From the NCBI GenBank assembly GCA_964653555.1, contig CAZZFT010000001.1, positions 929-64,928 on the forward strand: DNA of 64,000 nucleotides. Direction: 5' to 3'. Below the pieces are notes generated by a model. The model was not told the origin of the DNA, ran no database searches, and was given only the letters and a program-made list of their open reading frames with translations. Below are positions 1-64,000 of this stretch, piece by piece. Source of the DNA: an uncultured Spirochaetales bacterium (GTDB lineage Bacteria > Myxococcota_A > UBA9160 > SMWR01). The translations under genes and the position numbers were made by a program. Each line of letters opens with the position of its first letter. The first letter of the stretch is position 1.

Positions 1-645
1 GTCCCGTACGCCGGTCCGTGGAACGGGGGCACGCTCACGACCGCGGGCAACCTCGTGTTCCAGGGCACCGCCCGCGGCGCCTTCGCCGCGTACCGGGCGA
101 CCGACGGAAAGCGCCTGTGGGAGACGCCCGCCGGCACGGGCATCGTCGCGGCGCCCGTCACCTACGAGCTCGACGGCGAGCAGTACGTGGCCGTGATGGC
201 GGGCTGGGGCGGCGCCTTCGCACTCGCCGCCGGTGACGCCGCCGCGGCGGCGGGCGTCTCGCGCGAGACCAATCAGGGTCGGCTCCTCGTGTTCAAGCTC
301 GGCGGCACCGCGACGGTTCCCGTGCACGAGGCGGCGGAGCGCGAGGTCGTGCCGATCCCCAGCCGTTTCGACGCCGCCACCGTGAAGCGCGGCAGCGATC
401 TCTTCCACCGCTGGTGCGGAACCTGTCATGGACCCGGCGCGGTGAGCGGCGGCGTCCTGCCGGACCTGCGCAAGTCCGATCCGTCGGTGTACGGGTCCTA
501 CGACGCGATCGTGCTGCGCGGCGCGCGTCTGGCGAAGGGAATGCCGCGACTGGACGCCTACCTCGACCGCGATGACGTCGCGTACATCCGCGCCTACGTG
601 CTGACGCGGCGGGCGGCGCTCGTCGCGGAGGGCGGAGCCCCCTGA
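1..645 (+). CDS. PQQ-dependent quinohemoprotein-type alcohol dehydrogenase, C-terminal fragment (5' end outside window)
   Basis: Frame 1 is open from base 1. It has propeller-like segments (GNLVFQGTARG, YVAVMAGWGG) followed by a cytochrome c CxxCH site (CGTCHG). Stop TGA is at 643-645. Confidence 0.75.
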   Translation, partial: VPYAGPWNGGTLTTAGNLVFQGTARGAFAAYRATDGKRLWETPAGTGIVAAPVTYELDGEQYVAVMAGWGGAFALAAGDAAAAAGVSRETNQGRLLVFKLGGTATVPVHEAAEREVVPIPSRFDAATVKRGSDLFHRWCGTCHGPGAVSGGVLPDLRKSDPSVYGSYDAIVLRGARLAKGMPRLDAYLDRDDVAYIRAYVLTRRAALVAEGGAP

Positions 646-734
646 CGCGCAACGCCACGCCCGCGGAGGCGCTCGCGGCCTTCCGCCCCGCTACCCGCGC
701 CTGGTTCGAGGCGAGCTTCGCGAAGGCGACGCCG

Positions 735-5090
<4,356 letters not shown>

Positions 5091-5130
5091 GCCCGTCCTA
5101 TACTCGGCCGCCCGAAAACGGGAGGACTCG

Positions 5131-6927
5131 ATGCGTCACCGGAGTGCGCTTCTCGCCGCGGGTCTCGTCGCGATCGCGGCCTGCGGGACGCCGGTCCCGC
5201 CGCCGCCGACCGCGGACTCGGCCACCGAGCGGCAGACGACGAGCGGTCGCGTCGTCGGCTTCGTCGACGACGCGGGCAACCGGGTCTGGCTCGGGATTCC
5301 CTACGCGGCACCGCCGACGGGCGAGCGGCGCTGGCGCGCGCCGGCCGCGCCCGAGCGGTGGGCCGGAGTGCGCGAGGCGCTGGCCTTCGGCCCGCGCTGT
5401 CCGCAGCTCGCCAGCCGCCTCGACTCGAAGGCGCCGCCGCGCACCGTGCTCGGAGCGGAGGACTGTCTCTCGCTCAACATCTGGGCGCCGGCCGACACCG
5501 GGGGCGCCCCCCTGCCGGTCATGGTCTGGATCCACGGCGGCGGCAACGTGGCCGGCGGCAGCGACTTCTACGACGGCGCCGCCTTCGCGGCGCAGCAAAG
5601 GGTCGTGCTGGTCAGCGTGAACTACCGGCTCGGTCCGCTCGGGTGGCTGCGCCACGCGTCGCTCCGCGAGGGGGCTGGCTTCGAGGAGGAGTCGGGGAAC
5701 TTCGGCACCCTCGACCTGATCCATGCGCTCGGCTGGGTGCGCGACAACATCTCCGCCTTCGGTGGCGATCCCGACGCCGTGACGATCTTCGGAGAGAGCG
5801 CCGGGGCCCGGAACGTGGTCTCCCTGCTGCTCGCGCCCGGGGCCTACGGCCTGTTCCACGGCGCGATCGCGGAGAGCGGCGGGACCCGTTCGAGCGGCCT
5901 GGACGAGGCCGAGGCCTTCGTCGACGCTCCGACGCCGGGCGACGCCGACAGCTCCGGCGAGCTGCTGCTGCGCCTGCTCGAGGCCGACGGGGCGGGGGAC
6001 CGCGAGGCGACGAAGGCCCGTCTCGCCGCGATGTCGAGTCGCGAGACCGCCGACTACCTGCGCGGGAAGAGCCCCACCGCGCTGCTGGCCGCCTACGAGG
6101 AGAACGGGGTCGGCTCGGGCCTGTACACGCTCCCTCAGCTGTTCCGAGACGGAATCGTCCTGCCGAAGGTCGAGTTCCTCGACGCCTTCGCCACCGGAGA
6201 CTACGCGCGGGTCCCGGTGATCCTCGGCAGCAACCGCGACGAGGACAAGCTGTTCATGTTCGCCTCGCCGCTGTACGTGCGGCGGTTCCTGGGCATTCCG
6301 CGCCTGCGCGACCCCGAGGCCTACGAGCGCGAGGCGAGCTACCGCTCGCGCTTCTGGAAGGCGAACGGCGTCGACGAGCCGGCGGCGCTGCTGCGGCGTC
6401 TGCAGGGACCCAGCGTGTTCGCCTACCGCTTCGACTGGGACGAGCAGCCGAGCATCCTGGGCGCCGATCTGGGCGAGATGCTCGGCGCCGCCCACTTCAT
6501 GGAGGTTCCCTTCGTCTTCGCGCACTGGCAGCTCGGACCCAACACCGACCTCCTCTTCGACGAGGACAACGCGCCGGGTCGGGAGGCCGTGTCTCATGCC
6601 ATGCAGTCCTACTGGGCGGAGTTCGCCTGGACCGGTCGCCCGGGCAAGGGCCGCGGGGGGGACCTGCCCGCCTGGTCGCCCTGGGATCCGAGCGCGCCGA
6701 CCGCCGACAAGTACATCGTCTTCGACACGCCGCAGGACGGCGGCATCCGCATGGCCCACGAGGTGCAGAGCAACGAAGCGCTGTTCGCCGAGCTCGCCCG
6801 GGACACCGCCTACGACGAGCACGCCCGCTGCGCGCTCTTCGCCGAATGGGTCCGCTCGGTGCCGCGGGTGGCTCCGCGAAGCGGCTCGCTCGGCTGCGAC
6901 GTTCCAGCCGTCGCGAGCGGGGAGTAG
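5131..6927 (+). CDS. Carboxylesterase/lipase type B, lipoprotein
   Basis: ATG 5131 is preceded by GGAGGA. Lipobox signal LLAAGLVAIAAC. Type-B esterase motifs WIHGGGNVAGG and nucleophile elbow GESAGA. The upstream part of ORF 4606-6927 overlaps lhr and looks non-coding. Confidence 0.88.
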   Translation: MRHRSALLAAGLVAIAACGTPVPPPPTADSATERQTTSGRVVGFVDDAGNRVWLGIPYAAPPTGERRWRAPAAPERWAGVREALAFGPRCPQLASRLDSKAPPRTVLGAEDCLSLNIWAPADTGGAPLPVMVWIHGGGNVAGGSDFYDGAAFAAQQRVVLVSVNYRLGPLGWLRHASLREGAGFEEESGNFGTLDLIHALGWVRDNISAFGGDPDAVTIFGESAGARNVVSLLLAPGAYGLFHGAIAESGGTRSSGLDEAEAFVDAPTPGDADSSGELLLRLLEADGAGDREATKARLAAMSSRETADYLRGKSPTALLAAYEENGVGSGLYTLPQLFRDGIVLPKVEFLDAFATGDYARVPVILGSNRDEDKLFMFASPLYVRRFLGIPRLRDPEAYEREASYRSRFWKANGVDEPAALLRRLQGPSVFAYRFDWDEQPSILGADLGEMLGAAHFMEVPFVFAHWQLGPNTDLLFDEDNAPGREAVSHAMQSYWAEFAWTGRPGKGRGGDLPAWSPWDPSAPTADKYIVFDTPQDGGIRMAHEVQSNEALFAELARDTAYDEHARCALFAEWVRSVPRVAPRSGSLGCDVPAVASGE

Positions 6928-6957
6928 CGCCTACAGGCGCGCGCCGGAGGCGAAGGA

Positions 6958-7575
6958 CTAGGCCGGCCGGCCCAGGCCCTCACCGATGTGCTCGCCCAGG
7001 TCGTCGCGAAAGCTCTTCACCTTGAAGGCGATGGCGATTCGCAGCGCGCCCGTGAGGATCGCCCAGGACGCGATCACGTAGACCACGGAGATCGCGCCGG
7101 ACAACGGCTGGAAGAAGATCAGCAGCCCGAACAGGATCGAGAGTCCGCCCGTCAGGTAGAGCATCCACTCCTGCTCGGTCAGCTTGCGGATCTTGAAGCC
7201 GAGACCGACGCACACCCCGCCGATCAGGAGGGCGGTGAACGCCACGGTGTAGACGAAGACGGTCATCGTGAGGGCGGGGTGCAGGAGCAGATAGCCGCCG
7301 AGGGCGATGCCCAGCGCACCCATCGCCAGCATCAGCCACCACCCGTCCTTCTCCCGGTGCGCGATCGCGGCGAACAGGTTCGCGACGCCGTCCACCAGCA
7401 GGGCGGCGGCGAAGAAGATCGCCAGCACCAGGAGCGCCGCACCCGGGTTCAGGAAGGCCAGCACGCCGAAGGCGACACTGGCGATTCCGCCGATCAGGAA
7501 CACCCACCAGTTTCGCTTGCAGAGTGCCTGCACGGTGCGCAGGGCGGGGGCTGCGGGGGTGTCCGTCGAGGCCAT
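6958..7575 (-). CDS. HdeD/DUF308-family membrane protein
   Basis: Multi-TM protein with repeated WW/G-rich helices (NWWVFLIGGIASVAFGVLAF, DGWWLMLAMGALGIALG). ATG at 7575 is preceded by GGAGGG. Confidence 0.75.
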   Translation of the reverse strand: MASTDTPAAPALRTVQALCKRNWWVFLIGGIASVAFGVLAFLNPGAALLVLAIFFAAALLVDGVANLFAAIAHREKDGWWLMLAMGALGIALGGYLLLHPALTMTVFVYTVAFTALLIGGVCVGLGFKIRKLTEQEWMLYLTGGLSILFGLLIFFQPLSGAISVVYVIASWAILTGALRIAIAFKVKSFRDDLGEHIGEGLGRPA

Positions 7576-7791
7576 GATCCCTCCGATCGGCCGGGCCGAG
7601 CCGACCCGGCGCTCTTGATGGCGTTCTTCGCGGGCCATCCTATCAGAAGTTTCTGGGCTCCAGCGCCCGCTTCCGCGTGCTCGTTGCCTGCGGGTTGCGT
7701 CTCGGCGAGGTGACGAAGATCACCCAAGCTGGCCGGCCGGCCGGCCGTAGAGGGGGCGAACGCGCCATTCCCGGCGCGGTGGGAGACGATC

Positions 7792-8184
7792 ATGCGCGAC
7801 GGAATGACGCGGCGCCGGGATCTCGGTCCCCAGGCGCCGCGCGGCGTGAACGGCTGGTCGGCGACGCTGGTGGAGGTGGCGGGCGGAGCCGAGGGCAACG
7901 AGTACCCGGTCGAGGGGGAGCGGGTGGTGCTGGGGCGCGGGCCGGACGTGGACCTGGCCTTCGAGGACGATCTGATGTCCGCCCAGCACGCGGTCTTCGA
8001 GCACTCGCGAGGCGCCTTCAGCGTCACGGACCTCGACAGCACCAACGGCACCCGTGTCAACGGAGCAGCGGTCACGACGCGCGCGCTGGCGCATGGCGAC
8101 CGGATCGAGATCGGGCGCCACGTCTTCCACCTGCTTTTGGAGAAGCGCGACAAACCGCCCCGCACCTGGGTGATCGACGAGTAG
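7792..8184 (+). CDS. FHA domain-containing protein
   Basis: 130 aa with the FHA signature VVLGRGPDVDLAFEDDLMSAQHAVF...TDLDSTNGTRVNG. RBS GGGAGA lies upstream. Confidence 0.85.
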   Translation: MRDGMTRRRDLGPQAPRGVNGWSATLVEVAGGAEGNEYPVEGERVVLGRGPDVDLAFEDDLMSAQHAVFEHSRGAFSVTDLDSTNGTRVNGAAVTTRALAHGDRIEIGRHVFHLLLEKRDKPPRTWVIDE

Positions 8185-8193
8185 GTTCCGAAC

Positions 8194-9375
8194 GTGAGCG
8201 AGCCGACGACTCGCAAGATCGGCCGCTACGAGGTGGAGCGGGAGCTCGCCGAGGGCGGCATGGGGGTGGTGTATCTGGCGCTCCAGCCGGAGCTGGAGCG
8301 CCCGGTCGTGCTCAAGCGCAAGCGCCGCGACCTGGACGGCGACGAGGAGGCCGACGAGCGCTTCCTGCGCGAGGCGCGCAGCGCCGCTGCCATCCACCAT
8401 CCCAACGTGGTCGCCGTGTACGACTGCTTCGCCTGGCGCGGGGAGCCCTACATCGTCAGCGAGTACGTGGACGGGATCGACGCCGCGAGCGCGCTGGCGA
8501 AGGCGGGGCCCCTGCCGCCGCGGATCGCGACGCTGCTCGCCCTGGAGATCGTCCGCGGCCTCGAAGAGCTGCACGGGCGCGGTCTGGTGCACCGCGACCT
8601 CAAGCCCGACAACGTGCTGCTCGGCCGCGGCGGGGAGGTGAAGATCGCCGACTTCGGCATCGCGCACGATCCCCGAGGCCCGTCGCTCACGCGCACCGGC
8701 ATCGCGCTCGGCACGCCTCCCTACATGTCACCCGAGCAGCTGCGCGGCGAACGGGTCGACTTCCGCTCGGATCTGTTCGCCCTGGGCGTCGTGCTGTACG
8801 AGCTGCTCGCGGGGACCACGCCCTTTGCAGCCCCCGATCCCGACGACGAGAAGGCGGAGCCTTCCCAGCTGCTGCGCATCGAGCGGGGACACCTCCGGTC
8901 GCTGGGCCGCGCGGCCCCCGGCACGCCGCGTGCGATCGTCCGGATCGCGCACCGCCTGCTGCGCGCCAAGCCGAAGCAGCGCTTCGCCTCCACCGCCGAG
9001 CTGCGCAGGCGGCTCGAGCGCTACCTGGGCGTCAGCGCGCCGGCCGAGACGAGGCGCGAGATCGCCGCCTGGCTGGCGGAGGGTCGGGTCCTCCCGGCGC
9101 GCGGCAAGACCCGACGGGCGTCGCCCGAGGAGCTGCCGGATCCCGCCCGCTCACGCGTGCGGAGCGGGCTGCGCTGGGCCCTGGCCGCGGCCGTCGCCGC
9201 GCTGCTCGCGACGCTGGTCCTGCGCTACCCGGATCTGCCCGTCGCATCCGCCGAGTGGACCGCGCTGACCCGGCCCTGGAGCCCCCAAGAGGCGCTGACC
9301 GTCACGGGACGGAGTCCGGGAAGCGCTCCCGAAGCATCGCCCAGCCGTCGTCCATCCAGCGCAGATCGGCCTTGA
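8194..9375 (+). CDS. Serine/threonine protein kinase (Hanks type) with C-terminal TM segment
   Basis: Motifs EGGMGVVYLA, HRDLKPDNVLL, DFGIA and PPYMSPE. TM helix LRWALAAAVAALLATLVL. Starts 9 bp after the FHA gene. Confidence 0.88.
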   Translation: MSEPTTRKIGRYEVERELAEGGMGVVYLALQPELERPVVLKRKRRDLDGDEEADERFLREARSAAAIHHPNVVAVYDCFAWRGEPYIVSEYVDGIDAASALAKAGPLPPRIATLLALEIVRGLEELHGRGLVHRDLKPDNVLLGRGGEVKIADFGIAHDPRGPSLTRTGIALGTPPYMSPEQLRGERVDFRSDLFALGVVLYELLAGTTPFAAPDPDDEKAEPSQLLRIERGHLRSLGRAAPGTPRAIVRIAHRLLRAKPKQRFASTAELRRRLERYLGVSAPAETRREIAAWLAEGRVLPARGKTRRASPEELPDPARSRVRSGLRWALAAAVAALLATLVLRYPDLPVASAEWTALTRPWSPQEALTVTGRSPGSAPEASPSRRPSSADRP

Positions 9376-9781
9376 GGCGCGCGATGCGCCAGCCGTCGGC
9401 GGTGCGCCTCAGCTCGGCGTCGTAGACCACGCCGACCGTGATCACCCGAGGCCCGTCGGGTCGCGCGAACAACCCCGGCACGTGGCCGTAGCAGTGGCTG
9501 CGCGCCCGGTCGCCGTCGAGCTCGATCAGGATGTTGGCGAGCAGGTGCTGGGTGCTCCCGGGCTCCTGTCCCGCGAGCGCGGCCAGCAAGCCGTCGACGA
9601 ACTCCCTTCGTCCCGAATAACGGCCCAGCGGGCCGTAGTCCGCTTCGACGTCGTCGATCAGGCAGCTCTCGAGAAGCGCACGCTCGACGCGGTCGAGGCC
9701 GAGCGCATAGCGGTGCTGTACGTCGCGGATCGCTTCGCGGTCCGCGAGATCGCGCAGGATTTCTCGATCGCTTCGTGTCAT
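9302..9781 (-). CDS. NTF2-like (SnoaL-like) family protein
   Basis: About 160 aa. The N-terminal pattern DREAIRDVQHRYALGLDR is typical of SnoaL/NTF2-like proteins. ATG 9781 is preceded by GAGGGAG. Sits immediately downstream of the SDR in the same orientation. Confidence 0.7.
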   Translation of the reverse strand: MTRSDREILRDLADREAIRDVQHRYALGLDRVERALLESCLIDDVEADYGPLGRYSGRREFVDGLLAALAGQEPGSTQHLLANILIELDGDRARSHCYGHVPGLFARPDGPRVITVGVVYDAELRRTADGWRIARLKADLRWMDDGWAMLRERFPDSVP

Positions 9782-9829
9782 GTCTCCCTCGGACTCGCCT
9801 TCGGCGCCGGACGCGCGGCGGGGACCCAC

Positions 9830-10684
9830 TCAGGGCCCTCGTAGATCGGGTTGGACCGGCTCCCGCCCGCTCAGCAACGCGTCGATCCGCGCCGAGATCA
9901 TCTCCCGCGTCTCGTCGTGGGTGAGGATCAGGAAGCGTTTTTCGCGAATCGCCTCCAGCACCGCCTGGGCCACCTCGTCGGGTGCGATCCCCGTCTCGAC
10001 CGCCCTGCGGGATTCCTCCGCGAGGCGCTGGAGGAGCGGATCCGACGGGGCCTCGGGCCGATCCGGGTGCCCCGGTCGGGTTCGGGGGCCGTCGAGGATC
10101 GACGTGCGCACGTAGTGGGGGCACAGCAAGGAGACCCGGATCGGCGCGCCCACCAGGGAGAGGTCGTGGTGCAGGCACTCGGTGAGCGCGACCACCGCGT
10201 GCTTCGAGACGACATAGGGCGCAAAGAGCATCGTCGAAGTCAGGCCGGCGATCGAGGCCGTGTTCACGACGTGCGCGCGCTCGCCGCGCTCGACCATGCG
10301 CGGCACGAAGGCGCGAATCCCGTGCAGGACGCCGCGGAAGTTCACGTCGAGGGACTCGCTCCAGTCCGCCTCGTCGATCTCCCAGACCCACCCGCCCGCG
10401 GAGGCGACACCGGCGTTGTTGCAGAGAACGTCGACGTCGCCAAAGGCGCTCCACACCGAGGCCGCCAGGCTCTCGACGTCCCCGGCATTCGAGACGTCGG
10501 CCCCCACGGCCAGCACCTCCCGACCTTCCGCGCGCAGCTCGGCGGCCGCGTGCTCCAGGGGCTCGCGCCGCAGGTCCGAGAGGACGACGCGCATGCCTTC
10601 CGCGGCGAAGCGCCGGGCCAGCGCCAGACCGATGCCGCTCGCGGCTCCCGTCACCACCGCGACCTTACCTGCGAGTTCGCGCAC
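9830..10684 (-). CDS. SDR family oxidoreductase
   Basis: Rossmann motif VTGAASGIG, NNAG, and catalytic Y..xK (YVVSKHAV). GTG 10684 is preceded by GGGAGGAG. Confidence 0.88.
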   Translation of the reverse strand: MRELAGKVAVVTGAASGIGLALARRFAAEGMRVVLSDLRREPLEHAAAELRAEGREVLAVGADVSNAGDVESLAASVWSAFGDVDVLCNNAGVASAGGWVWEIDEADWSESLDVNFRGVLHGIRAFVPRMVERGERAHVVNTASIAGLTSTMLFAPYVVSKHAVVALTECLHHDLSLVGAPIRVSLLCPHYVRTSILDGPRTRPGHPDRPEAPSDPLLQRLAEESRRAVETGIAPDEVAQAVLEAIREKRFLILTHDETREMISARIDALLSGREPVQPDLRGP

Positions 10685-10735
10685 GCCGTCTCCTCCCGGC
10701 CGACCTCCCCGGTTGACTCCGAGATCCGCTCCGTG

Positions 10736-10770
10736 CATATATGTACACGAACGTGCCAAAAAATTATATG
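10736..10770. promoter_or_regulatory. Recurrent AT-rich promoter/operator motif, site 1 (SDR / AveC-1 divergent region)
   Basis: CATATATGTACACGAACGTGCCAAAAAATTATATG. Contains the inverted half-sites ACACG-AA-CGTG. Confidence 0.4.
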
Positions 10771-10782
10771 GGGGCTCTCACG

Positions 10783-11874
10783 ATGGCGGTGTCGGCGACG
10801 AGATCGATGGACGTGCTGGCCGTACCGGGGGTCCGGGCACAGTGGGGCGCAGCCCACTACCTCGCGTTCATCGGGGGTGTGATGCTGGTCCTCCAGGGGT
10901 GGACCTACGGCGCCTGGCTCGTGGCGGGCCCGTACACCGTCACCGAGTTCAAGACGCCCGGCTCCTTGAACTGGTGGGCGGCCCGCTGCTACGAGGTCGC
11001 CTTCGGGACGTTCTTCTTCTGCCTGCTCTTCTGGGTGGCGCGTCGCTGCATTCGGGAGCGGCGCTTCACCTTCGACGCGAAGCTGATGCTGGCCGGCTGG
11101 TCGGTGATCTGGCTGGACGCCTGGACCAACATCCTCGCGCCCATCTGGCTGTACAGCTCGAACTGGGTGAATCTGAACAACCCGCTCTCGGGCTTTCCTC
11201 TTCCGGTGAACCCGGACATAGGGCGGCTGCCGTTTCCGCTGCTCTTCCACACGTTCTGCTATCCGCTGACCAACCTGGGTGCGGGGCTGCTCGTGTGCGG
11301 AATCATGGGCTCGCTCCGCTCCCGCTGGCCTTCGATCAGCGTCGCGCGCATGCTCGGCATCGCCGTCCTGGTGGGGATCGCCTTCGACCTGGCCTTCGAG
11401 ATTCCGATGTTCAAGCTCCGCCTCTGGGCGTTCCCGGGTACCCCGGATCAGCTCGCTCTGTTCAGTGGCAACAGCACCAAGTTCCCGATCTGGGAGATGA
11501 TTCCGGCGGGGATCGGATTTGCCTCGTTCGGCGCTCTACGCTTCTTCAAGGACGACAAGGGCCGCGAGCTGACCGAGCGCGGTCTCGAGGCGCACGCCCC
11601 GTGGAAGCGTACGGTTATCTCGACGGTAGCCGTGGTGGGCGCGGTGAACATCGTCTGGCTCGTCTGTACGACGGGACAGGCGCTCGTCGGCTTCTTCTCC
11701 GCGCCCTACAAGCCGCTGCCCGCCTACCTGGTGAACGACATGTGCGATGCTCCGCTCCTGGAGGGCAGTCGGGTGACCGGCACCCGTTACGGTCCCTGCC
11801 CCGAGAAGGGCTTCTCCATGCCGATCCGCGACCTGCCCGGACCGGCGCCGGGCTCGCCCTACGACTCCTACTGA
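10783..11874 (+). CDS. AveC-family (spirocyclase-like) integral membrane protein, copy 1
   Basis: 363-aa polytopic membrane protein. I recognise it as AveC-family from memory. It is about 80% identical to the ORF at 58373-59464, and both copies start at a conserved MAV(S/T)A. Confidence 0.7.
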   Translation: MAVSATRSMDVLAVPGVRAQWGAAHYLAFIGGVMLVLQGWTYGAWLVAGPYTVTEFKTPGSLNWWAARCYEVAFGTFFFCLLFWVARRCIRERRFTFDAKLMLAGWSVIWLDAWTNILAPIWLYSSNWVNLNNPLSGFPLPVNPDIGRLPFPLLFHTFCYPLTNLGAGLLVCGIMGSLRSRWPSISVARMLGIAVLVGIAFDLAFEIPMFKLRLWAFPGTPDQLALFSGNSTKFPIWEMIPAGIGFASFGALRFFKDDKGRELTERGLEAHAPWKRTVISTVAVVGAVNIVWLVCTTGQALVGFFSAPYKPLPAYLVNDMCDAPLLEGSRVTGTRYGPCPEKGFSMPIRDLPGPAPGSPYDSY

Positions 11875-12854
11875 GGGGATCCGAGCGGGCTCGGACCCTC
11901 GTCGAGCCCGTCGCCCATCCACGCGCGGACGAGCACGGGGGGCCGGGCCGTGCCGCGGCGCGCGTGATTGAGCACCTCGACGTCGGTGAAGCCCGTTCGT
12001 CCGCCCGCGCGGGCGGGTCCGATCCCCTGGACCAGCAGACTACCGCTCGACTCGTAGACCGCGCCGTCGACGACCTGCGACTCGATCTCGAGGCGCGAGC
12101 CGTCGGCGAGGCGAGCGCTCGAGCTGACGCCCCGGAAGCTCAGGCCATCGACCTCCTGGTGCACCAGGATGTCGATGTCGCGCAGCGCCTCCGGGCGCCC
12201 GTTGCGAACCACATAGCCGGCGCGATTCACCCTTCCCTTGTCGCTCACGTACGCCGCGAGGCTGAAGCAGAGCTCGGGGCCGACCGTCCCGACGCACCAC
12301 CGGGACGCGAGCACCGTGGACCAGTGCCGGATTCCCCAGGAGCGGTCGCGATGGAAGAAGCCGTCGATCTCCCAGCGGCGGGGGCCGAGTTGCAGCCCTC
12401 CCCGTACGCGACCCGATAGCTCGAAGTGCTCCGGTGCGATGGTATCTCGGCCGTCACCGTGGCCGACCAGGTCCCAGTAGCGGAAGCGCGGGTGGAAGTC
12501 TTCGAACGCCAGGTCGATCTGGCAGGCGCCCTCGTCGACGCGCAGACCCACGCCTCCATTCCACACGACGCGGTGTCGGGGGCCGAGGCCGAAGGCATTG
12601 CCGAGCCGGTCTGCGTCGGCGAGGGGGACGTGCTCCCGCGCGTAGCGATAGCGCGGTCCTGTCGCTGAGACGATCTGGCATGCCACGGTTCCGGTGCCGC
12701 GGTTTGGCTCGTGATGCATGCGGTAGAAGCCGCCGATTCGCTGGGCCGAGTCGTACCAGACCAGGAGCGGGCACTCGTGCCAGGCCGGATCGTCACTCAC
12801 GGGATGGGGAAGATCGTCGGCCTCCGCGTAGGTGCCGGGGGCTGCATCGCTCAT
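11868..12854 (-). CDS. Conserved protein of unnamed family (RDRSWG motif), paralog 1
   Basis: ATG 12854 is preceded by AGGAGA. Shares PxWxE, IDLAFE and HFELSGRVRGGL...HRDRSWG motifs with the ORFs at 44779 and 54661. Confidence 0.7.
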   Translation of the reverse strand: MSDAAPGTYAEADDLPHPVSDDPAWHECPLLVWYDSAQRIGGFYRMHHEPNRGTGTVACQIVSATGPRYRYAREHVPLADADRLGNAFGLGPRHRVVWNGGVGLRVDEGACQIDLAFEDFHPRFRYWDLVGHGDGRDTIAPEHFELSGRVRGGLQLGPRRWEIDGFFHRDRSWGIRHWSTVLASRWCVGTVGPELCFSLAAYVSDKGRVNRAGYVVRNGRPEALRDIDILVHQEVDGLSFRGVSSSARLADGSRLEIESQVVDGAVYESSGSLLVQGIGPARAGGRTGFTDVEVLNHARRGTARPPVLVRAWMGDGLDEGPSPLGSPQ

Positions 12855-12870
12855 CGGTCTCCTGCTCGGT

Positions 12871-14466
12871 TCACGCGGGAGCCCGCACCAGACGGCGCAC
12901 GATTCCGGAGTCGCCGTCGAGCTCGACCCAATCGCCCGTGCGGAGCCGATGGGTGGCGTCGCCGGCATTGACCACCGCAGGCACGCCCAGCTCCCGCGCG
13001 ACGATCGCCCCGTGGCTGATCGCGCTGCCGATGTCGATCACCACGCCCGCGGCGATCACGAACAGGGCCGCCCAGCTGGGGTCGGTGGTTTCGCAGATGA
13101 GGATCTCGCCCGGCTCGAGCTTGGCGGTGGTCGGGTCGATGACCACCCGGGCCCGACCCCGCACCAGACCGCCGCCGGCTCCCAGGCCATAGAACTCGAT
13201 CGGCTCTGTCGCGTCGTGGACCGGGCCGCGGGGAAGGGGTTCGGGCACGCCGGTCCAGGTCGCCGGCAGCGTGAGCCGCCGGTACTCGTCGTAGCGGCCG
13301 CGCCGGTACGTCACCGCCGCGCGCAGGTCGAGAGGCCGCGGGTCCAGCAGCTCCGCGAGCGTCGCGAAGAACACGTCGTCGGGCGCGTCGAGGGTACCTT
13401 GCGACGCCAGGATCTCACCGAGACGGCGCGCCGCAGCGCGCGCCACGTCGGCCGCCTGGAGGTAGCTGGCCTTGCCGCGCTCGCGGCGCGGGACGAGCCA
13501 CCCGGCGAGGGCCAGAGCGGTGCGCGCCCCCGGCCGGACGCGGGAGGGCAGGGCGGCCAGCAGCCGCCGGCGCGCGTCGGTGCCTCGCGCGTGCTGCCGG
13601 CGGCTCGCCTCGAGCGGGCTCTTCGAGGTCTCCAGGCTCGCGAAGGTGCGCAGCAGCTCCGCCAGGGGCGCGGGGTCTTCCCGCCACGTGTGGGTGGAGA
13701 GCTGTCCCTCGACCGGACCGTGGAAGCCGAAGTCCGCGACGAAGCTCTCGAGGGGCTCGACGCCGCGGGCCACCTGCCACATGCGGCGAGCCATGTCGGC
13801 CTCTTCGACGGAGCCGAATCCCGCTAGAGCCCGGGCCGCCAGGTCGGTCTCGCCGACGCGCGCCCCGAACCGGCGCACCTGGTCGAAGACGCCGGCCGCT
13901 GCCATCGACACCACCGTGTGTGCTCTCATCACCTCGCGGTGACGATCGCCGGCCTGGCGCAGGAGGTCTCGCGCAGACTCGGCGCTCGCGCCCGCGGCGC
14001 GCCCGATCGAGCGGCGCCACCACTCATCGGTGTCGGAGCGCAGGCGGTCGATCCTACGGGGCGCCCGCGCGAGGGCCAAGGGGGCGCGCGCGGCGATCGC
14101 GGGATAGCGGCGGCGGGTGGGTCGGCGGTCGGCGTCGGGACGCACGCTGCCCAGCACCTGACGCTCGATGTCGTCGGCGCTCACTCCCGGGGTGCGATCG
14201 GCGACCTGCCTCAGCGTGTCGACGTTCGAGGCCGCGCGTCCGAAGAAGATCGCCATGTGACGCTCCTCGACGCGCGCACGCATCGCCACCTCGCCGCGGG
14301 CGAACAGGCCCATGTCGAAGAAGGCGAGCCGACAGGCTGTCTCCGTGGCCTCGAAGAAGTAGGTCCAGGAGAGCGGTGTGCTGACCCCCGGGAAGGCCTC
14401 GGCCACGTTCCCGGAGGACCAGGCGACGTGGGGATCACACACGGGGGTGTGGATCGGGTCGATCAC
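12871..14466 (-). CDS. PEP-utilising-enzyme mobile (swivel His) domain protein, rifampicin-phosphotransferase-like, without recognisable ATP-grasp module
   Basis: The C-terminus GEILICETTDPSWAALFVIAAGVVIDIGSAISHGAIVARELGVPAV is the PEP-utilising mobile-domain signature. The GTG start at 14466 overlaps the SDR stop (GTGA). Confidence 0.75.
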   Translation of the reverse strand: MIDPIHTPVCDPHVAWSSGNVAEAFPGVSTPLSWTYFFEATETACRLAFFDMGLFARGEVAMRARVEERHMAIFFGRAASNVDTLRQVADRTPGVSADDIERQVLGSVRPDADRRPTRRRYPAIAARAPLALARAPRRIDRLRSDTDEWWRRSIGRAAGASAESARDLLRQAGDRHREVMRAHTVVSMAAAGVFDQVRRFGARVGETDLAARALAGFGSVEEADMARRMWQVARGVEPLESFVADFGFHGPVEGQLSTHTWREDPAPLAELLRTFASLETSKSPLEASRRQHARGTDARRRLLAALPSRVRPGARTALALAGWLVPRRERGKASYLQAADVARAAARRLGEILASQGTLDAPDDVFFATLAELLDPRPLDLRAAVTYRRGRYDEYRRLTLPATWTGVPEPLPRGPVHDATEPIEFYGLGAGGGLVRGRARVVIDPTTAKLEPGEILICETTDPSWAALFVIAAGVVIDIGSAISHGAIVARELGVPAVVNAGDATHRLRTGDWVELDGDSGIVRRLVRAPA

Positions 14467-15254
14467 GGAGTCTTCTTCTTGAAGAGCAGGTTCCCGAACA
14501 TGGCGAAGTGGCCGGTCGTCATGCCCCCGTCCACCGAGATCACCTGTCCCGTGATGAAGCGGGCGCCGTCGCTGGCGAGCCAGGCGACCAGCTCGGCGAC
14601 CTCCTCGACGCGGCCTAGGCGGCCCATCGGCGTCATCCCTTCCATGAATTCCCACATCTCGGGCGTCACCATCGACTCGGCGAGCTCCGTGTGCAGAAGA
14701 CCCGGCTCGATCACGTTGCAGCGCACGCGGCGCGCCGCGAGCTCGAGCGCCGCTACGCGCGTGATCATCTCCAGCGCGGCCTTGGCGGTGATGTAGGCGG
14801 CGATCAGGGGCGTTGGCTCCTTCGCCGTGGTGGAGCTGATGTTCAGGATCACTCCGTCACCGCGCGCCGCCATCCCCGCACCGAACCCCTGCATGAGACG
14901 GCACGCCGCCCAGAAGCCGACCTCGAGCGTCCGCTCGAACTCCGCGCGCGGAGTCTCGAGGAACGGCATCATGCGCTCCTCGGCGGCCGCGTTGTTGACC
15001 AGCACGTCGATGCGGCCCGCCGTCGCGATCAGGTCCTCGACGCGGGTCGGGTCCGTGAGATCGGCGGGCAGGGGACGCGCGCGATCGCCCGCCTCGGCAA
15101 TCTCCTGCGCGACCCGCCGGAGGGCGTCCTCCCCGCGAGCGACGAGGATCACATCCGCGCCCGCAGCGGCGAGGCGCCGCGCGATCGCTCGGCCGATCCC
15201 CCGGCTCGCGCCCGTGACCAGCGCAACCTTGTCCGCCAGCATCCGATCGCCCAT
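14463..15254 (-). CDS. SDR family oxidoreductase (FabG-like)
   Basis: VTGASRGIGRAIA, NNAA, YITAKAAL. Confidence 0.88.
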   Translation of the reverse strand: MGDRMLADKVALVTGASRGIGRAIARRLAAAGADVILVARGEDALRRVAQEIAEAGDRARPLPADLTDPTRVEDLIATAGRIDVLVNNAAAEERMMPFLETPRAEFERTLEVGFWAACRLMQGFGAGMAARGDGVILNISSTTAKEPTPLIAAYITAKAALEMITRVAALELAARRVRCNVIEPGLLHTELAESMVTPEMWEFMEGMTPMGRLGRVEEVAELVAWLASDGARFITGQVISVDGGMTTGHFAMFGNLLFKKKTP

Positions 15255-15300
15255 GCGCTGCTTCCCAGCCCGGGACGCCGGCTTCGCCCGCGCCCGGGCC

Positions 15301-15330
15301 GTTTATGTTACATACGTGCCGATTCGAAAG
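15301..15330. promoter_or_regulatory. Recurrent motif, site 2 (SDR / NTF2 divergent region)
   Basis: GTTTATGTTACATACGTGCCGATTCGAAAG. Confidence 0.4.
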
Positions 15331-15417
15331 CGATCGGGAAGTGCGGGCGGGGCATGGGCCGACCCCGGCTTCCGGCGAGGCCACCCAGCCGGGCTGGGCA
15401 GCGGGAGAGGGGGAGCG

Positions 15418-15852
15418 ATGGACACGCGAGACCAGCTCGAGATTCGCGAGGTCCTGGCGCGATACGGATTCGTCGTCGACGACCGCGACTGGGGTGGCTT
15501 CGAGCAGGTCTTCACGGAGGATGGCGAGTGCGATCTCACCGCCTGGCAAGTGCCCCTGATGCGCGGTCTGGACGCGATCCGCGAGACCTACGCGGACATC
15601 CAGCACCCCGAGGCCCATTGCACGATGAACGTGATCGTGACCGAGACCTCGCCCGACACGGCGCGCGTGCGCAGCAAGATCCTGGCCGTGAGACCGGATC
15701 GGCGCGTGGAGACGGCCGAATACCACGACGAGGTGCGGCGCACGGCTGCGGGCTGGCGCATCGCCCGACGGATCGTCGTGCCGAAGCTCTCGACCGACTC
15801 CTGGGATGTCTCCAAAGGTCAGGCGCCTGAATCCGCCGGATCGGACCGCTAG
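15418..15852 (+). CDS. NTF2-like (SnoaL-like) family protein
   Basis: 144 aa. ATG 15418 follows GGGGGAGCG. The DQLEIREVLARYGFVVDDRDW pattern is typical of the family. The upstream part of ORF 14827-15852 is antisense to the SDR. Confidence 0.72.
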   Translation: MDTRDQLEIREVLARYGFVVDDRDWGGFEQVFTEDGECDLTAWQVPLMRGLDAIRETYADIQHPEAHCTMNVIVTETSPDTARVRSKILAVRPDRRVETAEYHDEVRRTAAGWRIARRIVVPKLSTDSWDVSKGQAPESAGSDR

Positions 15853-16922
15853 GGCCCGGCGGTCCCGCCGTCGGAGGGCGGGCTGCCGGCTCGACGGAAG
15901 TGCGGAATCACCTCGCTGGCGAAGAGTTCGAGGTGCTCGTCCATCCGGCGGGTGGGGAAGCCGGGGGGCACCGTCCAGGAGAAGTACCGCTCGACGGGAT
16001 TGTGCTCGAGGTAGCGACGCAGAGTGTGCACGCCCTCGGCGGGGGTCACGACCTTGAGCAGCCCGGAGGCCTCCAGGCTCCGCTCGTCGACGACGTCCGG
16101 CAGCGGTCGCTGGCCCGCCTCGGACAGCCAGCGGTTGTAGGAGCGCAGCTGGTAGATGGCGTGAGGCGCCAGCTCGCGCCACGTGCGCTCGGGATCCCGC
16201 GAGACGAACAGCCACATGTGCCCGCCCGCGAGCCGGCCCGAGCCGGGATCCCGGTCGGCCGCCGCCAGGGCCTCGCGATAGACCTCGATCTGGGCCTTCA
16301 TCGGTCCGGTTCCGACGTAGCCGTCTCCGAGCCGTGCCGCGCGACGCGGACCGGCCTTCGCGAAGCCGCCGACCCAGATCGGGGGACGGGGCTCCTGAAC
16401 CGGACGCGGCACGAGCTTCACGCCGTCCAGACGATGGTGGCGTCCGTGGAAGCCGAGAGTCTCGCCCTCCCAGAGGCGCCGGATGATTTGGAGTCCCTCG
16501 TCGGTACGGCTGCCCCGCTCGCTGCGGGGCACTCCCAGACCGTCGAACTCGCAAGGGCGGTAGCCGACGCCGACACCGAGCTCGAAGCGTCCGCCGGAGA
16601 GAATGTCGACGGTGGCGCCGTCCTCGGCGACCCGCACGGGATGGTGCAGTGGGAGCAACAGAACCGCCGTGCCGATGCGGATCCGCTCGGTGCGGGCGGC
16701 GACGGCAGCGGCCAGCGGGAGGGTCGAGGGTGCGTGACCGTCCTCGCAGAAGTGGTGCTCGGTGAGCCAGACATCGTCGTAGCCGATGCTCTCCGCCCAG
16801 CGGATCTGGTCCAGCATGTCGGCGTAGAGGCGCTGGAAGGGCTGGTGCCACTCGGAGGGGTTGCGCAGCGAGTACCAGAGTCCGAAGCGGAGCGGGCGTT
16901 GCGCGCGGAGCACCTCGGTCAC
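15849..16922 (-). CDS. LLM class flavin/F420-dependent oxidoreductase
   Basis: WLTEHHF..., IRIGTAVLLLPLHHPVRVAEDGATVDILSGGRFELGVGVGY. GTG 16922 is preceded by GGGAGGG. Confidence 0.85.
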   Translation of the reverse strand: MTEVLRAQRPLRFGLWYSLRNPSEWHQPFQRLYADMLDQIRWAESIGYDDVWLTEHHFCEDGHAPSTLPLAAAVAARTERIRIGTAVLLLPLHHPVRVAEDGATVDILSGGRFELGVGVGYRPCEFDGLGVPRSERGSRTDEGLQIIRRLWEGETLGFHGRHHRLDGVKLVPRPVQEPRPPIWVGGFAKAGPRRAARLGDGYVGTGPMKAQIEVYREALAAADRDPGSGRLAGGHMWLFVSRDPERTWRELAPHAIYQLRSYNRWLSEAGQRPLPDVVDERSLEASGLLKVVTPAEGVHTLRRYLEHNPVERYFSWTVPPGFPTRRMDEHLELFASEVIPHFRRAGSPPSDGGTAGP

Positions 16923-17000
16923 GGTCCCTCCCCTCGGCTCCGTCGGGCTGCCCACTCCTGGCGCCGGCCGATTCCCGGCGTCGTGCGCGCGCCGCGCCGC

Positions 17001-17810
17001 TCAGGCGTGGCGCGCGAGCCAGTCGCGGAGGATCCCGATGTAGCGCTCGGGGTGATCGACGGTGACCGAGTGGCTCACTCCGTCGATCTCCCCGTACTCC
17101 GCGCGCGGGACCGCCGCCGCCAGCTGCTGCGCGTGCTTGCGCGGGACCAGCAGGTCGGCGGTTCCCCACAGCGCCAGCAGCGGGACCTGGATCCGACCCA
17201 GCTCTTCGTCCGAGAGCGAGTGGTTCAGATCGACGTCGACCTGACGGAGGAAGGCATCGCGGTCGAAGGTCGCCGCGAGACCCTTGCCGACCAGGTCGAT
17301 CTGCTCGCCCATCGCCTCGAGCGTCTCGTTCGAGAAGGACATGAACGACATCAGCTTGAACTGCATCTCCCAGCCGCAGGTCTGGACCAGCTCCTTCCAG
17401 AACCCGAACTGGCGGCGCAGGTGCTCGTCGACGCGTGCCCAGCACGAGGCCGTGCTCAGCGAGATCAGCCGCTCGGGATGGCGGAGCGCGATCTGCAGCG
17501 CCACGCAGCCGCCGAGAGAGAATCCGGCCGCCTGGACGCGGTCCACGTCGAAGGCGTCGAGGACCGCGACCGCGTCGTCGGCGATCCGGGCGCTGTCGTA
17601 GGGAACCTTCGCGCGCTCGGCGTCCCCGACGTCGCGGGAGTCGAAGGTGAAGATCCGATACCGGTCTGCGAGCCCCATCACCGTCGGGCTCCACATCGAG
17701 CGTGGCATGGTCGTCCCGGCGATCAACAGGACGGGCGGTCCGCCGGGATTGCCCGACTCCTCGCCCACGATGCGAAGCCCGTCCGAGGTCGTGACCTCCA
17801 CGATTGCCAT
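17001..17810 (-). CDS. Alpha/beta hydrolase
   Basis: 269 aa with nucleophile elbow GFSLGG, PVLLIAG, and a C-terminal GVSH. RBS GGAGGA. Confidence 0.85.
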   Translation of the reverse strand: MAIVEVTTSDGLRIVGEESGNPGGPPVLLIAGTTMPRSMWSPTVMGLADRYRIFTFDSRDVGDAERAKVPYDSARIADDAVAVLDAFDVDRVQAAGFSLGGCVALQIALRHPERLISLSTASCWARVDEHLRRQFGFWKELVQTCGWEMQFKLMSFMSFSNETLEAMGEQIDLVGKGLAATFDRDAFLRQVDVDLNHSLSDEELGRIQVPLLALWGTADLLVPRKHAQQLAAAVPRAEYGEIDGVSHSVTVDHPERYIGILRDWLARHA

Positions 17811-17845
17811 CTTTCATCCTCCCGATCCTTCGAGCGGAAGCCGCT

Positions 17846-18622
17846 TCAGAGGATCTCGAGCTTACGTCCGGCGAGCATCCCGCCGTCTACCACGTGTGCT
17901 TCGCCCGTCACGAAGGCCGCGTCGTCCGAGGCCAGGTAGGCGATCGACCCGGCGATCTCTTCGGGGACCGCGTTGCGGCCGAGCGGATGGACTGAGCGGC
18001 CCGACTCGAGCACCTTCGCGCCCATCTCGGGGCCGACGATCGCATCCATGAAGCGCGTCACCACGCCGCCGGGACACACGGCGTTCACGCGCACGGTCGG
18101 TGCGAACTCCATCGCCGCCGATCGCGTCATCGAGACCACGGCTCCCTTCGTGCCGGAGTAGAGCACGTCCATCGGCGTCCCCAGCAGGGCGGCCACCGAA
18201 GCCACGTTCACGATCGCGCCACCCCCCGTCTCGATCATTCGGGGAGCGGCGACGGCCATGCCGTAGAGGACGCCCTTCACGTTGATGGCGAGCAGCCGGT
18301 CGATGGTCTCCTCGTCCAGCGCGGCGAGGGGCGAGAAGACGCCGACGCCGGCGTTGTTCACGAGAACGTGGAAGCCGCCCAGCTCGCGGGCCGCGCGCTC
18401 GATCAGCGCCTCGACGTCGGAACGCACCGCGACGTTCGCAGGTACCGCGATCGCGCGGCCACCGGCCTCCTCGATCGAGGCGGCGACGTCCTTCGCGCGG
18501 CCTTCGTCAACGTCGGACACGGCCACCCGGGCGCCTTCGGCCGCCAGACGCCGCGCCGACGCGGCGCCGATTCCCGAGCCCGCCCCCGTGATCACGGCCA
18601 CGCGACCTTCGAAACGCATCAT
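17846..18622 (-). CDS. SDR family oxidoreductase
   Basis: ITGAGSGIGAA, NNAG, YSGTKGAV. RBS AGGAG. Confidence 0.88.
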   Translation of the reverse strand: MMRFEGRVAVITGAGSGIGAASARRLAAEGARVAVSDVDEGRAKDVAASIEEAGGRAIAVPANVAVRSDVEALIERAARELGGFHVLVNNAGVGVFSPLAALDEETIDRLLAINVKGVLYGMAVAAPRMIETGGGAIVNVASVAALLGTPMDVLYSGTKGAVVSMTRSAAMEFAPTVRVNAVCPGGVVTRFMDAIVGPEMGAKVLESGRSVHPLGRNAVPEEIAGSIAYLASDDAAFVTGEAHVVDGGMLAGRKLEIL

Positions 18623-18656
18623 GGCGGACTCCTGCAGCGAGAGCCGCGGTCGCGAC

Positions 18657-19448
18657 TCAGCGGCCTTGGTAGTGGGGGGCTCGCTTCTCCTTGAAGGCGG
18701 CGATCGCCTCGAGGAGATCGTCGGAGCCCAGGGAGATGATCTCCTGGGTGAAGGACAGGTCCAGCACCTCGCTGGCGCGGTGCTGGAGCACCCGGTTCAA
18801 GGCCCGCTTGGTGCCCTGCACCGCGAGGGGCGGGAGCGCCGCGATCCGCTCGGCGAGGGCGCGCGCCACCGGCAGCGCGTCCTCGGGGTGCTCGACCAGG
18901 TCCGTGACCATTCCCCACTGGTGGGCGAGATCGGCCGGCACCGGGTCGCCAGTCAGCAGGTGGCGCTTCGCGACCAGCATGCCCGCCGAGGAGGGCCATG
19001 CGAAGCATCCGCCGTCTCCGGCGACGAGTCCGATCGCCACGTGGGGATCGGAGATACGGGCGGAGCGCGCAGCGACGACGGCGTCGCACGAGAGCACGAT
19101 CGATGCGGCCAGGCCGATCGCGTCGCCATGAAGCGCGACGACGATCGGCTGGGGGAGGTCGAGGAGCGCCCCGACGAGCTCGCGGCCGTCGTCGGTGATG
19201 CGCAGCCGGTTCGCGACGCTCCGGTGGCACTCCTCCATCAGCTCGAAGTCGCCCCCGGCCGAGAACACCTTGCCCGTCGAGGCCAGCACGATCGCGCGCA
19301 GATCCCGCTGGCCGCGCAGGTCGCGGAGGACCGCGGTGAACTCGACGTGGGCGGCTGCGTCGAAGCGGTTGAGCAGCTGGGGCCGGGTCAGCGTGAGCTC
19401 GGCGATGTCGTCTCGCCGCTCGATCGAGAAGCACCGGTACGCGGGCAT
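18657..19448 (-). CDS. Enoyl-CoA hydratase/isomerase (crotonase) family protein
   Basis: 263 aa. IAELTLTRPQLLNRF and FSAGGDF are crotonase-fold signatures. ATG 19448 has no SD and a CATAAT box lies 7 nt upstream. Confidence 0.82.
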   Translation of the reverse strand: MPAYRCFSIERRDDIAELTLTRPQLLNRFDAAAHVEFTAVLRDLRGQRDLRAIVLASTGKVFSAGGDFELMEECHRSVANRLRITDDGRELVGALLDLPQPIVVALHGDAIGLAASIVLSCDAVVAARSARISDPHVAIGLVAGDGGCFAWPSSAGMLVAKRHLLTGDPVPADLAHQWGMVTDLVEHPEDALPVARALAERIAALPPLAVQGTKRALNRVLQHRASEVLDLSFTQEIISLGSDDLLEAIAAFKEKRAPHYQGR

Positions 19449-19453
19449 GCAGC

Positions 19454-19483
19454 GAATTATGCAACTCAGCGCACGAAATTTCC
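19454..19483. promoter_or_regulatory. Recurrent motif, site 3 (upstream of crotonase)
   Basis: GAATTATGCAACTCAGCGCACGAAATTTCC. On the minus strand it reads CATAAT 7 nt before the ATG. Confidence 0.4.
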
Positions 19484-19530
19484 AGCACCGGCGTTGGGAG
19501 GCGGTGGGGACCCGGATCCGGGGCCGCGGG

Positions 19531-20409
19531 TCAGCGAAGCGCCTCGGGGAGAGCGCTCGCGTCGAGCAGCTGATCGAACAGGCCTTCCTCACGGGCCTCC
19601 TTCTCGATCAAGCGAGCGGTGAGGGCCTGGATCTGGAGCATCGTGCGGGCGTGCTCGCGCAGCTTCTTGCGGTCGGCGGCGCGCGTGTCGTTCAGGGCGC
19701 GGGTCAGCCAGGTGTGCGCCTGGTCGGCCGCCCGCTGGGCGATCGCGCTCACGCGCAACAGGATGTCCTGGACCGCGGGATGATCGGTCCGGAAGGCGTG
19801 GATTCCCATCCACGACCCCTGGTTGAAGACGAGCTGGTCCACCAGGAACTCGTTCCAGGAGCTGTCGGCGCGCAGCGCGCCGAGCAGCGCCGTGAGGGCG
19901 CCGTGGCTCGACGGAGGACCGCGCCGTGTGCTCGCGAGCTGCTTCGCGAGTGACGTCACGAGCTCGTGGCGATCCGCCGCATCGCGGATCAGGTGGCTCT
20001 TCCACTCGGGATCGGCGACCTCGGACGCCATTCGCAGCACCGCGTCGCGCGCGGCGCTCTGGAGCTCGTCGATCAGCGAGAGCATGTACAGCTCTTCCTC
20101 GTTCGCGCCCGCCAGATCGCGAACCGGCTCCTGGAGAACGATCGCCCGACTCCTCCCCGGCTCGCGCCGCAGATAGCCCTTGCGCTCCAGGGTCTTCAGC
20201 ATGCGATGCGCGCCGGAGGGCGAGCCGAGGCGGCACGCCCCGGCGAGCTCCTCGGTGGTGGGTGCGAAGCCGTGCTCGTCGATGTGCTTGCGCAGGTAGG
20301 TCAGCACGTCCGCCTGGCGGGCGGTGAGCGACCCGCCCGGGCGCTCGGCACGTCGCGAGCGGGATTCTCCGCGGGCCTCGGCCTTTCGAGTTGATTTATG
20401 GGAAATCAT
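19531..20409 (-). CDS. Transcriptional regulator with LexA-type N-terminal DNA-binding domain and non-peptidase helical C-terminal domain
   Basis: LTARQADVLTYLRKHIDEHGFAPTTEELAGACRLGSPSGAHRMLKTLERKGYLRREPGRSRAIVL matches the LexA winged-helix pattern. No S24 Ser/Lys peptidase motifs are recognisable in the remaining ~200 aa. Confidence 0.7.
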   Translation of the reverse strand: MISHKSTRKAEARGESRSRRAERPGGSLTARQADVLTYLRKHIDEHGFAPTTEELAGACRLGSPSGAHRMLKTLERKGYLRREPGRSRAIVLQEPVRDLAGANEEELYMLSLIDELQSAARDAVLRMASEVADPEWKSHLIRDAADRHELVTSLAKQLASTRRGPPSSHGALTALLGALRADSSWNEFLVDQLVFNQGSWMGIHAFRTDHPAVQDILLRVSAIAQRAADQAHTWLTRALNDTRAADRKKLREHARTMLQIQALTARLIEKEAREEGLFDQLLDASALPEALR

Positions 20410-20434
20410 TTCACTAAAATACCGAAGATCGATA

Positions 20435-20464
20435 GCTTATGTGAAATTTTATACATGTGCCACG
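20435..20464. promoter_or_regulatory. Recurrent motif, site 4 (LexA-like regulator / LLM divergent region)
   Basis: GCTTATGTGAAATTTTATACATGTGCCACG. Confidence 0.35.
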
Positions 20465-20502
20465 CCGGGTCGTCCCGGCCTCGCCAGGAGGATGCGCACG
20501 CG

Positions 20503-21705
20503 ATGAAGGTGGGACTCTTCTACTTCCCGGCGATCGGCAGCGGTGACCCCCTGGCCTACGAGCGGCGGAACATCGGGAATGATCCGGAGCAGTACGCCTA
20601 CCTCCTCGAGGACCTGCGGCTCCAGACCCAGCTCGCCGAGGAGCACGGCTTCCACGGGGTCTACTTCGCCGAACACCACTTCGACACCGAGGGCTTCGAG
20701 CTCTGTCACAACCCGCTGCTCTTCGGCGCCTGGGTCGCGAAGCACACCGAGCGGATCAAGGTCGGTCAACTGGGCCTGGTGTTGCCCGCGTGGAATCCAC
20801 TGCGCCTCGCGGAGGACTTCGCCGTCCTCTCCTACATCTTCCCAGAACGCTTCGAGCTCGGCTTCGCCCGTGGCTTCCAGACGCGCGAGGTGGCGCCCCT
20901 GGCTGCCGCGCACCAGATCGAGGGCGCGCTGTCGGACATGAGCGAGGCGGACCAGCGAAACCGTCGCCTCTTCCTGGAGCACTACGAGATCCTGATGAAG
21001 GCGCTTCGCGAGAAGCTCTTCCACTACGCCGGGGAGTTCAACACGGTCCCGCCGAAGGGGCTCGCGTGGACGAATCCGGCGACCCGGAACTTCGGGGGTG
21101 GGGTCGACTCCAGCGGAACGCTCACCGACATCGGCACCATCCCCCCGCTCGAGGGAGCTATGCCCCAGCGCTGGCAGGCATTCTCGTTCTCGCCGGAGAC
21201 GATGGAGTGGGCCGCGCGCGAGGGAATGAACCTGGCCATGTTCGAGGTCAAGCCGGAATCCCAGCGCAGGTACCAGCAGGTATTCATGGAAGAGGCCAAC
21301 CGGCACGGTCGCAATCTCCGCTTCGGCGAGGGGATCAGCTACACGCGGGGCTTGCTCTGCCTGGAGGACGGCGATCGGGCGCGGTCGATCGACAAGGCTG
21401 CTTGCGACAAGGTCTGGGGAGAATGGTTCTCGGGCACCGGCTTCACCAACGCCTTCGCGCTCCCCGAAGACGACCTGCCGCTCCCCTACACCTACGAGAT
21501 GCTCGCGGAGCGCGGCTTCAACTTCGTCGGAACCCCCGACGACGTCACGCGCTGCCTCGAGAAGCTCGTGAAGAACACGAACCTCGAGTACTTCAATCTG
21601 CACATCCAGACGGGTGCCGTGCCGCGAGACGTGCTGCTCGAGTCGATCGACTTGTTCGCCCGCAAGGTTCTGCCGCGATTCGACTTCGAACCGCTCAAGG
21701 CCTAG
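20503..21705 (+). CDS. LLM class flavin-dependent oxidoreductase, long (~400 aa) subtype, paralog A
   Basis: MKVGLFYFP...YFAEHHFDTEGFE...GQLGLVLPAWNPLRLAEDFA...ELGFARGFQTREV. RBS CAGGAGGA lies upstream. Confidence 0.85.
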   Translation: MKVGLFYFPAIGSGDPLAYERRNIGNDPEQYAYLLEDLRLQTQLAEEHGFHGVYFAEHHFDTEGFELCHNPLLFGAWVAKHTERIKVGQLGLVLPAWNPLRLAEDFAVLSYIFPERFELGFARGFQTREVAPLAAAHQIEGALSDMSEADQRNRRLFLEHYEILMKALREKLFHYAGEFNTVPPKGLAWTNPATRNFGGGVDSSGTLTDIGTIPPLEGAMPQRWQAFSFSPETMEWAAREGMNLAMFEVKPESQRRYQQVFMEEANRHGRNLRFGEGISYTRGLLCLEDGDRARSIDKAACDKVWGEWFSGTGFTNAFALPEDDLPLPYTYEMLAERGFNFVGTPDDVTRCLEKLVKNTNLEYFNLHIQTGAVPRDVLLESIDLFARKVLPRFDFEPLKA

Positions 21706-21737
21706 CGAAGTCACCCAGAGATCCGGAGGACGAGGCA

Positions 21738-22949
21738 GTGAAGTTCAGTCTCTTCTACTTCCCGCAGCTCGGTGGCGGGGATCCGACCAGCTACGACCGC
21801 AAGATGATCGGGAAGGACCCCGCCCAGTTCAGGCACCTCTTCGAGGACGTCCGGTGGCAGGCCCAGATGGCCGACGAGGCGGGCTTCCACGGCTGTTACT
21901 TCGCCGAGCACCACTTCGACGTCGAAGGCTTCGAAGCGTCGCCCAATCCGCTGCTCTTCGACCTGTTCGTCGGCCTCCACACCCAGCGGCTCCGGGTCGG
22001 ACAGCTCGGCCTGCAGCTGCCGGCGTGGAATCCGATCCGGCTCGCCGAGGACATCGCGACCCTGACCTACTTCCTCGGCGACCGGCTAGAGCTGGGGTTC
22101 GTCCGCGGTTTCCAGAGCCGCGAGATCGCGCCGTTGGCCGCCGCGCACCAGGTCGAAGGCGCGATGTCCGACCGCAGCCAGGCGGACCAGCGCAACCGCA
22201 GGCTCTTCCAGGAGAACTACGAGATCCTGATGAAGGCGCTCACCGAGGACTTCATCTCCCACGACGGGGAGTTCCACCAGATCCCTCCGAAGGGGCTGAA
22301 GTGGATGAACCCGGCGACGCAGAAGTACGGTGGCGGGGTGGCCCCGGATGGATCGGTGACGCACCTGGGCGTCGTTCCCAAGCCGAAGGGCCGTGTGCTT
22401 CCCCAGCGCTGGCAGGCGTTCTCCTTCTCCGAGGAGACCTTGCGCTGGGCGGGCCGGCAGGGCATGAACCTCGCCCTGGGCGAGGTCAAGCCGCCGCGCA
22501 TGAAGGAGATCCAGGACCTGTTCCAGGAGGAATCCGAGAAGGGGGGACGGACGCTCGCGTGGGGCGAGGGCGTCGGCTACCTGCGGCACATGCTCTGCCT
22601 GCCCGATGGCGCCGAAGCGCGACGCCTCGATGCCGCCGGCTCCGAGTATTTGTGGGGTCAGTGGTTCGCGGGGACAGGCTTCACCGAGCTGTTCCGTTTG
22701 CCGGAGGACGATCCGACGAAGATGCTCTCGTACTCCTACGAGCTGCTCCACGACCGGGGCTGGTCCTTCGCCGGCGATCCGGACCACGTCACGCGCTGCA
22801 TCGAGAAGCTGCTCCAAGCGAGCAACTGCGAGCACGTGTTCCTCCAGTCGATGACCGGTGTCATCCCCAGCGATGCGCTGAAGCGCTCGATGGAGCTCTT
22901 CGTCGAGAAGGTGATGCCGCGCTTCGACGTCGAGGGACCCGAGGACTAG
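21738..22949 (+). CDS. LLM class flavin-dependent oxidoreductase, long subtype, paralog B
   Basis: GTG 21738 is 7 nt after GGAGGA. The sequence is colinear with paralog A (VKFSLFYFPQLGGGDP..., YFAEHHFDVEGFE). Confidence 0.85.
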   Translation: MKFSLFYFPQLGGGDPTSYDRKMIGKDPAQFRHLFEDVRWQAQMADEAGFHGCYFAEHHFDVEGFEASPNPLLFDLFVGLHTQRLRVGQLGLQLPAWNPIRLAEDIATLTYFLGDRLELGFVRGFQSREIAPLAAAHQVEGAMSDRSQADQRNRRLFQENYEILMKALTEDFISHDGEFHQIPPKGLKWMNPATQKYGGGVAPDGSVTHLGVVPKPKGRVLPQRWQAFSFSEETLRWAGRQGMNLALGEVKPPRMKEIQDLFQEESEKGGRTLAWGEGVGYLRHMLCLPDGAEARRLDAAGSEYLWGQWFAGTGFTELFRLPEDDPTKMLSYSYELLHDRGWSFAGDPDHVTRCIEKLLQASNCEHVFLQSMTGVIPSDALKRSMELFVEKVMPRFDVEGPED

Positions 22950-23980
22950 CGGTCCAGAGGCGGGGGATCGCGGTCGGCTCCGGAAGCGACGCTCAATCGG
23001 GGCACCACCTCCTCCACGAAGAGTTCGAGGCTCCTCCAGCCGAGCTCGGGGGCGAGCCCGGCCATGAGCGGGCTGAGCACCACGGTTCCCTGGGGCGGCA
23101 GCGTCGCGATCCGATCTGCGCACGCTTCGGGCGTGAGCACCTCGTACATCCCCGACTCGCGGAGCGCGGTGGCATCGCTGATCGGGGCGTAGGGACCGCG
23201 CACGCCCGCTTCGTGCATCCAGCGTCCGTAGCTGTTCGCCTCGTGCAGAGCGTGGGGCACGATCCGACGCCAGTCCTCCTCCGGATCCCGAGAGACGTGG
23301 AGGAAGATCGGGCCTGCGATGAACTCGATCCGGGGCGGCCGGCCGATCTTCGCGCACTCGTCCCGATAGGCCTCCCGCAGCCCGGGATCGGGACCACCGG
23401 GGAAGAAGCCATCGCCGATCCGCGCGGCGCGGCGCGCCGCCGCCTCGCTATTGCCGCCCAGGAGCAGCGGGGGCCCCGGCCGCTGGTGCGGGCGGGGTGT
23501 CACGCGGGCGGTGACGCCTTCCCAAGCGAAGGGCTCTCCCCGCCACGCGTGACGCAGAGCCTCGACGCCCGCGCGCATGCGCGAGGGCCTCTCCCGGAGC
23601 TCGCGTCCGAACATCGCGAACTCCGGCTCCCGGTAGCCCGCCGCCAGCACGAGGTCGACTCGACCACGACTGACGAGATCGAGCACCGCGATGTCCTCCG
23701 CGAGGCGCAGGGGGTGGTGGAGGGGCAGGATCAGCGCGGAGAACAGAAGCCTTATGCGTGACGTGCGAGCGGCCAGCGCCGAGGCCAGCACGAGCGGGGA
23801 GGGGCAATAGCCGTCCTCGGCGCCGTGATGCTCGTTGAAGAGGAACCAATCGAAGCAGTCGTGGTCGTCAGCCCAGGTCGCTTGCTCGAGTGCCGCGGCA
23901 TAGAGCGCGTCGTCTCCCGCTCCGAAGGCCGGCGAGCGGAGGTCGTAGCGCAACGCGATTTTCGGTGTGCGTCGGTTCAT
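22946..23980 (-). CDS. LLM class flavin/F420-dependent oxidoreductase
   Basis: FNEHHGAEDGY..., IRLLFSALILPLHHPLRLAEDIAVLDLVSRGRVDLVLAAGY. The likely start is ATG 23980, with an alternative ATG at 24010. Confidence 0.82.
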   Translation of the reverse strand: MNRRTPKIALRYDLRSPAFGAGDDALYAAALEQATWADDHDCFDWFLFNEHHGAEDGYCPSPLVLASALAARTSRIRLLFSALILPLHHPLRLAEDIAVLDLVSRGRVDLVLAAGYREPEFAMFGRELRERPSRMRAGVEALRHAWRGEPFAWEGVTARVTPRPHQRPGPPLLLGGNSEAAARRAARIGDGFFPGGPDPGLREAYRDECAKIGRPPRIEFIAGPIFLHVSRDPEEDWRRIVPHALHEANSYGRWMHEAGVRGPYAPISDATALRESGMYEVLTPEACADRIATLPPQGTVVLSPLMAGLAPELGWRSLELFVEEVVPRLSVASGADRDPPPLDR

Positions 23981-23994
23981 GCTTCCCGTCTGCG

Positions 23995-24025
23995 GATAAT
24001 TATGCGACATTTCGTCTCGTAACGG
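23995..24025. promoter_or_regulatory. Recurrent motif, site 5 (LLM / TetR divergent region)
   Basis: GATAATTATGCGACATTTCGTCTCGTAACGG. Confidence 0.4.
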
Positions 24026-24105
24026 CGAGGATCCGTTGGCCCCCGTGGGGAAAGGGGGTTCAGAGCCTCGCGGCAGGCGCGGTCCGTGCGGCTGCGGAGA
24101 GCGAT

Positions 24106-24816
24106 ATGGCCACGTCCTCGGACCGATCGCGCGGCGGGCGCCGCCGAAGCGCCAAGTCCGGCAAGGGGGCCTCCAACCCCGACGAGCGCCGCGGCCGCCC
24201 GCGCCAGGGCAAGGCGGTGGCGCGGGACCTGCCGCGCGACGAGGAGATCATCAAGATCGCCGCGGAGATCTTCTATCGGCAGGGCTTCGCGGGGACGACG
24301 CTCGACGACATCGCCCGCGACGCCGGGATCGTCAAGGGCAGCCTGTATCACTACTTCGATTCGAAAGAAGAGATCTACGAGCGGCTGATGAACAACGTCG
24401 TCGGCACGCTCGACGTGCGCGAGGAGCTGTCTCGCAACGTGCCGGCCGACGAACGGCTGCTGCATATCCTCCGCGCCCGGCTCGTCCAGACGACCTCGCA
24501 TCCCACCGAGGTCGGCTTGATCAGCCGACAGCTGATCCGAATGGACGGACCCGTGGGAGAGTGGGCGCGGACGCTCCGACGCGAGAACTTCTCGGTTCTG
24601 CGCGAGCTCATCGTGCAGGGACAGCGCGATGGATGCTTCCGACCCGGAGATCCGGACATCCTGGCGGCGACCATCATGGGTCTGCTGACCCAGGTCTGCG
24701 ATTGGTATCGACCGGACGGTCGCGTGAATCGCGAATCGCTGATCGAGGAGATGGCGAAGTTCGTGGTCGGCGCACTGCGCGATTCCCGGCGAGCCGTGGA
24801 TCAGGCGAAATCGTGA
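24106..24816 (+). CDS. TetR/AcrR family transcriptional regulator
   Basis: HTH segment IIKIAAEIFYRQGFAGTTLDDIARDAGIVKGSLYHYFDSKEEIY. Basic N-terminal tail. Confidence 0.88.
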   Translation: MATSSDRSRGGRRRSAKSGKGASNPDERRGRPRQGKAVARDLPRDEEIIKIAAEIFYRQGFAGTTLDDIARDAGIVKGSLYHYFDSKEEIYERLMNNVVGTLDVREELSRNVPADERLLHILRARLVQTTSHPTEVGLISRQLIRMDGPVGEWARTLRRENFSVLRELIVQGQRDGCFRPGDPDILAATIMGLLTQVCDWYRPDGRVNRESLIEEMAKFVVGALRDSRRAVDQAKS

Positions 24817-25406
24817 TGGACGCCCTGACGGCCATGGAGACCGCTCGCGCGATCCGGTACCTGAAGCCGGATCCGGTTCCGGACGAGCTCCTGCGCAGGC
24901 TCGTCCACACCGCCACGCGCGCCTCGAGCCCCGGAAACAGCCAGAACTGGGAATTCGTGATCCTGCGGGAACGCTCCAAGAAGGTGCGCATCGCGAAGGC
25001 GATCCGCGAGGGGAGCCCGACTCCCCCGGACGCGAGCCAGGCCGATCCGGTCACCCGCCGCATGATTCGCGGCGCGATGCATCTGATCGACCGCTTCGCC
25101 GAGATGCCGGTGATCGTGTTCGTGTGCGGTCGCAATGCCTATCCACCAGGAGCTCCCCTCCAGCGCTTCGTCTGGTCCACGGTGTATCCCGCCGCGCAGA
25201 ATCTGATCGTCGCAGCGCGCGCCCTGGGCCTGGGCAGTGCGTTCACGACGCTGCACGAGTTCGCGGGGCCTACGATCCGCGACACCCTGGCGATTCCCGA
25301 GGACGTGCTGCTCGGGGTGACGATCCCCGTGGGCTTTCCCGATCGGCCCTTCGGGCCGGTCGCGCGGAAGCCGATCGACGACGTCCTTCACTGGGACGGG
25401 TGGTAG
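24816..25406 (+). CDS. Nitroreductase family protein
   Basis: The ATG overlaps the TetR stop (TGATG). RAIRYLKPDPVPDELLRRLVHTATRASSPGNSQNWEFVIL is nitroreductase-fold. Confidence 0.82.
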   Translation: MDALTAMETARAIRYLKPDPVPDELLRRLVHTATRASSPGNSQNWEFVILRERSKKVRIAKAIREGSPTPPDASQADPVTRRMIRGAMHLIDRFAEMPVIVFVCGRNAYPPGAPLQRFVWSTVYPAAQNLIVAARALGLGSAFTTLHEFAGPTIRDTLAIPEDVLLGVTIPVGFPDRPFGPVARKPIDDVLHWDGW

Positions 25407-25445
25407 GGCCCGTCCATCCCTTCAGGACTTCAGGAGGAACGAAGC

Positions 25446-26387
25446 ATGCGAGCCGCCTACGTCTCCAAGATGGGGCTTCCGGACCCTCTCGAGGGCCTCG
25501 TGATCGGGGAGCGCCCCGAACCCTCTCCGCCCGCTGGCTGGGAGATCGTGGAGGTCGAGAGCGCGTCGCTCAATCGCCACGACCTGTGGCTGCTCAAAGG
25601 CGTGTCCGTCGTTCCGGTGACGCCACCGGTGATCCTGGGATGCGACGGTGCGGGACGACACGGCGGCGAAGAGGTCGTCCTCTACCCGGTGCTCGGTCAC
25701 GGACCCGATTTCTACATGCTGACCGACGGGGTGGATGGCACCTTCGCGCCGCGGGTCGCCGTGCCTCCCTCCAGCCTGGTTCGCAAGCCCGCGAACCTCT
25801 CCTTCGACGAAGCCTCGTGTCTGCCCACGGCGTACCTGACCGCCTGGAGCGCGCTGGTGACGAAGGCGCGTCTGCGAGCCGGAGAACGCCTGCTCGTCCA
25901 AGGGGTGAGTGGCGGGCTCTCGAACGCCTGCATCTTGCTCGGCAAGGCGCTGGGCGCCCACGTGACGGCGACTTCCTCGCGCGGCGACGCACTCGACTTC
26001 GCTCGATCCCTCGGTGCGGACGTGGCGGTGCCGTCGGGCGAGACCCTCGACGAGAGCGTGGACGTCGTCATCGACTCGGTCGGGGCGAAGACCTGGTCCC
26101 ACTCGATCGGATCCCTGGGCTACGGCGGGCGCATGGTGGTGCTCGGCGCCACCACCGGGATCGACGCCCCCGCCGAGATCCGTTTCATCTTCCGCAAGGA
26201 CCTCACGGTGATGGGACACAAGATGGGCACCCTCGAGGAGTTCCGGGCGCTCTGCGCCTTCGTCGAGGAGAAAGGCGTCCATCCCGTCATCGCCCGTGTG
26301 TACGAGAACCTGGAGGGGGTGCGCGACGCGCTGAAGCAGATGGCCGAGGGAAGCCCGCTCGGAAAGCTCGTCGTCCGTCCGCGCTGA
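25446..26387 (+). CDS. Zinc-type/quinone oxidoreductase family alcohol dehydrogenase (MDR)
   Basis: 313 aa. RBS CAGGAGGA. GVSGGLS nucleotide-binding loop and MDR-like layout. Confidence 0.8.
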   Translation: MRAAYVSKMGLPDPLEGLVIGERPEPSPPAGWEIVEVESASLNRHDLWLLKGVSVVPVTPPVILGCDGAGRHGGEEVVLYPVLGHGPDFYMLTDGVDGTFAPRVAVPPSSLVRKPANLSFDEASCLPTAYLTAWSALVTKARLRAGERLLVQGVSGGLSNACILLGKALGAHVTATSSRGDALDFARSLGADVAVPSGETLDESVDVVIDSVGAKTWSHSIGSLGYGGRMVVLGATTGIDAPAEIRFIFRKDLTVMGHKMGTLEEFRALCAFVEEKGVHPVIARVYENLEGVRDALKQMAEGSPLGKLVVRPR

Positions 26388-26396
26388 TCGCGCGGC

Positions 26397-28580
26397 TCAC
26401 GGTCGCGGCGGTCGGAGAGCCGCGGGCGGGACGCCCGTCAGCACTCGCGAGGCCTCCCGGCTCGTGAACAGGGGAAGCAGAGGAGGGATCGGCTCGCCCT
26501 GGGCCGCTCGCTCGGCGATCCGGACGTAGCCTTCGGTCAACGCATCGCGAGGGCTCGAAGGGTCGTGTGCCCGCCCGTTCCGCAACACGTCGTCGCTCCG
26601 GCCGAGGTGGAGCAGGTCGAAGAGCAGCCGCTGCCGCGCGGCGACGGCCCGCGGAAAGTCCGCGAGGATCCGCAGCTCCACGGAGACGCCCTGCGGATAC
26701 AGCCCGAGCGCGGCATAGAGCGCACCGAGCCGCTCCAGGGCGGGTAGGCGCACCCGCGGATCCCGGACGCTGCTGGCGGCGAGGATCTCCGGAAAGTCGC
26801 CGGGCGCGAGCCCGTGGCCGGCCGCCCAGTCGGGTCGCTCACGAATCACCGCTTCCGCGTCGAAGCCGCGGTCGGGATCGAAGGGGATCCCCTCTCGAAG
26901 ATAGTAGGCGGAGGCCCGCGCCAGGTCTTCGCGTCCTTCCACGCGGCGCACGTAGACGGCACTGGTCAGGTTGCGAAAGACGCACACCCAGTCGGGCGCA
27001 CCCTCGAGCAGCGGCGTCGTGTAGCGAGCCGGCAGGTGCGGATCGCGCACCTGGGGCAGTCCCACGCCGACAAAGAGGTCCACGTCCCGGCTTCGCAGGA
27101 CGTCCAGATACCCCTCTCCCGTGGCGGTGCTCCGCGCGCGCATGACCGCTTCGTAGTCGTCCAGGAGTCGTCGCGGCGGGAAGTTCAGGGTTCCGTTGAC
27201 GAAGGTCTGGATGCGGGGCGCGAGCCAGTAGCCGAGGAAGCCCCCGAGGTAGTAGTTGCTGAACACGAGCCCGGACAGCGTCGCGTCCTGCAGGAACCAG
27301 ACCGCCTCCGCGTGGTAGCGATCGGCGGCGTAGGGCGTGGTGAGGAAAGCCGATAGCTGGGTGGGCACACCCAGGCGCGTAGGCTTGAGGCCGCCCCAGA
27401 TCGGAGCCGCTACGAGCAGCGCTGCGAGGGCCAGGGTACATCCCCAGCGGAGCAGCGGGCGCCGAGGTGCGGATCGCGCGTCGCCACCGCCTGGACCGAG
27501 GGTCAACGGCAGCAGCACCGCGAAGACGGCCAGCCAGTGCAGGCGGATCGCCACGGCCATCGCGGCGGCGGCGGTCACGGCGAGCGCCAGCAGCACGGGC
27601 TCGTCGCGGACGACCGGCCGCGCCGACCGATCGCGCGCGAAGCGCAGCAGCAGGGTCCCTCCCGCGGCGGCCACGCCGACCAGCAGAGCGTCGGCGATCA
27701 GCCAGGCGAGTAGGCTCATGCGGGTGGCCGCCGCCGGCAGCGCGAACGGGTCGAAGGCCGTCCACTCGTCGCGCACCATCGGCAGGCGGGCGTCGACAAG
27801 GGGCGACAGCGGTGCGAGGTGCTGCGCGATGCCGCGCGGGTTGAGCAGGGCGAGGACCAGCCCGAGGGCGAGCGCGAAGCCGACCCGCCGCGCCCGAGCC
27901 ACGGTCGCGTCCCGGGCCGCGATCGCGCCGGCACGGTGCTCCAGGCCTGCGCGCAGCAGCAGCCCCGCCACTCCCGCGGCGATCAGGATCGGCGCGAGCA
28001 AGAACCCGGCATGGGCGTTCGCGCCGAGAACCATCAGCACGCAGGCCGCGGCGACGCGCCCACGGGACGGAGGCTCGGGGCGCGCGAGCAGGAGCGCGTA
28101 GGTCCCGAGCGTCACCAGGATCGTGACGAGCTCCGGACGCAGCTGGACCAGCCGGTACCAGGACACGGCCAGGAAGGCTCCGGTCGCCAGGGCCGCGGCG
28201 GGTGGGTTCGCGCGGCTGGCGCGCCAGGCCAGGTGGGCGACGAGGGCGATGATCGCGAGCACCAGGGCGGTGTGCACGACCCGCAGCCCCTGGAAGCCGG
28301 CGAGGGAGAGGACCCCGTCGGCCGCGACGTCGAACAGCCAAGAGGCCGGCTCCGGTGCGCCGAGGGGAGTCGCGAGCAGGGGATCTCGGGGGAGCCACGG
28401 ACCCTCGCTCGCATAGCTCCTGCCCAGCGCGAGGTGCCACCAGAGGTCGTCGGTCGCGATCGGCGCACCGGTGACCACGAGCACCAGCGCGATCCAGGCC
28501 AGCAGCAGAAGGAGCGAGACCACCGCCGACAACGGTACGCGGCGTCGGTGAGCGGATCGGCTCAGCGGGACGGCACGCAC
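26397..28580 (-). CDS. Large polytopic membrane protein with C-terminal soluble domain (GT-C-like glycosyltransferase is a guess)
   Basis: 727 aa. The N-terminal ~400 aa carry about 11 hydrophobic helices, with a DD motif (ATDDLWWHLALGR) in the first loop. The start overlaps the upstream AAA+ gene by 19 nt. Confidence 0.6.
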   Translation of the reverse strand: MRAVPLSRSAHRRRVPLSAVVSLLLLLAWIALVLVVTGAPIATDDLWWHLALGRSYASEGPWLPRDPLLATPLGAPEPASWLFDVAADGVLSLAGFQGLRVVHTALVLAIIALVAHLAWRASRANPPAAALATGAFLAVSWYRLVQLRPELVTILVTLGTYALLLARPEPPSRGRVAAACVLMVLGANAHAGFLLAPILIAAGVAGLLLRAGLEHRAGAIAARDATVARARRVGFALALGLVLALLNPRGIAQHLAPLSPLVDARLPMVRDEWTAFDPFALPAAATRMSLLAWLIADALLVGVAAAGGTLLLRFARDRSARPVVRDEPVLLALAVTAAAAMAVAIRLHWLAVFAVLLPLTLGPGGGDARSAPRRPLLRWGCTLALAALLVAAPIWGGLKPTRLGVPTQLSAFLTTPYAADRYHAEAVWFLQDATLSGLVFSNYYLGGFLGYWLAPRIQTFVNGTLNFPPRRLLDDYEAVMRARSTATGEGYLDVLRSRDVDLFVGVGLPQVRDPHLPARYTTPLLEGAPDWVCVFRNLTSAVYVRRVEGREDLARASAYYLREGIPFDPDRGFDAEAVIRERPDWAAGHGLAPGDFPEILAASSVRDPRVRLPALERLGALYAALGLYPQGVSVELRILADFPRAVAARQRLLFDLLHLGRSDDVLRNGRAHDPSSPRDALTEGYVRIAERAAQGEPIPPLLPLFTSREASRVLTGVPPAALRPPRP

Positions 28581-29356
28581 GCCTCGAGGATCTCCCGAAG
28601 ACCCTGCTCGACGGCGGGGTCGTCGCTGAGGGCATCGATCACGGCCGCCTGCGCCGCTTCACGCGCCGGGAGCCCCGCCGAGACGAGCTTGCCCGCCGCC
28701 ACCAGCAGACGCGTTGACGCCACCTCGCGCAGCAGACTGCCGTCGAGCCGGCGGATGGATCGCGCCAGGACCACGAGCTGCGCAGCGGTCGTCCGATCGA
28801 TTCCCGATTCGCTGCACACGACCTCGATCTCGATCTCCTCCGGCGGAAAGTCGAACTCGATGGCCACCAACCGCTGGCGTGTCGATTCCTTGAGCTCCTT
28901 GAGGACGCTCTGGTAGCCGGGATTGTAGGAGAGGACGAGACCGAAACCGGGACTCGCGTCGAGCGTGATGCCGAGTCGCTCGATCGGCAGCTGTCGCCGG
29001 TGATCGGCGAGCGGGTGCAGGACGACCACCGTGTCCTGGCGCGCCTCCACCACTTCGTCCAGGTAGCAGAGGGCTCCCTCCTTGACGGCTCGGGTGAGCG
29101 GACCGTCCTCCCAGACCGTCTCGCCTCCCTTCAGGAGGAAGCGACCCACGAGGTCCGCCGCGGAGAGGTCCTCATGACACGCGACGGTGATCAGGGGGCG
29201 GCCCAGCTCGTGCGCCATCGCCTCGACGAAGCGCGTCTTGCCGCAGCCGGTCGGCCCCTTCAGGAGCACTGCGAGTCCCGAACCGATGGCGGCTCGGAAG
29301 ATGCGGTCCTCATTGCGCACGTTGACGTAGTACGGACGCGAAGGCGATCCGCTCAT
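28562..29356 (-). CDS. CbbQ/NorQ/NirQ-family AAA+ (MoxR-class) ATPase
   Basis: Walker A LLKGPTGCGKT, Walker B CYLDEV, and overall CbbQ/NorQ-like sequence. ATG 29356 follows GAGGGG. Confidence 0.88.
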   Translation of the reverse strand: MSGSPSRPYYVNVRNEDRIFRAAIGSGLAVLLKGPTGCGKTRFVEAMAHELGRPLITVACHEDLSAADLVGRFLLKGGETVWEDGPLTRAVKEGALCYLDEVVEARQDTVVVLHPLADHRRQLPIERLGITLDASPGFGLVLSYNPGYQSVLKELKESTRQRLVAIEFDFPPEEIEIEVVCSESGIDRTTAAQLVVLARSIRRLDGSLLREVASTRLLVAAGKLVSAGLPAREAAQAAVIDALSDDPAVEQGLREILEACVPSR

Positions 29357-29366
29357 CGGTCCCCTC

Positions 29367-31043
29367 TCAGGCGGCCACCCGCCGGCCGCGACCCTCGGCG
29401 AGGGCATGGCGCATTAGGGCGGGAAGGCGATCCACGAGCTGCGAGAGCTGGCTCGCGCTCGCGTGGGCGGCGCTGCCGAACACGCGCTGCAGCCCAGCGT
29501 CGGTCTCAGCGGAGCCCAGGCTGAGACAGAGGCACGCGACGCCCCGGGAGCGCGCCTCTTCGAGCGCCCGCCGCGCGTCCGCCTCGGCGTAGCCACCCTC
29601 GTAGTCGATGTCGAAGGCGAAGCCGTCCGACAGGACGAGCAGAAGTCGCTCCCGCGTCCCGGCCTCGTCGAAGAGCACCGTGGAGGCGTGGCGGACGGCG
29701 GCTCCCAGGCGTGTGAAGCCCTCGCTGCGCACGCGCAGCAGCCGCTCGATGCCGGCCGCCGGCGAGTGCTCCAGGAACGAGAGCAGGCGCTCGAGCCGCA
29801 CGGCGCTGCGCCCTTGGGAACGGAAGGCGTAGGCGGCGACGGAAACACCGAGTGAGGAGAACGCCCGGATCAGCCGGGCTGCCGCATCGGCCTGCACCTC
29901 GAGGACGGGTCGGCCGGAGGGCGACGGATCCGACGTCGACCCGGAGACGTCGACGAGCAGCAGGACGCCGAAGCTGCGCGCCAGGCGGCGCAGCCCGACG
30001 TAGACCCGCTCGTCGGCCTCCGCCTCGGCGTGCGCGCTGACGTCCGCCACGCGCGACACGATCGCGTCGAGATCCAGATCGTCGCCCTCGCGCTGTCGTC
30101 GCTCGCGCCGCAGCGAGAGACCGACCCGCGCCAAGCGCCGCTGGAGGCCCGCGTCGGCTACCCGGAGCTCGCCGATTCCCGCGCGATCGGCGGCGGAGAC
30201 CTCGTACACAGTGCACCAGTCGGGCCGGTAGCGACCGGTGCGCACGTCGAACTCCGGGTGTCGGCACGCGCGGGTCGCGTGGGCTCCGGGCGCGGGGCTC
30301 CGGCTCGCGAAGGACACGACGGCGACAGGGCGTCGCCCCGGCCCGGGCTCCCCGCCCCGCGCCGGGCCCGGCAGGAAGGGATGGCCGCCGGTCTTCGCGC
30401 CCGGTGTGGTGAGGCCCGCGCCGCGCTCGATCCCGAGCAGCCGACGCGTCCACTCGGCCAGCGCACCGTCCACGAGTCCCGAGGGACGGCTCCGGCGCTC
30501 GTCGCCCGGTCCGTCGGTCTGGAGTTCGAACGCCGCAGCCGGTGCGTTCGCTTCGGTGCGCTCCAGCGCGTCGCGCCGCAGCTCTCCGAACAGCGGACTC
30601 GGGTCCGGCACCGGATGCCGCCTCCGCGCCCACGCCAGCGACTCCTCGGCCGAGCGCGTCACCGGCATCGCCGTCAGGCGGGAGCGGAGCTCGGGCGCCA
30701 GCCCCGGGAGGGTCTCCTCGAGCCGGCGGCACACGCGGTGTCCCTCCAGCGCGAGATAGCGGGCGACGTCACGGCGGCGTCGGAGCCGACGCAGGAGCGG
30801 CACGGCCAGCGAGCCGGCGGCGACGAGACCCGCCTGGAGCGCGACGGCGGTGCGCCTTCCGTCGGGTGGCAGGGACGCGGGCACGAACACGGACGCGCCG
30901 TCGGTGAAGGGAAGGGCCAGGCGCTCGACGAGCTGGACGCCGAGACGGCGCCCGGCGATCGCGGTCGCCAGGGGGCCGAAGCGCTCGGTCGCATCCAGCT
31001 CCACGGCCGAAGACCGTAACACAGGGTTGCGCGGGCGATTCAT
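29367..31043 (-). CDS. VWA domain protein, NorD/CbbO-like
   Basis: HPEFDVRTGRYRPDWCTVYE resembles the NorD/CobT signature. The C-terminal VWA domain has a MIDAS motif, LLLVDVSGSTSD. The start assigned at ATG 31043 is uncertain. Confidence 0.82.
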   Translation of the reverse strand: MNRPRNPVLRSSAVELDATERFGPLATAIAGRRLGVQLVERLALPFTDGASVFVPASLPPDGRRTAVALQAGLVAAGSLAVPLLRRLRRRRDVARYLALEGHRVCRRLEETLPGLAPELRSRLTAMPVTRSAEESLAWARRRHPVPDPSPLFGELRRDALERTEANAPAAAFELQTDGPGDERRSRPSGLVDGALAEWTRRLLGIERGAGLTTPGAKTGGHPFLPGPARGGEPGPGRRPVAVVSFASRSPAPGAHATRACRHPEFDVRTGRYRPDWCTVYEVSAADRAGIGELRVADAGLQRRLARVGLSLRRERRQREGDDLDLDAIVSRVADVSAHAEAEADERVYVGLRRLARSFGVLLLVDVSGSTSDPSPSGRPVLEVQADAAARLIRAFSSLGVSVAAYAFRSQGRSAVRLERLLSFLEHSPAAGIERLLRVRSEGFTRLGAAVRHASTVLFDEAGTRERLLLVLSDGFAFDIDYEGGYAEADARRALEEARSRGVACLCLSLGSAETDAGLQRVFGSAAHASASQLSQLVDRLPALMRHALAEGRGRRVAA

Positions 31044-31060
31044 CGCCGTCGCCCGCTCCG

Positions 31061-31519
31061 TCAGAGCGCCTTCAGGTGGCGCGACACGTCGCCCAGGAGA
31101 TCCATCGCGATCCTGCGCTGCCAGAAGCGCCATCCCCCGTCGTCGCGGCGGAGCCGGTCCAGGTAGCGCCCGACCACGATCGGCTGGAGAGGGAAGTCCG
31201 GCAACGCCTGGAACACCGTGAAGGTGGTGTGGGCCTCGGCGCTCGTCGCGTCGGCCGCGAGCGTCACGATCGTGTTGGTGTTGACGTGGCGCGTGCCGGG
31301 GACCCCGTCGTAGAAGCGCATCGAGCTCGTCATCAGCTCGCGCACCGCCGCGGCGCCCCGGACCGAGGTGTCGCTGCCTTCGATGGACAGCTCGGCGCCC
31401 TCGAAGAGCTTCGCGAAGCCGTCGACGTCGCCCGCGTCGAGCAGCTCTGAATAGCGGTAGATCAGGGTGCGGATCGCCTCCACGTGCCGCGGCGCGTCGC
31501 TGGTGTCGGGTCGTGCCAT
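31061..31519 (-). CDS. NTF2-like (SnoaL-like) family protein
   Basis: 152 aa. VEAIRTLIYRYSELLDAGDVDGFAKLF is a typical N-terminal helix pattern. Confidence 0.75.
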   Translation of the reverse strand: MARPDTSDAPRHVEAIRTLIYRYSELLDAGDVDGFAKLFEGAELSIEGSDTSVRGAAAVRELMTSSMRFYDGVPGTRHVNTNTIVTLAADATSAEAHTTFTVFQALPDFPLQPIVVGRYLDRLRRDDGGWRFWQRRIAMDLLGDVSRHLKAL

Positions 31520-31534
31520 CGCGCGGTTGGCCCC

Positions 31535-31978
31535 TCAGCTCGCCAGCCGGCGCAGCTGGAACACCGGGATGGCGGCGCGTCCGGTGCGCTCCTCGTACAT
31601 CGGGAACCGTCGCACCGTCCGTTTGCCCTCTTCCCAGAGTCTGCGGCGCTCCTCGTCCGAGGCGAGCGTCGCGCGCACCCGGAATCGGTCGCGACCCATC
31701 TGCACTTCCGCCTCCGGATGTGCGCGGAGATTGTGGTACCAGGCCGGGTTGCGGTCCGAGGCGTTGTCCGTCGCGAAGATCGCCCAGCCCTCTCCATCGG
31801 GCAGGTAGATCAACGGAGTGGTTCGCGGCTGGCCCGAGCGCGCCCCGATCGTGGTGAGGAGCATGGTCTCGACGCCGAGCGTCCGCCCGCCGATCCGGCC
31901 CCCGCTGAGCTGGTATACCGCGCGCTGCAACGAGATGAACCCGCGCAGCAGAGGATTCGAGTAGGAGCCGGTCCGCAT
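31535..31978 (-). CDS. Deazaflavin (F420H2)-dependent nitroreductase/quinone reductase family protein (DDN-like)
   Basis: LTTIGARSGQPRTTPLIY...NPAWYHNLRAHPEAEVQ...IPVFQL is the split-barrel DDN family pattern. Confidence 0.82.
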   Translation of the reverse strand: MRTGSYSNPLLRGFISLQRAVYQLSGGRIGGRTLGVETMLLTTIGARSGQPRTTPLIYLPDGEGWAIFATDNASDRNPAWYHNLRAHPEAEVQMGRDRFRVRATLASDEERRRLWEEGKRTVRRFPMYEERTGRAAIPVFQLRRLAS

Positions 31979-31994
31979 GTTCCTCGCTCGCGTG

Positions 31995-33113
31995 TCAGGC
32001 GTCGCTCCCGAGCTGCACGACGACCGCGTCGAGCAGGGCGGCGCTCTCGACCGCCCGCGCGGGGTCGGCCATCGCGGTGACGTCCATCAGAGTCACGTGG
32101 TCGAGGCCCGCATCCTGGTACTCCCGAACGCGCGCCGCGACGTCGTCGGGGGTGCCGTGGAAGAGGACCTCCTGGACGTACTCGTCGGGGACGCGGTCGA
32201 GCAGGCGGCAAAGCTCGTTCGTCGTGTACTCGGTGGCGAGCAGCTCGCGGATTCCCGTCCAGCCCGGACCCATCGGATGCTCGCGCCCCGCCTTCTCGAA
32301 GGTGGCGGCGGGCTGCAGGAACACGAGGTACTTGAGCATCGGGTTGCGCAGCAGGGCGAGGCTGGTTTCGGGCTTTTCGGCCATCACGCAGTAGTGGACG
32401 AGCGAGTAGGTGAGCGCGGCGGGATCGCGTCCCGCTTCGCTGGCGGCCTTACGCACCATCTCCGCTCGCTCCCGGTACTCCGTCGGGGTCAGGTACCAGG
32501 GGAACCACGCATCGCCCAGGCGACCGGTCATCCGCAGGGTGCGCGGACCGTTCGCGGCGATCCAGATCGGCGGATACCGGCCCGGCTCGAAGGGAGCGAG
32601 ACCGCAGGCGGCATCGCGCAGCTGGAAGAACTCGCCCTGGTAGTCGACGGGGCCCTGGTTCTCCCAGAGCAGGCGAACCACCTCGAGCGCCTCCTCGAGT
32701 CGGGAGACGGGGCGGGAGAAGGGCAGGCCGTAGGGCGTGAGGTTCTCGGGCTCGCCCGATCCGATGCCGAGGATCGAGCGCCCCCGCGTCAAATGGTCGA
32801 GGGTGAGCCACTCCTGGGCGAGCATCGCGGGGTGGCGCCGGATCGCCTCGGTGACGCCGGTTCCCAGGCGGATGCGCTCGGTGTGCACGCCCGCCGCGGC
32901 GATACACGCCACCGTGTCGTAGAACCTATGGGGGCTCTCGGCGAAGGCCGCCGCGGGCGTGACATCGGTCGTCCACAGCGCGTCGGGCATCCCCATCAGG
33001 TGGTCGGCCCAGAGGATCGCGTCGTAGCCGCGACTCTCGCAGGATCGGCAGGCGGCGAGGAACGCCTCCACCGGGAGGAAGGGCGGACCGATCGTGGCGA
33101 CGGGGATGCCCAT
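31995..33113 (-). CDS. LLM class F420-dependent oxidoreductase
   Basis: ATG 33113 follows GGAGG. ILWADHLMG..., IRLGTGVTEAIRRHPAMLAQEWLTLDHLTRGRSILGIGSGE. Confidence 0.85.
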   Translation of the reverse strand: MGIPVATIGPPFLPVEAFLAACRSCESRGYDAILWADHLMGMPDALWTTDVTPAAAFAESPHRFYDTVACIAAAGVHTERIRLGTGVTEAIRRHPAMLAQEWLTLDHLTRGRSILGIGSGEPENLTPYGLPFSRPVSRLEEALEVVRLLWENQGPVDYQGEFFQLRDAACGLAPFEPGRYPPIWIAANGPRTLRMTGRLGDAWFPWYLTPTEYRERAEMVRKAASEAGRDPAALTYSLVHYCVMAEKPETSLALLRNPMLKYLVFLQPAATFEKAGREHPMGPGWTGIRELLATEYTTNELCRLLDRVPDEYVQEVLFHGTPDDVAARVREYQDAGLDHVTLMDVTAMADPARAVESAALLDAVVVQLGSDA

Positions 33114-33178
33114 GGGTCGAACCTCCAGTTCCCGTTCCTTCCCAGGGTGAGGCGCCGCCCAGACTGATGGCGCCCCCT

Positions 33179-33218
33179 TGATTATGTGCCCAGACATCGC
33201 AAAAATCGAGGATATTCC
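33179..33218. promoter_or_regulatory. Recurrent motif, site 6 (LLM / NTF2 divergent region)
   Basis: TGATTATGTGCCCAGACATCGCAAAAATCGAGGATATTCC. Confidence 0.4.
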
Positions 33219-33315
33219 TGCCGATCGCCTCCGAGCCGCGCACCGCGTGGCCGGGACCTGCCAGTCTCGTGGCCAGCGGGCCAGAGGGGGCGAGAGGGAG
33301 TAGGAGGGAGCCCCG

Positions 33316-33792
33316 ATGTCGACACGGACCGTGCCCGATCGCGAGATCCGCGTGCTGATCGATCGGATGGCGATCCTGGATCTGTGCGCGCGCTACACGC
33401 ACACGGGGAATGCCCACGACCCGGAGGCCCACGGGGCGACGTTCACGAGCGACGGCGTCCTCGAGACCGTCGACGAGAACGGAGAGCCCATCGAGGGCTG
33501 GGTGATGAATGGACCCGAGGCCGTCGCCGAGCTCGTGCGTCGCTCGCCTCCCGGTCCGGTCGAGATCACATCCGACACGCGGATCGAGATCGAGGGCGAC
33601 ACGGCGACGGGAACGTCCTCGTTCCTGTTCGGCATGCGAGCACGGGACCGCAAGAGCTTCCGCATCGTAACCACCGGTCGCTACCGCGACTGTTTCCGCC
33701 GCACCGCGGAGGGCTGGCGGATCGAGCGCCGGACGGTGCAGCTCGACATCGGGATCGAGGAGTTCGTCCGGGCGATGATGGCCGGGGCGTGA
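33316..33792 (+). CDS. NTF2-like (SnoaL-like) family protein
   Basis: 158 aa. RBS AGGAGGGAG. REIRVLIDRMAILDLCARYTH. Confidence 0.75.
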   Translation: MSTRTVPDREIRVLIDRMAILDLCARYTHTGNAHDPEAHGATFTSDGVLETVDENGEPIEGWVMNGPEAVAELVRRSPPGPVEITSDTRIEIEGDTATGTSSFLFGMRARDRKSFRIVTTGRYRDCFRRTAEGWRIERRTVQLDIGIEEFVRAMMAGA

Positions 33793-33823
33793 GGCCCGAG
33801 ACCCGGACAGGAGGAGTTCGTAG

Positions 33824-34309
33824 ATGACGATCGAGCGCGACCTCCAGCGACTGCTGGACATCGAGGAGATCAAGCAGCTCAAGGCGCGCTACTTCCGCTG
33901 TATCGACCGAAAGCTGTGGTCCGAGTGGCACACGGTCTACGCGCCGGACGTCGTGACCGGGGGACAGGGGTTCGAGATCCGCGGTCTCGATACCGTGATC
34001 GCCTTCACGAAGGAGCGGGTCGGCGAAGCCGTTACGGTCCATCACGGACACCAGGTCGAGATCTGGTTCGACGACGATCGCCACGCTCGCGCCATCTGGG
34101 CCATGCAGGACATCGTGCAGTTCGACACCGACGGCGAGCCCCAGGGCTTCCGGGGCTACGGACACTACGAGGACTCGTACGAGAAGCTCGACGCGGGCTG
34201 GCGGATCACATCGAGCGAGCTGGTCCGCCATCTCACGCACAAGCTTCCTGGCGGATACCCCTCGCAGTGGCTGAAGAAGAAGCCCGGGCCCTACGGCGAG
34301 CAGGCTTGA
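33824..34309 (+). CDS. NTF2-like (SnoaL-like) family protein
   Basis: 161 aa. RBS CAGGAGGAG. LLDIEEIKQLKARYFRCIDRKLW. Confidence 0.78.
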   Translation: MTIERDLQRLLDIEEIKQLKARYFRCIDRKLWSEWHTVYAPDVVTGGQGFEIRGLDTVIAFTKERVGEAVTVHHGHQVEIWFDDDRHARAIWAMQDIVQFDTDGEPQGFRGYGHYEDSYEKLDAGWRITSSELVRHLTHKLPGGYPSQWLKKKPGPYGEQA

Positions 34310-34323
34310 AGGGGACGGCGGCG

Positions 34324-35310
34324 ATGCGGCTGGGATTGCAGATCGACCTGCGCAATCCGATCGACGAGCGCCGTCCCTGGGCCGATCACTACGCCCATTG
34401 GCTGGACCGGATCGCCGAGGCCGATCAGCTCGGCTGTGACGCGGTCTGGCTTCCCGAGCACCACCTCTTCGAAGACGGCTACCTCACCCAGCCCCTGACC
34501 TTCGCCGCGGCGATCGCGATGCGCACCCGGCGGCTGCGGATCGGCACCGCGGTGCTGCTCGCGCCGCTGCGACCCGCGATCCTGATCGCGGAGGAGGCCG
34601 CCCTGGTGGACATCCTGAGCCGCGGTCGCCTCGAGCTGGGCATCGGCGCCGGCTATCGCATTCCCGAATACGAAGCCTACGGTGTGGACCCCGGCCAGCG
34701 CTTCCAGGCCGTGCGGCGCTGCCTGCGCGAGCTGCCGCGACTGCTGGAGGAGGTCTCCCCCCCTCCCGTTCAGCGCCCGATGCCGCTGTGGCTGGGGACC
34801 AACACGCCGCGGGGAGCGCGCGCGGCAGGCCGGCAAGGGGCCGGCCTGCTCAACGCCAAGCAGGCGCTGCTCGGTCCCTATCTCGAAGGTCTCGAGGAAG
34901 GCGGTCGCGATCGCAGCCAGGCGCGGATGGCCGCTTGGGCCTTCTCCATCGTCGCCGACGACCCCGAGGCCGTCTACGACCAGATCGCGCCCCACTACAT
35001 GTACGTGGTCAACTCGTACCGCCGCTACATGGTCGAGGGGACGGGCAAGCCGAAGCCCCCGCTGCTGCCGGCGTCGGCGGCGCGTACCTTCCAGAGTTCC
35101 ATGCTGCCGGCGCTCGAGGTGCTCACGCCCGATCAGACGGTCGCCCGCATCGAGTCGCTAACCGCCGGGCTTCCGGTTTCGGACATGTGGTTCTACGCCG
35201 ACTTCGGCTCGATGCCCGCGGCGATCGTCGACCGCCACATCGAGCTCCTGTTCACGGCGGTGCGTCCCGCGCTCGCACGGGTGCAGCCCGGCTCGGCGGC
35301 GCCGCGCTGA
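34324..35310 (+). CDS. LLM class flavin/F420-dependent oxidoreductase
   Basis: MRLGLQIDL..., WLPEHHLFEDGY, LRIGTAVLLAPLRPAILIAEEAALVDILSRGRLELGIGAGY. Confidence 0.85.
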   Translation: MRLGLQIDLRNPIDERRPWADHYAHWLDRIAEADQLGCDAVWLPEHHLFEDGYLTQPLTFAAAIAMRTRRLRIGTAVLLAPLRPAILIAEEAALVDILSRGRLELGIGAGYRIPEYEAYGVDPGQRFQAVRRCLRELPRLLEEVSPPPVQRPMPLWLGTNTPRGARAAGRQGAGLLNAKQALLGPYLEGLEEGGRDRSQARMAAWAFSIVADDPEAVYDQIAPHYMYVVNSYRRYMVEGTGKPKPPLLPASAARTFQSSMLPALEVLTPDQTVARIESLTAGLPVSDMWFYADFGSMPAAIVDRHIELLFTAVRPALARVQPGSAAPR

Positions 35311-35319
35311 GCCCCCCCG

Positions 35320-35676
35320 TCACCGCTCGGGCCCCCCCGACGCGAAGAACACGAGCAACTCCATGTCCTCGTCGATCTCCACGAAGGAGTGCTCGGAGGT
35401 GGCTCCCACGTAGAGGATGGCGCCGGGCTCCACGACGCGCTCCTCGTCGTCGATCCGGACGCGCGCCCGGCCCGACAGGACGTAGTAGACCTCGTCCTCG
35501 TCGTGGGGAGCCTGGAGGTCCGCCGCGCCAGCGCGCAGCCGATAGATCCCGCAGGAGAGCGCCGGCACTCGCAGGAACTCGAGGTAGGGCGAGGACGAGC
35601 GCCGGGTCCGCTCGAGGACCTCGTCGAGCCGGAACACGCGCCAGGCGGAGTTGGGAGCACGATCTCTCTCGGCCAT
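35320..35676 (-). CDS. Cupin domain-containing protein
   Basis: 118 aa. PHDEDEVYYVLSGRARVRIDDEERVVEPGAILYVGATSEHSF is the cupin two-motif pattern. Confidence 0.8.
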   Translation of the reverse strand: MAERDRAPNSAWRVFRLDEVLERTRRSSSPYLEFLRVPALSCGIYRLRAGAADLQAPHDEDEVYYVLSGRARVRIDDEERVVEPGAILYVGATSEHSFVEIDEDMELLVFFASGGPER

Positions 35677-35728
35677 GGATGGGTTCTCCCGCCGGTCGCT
35701 GCTCGACGGCGGCGACTGAGCCAGCCGC

Positions 35729-36940
35729 TCACGACGGCTCGGGGGCGGGCTCCACGTCGAAGCGCGGCATCACCTTCTCGGCGAACGTCTCGAGCGAGCG
35801 CAGCTGGACGTCGCGCGGTACGCGCCCGGTCCAGGTGAGCAGCAGCAGGTGCTCGGCCTGGGTTCGCTGGAGGTGCTGCTCGATCTTGCGCGTCACCTCG
35901 TCCGGACTGCCCGCCAGCGTGAAGCCCGTGTCCACCAGATCCTGGTAGCGGTAGGGCCGAGGACCCGGCGGATCCTCCGGACGGCGGAAGACCTCGCGGA
36001 AGAGCGGCGGGTAGTAGCGCCCGTAGAGGCCCTCGCAGGCCGCCTCGTCGTAGCGCCGGGCCTCGTCGCCGTCGGGCAGGCAGACGAACGGTCGCTGGTA
36101 GGCGATGCCCTCGCCGTAGGCGCGCGGGTGACCGGCAGCGGTCGATTCCTCCCGGAAGATCGTCTGGAAGAACTTCTGGTGCTCCGGATCGACGAGTCCC
36201 AGCGCGAGGTTCATGCCCTCGCGGCCCGCCCAGCGCACGGTCGACTCGGAGAAGGAGAACGCCTGCCAGCGCACGGGCATCCTGCGCTTGGGCAGCTTGG
36301 GTACGACGGCGAGCTCCGTGACGATTCCCTGCGGCGTCACGCCCCGCCCGTGGTCCAGGGTCAGCTCGTTTTCCCAGACGAGGTTCTTCGGCGGGATCTT
36401 GTAGAACTCGCCGTCGAAGCTCACGAAGTCGTCGCGCAGCGCGGACATCAGGATCTGGTAGCTCTCCAGGAAGGCCCTGCGGTTGGCCTCGTCGCCCTCG
36501 GAGCGGTCGGACGAGGCACCGGCGACGTTCCTCGGGGCGATCGGCGTCACCTCGCGACTCTGGAAGCCGCGCACGAAGCCGAGCTCCAGCCGATCGCCGA
36601 ACATGTGAGCCGTCGTGGCGATGTCCTCGGCGAGGCGCAGCGGATTCCAGCAGGCGAGGGAGAGACCGAGCTGTCCTAGCTTGAGCCTCCGGGTGTTCAT
36701 GCCGATCCAGATGTCGAGCAGCAAGGGGTTGTGAGAGACCTCGAAGCCCTCGACGCTGAAGTGATGCTCGGCGAAGTAGAAGCCCCAGAATCCGGCCTCC
36801 TCGACGAGCTGCGCCTGGACTTTCAGGTCCTCCATCATGTAGGCGTACTGGTCCGGATCGTTCCCGAGCAGGGGGTCGCGCCGGTAGGCGTCGGGATCCC
36901 CCGAGCCGAGCTGCGGAAATCCGAACAGGCTGAACTTCAT
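35729..36940 (-). CDS. LLM class flavin-dependent oxidoreductase, long subtype, paralog C
   Basis: 403 aa, colinear with the ORFs at 20503 and 21738 (MKFSLFGFPQLGSGDP, YFAEHHFSVEGFE, ELGFVRGFQSREV). Confidence 0.85.
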   Translation of the reverse strand: MKFSLFGFPQLGSGDPDAYRRDPLLGNDPDQYAYMMEDLKVQAQLVEEAGFWGFYFAEHHFSVEGFEVSHNPLLLDIWIGMNTRRLKLGQLGLSLACWNPLRLAEDIATTAHMFGDRLELGFVRGFQSREVTPIAPRNVAGASSDRSEGDEANRRAFLESYQILMSALRDDFVSFDGEFYKIPPKNLVWENELTLDHGRGVTPQGIVTELAVVPKLPKRRMPVRWQAFSFSESTVRWAGREGMNLALGLVDPEHQKFFQTIFREESTAAGHPRAYGEGIAYQRPFVCLPDGDEARRYDEAACEGLYGRYYPPLFREVFRRPEDPPGPRPYRYQDLVDTGFTLAGSPDEVTRKIEQHLQRTQAEHLLLLTWTGRVPRDVQLRSLETFAEKVMPRFDVEPAPEPS

Positions 36941-36994
36941 CTCGGGCTCTCCTTGGTCGTGATCGATTCCTCGAACCTCGCCTGCGCGCGCCGC

Positions 36995-37420
36995 TCAGGG
37001 ATGTCCGGGTGGCATGCGCGGCGGCACCAGTAGATCTTCGTCGCGACGACGCGTCGCCACGCGGTGGCGGATCCGCCAGCCGTCGCTCGTCTCGACCAGC
37101 ACATCTTCGTAGGTGCCGGTGCTGACGTGACCGGCGGCGAGGACGCCCAGGATCTTGCTCGTCGCCCGGGTCGCTCCGTCGGCGGAACGGGAAACGACGA
37201 CATTGGTCACGTGGTGCGCGAGCGGGTGCTGGGCGTCCGCGAAGAAGGAGCGCATCGCCTCCAGCCCCTCGAGGGCGTGCAGGCCCACGGAGCTCACGTC
37301 GTAGACGGCGTCGTCGGTGAACACCTCCGCCAGCCCGGGCCAGTCGCGTCGGTCCATCAGGTGTCCGAAGCGGCCCAGGAGCTCGTGGATGGCAAGGACG
37401 TCCCCGGTCGTGAGCGGCAC
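36995..37420 (-). CDS. NTF2-like (SnoaL-like) family protein
   Basis: The GTG 37420 start gives DVLAIHELLGRFGHLMDRRDW at the N-terminus, as in the other NTF2-like paralogs. The longer ORF back to 37534 would run through the AT-rich promoter region. Confidence 0.68.
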   Translation of the reverse strand: MPLTTGDVLAIHELLGRFGHLMDRRDWPGLAEVFTDDAVYDVSSVGLHALEGLEAMRSFFADAQHPLAHHVTNVVVSRSADGATRATSKILGVLAAGHVSTGTYEDVLVETSDGWRIRHRVATRRRDEDLLVPPRMPPGHP

Positions 37421-37424
37421 CCCT

Positions 37425-37458
37425 GGATTATCGCACACAAAGGTACGAAAATGTAAGG
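37425..37458. promoter_or_regulatory. Recurrent motif, site 7 (NTF2 / GFA divergent region)
   Basis: GGATTATCGCACACAAAGGTACGAAAATGTAAGG. Confidence 0.4.
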
Positions 37459-37524
37459 CGCGGCGGCCGGACACCGCTCCGGAGCACGGCGTCCGGCAGG
37501 AACGGCGAAGGAGGGGACAGCCGC

Positions 37525-37944
37525 ATGGAGGCACCGTTCACCGGGGGCTGCAGCTGTCGCGCGGTCCGCTATGCGTGCCACGCCCGTCCCGAGATCGCGC
37601 TCCATTGCTATTGTCGGGATTGTCAGCTCGCCACCGGTGGGGCCTGCGCGACCGTGGTGGTGGTGCCGGTGGCGGCGCTGGTCGTCGAGCACGGCGAGCC
37701 GGCGCTCCACGACGTCCAGGGGGAGAGCGGCCATGTCGCGAGACGGCAGTTCTGTCGCACCTGCGGGTCGCCGCTCTTCGCCGGCTCGCTCGCCCACCCC
37801 GATACGATCGGCGTGTACGCGGCCACGCTCGACGACCCCAGCCGGGTCGAGCCCGGTCTGAACCTCTGGACGCGGAGCAAGCCGCCCTGGGCCCGGCTGG
37901 ACCCGAAGCTCCCCAGCCTCGAGCGCGGTCGGAGCCGACGCTGA
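37525..37944 (+). CDS. GFA (glutathione-dependent formaldehyde-activating/CENP-V) family protein
   Basis: GGCSCRAVRY...CYCRDCQ...FCRTCGSPLF is the Cys-rich GFA zinc pattern. Confidence 0.85.
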   Translation: MEAPFTGGCSCRAVRYACHARPEIALHCYCRDCQLATGGACATVVVVPVAALVVEHGEPALHDVQGESGHVARRQFCRTCGSPLFAGSLAHPDTIGVYAATLDDPSRVEPGLNLWTRSKPPWARLDPKLPSLERGRSRR

Positions 37945-37959
37945 GACTTGCGGCCTAGC

Positions 37960-38998
37960 TGTCGAGTCCAGGGAGGTTCGTCATGAGGACCTCCGGAGTC
38001 GGCTCATCGGGGCACGGTAGCCCAGGGAGGTATGGGGCCGGTCTTCGTTGTATTCGCGGAGCCACTTCGGCAGGGCTCTGGTTCGCTGATTCGAGGTGCG
38101 GTAGGGCCGGGCGTAGGCCCACTCGCGGAGCAGGGTCTGGATGAATCGCTCCGCTTTGCCGTTGGTCTGCGGGCGATAGGGCCTCGTGTAGAGGTGACGA
38201 ATTCCCAGCTCCTGGAGCGTCTGATTGAAGACGTGGGAGACGTAGCAAGAGCCGTTGTCCGTGAGGACGGCCTGGACGAGGACGCCGCGCCGACGAAGCC
38301 AGCGCAGGGCACGGTGCACAAACGCCTCGGCACTCTGTGCGCGTTCATCGGGCAGCACTTCCGCGTAGGTGACCCGGCTGTGATCATCCACGCAGACGTG
38401 GACGAACTCCCAGCCGATGCCTCGCTGGCGGGTCCGGCGGTGGCCATGGATGCGATGGCCTACCCCCCCCGGATCCGACCGAGCTTCTTGACGTCCAGAT
38501 GGAGGATCTCGCCCGGCTGCTCGCGCTCGTAGCGCACGACCGCGGGCTTCGGAGTCAGCTTCGAGAGCCGCTCGAGGCCGCAGCGCTTGAGGACTGCGGC
38601 CACCGTCGAGCGCGGCACGCCGAGGCGGTGAGCGATCTGCAGGGCTGTCTTCCGGCGATGGCGCAGCTTGGCGATCTGCCGTTCCCGCCAGGCCGGGGTT
38701 CGCTGCGGCACCCGTCGCGGCCGACACGGCCGATCCGCCAAGCCGGATCGGCCGTCCTCCCGGTATCTCCGGCACCAGCGATAGACGGTCCGCACGCTGA
38801 CACCGGCCGCCTGCGCGGTGTCCTCCACGGCCCAGCCCAGACGATGCACTCGCTCGACCAGGAGCTCGCGGGTGTACGGGGTCGTTTTGGCGTTAGGATG
38901 AAGTCTCACCTGGGGTCCCTCCGGGAGAGTGGTTGAGGTTTCGCAACCCCATTCTCTCCGGAGGTCACCCCGGGTGACCAACGCTCCTGGAATTGACA
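37960..38998 (-). mobile_element. IS481-family insertion sequence (1039 bp)
   Basis: 24-bp imperfect terminal inverted repeats, 18/24 identical: TGTCGAGTCCAGGGAGGTTCGTCA at 37960-37983, and the reverse complement of 38975-38998, TGTCAATTCCAGGAGCGTTGGTCA. Flanking CCTAGC/CCTAGG direct repeats at 37954-37959 and 38999-39004. The internal transposase is DDE/IS481-like. Confidence 0.85.
37981..38909 (-). pseudogene. IS481-family transposase, split by a frameshift at a G8 run
   Basis: The N-terminal part (38460-38909: HTH, YEREQPGEILHLDVKKLGRI) and the C-terminal part (37981 to about 38470: VGHRIHG...DNGSCY...YRPQTNGKAERF) are in different frames. They meet at the C8 run on the + strand, 38463-38470. 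Confidence 0.85.
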
Positions 38999-38999
38999 C

Positions 39000-39905
39000 C
39001 TAGGGCAGCCGACGGAGCCACTCGGCGAGGACCCGGCCCAGCTCGTCGGGAGAGTCCTCCTGGAGGAAGTGCGTGCCGGGCACGCGGGCGACCTCTTGGT
39101 GGCGCCAGCCCTCTGCAAAGCCCTCCGGCGCCATGTGGCGGATCGCGCCCGGCTCCGCGTCGACGCGCAACTTCGGCACGTCCGACTCGGGCAGCCAGCG
39201 CAGGAAGTCCTCCATCGCCGCCGCGACCCCGGCGGGCTCTCCGTCGATCGGCAGCGAGCGCATCCAGGACAGGATCGGGCGGCGACTCTCTCCCGGCTCG
39301 CGGAACGGGCGTCGGTACTCGCGCAGCTCTTCTTCGCCCCACCCGCGCAGCGGCGCGTACTGCGGGAACATGAACTCGAAGAAGACGTCCTGCTCGAGAA
39401 TCAGCGCCTCGCCCTCGTCGGAGCGAACCCTGCGCATCAGGGTCGGCGACCACTCGGGCAGCTTGTCGAGCTGGAGCGGGAAGGCGAAGGCCTCGGCGTA
39501 GGCGATGCCGCGCACGGCTTCCCGGTGCCGGTTCGCCCAGTGGAAGCCGAGCGCCGCACCCCAGTCATGGAGGACCAGGGTCACGCGCTCGCGGATCGAG
39601 AGGGCGTCGAGGAAGGCCTCGAGGTATCGGTAGCTCTCCGAGAAGCCGTACCGGTCCGGGCCGCTCGGCTCGAGTTTGTCGGAGTCGCCCATGCCGATCA
39701 GGTCGGGAGCGATGCACCGGCCCAGGTCCTCGAGGTGGGGGACCACGCCTCGCCACAGATGGGACGAGGTGGGGTTGCCGTGAAGGAGCACGATCGGGTC
39801 CCCCTTTCCGGCCGCCACATATGCCATGCGGGAGTCGAGAACCCGCTGGCGCTCCTTCCGCCGACCCTTGCCTCCCGCGTCGATCACGAGCGCTCCGACG
39901 CTCAC
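39000..39905 (-). CDS. Haloalkane dehalogenase (alpha/beta hydrolase, HLD-II-like)
   Basis: LLHGNPTSSHLWR, nucleophile HDWGAALGF, and C-terminal PGTHFLQEDSPDE. GTG 39905 directly follows the upstream stop (TAGGTG). Confidence 0.88.
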   Translation of the reverse strand: MSVGALVIDAGGKGRRKERQRVLDSRMAYVAAGKGDPIVLLHGNPTSSHLWRGVVPHLEDLGRCIAPDLIGMGDSDKLEPSGPDRYGFSESYRYLEAFLDALSIRERVTLVLHDWGAALGFHWANRHREAVRGIAYAEAFAFPLQLDKLPEWSPTLMRRVRSDEGEALILEQDVFFEFMFPQYAPLRGWGEEELREYRRPFREPGESRRPILSWMRSLPIDGEPAGVAAAMEDFLRWLPESDVPKLRVDAEPGAIRHMAPEGFAEGWRHQEVARVPGTHFLQEDSPDELGRVLAEWLRRLP

Positions 39906-40709
39906 CTACTCCGGGGTGAGGCTCGCGGCCATGCGGGCCGCGAGGCGGTAGGGCCCCCGTTGCATCAAGCCGGTGAAGACGCGCGTGAAGCGACCGTGGA
40001 CGATCACGCGCCGACCGCTCATGCACGCATCGTAGGCCTCTTCGGCCACCTGCCGGGGGGTGAGGCGCATGCGCCGCATCGGCCCCGAGGCCATGGACTC
40101 GCTCCACGGCGTGCCGTCGAAGATCTCGGTGTCGGTGTAGCCCGGAAGGCTCGCCGTCGAGTGGATCCCTTCGCGGGCGTACTCCTCGGCGATCGCCTCG
40201 GAGAGACGGATCACCAGCGCCTTCACCCCCGCATACAGGGTGGCTCGCGGCGACCCCGGGAAAAAGGCCGCCGGGGAGGCCACCTGCACGATCCGGCCGA
40301 AGCGCCGCTCCACCATGCCGGCGAGCAGCCGGTGGGTCAGCTCGCAGGGCGCGATCCCCATCACCTGCAGCATCCGCTGATGCTCCGCCCAGGGGCGATC
40401 GCCGTAGCGGCCGTGGAGGCTGAATCCCGCATTGTTGACGAGGAAGTCGACCGCCAGTGCGCGGCGATCGAGCTCGCTCGCGATGGCCGCCGGGGCGCCC
40501 GGATCGGCGAGGTCGGCGACCAGAGGAACGGCGTCGATACCGTGGTGCGAGGAGAGCGTGTCGGTGAGCGCCTCGAGCCGATCTCTGCGCCGCGCGACGG
40601 CGACCACGTTCCAGCCGCGCTCGGCGAGGCACTCCGCGAACGCCCAGCCGATCCCCGACGACGCGCCGGTGACGAGTCCGAGACGGCCCTCCCCCTCGCG
40701 CCCGCTCAC
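39906..40709 (-). CDS. SDR family oxidoreductase
   Basis: VTGASSGIGWAFA, NNAG, YAGVKALV. Confidence 0.86.
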   Translation of the reverse strand: MSGREGEGRLGLVTGASSGIGWAFAECLAERGWNVVAVARRRDRLEALTDTLSSHHGIDAVPLVADLADPGAPAAIASELDRRALAVDFLVNNAGFSLHGRYGDRPWAEHQRMLQVMGIAPCELTHRLLAGMVERRFGRIVQVASPAAFFPGSPRATLYAGVKALVIRLSEAIAEEYAREGIHSTASLPGYTDTEIFDGTPWSESMASGPMRRMRLTPRQVAEEAYDACMSGRRVIVHGRFTRVFTGLMQRGPYRLAARMAASLTPE

Positions 40710-40749
40710 GAGAGCGGACCTCGTACAGGGAGGGTCGGCCGCCGGGCGC

Positions 40750-41946
40750 TCAGTCCTTCACCCGGATCGATCCGCCGTCCCCCTGGCTGTACCGCTTCTG
40801 GTAGTCCGACGCCGGGCCGTACTTCTCGACGATCCGGTCGAGGTCGAAGCCGAAGAAGCGCGCGGCGTTCTCCGCGCACAGCTTGCGCTGTGTCTCCGGC
40901 GGAAGGTCGCCCATGTGCTTCTGGATCGACTCGCGGCTGCGCGGGAACGTCCCTTCCATGTGTGGGTAGTCCGAGCCCCAGGCGATGCAGTCCTCGAGAA
41001 CGTCGAGATTGCGGATCCCCGGCGGATCTTCTTGGAAGGTGAGCAGCATGTTGTCGCGGACGTACTCGCTCGGCGGCTTCTTCAGTCTCGGCCGCAGGAA
41101 GGCGCCGTTGTCGTGCCACATCCGGTCCATCACCAGCAGATACCACGGTGCCCAGCCGATGCCTCCCTCGACGAGCGCCACCTTCAGGTTCGGGAAGCGG
41201 TCGAAGATGCCGGCCGAGACGAAGTCCATCGTGATCTCCGCCGCATCCGCCTGGCAGTAGACGAACTCCTTCAGGATGAAGCCCGGCTGCTGCGGCAGGC
41301 GTCCGAAGGCACCGCCGGTACCGATGTGGTTCGCGAGCGGCACGGAGAGGTCGGAGATCGTCGACCAGAGTCGGTCGTACTCGGGGCTGCAGTAGCCGCC
41401 CTCGATCTCGCCGACGTAGGGGACCGCCACCGAAACCGCGCGCGCGCCGAGCTTCTCGACCGAGCGCTTCGCCTCTGTGATCGACAGATCGATATCCCAG
41501 GAGGGCAGGATCGCCGGAGCGATGCTGCGGTCCACAGTGTCCTTGAAGAAGTCCAGGACCCAGTCGTTGTACACCCGGCACATGTCGGCCACGACCTCGC
41601 GGTCGGGCTGGTCCATCCAGTAGTGGAAGCCGTAGCAGACCTCTCCCTGGACGTCGTCGAAGATCATGTCGTGCTTGCGGGGCTCCGACTCGAACTTTCC
41701 GCGACGACCTTCCTCGTAGCGCGCGCCCTTGTAGGAGCGCTCGTTCTCGGCGTACTCCTCCATCGCCTCGAGGCCCACCCAGCGCACGAGCCGGTCACCC
41801 ATCAGGATCTGGTCGCCCTTGGGCGTCGACTCCACGCGCGGCGCGCGATCCTTGAACTTCTTGAGGCAGTTCTGCTGGTACAGGTCGCGGGGCTCGTGGA
41901 TGTGGTTGTCAGCGCTGATGATCGGGTACCAGTCGTGGCTGGCCAT
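40750..41946 (-). CDS. Amidohydrolase family protein (amidohydrolase-2/ACMSD-like)
   Basis: 398 aa. The N-terminal IISADNHIHEP metal-binding pattern, and WGSDYPH near the C-terminus. RBS AGGAGA. Confidence 0.82.
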   Translation of the reverse strand: MASHDWYPIISADNHIHEPRDLYQQNCLKKFKDRAPRVESTPKGDQILMGDRLVRWVGLEAMEEYAENERSYKGARYEEGRRGKFESEPRKHDMIFDDVQGEVCYGFHYWMDQPDREVVADMCRVYNDWVLDFFKDTVDRSIAPAILPSWDIDLSITEAKRSVEKLGARAVSVAVPYVGEIEGGYCSPEYDRLWSTISDLSVPLANHIGTGGAFGRLPQQPGFILKEFVYCQADAAEITMDFVSAGIFDRFPNLKVALVEGGIGWAPWYLLVMDRMWHDNGAFLRPRLKKPPSEYVRDNMLLTFQEDPPGIRNLDVLEDCIAWGSDYPHMEGTFPRSRESIQKHMGDLPPETQRKLCAENAARFFGFDLDRIVEKYGPASDYQKRYSQGDGGSIRVKD

Positions 41947-41973
41947 GGAGGGTCTCCTGTGACGCTCGTCGTC

Positions 41974-42010
41974 GAATTACGGTATGGAGATCTACGGTAA
42001 CGGTCAATCG
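41974..42010. promoter_or_regulatory. Recurrent motif, degenerate site 8 (amidohydrolase / SDR divergent region)
   Basis: GAATTACGGTATGGAGATCTACGGTAACGGTCAATCG. Confidence 0.25.
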
Positions 42011-42203
42011 GAAGTTCGCTATCGCCCGCGCGCGACGCACTCGCCGTCGGCCGCCTCACAGGCAAAATTCGTCTCCAGAACAGCTGGTTATCCGTCAGTC
42101 GCCCTTCGGGATACCCCGGGCCGTTGGAATTCGGGCTTGTTTTTTGTGCCAAGATTTAACAAAAATAATGGGCCCCGCAAGATCGCCCGGAAGGAGCCCA
42201 GGC

Positions 42204-43163
42204 ATGGCCCACGTCCTCTCCCGCTTCGGCGCCGCTGCCACGGCCTCCGAGGTGATCGCCGGCGTCGATCTCTCCGGTCGGACTGCCGTCGTCACGGGGG
42301 GATCGACCGGTCTCGGCGCAGAGACCGCGCGGGCGCTCGCCGGGGCGGGGGCCCGCGTCGTGCTCACCGGGCGCGATGCGGCGAAGGCGGAGAAGGTCGC
42401 CGCCGAGATCGCCGCCGCTACGCGCGCGCCCGCCGTCCTGGCCGAGGTCCTCGACCTGGCTCGAGAGGAGAGCGTCCGGAGCTGCGCGCGACGGATCCTC
42501 GACCGCTGCGAGGGGATCCAGATCCTCGTGGCGAATGCCGGTCTCTTCAAGCCGCCTCAGCGCTACGACGACCGCGAGCGCGAGATGCACTTCTCGGCGA
42601 ACCACCTCGGTCACTTCCTGCTCACTGGGCTCCTCGCGCCCGCTCTGTTCGCGGGCGCACCGGCGCGCGTGGTCGTGCTCAGCTCGGCGGGGCACCACTT
42701 CTGCCCGGTCGTCTTCGACGATCTGGAGCTCCGACAGCGCGAGTACGAGCCCGCCGAGGCCTACGGCCAGTCGAAGACGGCGAATGCACTCTTTGCACTC
42801 GAGCTCGACCGACGCTGGCGGGCGAAGGGCGTGCGGGCCTTCGCCGTACACCCGGGAGAGATCATGACCGACCTCGCTCGCTACGTGACGCGGGACGAGG
42901 TGAAGGCCACCATCGACCGCAGCCCGACGGGCGCTCGGCACCGGACCGTTGCCCAGGGAGCCGCCACCTCCGTCTGGGCGGCGACCGCCCCGGAGCTCGC
43001 GGGGCACGGCGGCCTGTATCTGGAGGACTGCGGCGTCGCGCCCGAGGTCGATCGCTTCGAGGGGTTCCGCGGCGTGCGACCCTACGCGCGCGATCCCGAG
43101 CTGGCCGTCCGGTTGTGGGAGGTCTCCGAGCAGCTCGTGGGCGAGCGCTTCGACGCTCTCTGA
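42204..43163 (+). CDS. SDR family oxidoreductase (retinol-dehydrogenase-like)
   Basis: ATG 42204 is 7 nt after AAGGAG. VTGGSTGLGAETA, ANAG, YGQSKTAN. Confidence 0.86.
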   Translation: MAHVLSRFGAAATASEVIAGVDLSGRTAVVTGGSTGLGAETARALAGAGARVVLTGRDAAKAEKVAAEIAAATRAPAVLAEVLDLAREESVRSCARRILDRCEGIQILVANAGLFKPPQRYDDREREMHFSANHLGHFLLTGLLAPALFAGAPARVVVLSSAGHHFCPVVFDDLELRQREYEPAEAYGQSKTANALFALELDRRWRAKGVRAFAVHPGEIMTDLARYVTRDEVKATIDRSPTGARHRTVAQGAATSVWAATAPELAGHGGLYLEDCGVAPEVDRFEGFRGVRPYARDPELAVRLWEVSEQLVGERFDAL

Positions 43164-43204
43164 GGGAGACCGACGCGTCGCGGCGTCGAGGAAGGAGGCA
43201 AGAC

Positions 43205-43396
43205 GTGCGAGTCAAGGTCGACTGGGATCGCTGTCATGGCCACGGGTTGTGCGCCGGCGAGGCGCCCGAGGTCTTCGCACTGCGGGACGACGGGGAGCTC
43301 GACGTGCTGCTGGAGCGACCTGCGGAGGGGCTCCGCCCCCAGGTGGAGAGCGCGGTGCGCTTCTGCCCGACGCGGGCGATCTCGATCGAGGAGTAG
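43205..43396 (+). CDS. Ferredoxin (single-cluster, 3Fe-4S/4Fe-4S type)
   Basis: 63 aa. VDWDRCHGHGLCAGEAPEVF...VRFCPTRAISI. GTG follows GGAAGGAGG. Confidence 0.78.
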   Translation: MRVKVDWDRCHGHGLCAGEAPEVFALRDDGELDVLLERPAEGLRPQVESAVRFCPTRAISIEE

Positions 43397-43426
43397 CCGC
43401 GGCGCCGGTCGCGGGACGGAGTAAGA

Positions 43427-44782
43427 ATGGATCAGCAGGCGCTGCGAAGCTGGGTGGCCGAGGCGGCGGGTGGCGAGGTCGTGCGCTTCGAGCGACTCGG
43501 AGGGGGCAACTCCCGAGAAGCGTGGCTGGCCGACGTCGCGCGCGGCGGGCAGACCCTCGAGCTGTTGCTGCGGCGGGACGCAGGGGGCGGCCCCATGTCC
43601 GGGACCGAGCTTTCGATCGAGCGCGAATCCCGCGTCTACCGCGCGCTCGCCGGAGGTCCCGTGCCAGTGCCTCGGGTCCACGGCGTCGCCCGGGATGCCG
43701 TGCTGCTCGACCGCGTCCCCGGACGCGCCCAATGGGCGACGCTCGTCGATCCGGCCGAGCGCGAGTCGGTGTCGCGCCATTTCGTCGAGATCCTCGCCGA
43801 TCTCCACCGGATGGATCCGCGCCGGCTCGACCTGCCCGGCTTCCCGCTGCCGACGTCGCCCGAGGACCATGCGCGCTGCGACCTCGCACTCTGGGAGCGC
43901 CTGTACGACCGGCACGTCGGTCGTCCGAATCCCTTCGTGCGTTTCGGACTCGCCTGGTTGCGGCGCAACGCGCCCCTTTCGGTGGCGCGCACGGTGCTGG
44001 TCCACGGGGACTGCGGGACGGGAAACTTCCTGTTCCACGACGGATCCGTCAGCGCGGTGCTCGACTGGGAGTTCAGCCACATCGGGGATCCCGTCGACGA
44101 TCTCGGGTGCATCGTCCTCCACGACTTCGTGCAGGGCAGCGACCTGAGTCCCTATTTCACGCTCTACCGCGATCTCGCCGACGTCGAGGTGGAGCGCTCG
44201 AAGCTGCTCTACTACCTGGCCTTCATGAGCCTGCGGTGTCTGGTCGCGTGCTCGATCGCGCTCGGGGCGACCAACCGGTCGATGGAGCGCGGTGTGTACC
44301 TGTCGGTGATCCACCTGTTCGAGCGCTGTCTCGTGCAGGCAATCGCCCAGCACGGGCAGGTGGAGCTCGAAGCCGCGCCGCTCCCCGCGGAGGGGGCGGC
44401 CACGCCGCACTCCCCGCTCTACGAGGTGATGCTCGCCGACCTGCGCGAGGTCATCCTGCCGGCGTTGGCTCGGGACGAGGTCGCTGTGCGCCGCGCGGCC
44501 GCCACCTCGAACATCCTCGTCTACCTCGCAGGCTTCGAGCGGCGGGGACGCGAGCTGGCGGAGGCCGAGCAGGACGACGCTGCGCGGGTGCTCGGTGAGC
44601 GCGCGGCGACCTGTGAGGAGAGCGAGCGTCGGCTCGACCAGCTGGCCGCGGCCCACGAGCCTAGGCGCGAGAACGACTGGCTCGGCTACCTGTCGCGGCG
44701 AAGCGACCGGGAGCTCGCGCTCTGGGGGCCGACCCTGGGCGAGCGAGCCGCTCGGTCCGTTCGCGTGGAGGCCTACCTGTGA
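43427..44782 (+). CDS. Phosphotransferase (APH/choline-kinase-like) family protein, paralog 1
   Basis: LVHGDCGTGNFLFHDGSVSAVLDWEFSHIGDPVDDLG holds the Brenner/catalytic loop and the DxD-like motif. Confidence 0.85.
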   Translation: MDQQALRSWVAEAAGGEVVRFERLGGGNSREAWLADVARGGQTLELLLRRDAGGGPMSGTELSIERESRVYRALAGGPVPVPRVHGVARDAVLLDRVPGRAQWATLVDPAERESVSRHFVEILADLHRMDPRRLDLPGFPLPTSPEDHARCDLALWERLYDRHVGRPNPFVRFGLAWLRRNAPLSVARTVLVHGDCGTGNFLFHDGSVSAVLDWEFSHIGDPVDDLGCIVLHDFVQGSDLSPYFTLYRDLADVEVERSKLLYYLAFMSLRCLVACSIALGATNRSMERGVYLSVIHLFERCLVQAIAQHGQVELEAAPLPAEGAATPHSPLYEVMLADLREVILPALARDEVAVRRAAATSNILVYLAGFERRGRELAEAEQDDAARVLGERAATCEESERRLDQLAAAHEPRRENDWLGYLSRRSDRELALWGPTLGERAARSVRVEAYL

Positions 44783-45723
44783 TCGAGCCTCGCGACGACT
44801 CGTTCCACGAGCCCACCAGCGACCACCCCGAGTGGAACGAGACCTTCTGGTTTTCCTTCGCCGTTCCCGAGCGCAAGATCTCGGGCACCCTCTACCCGGT
44901 CTTCCGCCGCAACCTCGGAGCGGTGGGCTGCTGCATCGTGCTCTGGGACGAAGCCGACCCGTTGCCCTGGGAGGCATTGTACTACGACTACCGGTACTGG
45001 ATGCCCTGGCCCGAAGGCGACCTCACGTGCTTCGCGCTGGCCAACGGCTACGAGGCCGAGTGTGTGGCGCCGCTCTCGGACTACCGGCTCCGCTACGCCG
45101 ACGGCGATGTGCTCGAATTGGATCTGGTCTTCTCCGCGCTGATCCCGCCGCACGAGACGGCGATGAAGGGGCTGGGCTTCGCCGGCGCCGCCCACTGGGA
45201 TCAGCACGGTCGGATCACCGGTCGCCTCCGGCTGCGCGGGGAGGAGATCGCGGTCGACAGCATCTACATGCGCGACCGGTCCTGGGGACCGCGTCCGGCG
45301 GCGCGCGGGCCACGGCGGATGGGCTACACGACGGGCTTCCACGAGTCCGCCGGCTTCCACACCATCAGTGCGGCCGAGGACATGCTCGCGCCCCGGCCGA
45401 AGGAGCCGATCTTCCAGGGCTACCTGTGGCGGGACGGCGTGGTGGCGGACGTGGTCGGGGGAGAGCGTCGCGTGGTCGAACGCGACCCCGACGGACGTTG
45501 GCCGATCCGGGTCGAGATCGAGCTCAGGGACGCACTCGGACGCACGCTCGAGACCGAGGGGCGCTGCGAGAACCGGCTCGCCTTTCCCGCGCTGCCGGGA
45601 AACTTCAACTGGATGAGCCTCACCCGCTGGACCCTCGACGGCGCCGAGGCCTGGGGCGAGGATCAGGACATCTGGAACGTCGGGTCCTGGCGCGACTTCG
45701 CCCACGCGCGGCCGAGCCGCTAG
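44779..45723 (+). CDS. Conserved protein of unnamed family (RDRSWG motif), paralog 2
   Basis: The GTG overlaps the kinase stop (GTGA). Motifs: HPEWNETFWFSF, LDLVFSA, HWDQHGRITGRLRLRG...MRDRSWGPR. Confidence 0.75.
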   Translation: MIEPRDDSFHEPTSDHPEWNETFWFSFAVPERKISGTLYPVFRRNLGAVGCCIVLWDEADPLPWEALYYDYRYWMPWPEGDLTCFALANGYEAECVAPLSDYRLRYADGDVLELDLVFSALIPPHETAMKGLGFAGAAHWDQHGRITGRLRLRGEEIAVDSIYMRDRSWGPRPAARGPRRMGYTTGFHESAGFHTISAAEDMLAPRPKEPIFQGYLWRDGVVADVVGGERRVVERDPDGRWPIRVEIELRDALGRTLETEGRCENRLAFPALPGNFNWMSLTRWTLDGAEAWGEDQDIWNVGSWRDFAHARPSR

Positions 45724-45729
45724 TCCGCC

Positions 45730-47820
45730 ATGGCGACCCCGACGTCCGGCGACCTGCGGGTGGGCGTCGACGTGGGAGGCACGTTCACGGACCTCTTCGT
45801 CCTGGATCCCCGCGACGGCTCCCTGCGCACGGGCAAGACCTGGTCGCGGCCCGAGGAGCCCGAGGCAATCGTAGAGGCCCTCGGCGAGCTGGGTATCAGC
45901 CCGGCGGAGATCGCCAGCTTCTGTCATGCATCCACCCGCGGCATCAACGTCCTGGTGACGCGGACGGGTGCGGCCACCGGCCTGCTCTCGACACGCGGCC
46001 ACCGCGACATCCTCGACATGGGCCGCGGGCTCCGACCCCTCGAGTGGCTCTGGGACCTCGACCGCACGCGCCCCCACCTCGAACGGCCGCTGATTCCGCG
46101 CGCGTGGCGGCGGCCCGTCTCGGAGCGGGTCCTGGCCGACGGTCGCATCCTGGTGCCCCTCGACGAGGCGGAGGTGCGCTGCGAGGCGCGCTGGCTGGTG
46201 GAGCAGGGGATCGAGAGCCTCGCCGTCTGCTACCTGAACAGCTACGCGAACCCCGTCCACGAGGAGCGCACGCGCGAGATCTTGGAGAAGGAGCTCCCCG
46301 GTGTCGCGGTCTTCCTCTCGATCGACATCGCCCCGGTGCAGAACGAGGTGTTCCGGACCACCGCCGTGGCGATCGATGCCTATGTGTCGCCGCGCGTCGA
46401 CGCCTACGTGGACATTCTGCACCGGCGGCTCGAGGAGCGCGGCTTCGCGGGACGCTTCGCGGTCATGAAGGTGGATGGCGGTTTCGCGACGCTCGACGCG
46501 GTTCGCGGGCGGGGCGTCGAGACGATCCACTCGGGGCCCGCCGGCGGCGTGACGGCCGCCCGTCATCTCGGCGAGCGGCTCGGCGAGCCCAATCTGCTGC
46601 TGCTCGACATGGGCGGCACGACCGCCGACGTGAGCGTGATCGAAGAGGGCGAGGTCCCGGTCACCCGAGACTACGAGGTCGAGCTCGATCTCTTCCTGGG
46701 CGTGCCGAGTGTGGACGTGCGCTCGATCGGCGCGGGCGGCGGCAGCATCGCCTGGGTCGATCAGGGTGGGGCGCTGCGCGTCGGACCCGAGAGCGCGGGA
46801 GCCTTCCCGGGCCCCGCGTGTTATGGACATGGCGGAACGCGCGCCACGGTGACCGACGCCCACCTGGTGCGCGGCAGCCTCTACCCGGCGCGCTTCCTCG
46901 GCGGCCGGACGCGGCTCGACGAGGGCGCCGCCCGCCGGGCGGTCAAGGCGGTCGGGCGCCAACTCGGGCTCGGGATCGAGACGGCTGCCCAGGGCATCGT
47001 CGACATCGCCAACGCCAACATGGCCGGTGCGCTGCGGGACCTGACCGTCCACCGCGGTCTGCACCCACGCGACTTCGCGCTGCTCGTCTTCGGCGCCGCG
47101 GGGCCCCTGCACGGAGCCGCGCTGGGACGCGAGCTGGGCGTGCGCGAGGTGGTGGTGCCGCCCTGGCCCGGCGAGCTCTCGGCCTTCGGGCTGCTCGTGG
47201 CCGAGGCGCGCACGGAGCGGATGCGGGCGCTGTTCCGGCTGCTGGCGGAGCTGCGCGGAGCCGAGCTGACCGAGATCTTCGCGGAGCTCGAGGAGCGTAC
47301 GGTGGCCGCCCTCGTCGACCAGGGTGTCGCCGCGTCCGAGGTGAGCGTGCAGCGCTGGATGGACGGCATGTACCTCGGACAAGCGTCGGAGACGCGCTGC
47401 GCGCTGCCGCCGGGCCCCCTCGACGATGCCGCGGTGGCCGGCGCGGCCGAGGCCTTCGAGCGGGCCTACGAACGCCGCTGGGGGAGCCGGCTCGGAATGC
47501 CGGTGCGGGTGGGCCACATCGGCGTGAATGCGCTGGGACGTCGCGACGTGCCCGTCCTTCCAGCGCTGCCGCCGGGCGACGAGCGTCCGCCCCGGAATGC
47601 CCATCTCGCGGATCTTGCCGCCACCCTGCGATGCGAAGGGGCGATCGCTCCCGTGGCCCTTCCCGTCTACGAGCGCGGCGCGCTGTGCGCGGGGAACCGG
47701 CTGCGCGGACCCGCCCTCGTCGTGCAGCCGACCTCGACGACGCTGCTCGAGCCGGGCGACGTCGCGCTCGTGGACGCGCTCGGGAACCTGCGGATCCGCT
47801 TCGACGGAGCCGCTTCGTGA
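45730..47820 (+). CDS. Hydantoinase/oxoprolinase family protein, A-type (HyuA-like)
   Basis: 696 aa. The N-terminal VGVDVGGTFTDL, the central DMGGTTADV, and the length all fit the hydantoinase_A family. Confidence 0.88.
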   Translation: MATPTSGDLRVGVDVGGTFTDLFVLDPRDGSLRTGKTWSRPEEPEAIVEALGELGISPAEIASFCHASTRGINVLVTRTGAATGLLSTRGHRDILDMGRGLRPLEWLWDLDRTRPHLERPLIPRAWRRPVSERVLADGRILVPLDEAEVRCEARWLVEQGIESLAVCYLNSYANPVHEERTREILEKELPGVAVFLSIDIAPVQNEVFRTTAVAIDAYVSPRVDAYVDILHRRLEERGFAGRFAVMKVDGGFATLDAVRGRGVETIHSGPAGGVTAARHLGERLGEPNLLLLDMGGTTADVSVIEEGEVPVTRDYEVELDLFLGVPSVDVRSIGAGGGSIAWVDQGGALRVGPESAGAFPGPACYGHGGTRATVTDAHLVRGSLYPARFLGGRTRLDEGAARRAVKAVGRQLGLGIETAAQGIVDIANANMAGALRDLTVHRGLHPRDFALLVFGAAGPLHGAALGRELGVREVVVPPWPGELSAFGLLVAEARTERMRALFRLLAELRGAELTEIFAELEERTVAALVDQGVAASEVSVQRWMDGMYLGQASETRCALPPGPLDDAAVAGAAEAFERAYERRWGSRLGMPVRVGHIGVNALGRRDVPVLPALPPGDERPPRNAHLADLAATLRCEGAIAPVALPVYERGALCAGNRLRGPALVVQPTSTTLLEPGDVALVDALGNLRIRFDGAAS

Positions 47821-49733
47821 GCGCAGCCCTCGATCCGATCACGCTCGAGGTATTGCGCAACGCCCTCGTCAGCATCGTCGGGCACATGGAGACCTCGCTG
47901 TATCGCACCGCCTTCTCCGTCACGGCGCGCGACTTCCACGACAGCGCCTGCGGCATCTTCCGTCCGCCCGAGCGGGGCCTCGATCTCGTGGCCGCGGCGG
48001 CCGGAGTCCCCTGTCTGGCCGTCGTCACGCACCACGGGCTGCGCGAGAACCTGCTCGAGTTCGGCGCCGAGAACCTGCTGCCCGGCGACGAGCTCGTGTT
48101 CAACGATCCCTACCGCGGCGGCAACCACGCGCCCGACGTCGTCCTGGCACGTCCCGTCTTCGATGAGCAGGGCATGGTGGCCGTGTGCGCCGCCCGGACG
48201 CACTGGGTCGACGTCGGCGGGGTGGCGATGGGAAGCTGGCCCGTCGGCGGTACCGTCGAGACGATCCAGCAGGAGACGTCGCTGCGGCTCCCGCCGATGC
48301 TCCTCTACCGCCAGGGCCAGCCGGTCAAGAGCACCCATAGCCTGATCCTCGACGCGACGCGCGCGCCGCTGCTGGTGCGAGGCGACATGGGCGCCCAGCA
48401 TACGGCCAACCTCACCGGGGAGCGGGAGATCCTGGCCCGCGTGCGTCGTTACGGCCGCGATGCGTTGTTCGCGGCGATGGACTACGCCCTCGACTACGGC
48501 GAAGCGCGCGCGCGTGCGGCGCTGCGCGCGGTGCCCGACGGCGAGTACGAGGCCGAGGACACCCTCGACGACGACGGCGTCGAGGACATGCCGGTGCGTG
48601 TGCGCTGCCGCCTGACGGTGCGCGGCGACAGCGCCGAGCTCGACTTCAGCGGAACCAGCCGGCAGACCGCGGGGAACTCCAGCACACCCTGGGCGATGGC
48701 GGCGTCCTGTGCGCACCTCAGCCTGATGTCGCTCCTCGACCCGACGATCCCCTCGAACGGCGGATCCCTGCGACCCCTCGATCTGATCCTGCCACCGGGG
48801 ACGCTCGTCCACGCGTTGCCCTACCACGCGTGCGCCGATGGCAATGCCACCGCCGGTGCGCGCATCTTCTCGGTGGTACTCCAGGTCGTGGGCATGGCGC
48901 TTCCCGAGCGCGCCGCCGGCGACTTCACCTCGAGCTCCTCGATGGCCACCTTCGCGGGTCTCGAGGATCCCCGTCCGGGCCGCGCGGGTATGCCGTGGAT
49001 CCACTGGATGGGCGTGTTCTCGGGCTGGGGCGCGACGCGGCGCTCGGACGGGCATTCCTACAGCCTGGTCCCGCTCTCCAACTGCGTGGACCCGCCGATC
49101 GAGTCGATCGAGCAGGACGCACCGGTGCTGGTGGTCCAGCGCGAGTTCACGCCCGACTCGGGCGGTCCCGGCGAACACCGCGGTGGCCTCGGCACCACCT
49201 ACGAGATCGGCTTGCTCGCCTCCGCCTTCGCCAGCAGCAGCTGCGACCGGGTCCGGCGGGCGGGCTTCGGTGCGAACGGAGGACGGGCGTCGCACCGAAC
49301 CTACGTGTTCGAGACCGGGGGCCTCGAGCGCGCCGTGCGCGGGGAGAGCGACCCTCGCGCGCGACCCCTCGTCGGTCTCTTCCGCGAGGGCGACGGGACG
49401 CGCTTTCGCACCGGAAAGTTCTTCGGCCACCCGATCGCCGCCGGGCAGACCTGGCGCAGCCATCATCCGGGCGGAGGTGGCTGGGGCGATCCCCTGCGCC
49501 GGGACCCGGAGCGCGTGCGCGCCGACGTGGAGGCGGGACTGGTGACGAGGATGGGTGCCGAGCGCGACTACGGGGTCGTTCTGAGCGACGGGCTCGCCGT
49601 CGATGCCGCCGCCAGCGAGTCGCTGCGCCGCCGGCTCGCCGCGGATCCGTCCTTCTGCGACCGCGTCGGCCCGGCGCGCTACGAGGCGCCGCCGGTCGCG
49701 GATCCCGCATTGACCGGGGAGGGCGGTTCGTAG
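47817..49733 (+). CDS. Hydantoinase B/oxoprolinase family protein (HyuB-like)
   Basis: The GTG overlaps the HyuA stop (GTGA). DPITLEVLRNALVSIVGHMETSLYRTAFS and NDPYRGGNHAPD are typical HyuB motifs. Confidence 0.88.
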   Translation: MSAALDPITLEVLRNALVSIVGHMETSLYRTAFSVTARDFHDSACGIFRPPERGLDLVAAAAGVPCLAVVTHHGLRENLLEFGAENLLPGDELVFNDPYRGGNHAPDVVLARPVFDEQGMVAVCAARTHWVDVGGVAMGSWPVGGTVETIQQETSLRLPPMLLYRQGQPVKSTHSLILDATRAPLLVRGDMGAQHTANLTGEREILARVRRYGRDALFAAMDYALDYGEARARAALRAVPDGEYEAEDTLDDDGVEDMPVRVRCRLTVRGDSAELDFSGTSRQTAGNSSTPWAMAASCAHLSLMSLLDPTIPSNGGSLRPLDLILPPGTLVHALPYHACADGNATAGARIFSVVLQVVGMALPERAAGDFTSSSSMATFAGLEDPRPGRAGMPWIHWMGVFSGWGATRRSDGHSYSLVPLSNCVDPPIESIEQDAPVLVVQREFTPDSGGPGEHRGGLGTTYEIGLLASAFASSSCDRVRRAGFGANGGRASHRTYVFETGGLERAVRGESDPRARPLVGLFREGDGTRFRTGKFFGHPIAAGQTWRSHHPGGGGWGDPLRRDPERVRADVEAGLVTRMGAERDYGVVLSDGLAVDAAASESLRRRLAADPSFCDRVGPARYEAPPVADPALTGEGGS

Positions 49734-49763
49734 ATTATGTGACCCGATGTTCCAAAAATGTCC
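49732..49763. promoter_or_regulatory. Recurrent motif, site 9 (in a convergent gap after hyuB)
   Basis: AGATTATGTGACCCGATGTTCCAAAAATGTCC. Confidence 0.35.
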
Positions 49764-49780
49764 GGGAATCGGGAAGCGGG

Positions 49781-50017
49781 TCAGCCCGCCGAGGAGGTCG
49801 GCCAGCCCGCCGTCAGCGGCACGTAGCTCTGGGGGATCGGCTCGCTCGACCGGAAGGCGAAGCACTCGCGGCAGCGCTCGACCCGGTGCCAGCCGCCGGC
49901 TCGCAGCGAGCGGTAGCGACGCACCGCCCGGGCCCCGCAGCCGGGGCACGGGGCGTCGACGGGCTCGGAGGGCTCGTGGACGAAGGCCTCGCTCGGCCGC
50001 GGATAGGCGAAGGTCAT
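49781..50017 (-). CDS. Small zinc-ribbon-like protein (78 aa)
   Basis: High third-position GC in this frame, unlike the overlapping + frame. Two CxxC pairs (CPGCG ... CRECF). No obvious SD. Confidence 0.5.
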   Translation of the reverse strand: MTFAYPRPSEAFVHEPSEPVDAPCPGCGARAVRRYRSLRAGGWHRVERCRECFAFRSSEPIPQSYVPLTAGWPTSSAG

Positions 50018-50098
50018 CGCGCGCCCAGGCTACCACGACGAGGCGACGCGGCACCCCGGTGAGGGGCCCCGCCGGGTCGCGTGCGGAGAGGTGACGGA

Positions 50099-51649
50099 AT
50101 GAATCGTGCGAGCGATCTCGACCGAGCGGCGCGAGAGTGGCCGCAGAAGGCCGCGCTCTACTTCGAGGGGCCGGAGCAGCAGTGGACCTACGCCGAGCTC
50201 GACGCGCGTGCGTCGCGCATCGCGACCGGGCTCGAGGCGGAGGGCGTCCGCCCGGGCGACCGGGTGGCGATCATCATGTCCAACCTTCCCGAACACGTGG
50301 CCAGCTGGTACGGCATCGCGAAGGCCGGCGCCATCCCCGTCGACGTCAACTACATCCTGGCCGACGAGGAGTGGACCTTCATCCTCGACGACTGCGAGCC
50401 CAAGGCGATCCTCACCGACATGCGCTTCGGCGAACGGGTCGCCGGGGTGGCCGGCCGCGTCTCGAGCCGGCCCGTCGTCTTCGTGGCGCGACGCGAAGGC
50501 GATCTGGGAGACGGAGCGCTCGAGGATCTTGGCCGCGGGACGGGACCGCGCCCGGCGATGGACCGCGATCCGGACGACGTCGCGGTGCTCGCCTACACGA
50601 GCGGCACCACGGGCTACCCGAAAGGGGTCATGCACAGCCAGCGGATCCTGGAGTTCCAGATGGGAACGCTCCAGGAGACCAACGGCCTCAACCACGATGA
50701 CGTGATCGCGTGCGCCACCCCGATCTTCCCGATGCACGGCTACCTGACCCAGCCGGGGATCTCGGTGCACGTGGGCGCCACGCTGCTGCTGATGGACCGC
50801 TTCGATCCGGCCGTGTTCTCGGCGAAGTCGCGCGCGTATCCGATCACCTGCGCCACCTTCGCGCCCGCCATGGTCGTCGCGCTGCTCCAGCTGCCCGAGG
50901 GCCAGGGGCCGGTGCTCGACCACGCGCGCCTGTTCTTCTGCGGGGGCGCCGCGCTTCATCCGGAGGTGCGCGAGCGCTTCGAAAAGACCTACGGCGCCCC
51001 GCTCGTGCAGGGCTTCGGCTCCACCGAGGTGATGGGCGCGATCGCGATGGAGCGGGCCGGGCGCCGCGCTCCCCCGGGCAGCTGCGGATCGCTCTGGCCG
51101 GGCGCGAAGGAGCTGGTCCGCGTGGTCGACGACGAGGGCCACGACGTGCCCCTGGGCGAGATCGGAGAGTTCCTCGTCCACAAGAGCCGCGCGACGATGG
51201 GCTACTGGCGCCGCCCGGACCTCACCGAGGAGGCCTTCTACGACGACACCTGGTTCAAGATGGGCGACGTCGGGCGAATCGACGAGAACGACTTCGTGTT
51301 CCTCCTCGACCGCAAGAAGGACATGATCATCCGCGGGGGATTCAATATCTACTCGGCCGAGATCGAGCGCGTGCTGAACCAGCACGACCTGGTCGCCGAG
51401 GCGACGGTGATCGGTCTTCCGCACGAGCGCCTCGGAGAGGTGCCGAAGGCCTTCGTCGTGCTGCGCTCCGGGACGGGCGACGACGCCCTGGCCGAGGAGC
51501 TGCGCGCCTACTGCATCCAGCGGATCGGCAAGCTCAAAGCGCCCGAGGAGATCGAGTTCGTGGCCTTCGATGCGCTGCCGCGCAACGCGATGACCAAAGT
51601 TCTCAAGCGGGAGCTGCGCGACCGCGTGCTCGCCCGGGCCCGGGGCTGA
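50099..51649 (+). CDS. AMP-binding acyl-CoA synthetase/ligase
   Basis: YTSGTTGYPKGV (AMP motif), plus GEI, DRKKDMIIRGGFNIY and a C-terminal K. ATG 50099 follows GAGAGG, with an alternative ATG at 50081. Confidence 0.88.
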   Translation: MNRASDLDRAAREWPQKAALYFEGPEQQWTYAELDARASRIATGLEAEGVRPGDRVAIIMSNLPEHVASWYGIAKAGAIPVDVNYILADEEWTFILDDCEPKAILTDMRFGERVAGVAGRVSSRPVVFVARREGDLGDGALEDLGRGTGPRPAMDRDPDDVAVLAYTSGTTGYPKGVMHSQRILEFQMGTLQETNGLNHDDVIACATPIFPMHGYLTQPGISVHVGATLLLMDRFDPAVFSAKSRAYPITCATFAPAMVVALLQLPEGQGPVLDHARLFFCGGAALHPEVRERFEKTYGAPLVQGFGSTEVMGAIAMERAGRRAPPGSCGSLWPGAKELVRVVDDEGHDVPLGEIGEFLVHKSRATMGYWRRPDLTEEAFYDDTWFKMGDVGRIDENDFVFLLDRKKDMIIRGGFNIYSAEIERVLNQHDLVAEATVIGLPHERLGEVPKAFVVLRSGTGDDALAEELRAYCIQRIGKLKAPEEIEFVAFDALPRNAMTKVLKRELRDRVLARARG

Positions 51650-51671
51650 GCGCGGCGAAGCAACTCGGCGC

Positions 51672-53045
51672 ATGGATCCGCTCTCGTCGCCCGAGCTTCG
51701 GCATTGGGTCGAGCGCACCAGCGGCGGCCGAATCGTGGCGCGCCACGCCCACAACCAGGGCTTCGGTCGCCAGATCGCCATGGTGGATGTCGAGGATTCC
51801 GAGGGCGAGCGGCGCGAGCTGGTGCTGCGCTGCGAGATCGGGACCGTGTTCGCTGGCACCGAGATCTCGCTTGCGCGGGAGGCGACGGCCTATCGCGCCC
51901 TCCAGGGACGAGGAGTGCCGATCGCTCGCCTCTACGGCGTGACCGACGACCGCGACGCGCTCTTGCTGGAGCGCGTGCCGGGCACCGCCGACACGGCGCA
52001 GCTGACGGATTCCGAGCGCGACCGCCTCTCCGCGCACTTCGCCGAAGTGCTCGCGGCGCTGCACGCGATCGATCCCAGCGAGCTCGACCTGCCGGGCTTT
52101 GCCCGACCCAGGACGCCGGCCGACCACGCCCTCCAGGACTTCGGCCTGTGGAACGGTATGTTCGAGGCGTTCGCGCGCGCGCCGGATCCCCTGGTGCGCT
52201 TCGCCCACCGCTGGCTGGCGCGCAACGCCCCGACCTCGATGCCGCGCACGGCTTTCCTCCAGGGCGATACCGGCCCGGGAAACTTCCTGCACGACGGCGA
52301 GCGCGTGCGGGCCCTGATCGACTGGGAGTTCTCCCACGTCGGCGATCCGCTGGAGGACCTCGCGTGGGTCGCCTTTCGCGCCGGGCTCCAGCCCTTCGGA
52401 GACCTGACCCGCTTCTATCGCCGCTATGGCGAGCTCTCGCGGATCCGCTTCGACCGCGAGCGCGTCCTCTACTACCGGGTAGGCGTGCTCTTCCGCTGCG
52501 TGGTCGGCACGGTGGTGGGCGTGGCGCGCGCGCTCCGGACCGGGACGGTGCACCAGGGCCTGGGAGCCAACTGCTTCGGCCTCGAGGTGATGCGCCGCCA
52601 TCTCTGCGAGCTCCTGGCCGAGCGCGGCGGCTGGCCGCTGGAGCTCCCGGAACTGCCCGAGGCCGAGCCGGGTGAGGGCGAGGAGCTCCTGAACTCGTTG
52701 ATCCGCGATCTCACGGAGTTCATCGTACCCGCGGTCTCGGAGCCGACGGCGCTCGCCCGGGCGCACAGCCTCACAGCCTCGCTGCTGCACCTGCGTGCGG
52801 CCGACCGCCACCGCCGCGCGCTCGAGGAGCAGGAGCACGAGGAGATGACCGAGCTGCTCGGCCACCTCCCCGCGAGCCTCGAGGAGGGGACCCGGGAGGT
52901 CGACGCCCTGGTGGCCCGCGCGAGCCCGGAGCGCGAGGGCGAGATTTTCCGCTACCTGGCGCGCCGGGCCGCCCGGTCCGGCGCGTTGTGGCCTTCGCCC
53001 GCGGGCCCGGCTCCGGCGAGTCTGCCGCCGGTGCCGGAGCTCTAG
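51672..53045 (+). CDS. Phosphotransferase (APH/choline-kinase-like) family protein, paralog 2
   Basis: FLQGDTGPGNFLHDGERVRALIDWEFSHVGDPLEDLAW. Colinear with the ORF at 43427. Confidence 0.85.
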   Translation: MDPLSSPELRHWVERTSGGRIVARHAHNQGFGRQIAMVDVEDSEGERRELVLRCEIGTVFAGTEISLAREATAYRALQGRGVPIARLYGVTDDRDALLLERVPGTADTAQLTDSERDRLSAHFAEVLAALHAIDPSELDLPGFARPRTPADHALQDFGLWNGMFEAFARAPDPLVRFAHRWLARNAPTSMPRTAFLQGDTGPGNFLHDGERVRALIDWEFSHVGDPLEDLAWVAFRAGLQPFGDLTRFYRRYGELSRIRFDRERVLYYRVGVLFRCVVGTVVGVARALRTGTVHQGLGANCFGLEVMRRHLCELLAERGGWPLELPELPEAEPGEGEELLNSLIRDLTEFIVPAVSEPTALARAHSLTASLLHLRAADRHRRALEEQEHEEMTELLGHLPASLEEGTREVDALVARASPEREGEIFRYLARRAARSGALWPSPAGPAPASLPPVPEL

Positions 53046-54514
53046 CCTCGCACCGCCGGGTCCGACGCGAGGAAGTCGTCGACGGCGCTCTCGACGGCCG
53101 TCCCCTTGAAGAAGGTGGGATGGCTGGAGGCGAACAGGCGCGCGGCGTTCCCGAACACGAAGTCGCGGAACGACTCCTCGTCGAGACGGCTCTCCTCGAC
53201 GTGCTCGTACGCCTCGACCAGCACCTTCGCCATGTCGGGGACGTCCCAATGGCTGATGTCCGAGCTGAAGAGCGCGCCGAGGCGGGCACCGAAGGGGTTC
53301 GACGGCTGGAAGGCCGCGGCCGTCGTCGGCGTGTCGGCCTCGCAGCCGAAGAAGAACGGCTCGGCGAAGAGCTTGCGGATCTCCTCGGCGCTCTCGATGC
53401 GGCAGGCCGCGAACTCGTCGAGCAGCGCGGGGTCTTCGGAGGTCGAACCGACCAAGCCGAGCAGGGTGTCCAGCCCTTCGTCGAGGCGGCCCTCGAGCAT
53501 CCGGCTCCCGTAGCGCTGCGCGTAGTCCAGCAACGCGCTCCGGTCGAGATTCGCGGGGTCGTAGTTCGCCAGATTCCTCGGGTTGCGCTTCTCCCAGTGG
53601 TCGATCAGATCCGCGTACAGACTCGCCGCCCATCCGACGCCGCCTTCCAGGAAGGCGAAGCGCAGCCCCGGAAAGCGCCGCGTCACACCGCCCAGGAACA
53701 GGGCCCGGCACAGAGGCTCGTGGGCGCCGGCAAAGGCGCCGAGGTGGTTGTACACGTAGCTCGACGGGGAACGCCGGCCGGTCCACCCCATCGAGTGGGA
53801 GTGGAAGGTGGGTGAGATGCCGAGCTGCTGGCAGCGGGCCCAGACCGGGTCGTAGTCGTGCTCGCTGTCCACGCCGTAGACGTCGATCCACGGCGCCTGG
53901 CGCGCCACTTCGGGGTCCCGGCGTGCGACCGCCGGGATCGGGCGATCGACGAAGCCGGCCAGCAGGGCGACCTTGAAGCCGAGCACGTCGACGGCGTACC
54001 CCAGCTCCTCGATCGCCTCCTCGGGCGTGTGCATCGGGATGACCGCGACCGGAGTGAGCCGGTCGGAGAACTCCCGGAACACCTCGGCGTGCATCCGGTT
54101 GAAGGCGCGGCACGAGGCCCGGCGCACCTGCTCGTCGTCGACGTGGGGCGCCACCATTCCGAGACTCGGATAGACGACCGCGAAGTCGAGGCCGAACTCG
54201 TCGAGCCGCTCGTAGAGGAGCTTCGGCAGCATCGCGGTCGCCCGGTCGCGCGTGTTGCGGGTCGGGGTGCCCCACCACGCGGGGCGGGCGATCCGACGAT
54301 CCAGCCGTTGGGCGGGTTCCAGCTCGTACCACCCGTAGCAGGCGAATCGGTCGCCGCGGACGTACCGGAAGAATCCTTCGGCGACGGAGCGTCCTCCGAC
54401 CTCGTTCATCGCGTCGACGACCGCAGGCATGAACTCCATCCAGTGCCCGTCCGCGTCGATCACGGGGTGGCAGAGCTTCGCCCGGATCGCCTCGCCCCTC
54501 GCGGCTTCGCGCAT
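53042..54514 (-). CDS. Amidohydrolase family protein
   Basis: ATG 54514 follows GAGGAGGAG. The N-terminal VIDADGHWMEF, and DISHWD near the C-terminus. Confidence 0.8.
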   Translation of the reverse strand: MREAARGEAIRAKLCHPVIDADGHWMEFMPAVVDAMNEVGGRSVAEGFFRYVRGDRFACYGWYELEPAQRLDRRIARPAWWGTPTRNTRDRATAMLPKLLYERLDEFGLDFAVVYPSLGMVAPHVDDEQVRRASCRAFNRMHAEVFREFSDRLTPVAVIPMHTPEEAIEELGYAVDVLGFKVALLAGFVDRPIPAVARRDPEVARQAPWIDVYGVDSEHDYDPVWARCQQLGISPTFHSHSMGWTGRRSPSSYVYNHLGAFAGAHEPLCRALFLGGVTRRFPGLRFAFLEGGVGWAASLYADLIDHWEKRNPRNLANYDPANLDRSALLDYAQRYGSRMLEGRLDEGLDTLLGLVGSTSEDPALLDEFAACRIESAEEIRKLFAEPFFFGCEADTPTTAAAFQPSNPFGARLGALFSSDISHWDVPDMAKVLVEAYEHVEESRLDEESFRDFVFGNAARLFASSHPTFFKGTAVESAVDDFLASDPAVRG

Positions 54515-54590
54515 TCTTTCTCCTCCTCGCGCCGGTTCCGGCCCCCTCGGGCCGCCCGGATCGATTCCAGATCGCCCGCTCCGGCGCCGC

Positions 54591-54620
54591 CGATTATTGT
54601 ACACTTGCGTCCGAATTAGA
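54591..54620. promoter_or_regulatory. Recurrent motif, site 10 (amidohydrolase / paralog-3 divergent region)
   Basis: CGATTATTGTACACTTGCGTCCGAATTAGA. Confidence 0.4.
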
Positions 54621-54660
54621 GCCGGCGCCGCTGCCGGGACACCCGAGAGGAGGGGACCGA

Positions 54661-55662
54661 ATGGCGGACGAGCACAACTTCACTCTCGCCCCGCAGGACG
54701 AGCTTCCGATCCAGGCGCCCTCGGGCATCCCGGGGTGGACCGAGAACTACTGCTTCCAGGCCTACGATCCCACCCAGCGCATCGGTTTCTTCCAGAATCT
54801 CGGAACGATCAATGCCGATCCGCTGATCTGGCGCGAGCTGCTGACGCTCTACCTGCCCGACGGAACGCTCATGCTCGCCAAGGGATTCGGAGGCTGGGCC
54901 ACTCCCGACCTCAAGGACGGTCCCCGGGCCGCGAGCCAGTCCTTCGTATGCGAGGAGCCGTGGAAGCGCTGGCGTGTGCGCTGGTCGGGGCCTGCCCGGC
55001 ACGTGACCCTCGCCGAGATCTCGACCTGCCGTCTCCAGGACGGTCTGTTCGAGCCGGTCGAGATCGATCTCGTGTTCGAGGCGATCGCGCCGACCTGGAA
55101 CGTCGGATCGCAGATGGAGACGCAGTCCTGGGCCCACGGGCACTACGACCAATCCATGTCGATCACCGGCACGCTGCAGTGCAAGGGCCAGCGCTACGCG
55201 ATCGAGGGGGTGGGGCTGCGCGACCACTCGCGGGGTCCGCGGAGCTGCGAGCCGATCGAGCGGCACGGCTGGATCCACGGCGAGTTCGAGGACGGGCGCT
55301 GCTTCAGCATCCTCGACTTCGGATTCCGCTCCAGCGACGCTCAGCCGATGAGCCGCGGCTTCGTGTCGGACGGCAAGGCCCTGCACGAGATCGAAGTGAT
55401 CGAGGTGCCGCACTACCGGAGCCTCGCCACCGTGAACGATCCGGGCCGGGTGGTCTTCGACTCGCCCTGGGGTCGCGCGGAGATCGAGGGCGAGGTGCTG
55501 GCGAACGCGCTCTACTGCGTGATCCCGCCCAACGAGGTGACCTTCGGGATCGACGCGGGCTTCGACGGGCTCGCCCTCACCGAGGCCCAGGTCCGCTACC
55601 GCTGGGACGGCGTCACCGGCTACGGCCTCTGGGAGCGGACCGGCCGCGGCGTCACCGCCTAG
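54661..55662 (+). CDS. Conserved protein of unnamed family (RDHSRG variant), paralog 3
   Basis: RBS GAGAGGAGGGG. Motifs: IPGWTENYCFQAYD, IDLVFEA, HYDQSMSITGTLQCKG...LRDHSRGPR. Confidence 0.75.
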   Translation: MADEHNFTLAPQDELPIQAPSGIPGWTENYCFQAYDPTQRIGFFQNLGTINADPLIWRELLTLYLPDGTLMLAKGFGGWATPDLKDGPRAASQSFVCEEPWKRWRVRWSGPARHVTLAEISTCRLQDGLFEPVEIDLVFEAIAPTWNVGSQMETQSWAHGHYDQSMSITGTLQCKGQRYAIEGVGLRDHSRGPRSCEPIERHGWIHGEFEDGRCFSILDFGFRSSDAQPMSRGFVSDGKALHEIEVIEVPHYRSLATVNDPGRVVFDSPWGRAEIEGEVLANALYCVIPPNEVTFGIDAGFDGLALTEAQVRYRWDGVTGYGLWERTGRGVTA

Positions 55663-55710
55663 CTCGACCGAGCGCGGCCGACGATCGTCTCCGAACCATC
55701 GGGAGCCCAC

Positions 55711-56853
55711 ATGCCCACCATCGATCGCATCCTCACCACTCACGTGGGAAGCCTGCCGCGACCGGACGACCTGCTGGCGGTGCTGCACGCCAAGTACGCC
55801 GGAGAGGACTACGACGGAGACGAGCTCGCGCGCCTCGTCGCCCGCTCGGTGGTCGACGTGGTCCGACGTCAGGTCGAGACCGGCATCGACCTGGTGAACG
55901 ACGGCGAGATGGGCAAGCCGACCTACGCCACGTACGTGTCCGAACGGCTCTCGGGCTTCGGTGACACGCCGAAGCGCGGCAAGGCGCTGCGCGATCTCGT
56001 CGAGTTCCCCGCCTACACCAAGCGCATCGTGAAGATCGGCGCCGTCGCTCCGACCGTCACCGGAGCGGACTGCGTCGGACCCGTCGCCGTAGCGGACCGG
56101 GGGCCTCTTGACGTCGATCTGACGAACATGGCCGCGGCCGCCAAGGAGTGCTCGCCGGTCGGCGTGTTCATGACGTCGGCGTCTCCGGGGGTGATCACCT
56201 CGTTCCAGGAGAACAAGCACTATCCGACCCACGACGCCTATCTCGAGGCCCTCGCCGAGGCGATGCGGGAGGAGTACGAGGCGATCGTGGCCGCGGGATT
56301 CCTGCTCCAGCTCGACAGCCCGGACCTGGCAATGAACCGCCACCTGGTCCATCCAGACGACCCCGAGGCCTTCTTCCGCGACTGCGAGAGGCACGTCGAA
56401 GCCCTGAACCACGCGACGCGGAACATCCCCCCGGATCGCATGCGAATGCACCTGTGCTGGGGGAACTACCCCGGACCGCACCACCTCGACGTGCCGCTCG
56501 AGCAGGTGCTGCGGCCGGCGCTTCGGGCGCGACCGGCGACGCTGCTCCTCGAGGGGGCGAATCCGCGCCACGAGCACGAGTGGGAGATCTTCCGGACGAT
56601 TCCGCTCCCCGAGGACAAGGTTCTGGTGCCCGGCATGCTCGACACCACCTCCAACTACATCGAGCACCCCGAGCTGATCGCCCAGCGGCTGTGCCGGTAT
56701 GCCGACGTGGTCGGGCGGGAGCGGGTGATGGCGGGAACCGACTGCGGTTTCGCCACCTTCGCCGAGTTCCCGCTGATCGACCCGGAGATCGCCTGGGCGA
56801 AGCTCCGGGCGATGGTCGAGGGCGCGGCCCTCGCGAGCGACCGTCTGTGGTGA
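55711..56853 (+). CDS. Cobalamin-independent methionine synthase (MetE C-terminal-domain-like) family protein
   Basis: 380 aa. THVGSLPRP..., DGEMGK, and HLCWGNY (zinc-site region). It is a single catalytic-like domain, about half the length of full-length MetE. Confidence 0.78.
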   Translation: MPTIDRILTTHVGSLPRPDDLLAVLHAKYAGEDYDGDELARLVARSVVDVVRRQVETGIDLVNDGEMGKPTYATYVSERLSGFGDTPKRGKALRDLVEFPAYTKRIVKIGAVAPTVTGADCVGPVAVADRGPLDVDLTNMAAAAKECSPVGVFMTSASPGVITSFQENKHYPTHDAYLEALAEAMREEYEAIVAAGFLLQLDSPDLAMNRHLVHPDDPEAFFRDCERHVEALNHATRNIPPDRMRMHLCWGNYPGPHHLDVPLEQVLRPALRARPATLLLEGANPRHEHEWEIFRTIPLPEDKVLVPGMLDTTSNYIEHPELIAQRLCRYADVVGRERVMAGTDCGFATFAEFPLIDPEIAWAKLRAMVEGAALASDRLW

Positions 56854-58355
56854 GTGGATCGCGGGCACCCGATCACGAGGTCGTGGTCGTGGGCGCGGGC
56901 TTCGGCGGGATCGGCGTCGGCATCGAGCTGAAGCGGATCGGCATCGACGACTTCGTGCTGTTGGAGGAGGCCGACGACCTCGGCGGAACCTGGCGCGACA
57001 ACACGTACCCGGGCCTCGAGGTCGACATCCCCTCCTTCAGCTACTCGTACCACTTCGAGCCCTGCGCGGACTGGAGCCAGGTCTTCGCCCCGGGGCGCGA
57101 GGTCAAGCAGTACGCGGACCACTGCGCGGACAAATACGGAATCCGACCCCACATCCGGTACCGCTCGCATGTCGAGGGGGTCGAGTGGGACGAGGAGGGC
57201 ACCCGCTGGCGCATCCACGTCGCGGGCGGGCGGGAGGTGACCGCGCGCCATCTGGTCTCCGCCGCCGGGTTCCTGGTGCGCCCGAAGATGCCGGACCTGG
57301 TCGGGATCGAGTCCTTCCGCGGCAAGCAGATCCACACCGCCCGCTGGGATCACGACTACGATCTCACCGGCAAGCGCGTGGCCCTGATCGGCACCGGAGC
57401 GACGGGTGTCCAGGTGGGTCCCGCGATCGCCGATCGCGTCGCCCGGCTCGACGTCTACCAGCGCACCGCGATCTGGCTGATGCCCAAGATGAACGCGGTC
57501 TTCTCGGAGCGCACGAAGCGCCTGTTCCGCAGGGCACCGGTCCTCCAGAAGGGGATCCGCGCCGCGAGTTGGCTGGGGATGGACGTGTTCTTCTCCACCG
57601 GCTGGCTCAACCATCACCGCTTCTCCTGGATCATCGACAAGATCGAGGCGGCGCTCATCCGCAACATGCGGGAGCAGGTGCGCGATCCGAAGATCCAGGA
57701 GAAGCTGATCCCGAACTACAACTTCTTCTGCAAGCGGCCGAGCATGTCGAACACCTTCTACCCGATGTTCAATCGGGAGAACGTCGAGCTGATCACGGAC
57801 CCGATCGATCGCGTCACCGAGAGCGGGATCACCACGCAGGACGGCGTCCACCGTGAGGTGGACGCCCTGATCTGCGCCACCGGCTTCAAGATCTTCGACC
57901 GCGAGTCGACGCCGAGCTTCGAGGTCCTGGGCCGGGGCGGGAAGAACCTCGGCGACTGGTGGGCCGAGAGCCGATACCAGGCCTTCCATGGCACGACGAT
58001 GCCCGACTTTCCGAACTTCTTCATGCTCGTTGGGCCCTACGCCGCGTCCGGCGCCTCCTACTTCGACACGCTGAGCTCCCAGGTCGCCCACATCTCGCGC
58101 TGCCTGCGGGCCGCCCGCACGCGCCGCGCCACACGGATCGAGGTGAGACGGGAGGCGCACGAGCGCGACTTCGCCTTCGTCCTGCGCCGGAGCGCGAACA
58201 GCGTGCTCTTGCACGGCAACTGCGCGTCTTCGCGCAGCTACTACCTGGACCGCCGGGGAGACGCTCCCGTCATCCGCCCGGTCTCGCCGAGCGAGCACTG
58301 GCTCCGTTCGCGCCTGTTCCGCGTCGGGCGCAGCTACCACCTCGACGACGGCTGA
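56850..58355 (+). CDS. Flavin-containing (Baeyer-Villiger-type) monooxygenase
   Basis: The GTG overlaps the upstream stop (GTGA). FAD loop VVGAGFGG, BVMO fingerprint FRGKQIHTARWD (FxGxxxHxxxWD), and NADP loop GTGATG. Confidence 0.85.
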   Translation: MSGSRAPDHEVVVVGAGFGGIGVGIELKRIGIDDFVLLEEADDLGGTWRDNTYPGLEVDIPSFSYSYHFEPCADWSQVFAPGREVKQYADHCADKYGIRPHIRYRSHVEGVEWDEEGTRWRIHVAGGREVTARHLVSAAGFLVRPKMPDLVGIESFRGKQIHTARWDHDYDLTGKRVALIGTGATGVQVGPAIADRVARLDVYQRTAIWLMPKMNAVFSERTKRLFRRAPVLQKGIRAASWLGMDVFFSTGWLNHHRFSWIIDKIEAALIRNMREQVRDPKIQEKLIPNYNFFCKRPSMSNTFYPMFNRENVELITDPIDRVTESGITTQDGVHREVDALICATGFKIFDRESTPSFEVLGRGGKNLGDWWAESRYQAFHGTTMPDFPNFFMLVGPYAASGASYFDTLSSQVAHISRCLRAARTRRATRIEVRREAHERDFAFVLRRSANSVLLHGNCASSRSYYLDRRGDAPVIRPVSPSEHWLRSRLFRVGRSYHLDDG

Positions 58356-58372
58356 GGCTCCCGGGCGGCTCC

Positions 58373-59464
58373 TCAGTGAGATGCGTAGGGCGAGCCCGGC
58401 GCGGGCCCCGGCAGAGCGCGGACGGGCATCGCGTAGCCCTTCTCCGGGCACGGGCCATAGCGTGTACCGGTCACGCGGCCGCCCTCGAGCAGCGGCGCGT
58501 CGCACAGGTCGTTCACGAGGTACGCGGGCAGCGGCTTGTAGGGCGCGGCGTAGAGCCCGACGGTGGCCTGGAGCGTGGTGAAGACGAGCCAGACCCCGTT
58601 CACGACTCCCACGAGCGCCACGGTCGAGATCAGCGTTCGCATCCGCGGAGCGTGTGCCTCCAGTCCTCGCTCGGTGATTTCGCGCCCCTTGTCGTCCTTG
58701 AAGAAGCGCAGGGCCCCGAAGGAGCCGAAGCAGAGCGCGGCAGGGACCATCTCCCAGATCGGGTACTTGGTGCTGTCTCCACTGAACAGGGCGAGCTGGT
58801 CGGGGGAGCCCGGGTAGGCCCACAGCCGCAGCTTGAACATCGGGATCTCGAAGGCCAGGTCGAAGAGCAGCCCCACCAGCGTCACCAGGAGCAGCATCCG
58901 CGCGATGCTGATCGCGGGCCAGCGGGCGCGGATCCGCTCCATCAGCGCGCAGACCAGGAGCGCGGCCCCGAGGTTGGTGAGCGGGTAGCAGAACAGGTGG
59001 AAGAGGAGCGGAAAGGGCAGCCGCCCGATGTCCGGGTTGACGGGCAGCGGAAAGCCCGCCAGCGGGTTGTTCAAGTTGACCCAGTTGGAGCTGTACATCC
59101 AGACCGGGGCGAAGATGTTGACCCAGGCATCCAGCCAGATCACCGAGTAGCCGGCGAGCATCAGCTTGGCGTCGAAGGTGAAGCGGCGCTCGCGGAGGCA
59201 GCGGCGCACCACCCAGGCGAGCAGGCAGAAGAAGAGGAAGCCGAAGGTCACCTCGTAGCCGCGCGCGGCCCACCAATTGACCGAGCCTGGCGTCTTCCAC
59301 TGGGTGATCGAATACGGTCCGGCGGCCAGCCACGCCCCGTAGGTCCACGCCTGCATGGCGAGCATCAGCCCGCCGAAGCACGCGAAGTAGTGGGCGGCGC
59401 CCCAGCGCGCGCGAACGCCCGGGACCTCCAGCGCGCCGACCGAAGTCGCGGCGGTCACGGCCAT
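58373..59464 (-). CDS. AveC-family (spirocyclase-like) integral membrane protein, copy 2
   Basis: 363 aa, colinear with and about 80% identical to the ORF at 10783-11874. ATG 59464 follows GAGGGAG. A sigma70-like TTCAAT-16-AGTAAT promoter lies upstream. Confidence 0.72.
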   Translation of the reverse strand: MAVTAATSVGALEVPGVRARWGAAHYFACFGGLMLAMQAWTYGAWLAAGPYSITQWKTPGSVNWWAARGYEVTFGFLFFCLLAWVVRRCLRERRFTFDAKLMLAGYSVIWLDAWVNIFAPVWMYSSNWVNLNNPLAGFPLPVNPDIGRLPFPLLFHLFCYPLTNLGAALLVCALMERIRARWPAISIARMLLLVTLVGLLFDLAFEIPMFKLRLWAYPGSPDQLALFSGDSTKYPIWEMVPAALCFGSFGALRFFKDDKGREITERGLEAHAPRMRTLISTVALVGVVNGVWLVFTTLQATVGLYAAPYKPLPAYLVNDLCDAPLLEGGRVTGTRYGPCPEKGYAMPVRALPGPAPGSPYASH

Positions 59465-59480
59465 GCGCCGTCGTCTCCCT

Positions 59481-59512
59481 CGATTACTGAACGGAAGCGT
59501 ACCTATTGAAAG
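59481..59512. promoter_or_regulatory. Recurrent motif, site 11 / promoter of AveC-2
   Basis: CGATTACTGAACGGAAGCGTACCTATTGAAAG. On the minus strand it reads TTCAAT-16 nt-AGTAAT, then GAGGGAG, then the ATG. Confidence 0.45.
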
Positions 59513-59578
59513 CGGTCCGCTCGGGCGGGTCAAGCGTGAAATGCGGCGCGCTGGCGCGCGGCCGGGAAACGCCTTCGC

Positions 59579-60403
59579 TCAGGGCTTCGTGCCAGCGACG
59601 GTGAAGAGCGTGCACCCGCCCGCGTAGTGTCCGCGCGCACCGAGCCGCTCCACACCGGCGAGCCAGTCCCGGGCCTGCTCCGCGTCGATCACGCCTTCGG
59701 CCCGAGCCCCCGCGACCGCGCGCTCCAGGTCGAAGAGCTCGGCGCCGACCACCGGGTCCGTGACGAATTGCACTTCGGGGCACACCGCAATGTCGACCAG
59801 ACCCGCGTCGCGGAAGAGGCCGGGGAGCTGTCGTCCGACCCAACCGCTCGGGAAGCCGTCGCACACGAAGCGGAAGATCCGGCGCGTGATCTCCCGGTCC
59901 TCGGCGTTCACGATGAAGGTCTCCATGTCCGGCTCGGTCACCACCACGCGCCCGCCGGGCCGGACCACCCGCGTCATCTCCGCGACCACGGCCGCCGGAT
60001 CGGTGGCGTGGACCAGCACGCGCTCGGCGTGGGCGGCGTCGACGCTGTCGTCGGGCAGCTCGAGCCCTGCGGCGTCTTCCCGTCGGAACTCCATCCGGGC
60101 CCCGGAGGCGGCGTTGCGCGTGCGCGCTTCGGCGATCATCGCCTCGCTCCGGTCGACGCCCACGACGCGTCCGCTCTCGCCCACGATCCCCGCGAGCGCG
60201 CGGGCGTCCTCGCCGGTTCCGCAGCCCACGTCGAGAGCGGTGGCACCGGGGCGCAGATTCATCAGGGCCCAGGCGCGGCGCTTCCAGGCGAGCGTGGCCT
60301 CGAGGCCGTGCTGCAGGTCGAGGCACTGCACGAAGGCCTCGGACGCGGCGGTCGCGTCGACGCGCTGGAAGTCGCGGCCCAGGGTCTGGAGTCGGCTCGA
60401 CAC
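59579..60403 (-). CDS. Class I SAM-dependent methyltransferase, paralog 1
   Basis: The SAM motif ALDVGCGTGEDA, then VVGVDRSEAMI. Confidence 0.85.
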   Translation of the reverse strand: MSSRLQTLGRDFQRVDATAASEAFVQCLDLQHGLEATLAWKRRAWALMNLRPGATALDVGCGTGEDARALAGIVGESGRVVGVDRSEAMIAEARTRNAASGARMEFRREDAAGLELPDDSVDAAHAERVLVHATDPAAVVAEMTRVVRPGGRVVVTEPDMETFIVNAEDREITRRIFRFVCDGFPSGWVGRQLPGLFRDAGLVDIAVCPEVQFVTDPVVGAELFDLERAVAGARAEGVIDAEQARDWLAGVERLGARGHYAGGCTLFTVAGTKP

Positions 60404-60430
60404 GGTCGCAGCTCCTGCCGAACGCGCGGC

Positions 60431-61405
60431 TCAGGCCTTGCCCTGCCGCTCGCGGGAGGCCTTCGGCATGATCTCCTGATAGGTCATCTTCTCGTCGCGC
60501 CCCGTCGCACGCTCGTATACGACGTCGGTCGCCGCGTTGCCGTTCGGCGGGACCACATAGTCCCGGAGATCCATCACGTCGTCGATGTGTGCGGCGACCT
60601 CCTCGGGCTGGAGCCCGGTCTTGCCCGAGGCCCAGCCGCGCGCCATGCCCAGGAAGATCCGCGCTGCGTGGCTGCCGCCCGCCTGGAAGGTCTCGCCGCT
60701 GACCTGGCAGCCCGGGCTCAGCAGGTAGGTGACGACGGCCGCCACGTTCGCGGGATCCATCAGCTCGCCGAAGCGCTGCTTCTGGGTGTCGCGGGCCATG
60801 CGCGTCGCCGCGATCGGGCCCATCACGTTGACCTTGATGTCCAGACCCGCGAGCTGAGCCTCCTCGTGGATGCTGCGCGCCAGCCCGATCACGCCCAGCT
60901 TCGCCGCCGCGTAGGCGTGCACCAGGGGATGGCCGAAGATCGCGCCCGAGGTGGTGAAGACCATGCGTCCGTACTTGCGCGAGGCCATGTCGCGGTAGGC
61001 GGGCTGTCCGACGTGGTAGGCGCCCATCAGGTGGACGTCGATGATCTGGCGGATCTCCTCGAGGGACTGCTCGGAGAAGGGAGCGCCGCGCACGATCCCG
61101 GCGTTGTGTACCAGCATGTCGACGCGGCCGAAGGCATCGATGCACTGTCGCACGATCTCCGCCCCACCCTCGGCCGCGGCGACGTTGGCCGTCGAGGCGA
61201 CCGCCTTCCCGCCGGCCTCGCGGATCTCCGCTGCGACGGACTCGGCGACACTGCGATCGCCTCCGGAGCCGTCGATCTCGGTGCCGATGTCGTTGACCAC
61301 GACGCCGGCGCCGCGCTGGGCGAGCATCAACGCGTGGGCGCGCCCGATGCCGCGCCCGGCTCCCGTGACCACGGCTCCCTGACCGCTGAGGTCGATCTGC
61401 TTCAC
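60431..61405 (-). CDS. SDR family oxidoreductase (MFE-2/hydroxysteroid dehydrogenase-like)
   Basis: VTGAGRGIGRAHA, VVVNDIG, HNAG, YAAAKLGV. Confidence 0.86.
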   Translation of the reverse strand: MKQIDLSGQGAVVTGAGRGIGRAHALMLAQRGAGVVVNDIGTEIDGSGGDRSVAESVAAEIREAGGKAVASTANVAAAEGGAEIVRQCIDAFGRVDMLVHNAGIVRGAPFSEQSLEEIRQIIDVHLMGAYHVGQPAYRDMASRKYGRMVFTTSGAIFGHPLVHAYAAAKLGVIGLARSIHEEAQLAGLDIKVNVMGPIAATRMARDTQKQRFGELMDPANVAAVVTYLLSPGCQVSGETFQAGGSHAARIFLGMARGWASGKTGLQPEEVAAHIDDVMDLRDYVVPPNGNAATDVVYERATGRDEKMTYQEIMPKASRERQGKA

Positions 61406-61484
61406 TTCGTCTCCTCCCGCCGCCTGGGCAGCCGCATGCGCGGATCAGTCTACCGGGAAGCGTCACGCCGCGAATGGTGAAGGG

Positions 61485-61510
61485 ATGTACACGTGAATGA
61501 ACACGTGGCT
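61485..61510. promoter_or_regulatory. Tandem ACACGTG boxes (SDR / methyltransferase divergent region)
   Basis: ATGTACACGTGAATGAACACGTGGCT. Two ACACGTG copies lie 12 bp apart, and each contains the palindrome CACGTG. Confidence 0.4.
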
Positions 61511-61631
61511 CTCTGCGCGATCCGACAATTACATCCTTGACGTTCGGCGGGTCCCGGGCGCAGGTTTCGTTGCAAAGCCGCCCGCGGTCGAGCGTGTGGC
61601 GAAGATCGCTGAACGCCGGGGAGAGAAAGCG

Positions 61632-62450
61632 ATGGCCCACACGGACCTGGGACGCGAGTTCGGAGCGATCGATCGCAGCGGCGACGCCCAGGCGTTCGTC
61701 TCCGTGCTCGATCACCAGGTCCGGCAGGCGACGATCCTCGATCAGAAGGAGCGGGCGGCCATCCTGCTCGGGCTTCGCCCTGGGGCTCGGGTCCTCGACG
61801 TGGGATGTGGAACCGGCCACGACGCCCAGCGGCTCGCCGAGCGCGTCGGGGACGAGGGTGCGGTGGTCGGCGTCGACAGCAGCGCGGCGATGATTGAGAC
61901 GGCGAAGGGGCGCGCCGCCGGAAGTCGCCTGCCGGTCGAGTTCCGTCTCGCGGAGGCAACCGAACTCGCGTTCCCGGACGAGAGCTTCGACGCCGTGCAC
62001 AGCGAGCGCATGCTCGTGCACGTGCCCGCGCCTCTACGGGCGCTGTGCGAGATGGTCCGGGTCACCCGGCGCGGCGGCCGGATCGTGGTGACCGACGTGG
62101 ACATCGGCACCTGGTTCGTGAGCCACCCGGACCGCGCGCTCACCCGCGTCGTCGCCAACGCGGTCTGCGATGCGGTGGCGAACGGCTGGATGGGACGCCA
62201 GCTGCGCGGATTGTTCCGGGAAGCGGGGCTGGTGGAGATCGAGGCCTACCCCGGCATCCTGTTCTTCACCGATCTCGAGTCGCTGATGGGGACGATGAGC
62301 CTTCCGGCGACCCTCGACCGGGTCGTCGAGCAGGGCCTCGCGACGCGCGAGGAGACCGCCGCCTGGCTGCGGACCCTCGAGGACGAGAGCGCCGCCGGCC
62401 GCTTCAGCGCCGGGACCGTCCTGGTGACGGTGGTCGGCCGCAGGCCGTGA
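61632..62450 (+). CDS. Class I SAM-dependent methyltransferase, paralog 2
   Basis: ATG 61632 follows GGGGAGAG. VLDVGCGTGHDA, VVGVDSSAAMI. Colinear with the ORF at 59579-60403. Confidence 0.85.
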   Translation: MAHTDLGREFGAIDRSGDAQAFVSVLDHQVRQATILDQKERAAILLGLRPGARVLDVGCGTGHDAQRLAERVGDEGAVVGVDSSAAMIETAKGRAAGSRLPVEFRLAEATELAFPDESFDAVHSERMLVHVPAPLRALCEMVRVTRRGGRIVVTDVDIGTWFVSHPDRALTRVVANAVCDAVANGWMGRQLRGLFREAGLVEIEAYPGILFFTDLESLMGTMSLPATLDRVVEQGLATREETAAWLRTLEDESAAGRFSAGTVLVTVVGRRP

Positions 62451-62610
62451 GCGCCGGCGGATCCCCCACAAGGGGGTATCCCCGCGGGTCAATAAAAATA
62501 GACGCGAATGCCTCAAAATTAATTGACGCGGTCTCCGGACGCGGTTCATGCTGATCTCCTCTCGGAACCAAAGGGACGGCTGTGGCCGGTCCCTCGGAGG
62601 AGAACCCACC

Positions 62611-63615
62611 ATGGCAAAGGCAATCCGACGGAGTGCTGGGAAGCGGGCGATCGGCGTCGCATTGATTTCAGGCTTGGGAGTCTGCTTATTGGCGGGCCCC
62701 GCGTTCGCCGTAGGCGTCCTCTACACCGGATCGTTTCGCTACATCATCCGGACCGGCCAGACGCCGCCGGTGCCGCCGGCCCAGCTTCCGACGTGGAGCG
62801 GGACGCTGAACGTCACGCCGAGCGGCGGTATCTCGATCCCGGCGAACAGCGCGAGCTTCCTGTCCACCGTGCACTGGACCAACCCGCCGACCTTCGCCGG
62901 TGTGCTCCAGCTGACGAGCTTCCTGAGTCTGATGAATCCGGGCGCGGGCGTAGCGGGACCGGGGGGCGGCCCGGCAGGGCTCTCCTTCGCGTTTCCATCC
63001 CCGACCGGAGCTCCTCCGGTCAACGCCACCTTCGGGGTCACGAAGCGCCTCGGCGCGGTGTCGGTCCCCGGTGGCGGGAATGCGTTCGGCGGCTCGCTGG
63101 GCTTCCTCTTCAACTACCAGGCGAACCTCGTCCTCTCCGGTGGGGGCGGAGGCGCCCCGAACCTCGCCTGTCCGCAGGTGCTGCCGGGATTCCCGGGGTC
63201 GCCCTTCACCGGGACGAATCAGGTCTCCTGCGTGGGGCTCACGACGGGCCCGTTGCCGGCGATGACGCTGCCGTCGGTGATGGTGCCCCGGGCGCTCACT
63301 GTGACGGGCTGGACGGCCACTACCGGGCCCGTGTTCGTCGGGGCGCCAGCGCCGGTCGCCACTACGACGCTGACGGCGATCGGCAGCGACGTGCGCAATA
63401 CCGCCGGCACCACGGGAATGATTCAGCTCGTCGCGCCCTGGCTCTTCGGCTCGCAGAACGGACTTCCCACCGGACCGGCGGGGCAGAATCAAGGTGCCGT
63501 GATCCCGGAGTTCACCCTGACCCTGATGCCGGAGCCAACCGCGACCCTGGCCCTGCTGGGCGGGATCGCGACGCTCGTCGGGATGCGGGTGCTGGAGCGC
63601 CGTCGCCGTTCCTAG
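62611..63615 (+). CDS. PEP-CTERM sorting-domain secreted protein
   Basis: Signal peptide MAKAIRRSAGKRAIGVALISGLGVCLLAGPAFA. Gly/Pro/Thr-rich body. The C-terminal MPEPTATLALLGGIATLVGMRVLERRRRS has the PEP motif, a TM helix and an Arg cluster. Confidence 0.85.
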   Translation: MAKAIRRSAGKRAIGVALISGLGVCLLAGPAFAVGVLYTGSFRYIIRTGQTPPVPPAQLPTWSGTLNVTPSGGISIPANSASFLSTVHWTNPPTFAGVLQLTSFLSLMNPGAGVAGPGGGPAGLSFAFPSPTGAPPVNATFGVTKRLGAVSVPGGGNAFGGSLGFLFNYQANLVLSGGGGGAPNLACPQVLPGFPGSPFTGTNQVSCVGLTTGPLPAMTLPSVMVPRALTVTGWTATTGPVFVGAPAPVATTTLTAIGSDVRNTAGTTGMIQLVAPWLFGSQNGLPTGPAGQNQGAVIPEFTLTLMPEPTATLALLGGIATLVGMRVLERRRRS

Positions 63616-63927
63616 CGGGGGTAGGGGGAGAGCCGGACTGCGGAAGCCGGCTCCCACGTCCCCGGAATCGCTGGGGAACAGGCCGACTTCCCGTTGACAC
63701 TATGCGGCGGGCCGGGGGGTGGGCGGATCGTGGAATCGCCTCCCCGGTGGGCACGTAACGCAGCGCGTCACATGGGGTTTGTCGCGGCGCCGAGGCCGGC
63801 GACCGATCCGGAGATATTCCGGCATCAACGCAACAAAAATACTTGACCGCCTCTCCTCCTGGTCCATATGCTGAGCCCGTGCTCGGGACATCCGCAACCG
63901 AGCCCTGGGTTCTACTAGGAGGCGATC

Positions 63928-64000
63928 ATGTCCATCCGATCTCGCAGTTCTGGAATTCTCCTCTTCGCTGTGACGTTGGTGTGCGCGGTATTAGCGGCAT
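63928..64000 (+). CDS. Secreted or membrane protein, N-terminal fragment (continues beyond window)
   Basis: The ATG is 6 nt after AGGAGG. MSIRSRSSGILLFAVTLVCAVLAA looks like a signal peptide. The frame stays open to the window end. Confidence 0.55.
   Translation, partial: MSIRSRSSGILLFAVTLVCAVLAA

Follow-up and report, generated by a model that had tools for sequence, protein, structure and literature searches.

Kinase-linked DUF7065/DUF7064 proteins are predicted phosphate-eliminating lyases related to 25-phosphosteroid lyase

Main finding

A DUF7065/DUF7064 protein is probably a cytosolic, phosphate-eliminating C-O lyase of the 25-phosphosteroid lyase (25-PSL) superfamily, which together with the kinase encoded beside it would form an ATP-dependent dehydratase for an unactivated hydroxyl group. 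Three such proteins are encoded in the window, that is, the whole 64-kb stretch of DNA analysed here. Because the family is remotely related to 25-PSL and is repeatedly adjacent or fused to kinases, the pair most likely phosphorylates and then eliminates an unreactive hydroxyl. The analysis shows the homology, the shared fold, conserved motifs, coupled genes, an excess of kinase genes next to the family and domain fusions, and from these the lyase activity, the residue roles and the substrate class are inferred. The preliminary description of this DNA had already proposed that a group is phosphorylated and the intermediate then processed by elimination, among other routes. This idea is now strongly supported by 25-PSL being the nearest structure, by profile homology, by the enrichment of aminoglycoside phosphotransferase-like (APH) genes, by the linkage to PEP-utilizers and by the fusions.

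Three paralogs of a Pfam DUF pair

The three paralogs, P1 (328 aa, 11868-12854, minus strand), P2 (314 aa, 44779-45723, plus strand) and P3 (333 aa, 54661-55662, plus strand), had been noticed by their shared motifs. All three ORFs and all motifs are present, and the family HMM detected exactly three copies in the whole 64-kb window. In P1, P2 and P3, respectively, the P-x-W-x-E motif reads PAWHEC, PEWNET and PGWTEN, the (I/L)DL(A/V)F motif reads IDLAFED, LDLVFSA and IDLVFEA, the H(F/W/Y) block reads HFEL, HWDQ and HYDQ, and the R-D block reads RDRSWG, RDRSWG and RDHSRG. Pairwise identities are 26-27%, with BLASTP E-values of 5e-7 (P2-P1), 9e-13 (P2-P3) and 1e-9 (P1-P3); judging from these alignments, the paralogs are genuine but ancient homologs.

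The family had been regarded as unnamed, which is incorrect because it is a Pfam DUF pair: in the Pfam search proposed earlier, all three proteins matched PF23213 (DUF7065) and PF23212 (DUF7064), for which the gathering thresholds are 27 and 24.7 bits, respectively. P1, a predicted phosphoester lyase, scored 80.4 and 74.6 bits, and the divergent P3 scored 48.4 and 34.4 bits. P2, predicted to be a 25-PSL-like phosphoester lyase, scored 31.8 bits for DUF7065 (above threshold) and 23.5 bits for DUF7064 (1.2 bits below), and both domains are annotated in its orthologs in precomputed annotation, which places P2 in the family. NCBIfam NF053593 ('Rv3169 family', cut-off 150 bits) gave sub-threshold scores for P2 (46.5 bits), P1 (28.9 bits) and P3 (22.8 bits). 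Starting from one DUF7065/DUF7064 member, 556 clusters at 50% identity were reached. All homologs carry the label 'hypothetical protein', and the Pfam entries are DUFs without an annotated function.

Structural and profile relationship to 25-PSL

Modelling and fold searching, also suggested earlier, were performed for P2 (AF2 model, pLDDT 93.9, pTM 0.92) and P1 (pLDDT 72.8). For both models, the top five PDB matches in Foldseek were chains of 25-PSL (PDB 9FZN/9G2I/9G4C, released 2026), with E=5e-12 and TM 0.66-0.68 for P2, E=9e-14 for P1 and an overall TM range of 0.62-0.68. Other fold matches included kievitone hydratase (7A0Q), CrtC, AttH (2ICH) and Diels-Alderases, with TM 0.53-0.65 for 7A0Q and AttH 2ICH. 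The initial guess of an AttH/lipocalin-like fold was therefore right, since AttH 2ICH is among these matches. However, because the same fold houses hydratases, AttH and Diels-Alderases, the fold alone leaves the chemistry unfixed.

Single-sequence searches found no 25-PSL homology, and the relation appears at the profile level. The DUF7065/DUF7064 family profile matched 25-PSL with E=2.3e-6 (hmmsearch), and hhalign against 25-PSL reached 96% with the P2 family and 91% with the P1 subfamily. In addition, 25-PSL matched the DUF7065 model end to end with 17.8 bits, under the threshold of 27, and the identity to 25-PSL is 13-15%. Taken together, profiles and models indicate that the DUF7065/DUF7064 proteins are remote relatives of 25-PSL with a common double beta-barrel fold.

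The invariant R-D-R-S-W-G-x-R block corresponds in P2 to R165-D166-R167-S168-W169-G170-x-R172. Among 147 diverse members, R165 (96%), D166 (99%) and R172 (99%) are nearly invariant and S168, W169 and G170 are conserved; the near-invariant polar or charged residues of these sequences are H, E, H, R, D, S and R. The profile homology to 25-PSL extends over this block, and 25-PSL keeps the conserved block positions as R175, D176, S178, W179, G180 and R182. D166 of P2 aligns with D176, which is Asn in 9G4C, the phosphate-plus-product complex, where the block reads RNRSWG instead of the wild-type RDRSWG. Conservation and this Asp-to-Asn variant suggest that 25-PSL has its active site at the RDRSWG block. 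P1 and P2 carry RDRSWGxR, and P3 carries RDHSRGPR, in which the Asp and the flanking Arg residues are kept and the Trp is lost.

Gene neighbourhoods in the window

The P2 operon opens with an SDR oxidoreductase gene (42144-43163, plus strand, start at 42144 or 42360; adh_short/KR), and a small ferredoxin of 63 aa (43205-43396, plus strand; Fer4_15/Fer4_13) is encoded between the SDR and the kinase. In the closest related genome (locus L001), the SDR is kept and the ferredoxin is missing. The partner of P2 is APH_A, an APH-type small-molecule kinase of 451 aa (43427-44782, plus strand; PF01636, 104 bits) with the catalytic motifs HGDCGTGN (HGDxxxxN) and DWE; among solved structures, this kinase comes closest to 3DXP (E=3e-17) and to the ACAD11 kinase domain (E=6e-12). 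As described before, the APH_A stop and the P2 start overlap as GTGA at 44779-44782, so the two genes are translationally coupled. Directly 3' of P2 lie the genes for a hydantoinase A/caprolactamase-alpha-like ATP-dependent enzyme (45730-47820, plus strand; Hydant_A_N, Hydantoinase_A and Hydant_A_C), which scored 483 bits against the NCBIfam CapA-like model, under its cut-off, and for a hydantoinase B subunit (47817-49733, plus strand; PF02538). The hydantoinase A gene is not kept among relatives.

On the minus strand, an SDR oxidoreductase gene (14463-15254; adh_short_C2, 207 bits) opens the SDR/swivel-His/P1 operon and shares 4 nt with the gene that follows. That gene encodes the P1 partner, a swivel-His phosphotransfer protein of 531 aa (12871-14466, minus strand; PF00391, 84.8 bits) composed of a substrate-binding domain and the PEP-utilizers mobile domain. 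Its residues 237-524 align to residues 570-864 of rifampicin phosphotransferase (RPH; 5FBS/5HV1, E=2e-27), and the catalytic His motif, GSAISHGAIVARE, contains the phospho-acceptor SH motif. The partner TGA is followed by 16 nt with an AGGAG ribosome-binding site and then by the ATG at 12854, which homolog alignments favour over an upstream ATG at 12968; P1 thus does start close behind the swivel-His gene, as first thought. The partner therefore has the substrate-binding domain, swivel domain and His of a two-component dikinase, but it carries no ATP-grasp domain itself. No separate ATP-grasp (PPDK_N) component was detected in the 64-kb window by tblastn with three PPDK_N domains (best E=0.26), nor did Pfam scans of the window genes return a PPDK_N match.

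At the third locus, an AMP-binding acyl-CoA synthetase gene (50099-51649, plus strand; ORF and gene call) ends 22 nt upstream of APH_B, a second APH-type kinase of 457 aa (51672-53045, plus strand; PF01636, 93.6 bits) with the motifs QGDTGPGN (QGDxxxxN) and DWE. The L001 counterpart of the synthetase shares 89% identity with it and immediately follows the P2 ortholog there. APH_B is 38% identical to APH_A (BLASTP, E=1e-84), and the APH HMM found exactly these two kinases in the window; both score above the PF01636 threshold and have the catalytic Asp/Asn loop and the Mg-binding Asp. The partner assignments made at the outset thus stand, with 43427-44782 and 51672-53045 being PF01636 APH genes and 12871-14466 matching PF00391 only. 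P3 heads an operon with a MetE-like gene (Meth_synt_2; 55711-56853, plus strand) and, as the third gene, a Baeyer-Villiger/flavin monooxygenase (BVMO) gene (56847-58355, plus strand), and a single Amidohydro_2 gene (53042-54514, minus strand; PF04909), convergent with the kinase and divergent from P3, intervenes between APH_B and P3. This arrangement is as previously described, but the pairing inferred from it is loose, because L001 has the APH_B kinase without P3. The link of P3 to a kinase is therefore weak, given also the deviant RDHSRG motif without Trp and the position of P3 outside the kinase operon.

The window context is catabolic (hydrolases, monooxygenases and a CoA ligase), and the neighbouring genes suggest the breakdown of an alicyclic, terpenoid or lipid-like substance. 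AveC-like 'spirocyclase' genes were observed beside two of the clusters. Among the annotated window genes, there is no terpene synthase or PKS, and no molybdenum hydroxylase, steroid C25-hydroxylase-type or steroid side-chain gene. Since Mo-dependent steroid hydroxylases are missing from the window, a 25-hydroxysteroid is probably not the substrate, which weakens the statement that these proteins are 25-PSL but not that they work like 25-PSL.

Kinase linkage and fusions in relatives

An enrichment of kinases or PEP-utilizing proteins near homologs, which the pairing in the window had led one to expect, was found in two neighbourhood samples, the first of 80 genome loci and the second of 38 loci with both flanks. 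In the first, a directly adjacent APH gene was present in 37 of the 80 loci, while all other positions together contained ~16 APH ORFs, which makes APH roughly 20-fold enriched at adjacent over other positions in the same loci. APH was the top neighbour family (13/78 upstream and 23/76 downstream), followed by SDR (6 and 4), and APH gene and family member were often separated by 0-40 nt. Of the 38 loci in the second sample, 22 had an adjacent kinase, comprising 13 APH and 9 PEP-synthase/RPH-type enzymes. About half of the DUF7065/DUF7064 loci are without an adjacent kinase.

Moreover, APH+DUF7065+DUF7064 fusions with the kinase at the N-terminus occur in Thyridium curvatum, Aspergillus unguis and one metagenome cluster, and PPDK_N+PEP-utilizers+DUF7065+DUF7064 fusions occur in three metagenome loci (L104, L126 and L127). 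Among the relatives of P1, full-length PPDK_N+PEP-utilizers enzymes are either coupled to the family member or fused with it. The commonest class of partner kinase in relatives (e.g., in L036) has as its nearest match 9FSG (E=1e-37), an 'APH-like protein' that may be 25-HSK, the kinase that acts with 25-PSL. In many relatives, the kinase partner resembles Rv3168 (E=3e-33). The partner kinases have intact catalytic motifs and fall into two classes for which phosphorylation of hydrophobic hydroxyl compounds is known, namely 3DXP/ACAD11/Rv3168-like APHs (bioRxiv 10.1101/2025.09.10.675409) and RPH/HpeH-like dikinases (PMC4844700, PMC12167813).

Proposed reaction and alternative explanations

In the proposed reaction, a kinase would phosphorylate a hydrophobic alcohol and thereby turn its hydroxyl into a good leaving group. 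This kinase would be the translationally coupled APH_A for P2 and the RPH/HpeH-like phospho-histidine swivel protein for P1, and it may be APH_B, acting in trans, for P3. The phosphoester would then be held in the double beta-barrel cavity of the lyase, where the invariant Arg residues of R-D-R-S-W-G-x-R may bind the phosphate. As the phosphate departs, the invariant Asp (D166 in P2) would accept a proton, and the products would be an alkene and inorganic phosphate. In two of the operons, the SDR encoded first may provide the alcohol or alkene or use it up.

Phosphate could also leave without simple elimination. The phosphoester would ionise to a carbocation, which is then captured intramolecularly (cyclisation or rearrangement in the style of terpene cyclases) or attacked by water or some other nucleophile (substitution or hydrolysis); kinase and partner would cooperate as before, and the product would differ. 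The superfamily does contain carbocation and pericyclic enzymes, namely kievitone hydratase/CrtC-type hydratases and Fsa2/Phm7/CghA cyclases, AveC-like genes lie beside two clusters, and paralogs as distant as these could have diverged in outcome, P3 having an altered motif. We nevertheless consider this outcome unlikely, because the closest relative by structure and by sequence, 25-PSL, is an eliminating lyase, the acid/base Asp is kept, and the context is catabolic rather than biosynthetic, lacking a terpene synthase or PKS among the annotated window genes. It is quite unlikely, too, that the proteins are hydratases or isomerases like CrtC, AttH or kievitone hydratase that work independently of phosphate, with the kinase acting on their product, for example a tertiary alcohol formed by them, or on something unrelated, such as trapping of the substrate in the cell. 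The fold matches to 7A0Q and AttH 2ICH (TM 0.53-0.65), a weak profile match to the CrtC-domain protein 7A0Q (E=0.19) and the half of loci without an adjacent kinase would suit such enzymes. However, no Pfam CrtC or lipocalin match was obtained at E<=0.1, the Arg-rich R-D-R-S-W-G-x-R, common specifically to 25-PSL, suits an anionic group, and the fusions with an N-terminal kinase argue for consecutive steps on one substrate. Since 25-PSL is itself not adjacent to its own kinase (PMC8449060), a missing neighbour is no evidence against coupling.

A beta-barrel with an internal cavity, partnered by kinases for hydrophobic molecules, might instead be a non-catalytic, lipocalin-like protein that binds, solubilises and presents the substrate to the kinase. 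This is improbable, since the near-invariant H, E, H, R, D, S and R (147 sequences) are typical of an active site and not of a generic hydrophobic pocket, and the closest relative is an enzyme. Least probable of all is coincidental pairing in a gene-dense, paralog-rich catabolic island. The P3-kinase link, which spans an oppositely oriented gene and is not kept in L001, might be read in this way, whereas the ~20-fold adjacent enrichment over 80 loci, the recurrence of both kinase types beside the family in another, independent sample and the two kinds of fusion speak against it; for P2 and P1, coincidence is effectively refuted already. Phosphorylation followed by elimination thus remains the preferred reading.

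Significance

Dehydration of an alcohol without a neighbouring carbonyl is chemically hard, and ATP-paid phosphate elimination is a recently recognised answer (25-HSK/25-PSL and ACAD10/11). Beyond the window, we would give even chances to a broader proposition: DUF7065/DUF7064 would be a large family of phosphoester-eliminating lyases that, with either of two unrelated kinase types (APH or RPH/PEP-synthase), forms a portable 'ATP-dependent dehydratase' cassette for the general removal of unactivated hydroxyls from hydrophobic metabolites. It would occur in Actinomycetota (including Rv3168-Rv3169 of Mycobacterium tuberculosis, Rv3168 then not being an aminoglycoside kinase), Myxococcota, Proteobacteria and, as fusions, ascomycete fungi, with 25-HSK/25-PSL as its first characterised and unusually unlinked example. 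If so, a widespread family of 'hypothetical proteins' would gain a testable function, and many 'aminoglycoside phosphotransferase-like' genes, including Rv3168, would be reread as metabolic alcohol kinases. Additionally, His-swivel dikinases would acquire a new downstream role, and the natural kinase-lyase fusions would be ready single-polypeptide catalysts for regioselective alkene formation. The reading also offers a concrete handle on the otherwise opaque catabolic island of the window.

Comparison with known systems

The kinase-then-elimination logic was first put forward as not known to be described, but it is described for 25-HSK/25-PSL (PMC7411048, PMC8449060) and ACAD10/11 (PMC11342911, PMC12440821); new here are distant, gene-coupled family members with two unrelated kinase types. 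In Sterolibacterium denitrificans, 25-HSK and 25-PSL together dehydrate a tertiary alcohol at the expense of ATP (PMC7411048, PMC8449060, PMC11061730), the kinase making a phosphoester from which the lyase eliminates phosphate to form an alkene. 25-PSL, the best structural match for P2 and P1, shares with the family its fold, the DD N-terminus, the acidic W-x-E position, PNLG and R-D-R-S-W-G-x-R, whereas H139 and W19 of the family are Arg and Phe in 25-PSL. The two genes are not adjacent in S. denitrificans (PMC8449060), unlike the translationally coupled genes here and the fused ones elsewhere. The window kinases also differ in being 450-aa, 3DXP/ACAD11-like enzymes with a C-terminal extension, and 25-PSL serves the anaerobic breakdown of sterol side chains alongside Mo-dependent C25/C26 hydroxylases, genes for which were not found among the annotated window genes.

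ACAD10/11 likewise phosphorylate a hydroxyl and eliminate phosphate to form a double bond (PMC11342911, PMC12440821). Their likeness to the present pairs lies in the window kinases being nearest to 3DXP and the ACAD11 kinase domain, in the N-terminal position of the kinase in fused forms, and in the acyl-CoA synthetase directly before APH_B, which recalls CoA-bound substrates. However, the eliminating module there is a flavin acyl-CoA-dehydrogenase domain, unrelated to the all-beta DUF7065/DUF7064, and no ACAD gene accompanies the pairs in the window. In bacterial levulinate catabolism, LvaA/LvaC also combine an APH-type kinase with subsequent phosphate elimination.

The P1 partner resembles RPH, to whose residues 570-864 it aligns with the phospho-His motif kept, and shares its substrate-binding plus swivel architecture with HpeH of the two-component dikinases (PMC12167813). 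HpeH, CreH and PpsA, however, are always encoded with an ATP-grasp component, which the window does not contain. The characterised enzymes RPH, HpeHI, CreHI and PpsAB act on phenols or rifampicin, which they phosphorylate in order to trap, carboxylate or inactivate them (PMC4844700, PMC12167813), and none is known to feed a lyase of 25-PSL-like fold. CrtC, kievitone hydratase, AttH and the Diels-Alderases Fsa2, Phm7 and CghA share the double beta-barrel fold (TM 0.5-0.65), hydrophobic, often isoprenoid substrates and carbocation-like or pericyclic transition states. They differ in that the paralogs have no Pfam or sequence-level match to them (7A0Q profile E=0.19), RDRSWGxR is not reported for them, and they come without kinase partners or PKS context.

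In M. tuberculosis, the APH-type kinase gene Rv3168 (PDB 3ATT/3ATS) is followed by a gene of the 'Rv3169 family' (PMC5340868, PMC3691515) in one operon under the TetR repressor Rv3167c (PMC5340868); discussion of Rv3168 has treated it solely as a putative aminoglycoside kinase, and Rv3169 has no assigned function. P1-P3 and mycobacterial homologs match the Rv3169 family over its central block, with E-values as low as 2e-12, and mycobacterial MAG homologs scored 46 and 41 bits against NF053593. Because the Rv3169-family scores are far under the cut-off (46 versus 150 bits), the window proteins belong to another, related subfamily.

Family identity and extent of the paralogs

Three related genes, P1 (11868-12854, minus strand), P2 (44779-45723, plus strand) and P3 (54661-55662, plus strand), were found in the window (70% G+C) as open reading frames at the positions and with the motifs that the preliminary description had reported. 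Searching all six frames with a family HMM and an APH HMM returned three family copies and two APH kinases, APH_A (43427-44782, plus strand) and APH_B (51672-53045, plus strand); a fourth paralog was thus ruled out. The pairwise identity was 26-27% (BLASTP, P2-P1, E=5e-7; P2-P3, E=9e-13; P1-P3, E=1e-9), and the three genes are therefore true duplicates of ancient and not recent origin.

The preliminary description had called the family unnamed and had not placed it in a named family. However, P1, P2 and P3 all match Pfam DUF7065 (PF23213) and DUF7064 (PF23212), the latter slightly below threshold in P2, and give sub-threshold matches to the NCBIfam 'Rv3169 family'. The Pfam name comes without an assigned function: every homolog in a large protein collection was annotated as 'hypothetical protein', and no publication naming DUF7064 or DUF7065 was found in the literature search. 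When P1 was used as the query, a word-indexed search for homologs saturated and yielded no more than P1 itself and a single fragment, and P1 alone gave no matches in the first metagenome scan. The relatives were obtained by alignment and an exhaustive representative search, which reached 556 cluster representatives from P1 at E<=1e-3. The highest DUF7065 scores of all (~300 bits) were those of the ascomycete members P0228, P0235 and P0252.

Linkage to phosphotransferases

The gene junctions agree with the preliminary description. The APH_A stop and P2 start codons overlap as GTGA (44779-44782), the P1 ATG at 12854 lies 16 nt after the upstream TGA with an AGGAG within these 16 nt, and a single Amidohydro_2 gene in the opposite orientation separates APH_B from P3. 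The claim that the family is paired with phosphoryl-transfer enzymes was borne out in relatives. Immediate neighbour genes were called and their Pfam families tallied in 80 genome loci with P2-type proteins from Acidimicrobiia, Actinomycetes, Myxococcota, Acidobacteriota and Proteobacteria. APH was by far the commonest neighbour family (upstream 13/78, downstream 23/76), followed by SDR (6 upstream and 4 downstream), and ABC1 kinases were found as three neighbours. With an iterated APH profile, a directly adjacent APH gene was detected in 37 of the 80 loci; the two genes usually share a strand and are 0-40 nt apart. All non-adjacent positions of these loci together held only ~16 APH ORFs, corresponding to a roughly 20-fold enrichment at adjacent positions per gene position.

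A second sample comprised 80 metagenome loci retrieved via an RDHSWGxRxW variant (23-37% identity to P1). Both flanks reached 1 kb or more in 38 loci; 13 of these carried an adjacent APH gene and nine an adjacent PEP-utilizer-type gene. In the closest P1 relatives with sufficient flank (L086 and L091), the partner was a short swivel-only protein, as in the window, and in L112, L120, L137 and L154, the 3' end of an 890-aa PPDK_N+PEP-utilizers gene overlapped the start of the DUF gene. Moreover, both kinase types were found fused to the family. PPDK_N, PEP-utilizers, DUF7065 and DUF7064 formed a single ORF in L104, L126 and L127, and APH+DUF7065+DUF7064 fusions were found in Thyridium curvatum (XP_030995376.1), Aspergillus unguis (KAL4808797.1) and one metagenome cluster. 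Because of the adjacency in both samples and these fusions, the pairing characterises the family and is not peculiar to the window. A PEP-utilizer domain in the fungal fusions was ruled out, as their N-terminal part is APH; the Glonium stellatum member carries a different N-terminal extension of 120 aa.

Partner phosphotransferases

APH_A and APH_B share 38% identity, and the catalytic loops are intact in both, with a Gln replacing the usual His ahead of the catalytic Asp in APH_B (QGDTGPGN). Their nearest solved relatives are 3DXP and the ACAD11 kinase domain. The kinase domains of ACAD10/11 phosphorylate 4-hydroxyacyl-CoA, after which the phosphate is eliminated (PMC11342911, PMC12440821), and a 2026 preprint groups 3DXP, Rv3168 (3ATS) and the ACAD10 kinases as lipid-alcohol kinases (10.1101/2025.09.10.675409). 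An acyl-CoA synthetase gene ends 22 nt before APH_B, hinting that the APH_B substrate may be CoA-bound, by analogy with ACAD10/11 and LvaA. The commonest class of partner kinase in relatives (e.g., L036) had as its nearest solved relatives 9FSG (E=1e-37), which may be 25-hydroxysteroid kinase, and Rv3168 (E=3e-33). Rv3168 is also represented by 3ATT (PMC3691515), and Rv3168 and Rv3169 share an operon that is under repression by Rv3167c (PMC5340868).

The P1 partner (12871-14466, minus strand), which carries a PEP-utilizers mobile domain (PF00391), can be aligned with rifampicin phosphotransferase over residues 570-864 of the latter and has retained the phospho-His motif. It lacks an ATP-grasp domain and corresponds to the HpeH-type half of two-component small-molecule dikinases, in which a second protein provides the ATP-grasp half (PMC12167813). 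A hidden ATP-grasp gene was ruled out in the window, since no PPDK_N homolog was found anywhere in the 64 kb.

Operon structure and the surrounding region

P2 lies in an operon of SDR, ferredoxin, APH_A, P2 and hydantoinases A and B; the P1 operon comprises SDR, the swivel protein and P1; P3 heads its operon, followed by MetE-like and BVMO genes. The closest related genome was L001 ('delta proteobacterium' MAG MFD09206.bin.2.206; syntenic region 3375-16912), with a P2 82% identical. Its gene order (SDR, APH_A, P2, acyl-CoA synthetase, APH_B, Amidohydro_2, MetE-like and BVMO) spans both the P2 and P3 regions, indicating that they form one supercluster. P3, hydantoinase A/B, ferredoxin and the AveC-like gene are missing from the L001 locus, so APH_A, P2, acyl-CoA synthetase and APH_B form one gene run there. 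The conserved core of the supercluster is the kinase plus P2. The specific link of P3 to APH_B put forward earlier, across the Amidohydro_2 gene, is weak, as L001 keeps APH_B without P3. Hydantoinase A/B, being absent from relatives, was ruled out as part of the conserved module.

Two AveC-like 'spirocyclase' (PF17198) membrane-protein paralogs provide a second co-localisation with the DUF paralogs. One (10768-11874, plus strand) ends convergently, overlapping the P1 stop codon, and the other (58373-59464, minus strand) closes the P3 operon; both are absent from L001.

The remaining window is a redox/hydrolase island rich in luciferase-like monooxygenases, SnoaL-like proteins and SDRs, with an F420H2-dependent reductase. 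Its dense part (15849-37438) contains eight luciferase-like monooxygenase genes, four SnoaL_4 proteins, an F420H2-dependent quinone reductase, a nitroreductase, a Zn-dependent dehydrogenase, an enoyl-CoA hydratase and a LexA/IclR-type regulator, a content that points to breakdown of an alicyclic or polyketide-like compound by an organism that uses F420. No steroid C25-hydroxylase-type genes were found in the window. On the minus strand (26397-31043), genes for a VWA-domain protein (29367-31043) and a CbbQ/NorQ-type AAA ATPase (28562-29320) are followed by one (26397-28580) whose 727-aa product matched no Pfam family. The window also encodes a large helicase of the Lhr type, and an FHA-domain protein with a Ser/Thr protein kinase after it (735-5090 and 7792-9375); these have no relation to the paralogs.

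Fold and relationship to 25-phosphosteroid lyase

From 42 sequences, AlphaFold gave a confident model of P2 (pLDDT 93.9, pTM 0.92) that was almost entirely beta. Its top five PDB matches were chains of 25-phosphosteroid lyase (25-PSL; 9FZN, 9G2I and 9G4C; E=5e-12 to 3.5e-11, TM 0.64-0.68), followed by the fungal Diels-Alderases Fsa2/Phm7/CghA, kievitone hydratase and AttH. The less confident P1 model (pLDDT 72.8) gave the same ranking. Among sequence searches of the PDB, those with single P1 and P2 sequences yielded nothing useful and only the profile search succeeded, matching 25-PSL across the central block (E=2.3e-6); in hhalign comparisons with 25-PSL, the P2 family reached 96% and the P1 family 91%. 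The 25-PSL sequence was rebuilt from PDB alignments (residues 1-266; the C-terminal 96 residues are missing) and matched the DUF7065 model end to end at 17.8 bits (threshold 27).

Across 147 diverse members, H10, W19, E21, H139, G148 and R165-D166-x-S168-W169-G170-x-R172 (P2 numbering) were near-invariant, and 25-PSL keeps H22, D32, G155 and R175-D176-x-S178-W179-G180-x-R182. The 9G4C entry, described as lyase with phosphate and alkene product, has RNRSWG in place of the wild-type RDRSWG; the depositors therefore changed the very Asp whose conservation in the family is 99%. This D-to-N change is taken as indirect evidence for a catalytic role of the R-D-R-S-W-G block. The primary publication on the 25-PSL structures was not found in the literature search, which included the PDB codes.

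The relatives found with the 25-PSL fragment as the query were all truncated or frameshifted. A close relative of 25-PSL in L083 (8001-10126) is 58% identical over the fragment, split by a frameshift, and located after steroid-side-chain-type genes (thiolase, ChsH2-like, ACAD and CoA-transferase). It is directly followed by a sulfotransferase (PF00685), not a kinase; sulfate as an alternative leaving group is a speculative reading.

Proposed mechanism and comparison with known systems

What was observed is the fold, the homology, the conserved motifs, the coupling of the genes, the enrichment of kinases next to them and the fusions; from these we infer the lyase activity of DUF7065/DUF7064, its residue roles and the substrate. 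The kinase would phosphorylate an unactivated hydroxyl on a hydrophobic molecule, giving a phosphoester; the lyase might then hold the phosphate via its conserved Arg residues and expel it, with the conserved Asp as the putative base and an alkene as the product. By analogy with 25-hydroxysteroid kinase (25-HSK) and 25-PSL of Sterolibacterium denitrificans, for which ATP-dependent dehydration is established (PMC7411048, PMC8449060), this would also be the net reaction here.

The reasoning of the preliminary description, phosphorylation followed by processing of the phospho-intermediate, was good and in large part right, but its central idea is not new, since 25-HSK/25-PSL and ACAD10/11 are published precedents for kinase-then-eliminate chemistry. 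No description was found of this lyase fold coupled to a His-swivel dikinase or fused to two kinase types, in literature that did not extend to the primary 25-PSL publication. Unlike the unlinked Sterolibacterium genes (PMC8449060), those of the window family are coupled to kinases. Because of this coupling, an identity of only 13-15% to 25-PSL, a different Pfam-level family and a different genomic context, P1, P2 and P3 are not 25-PSL orthologs.
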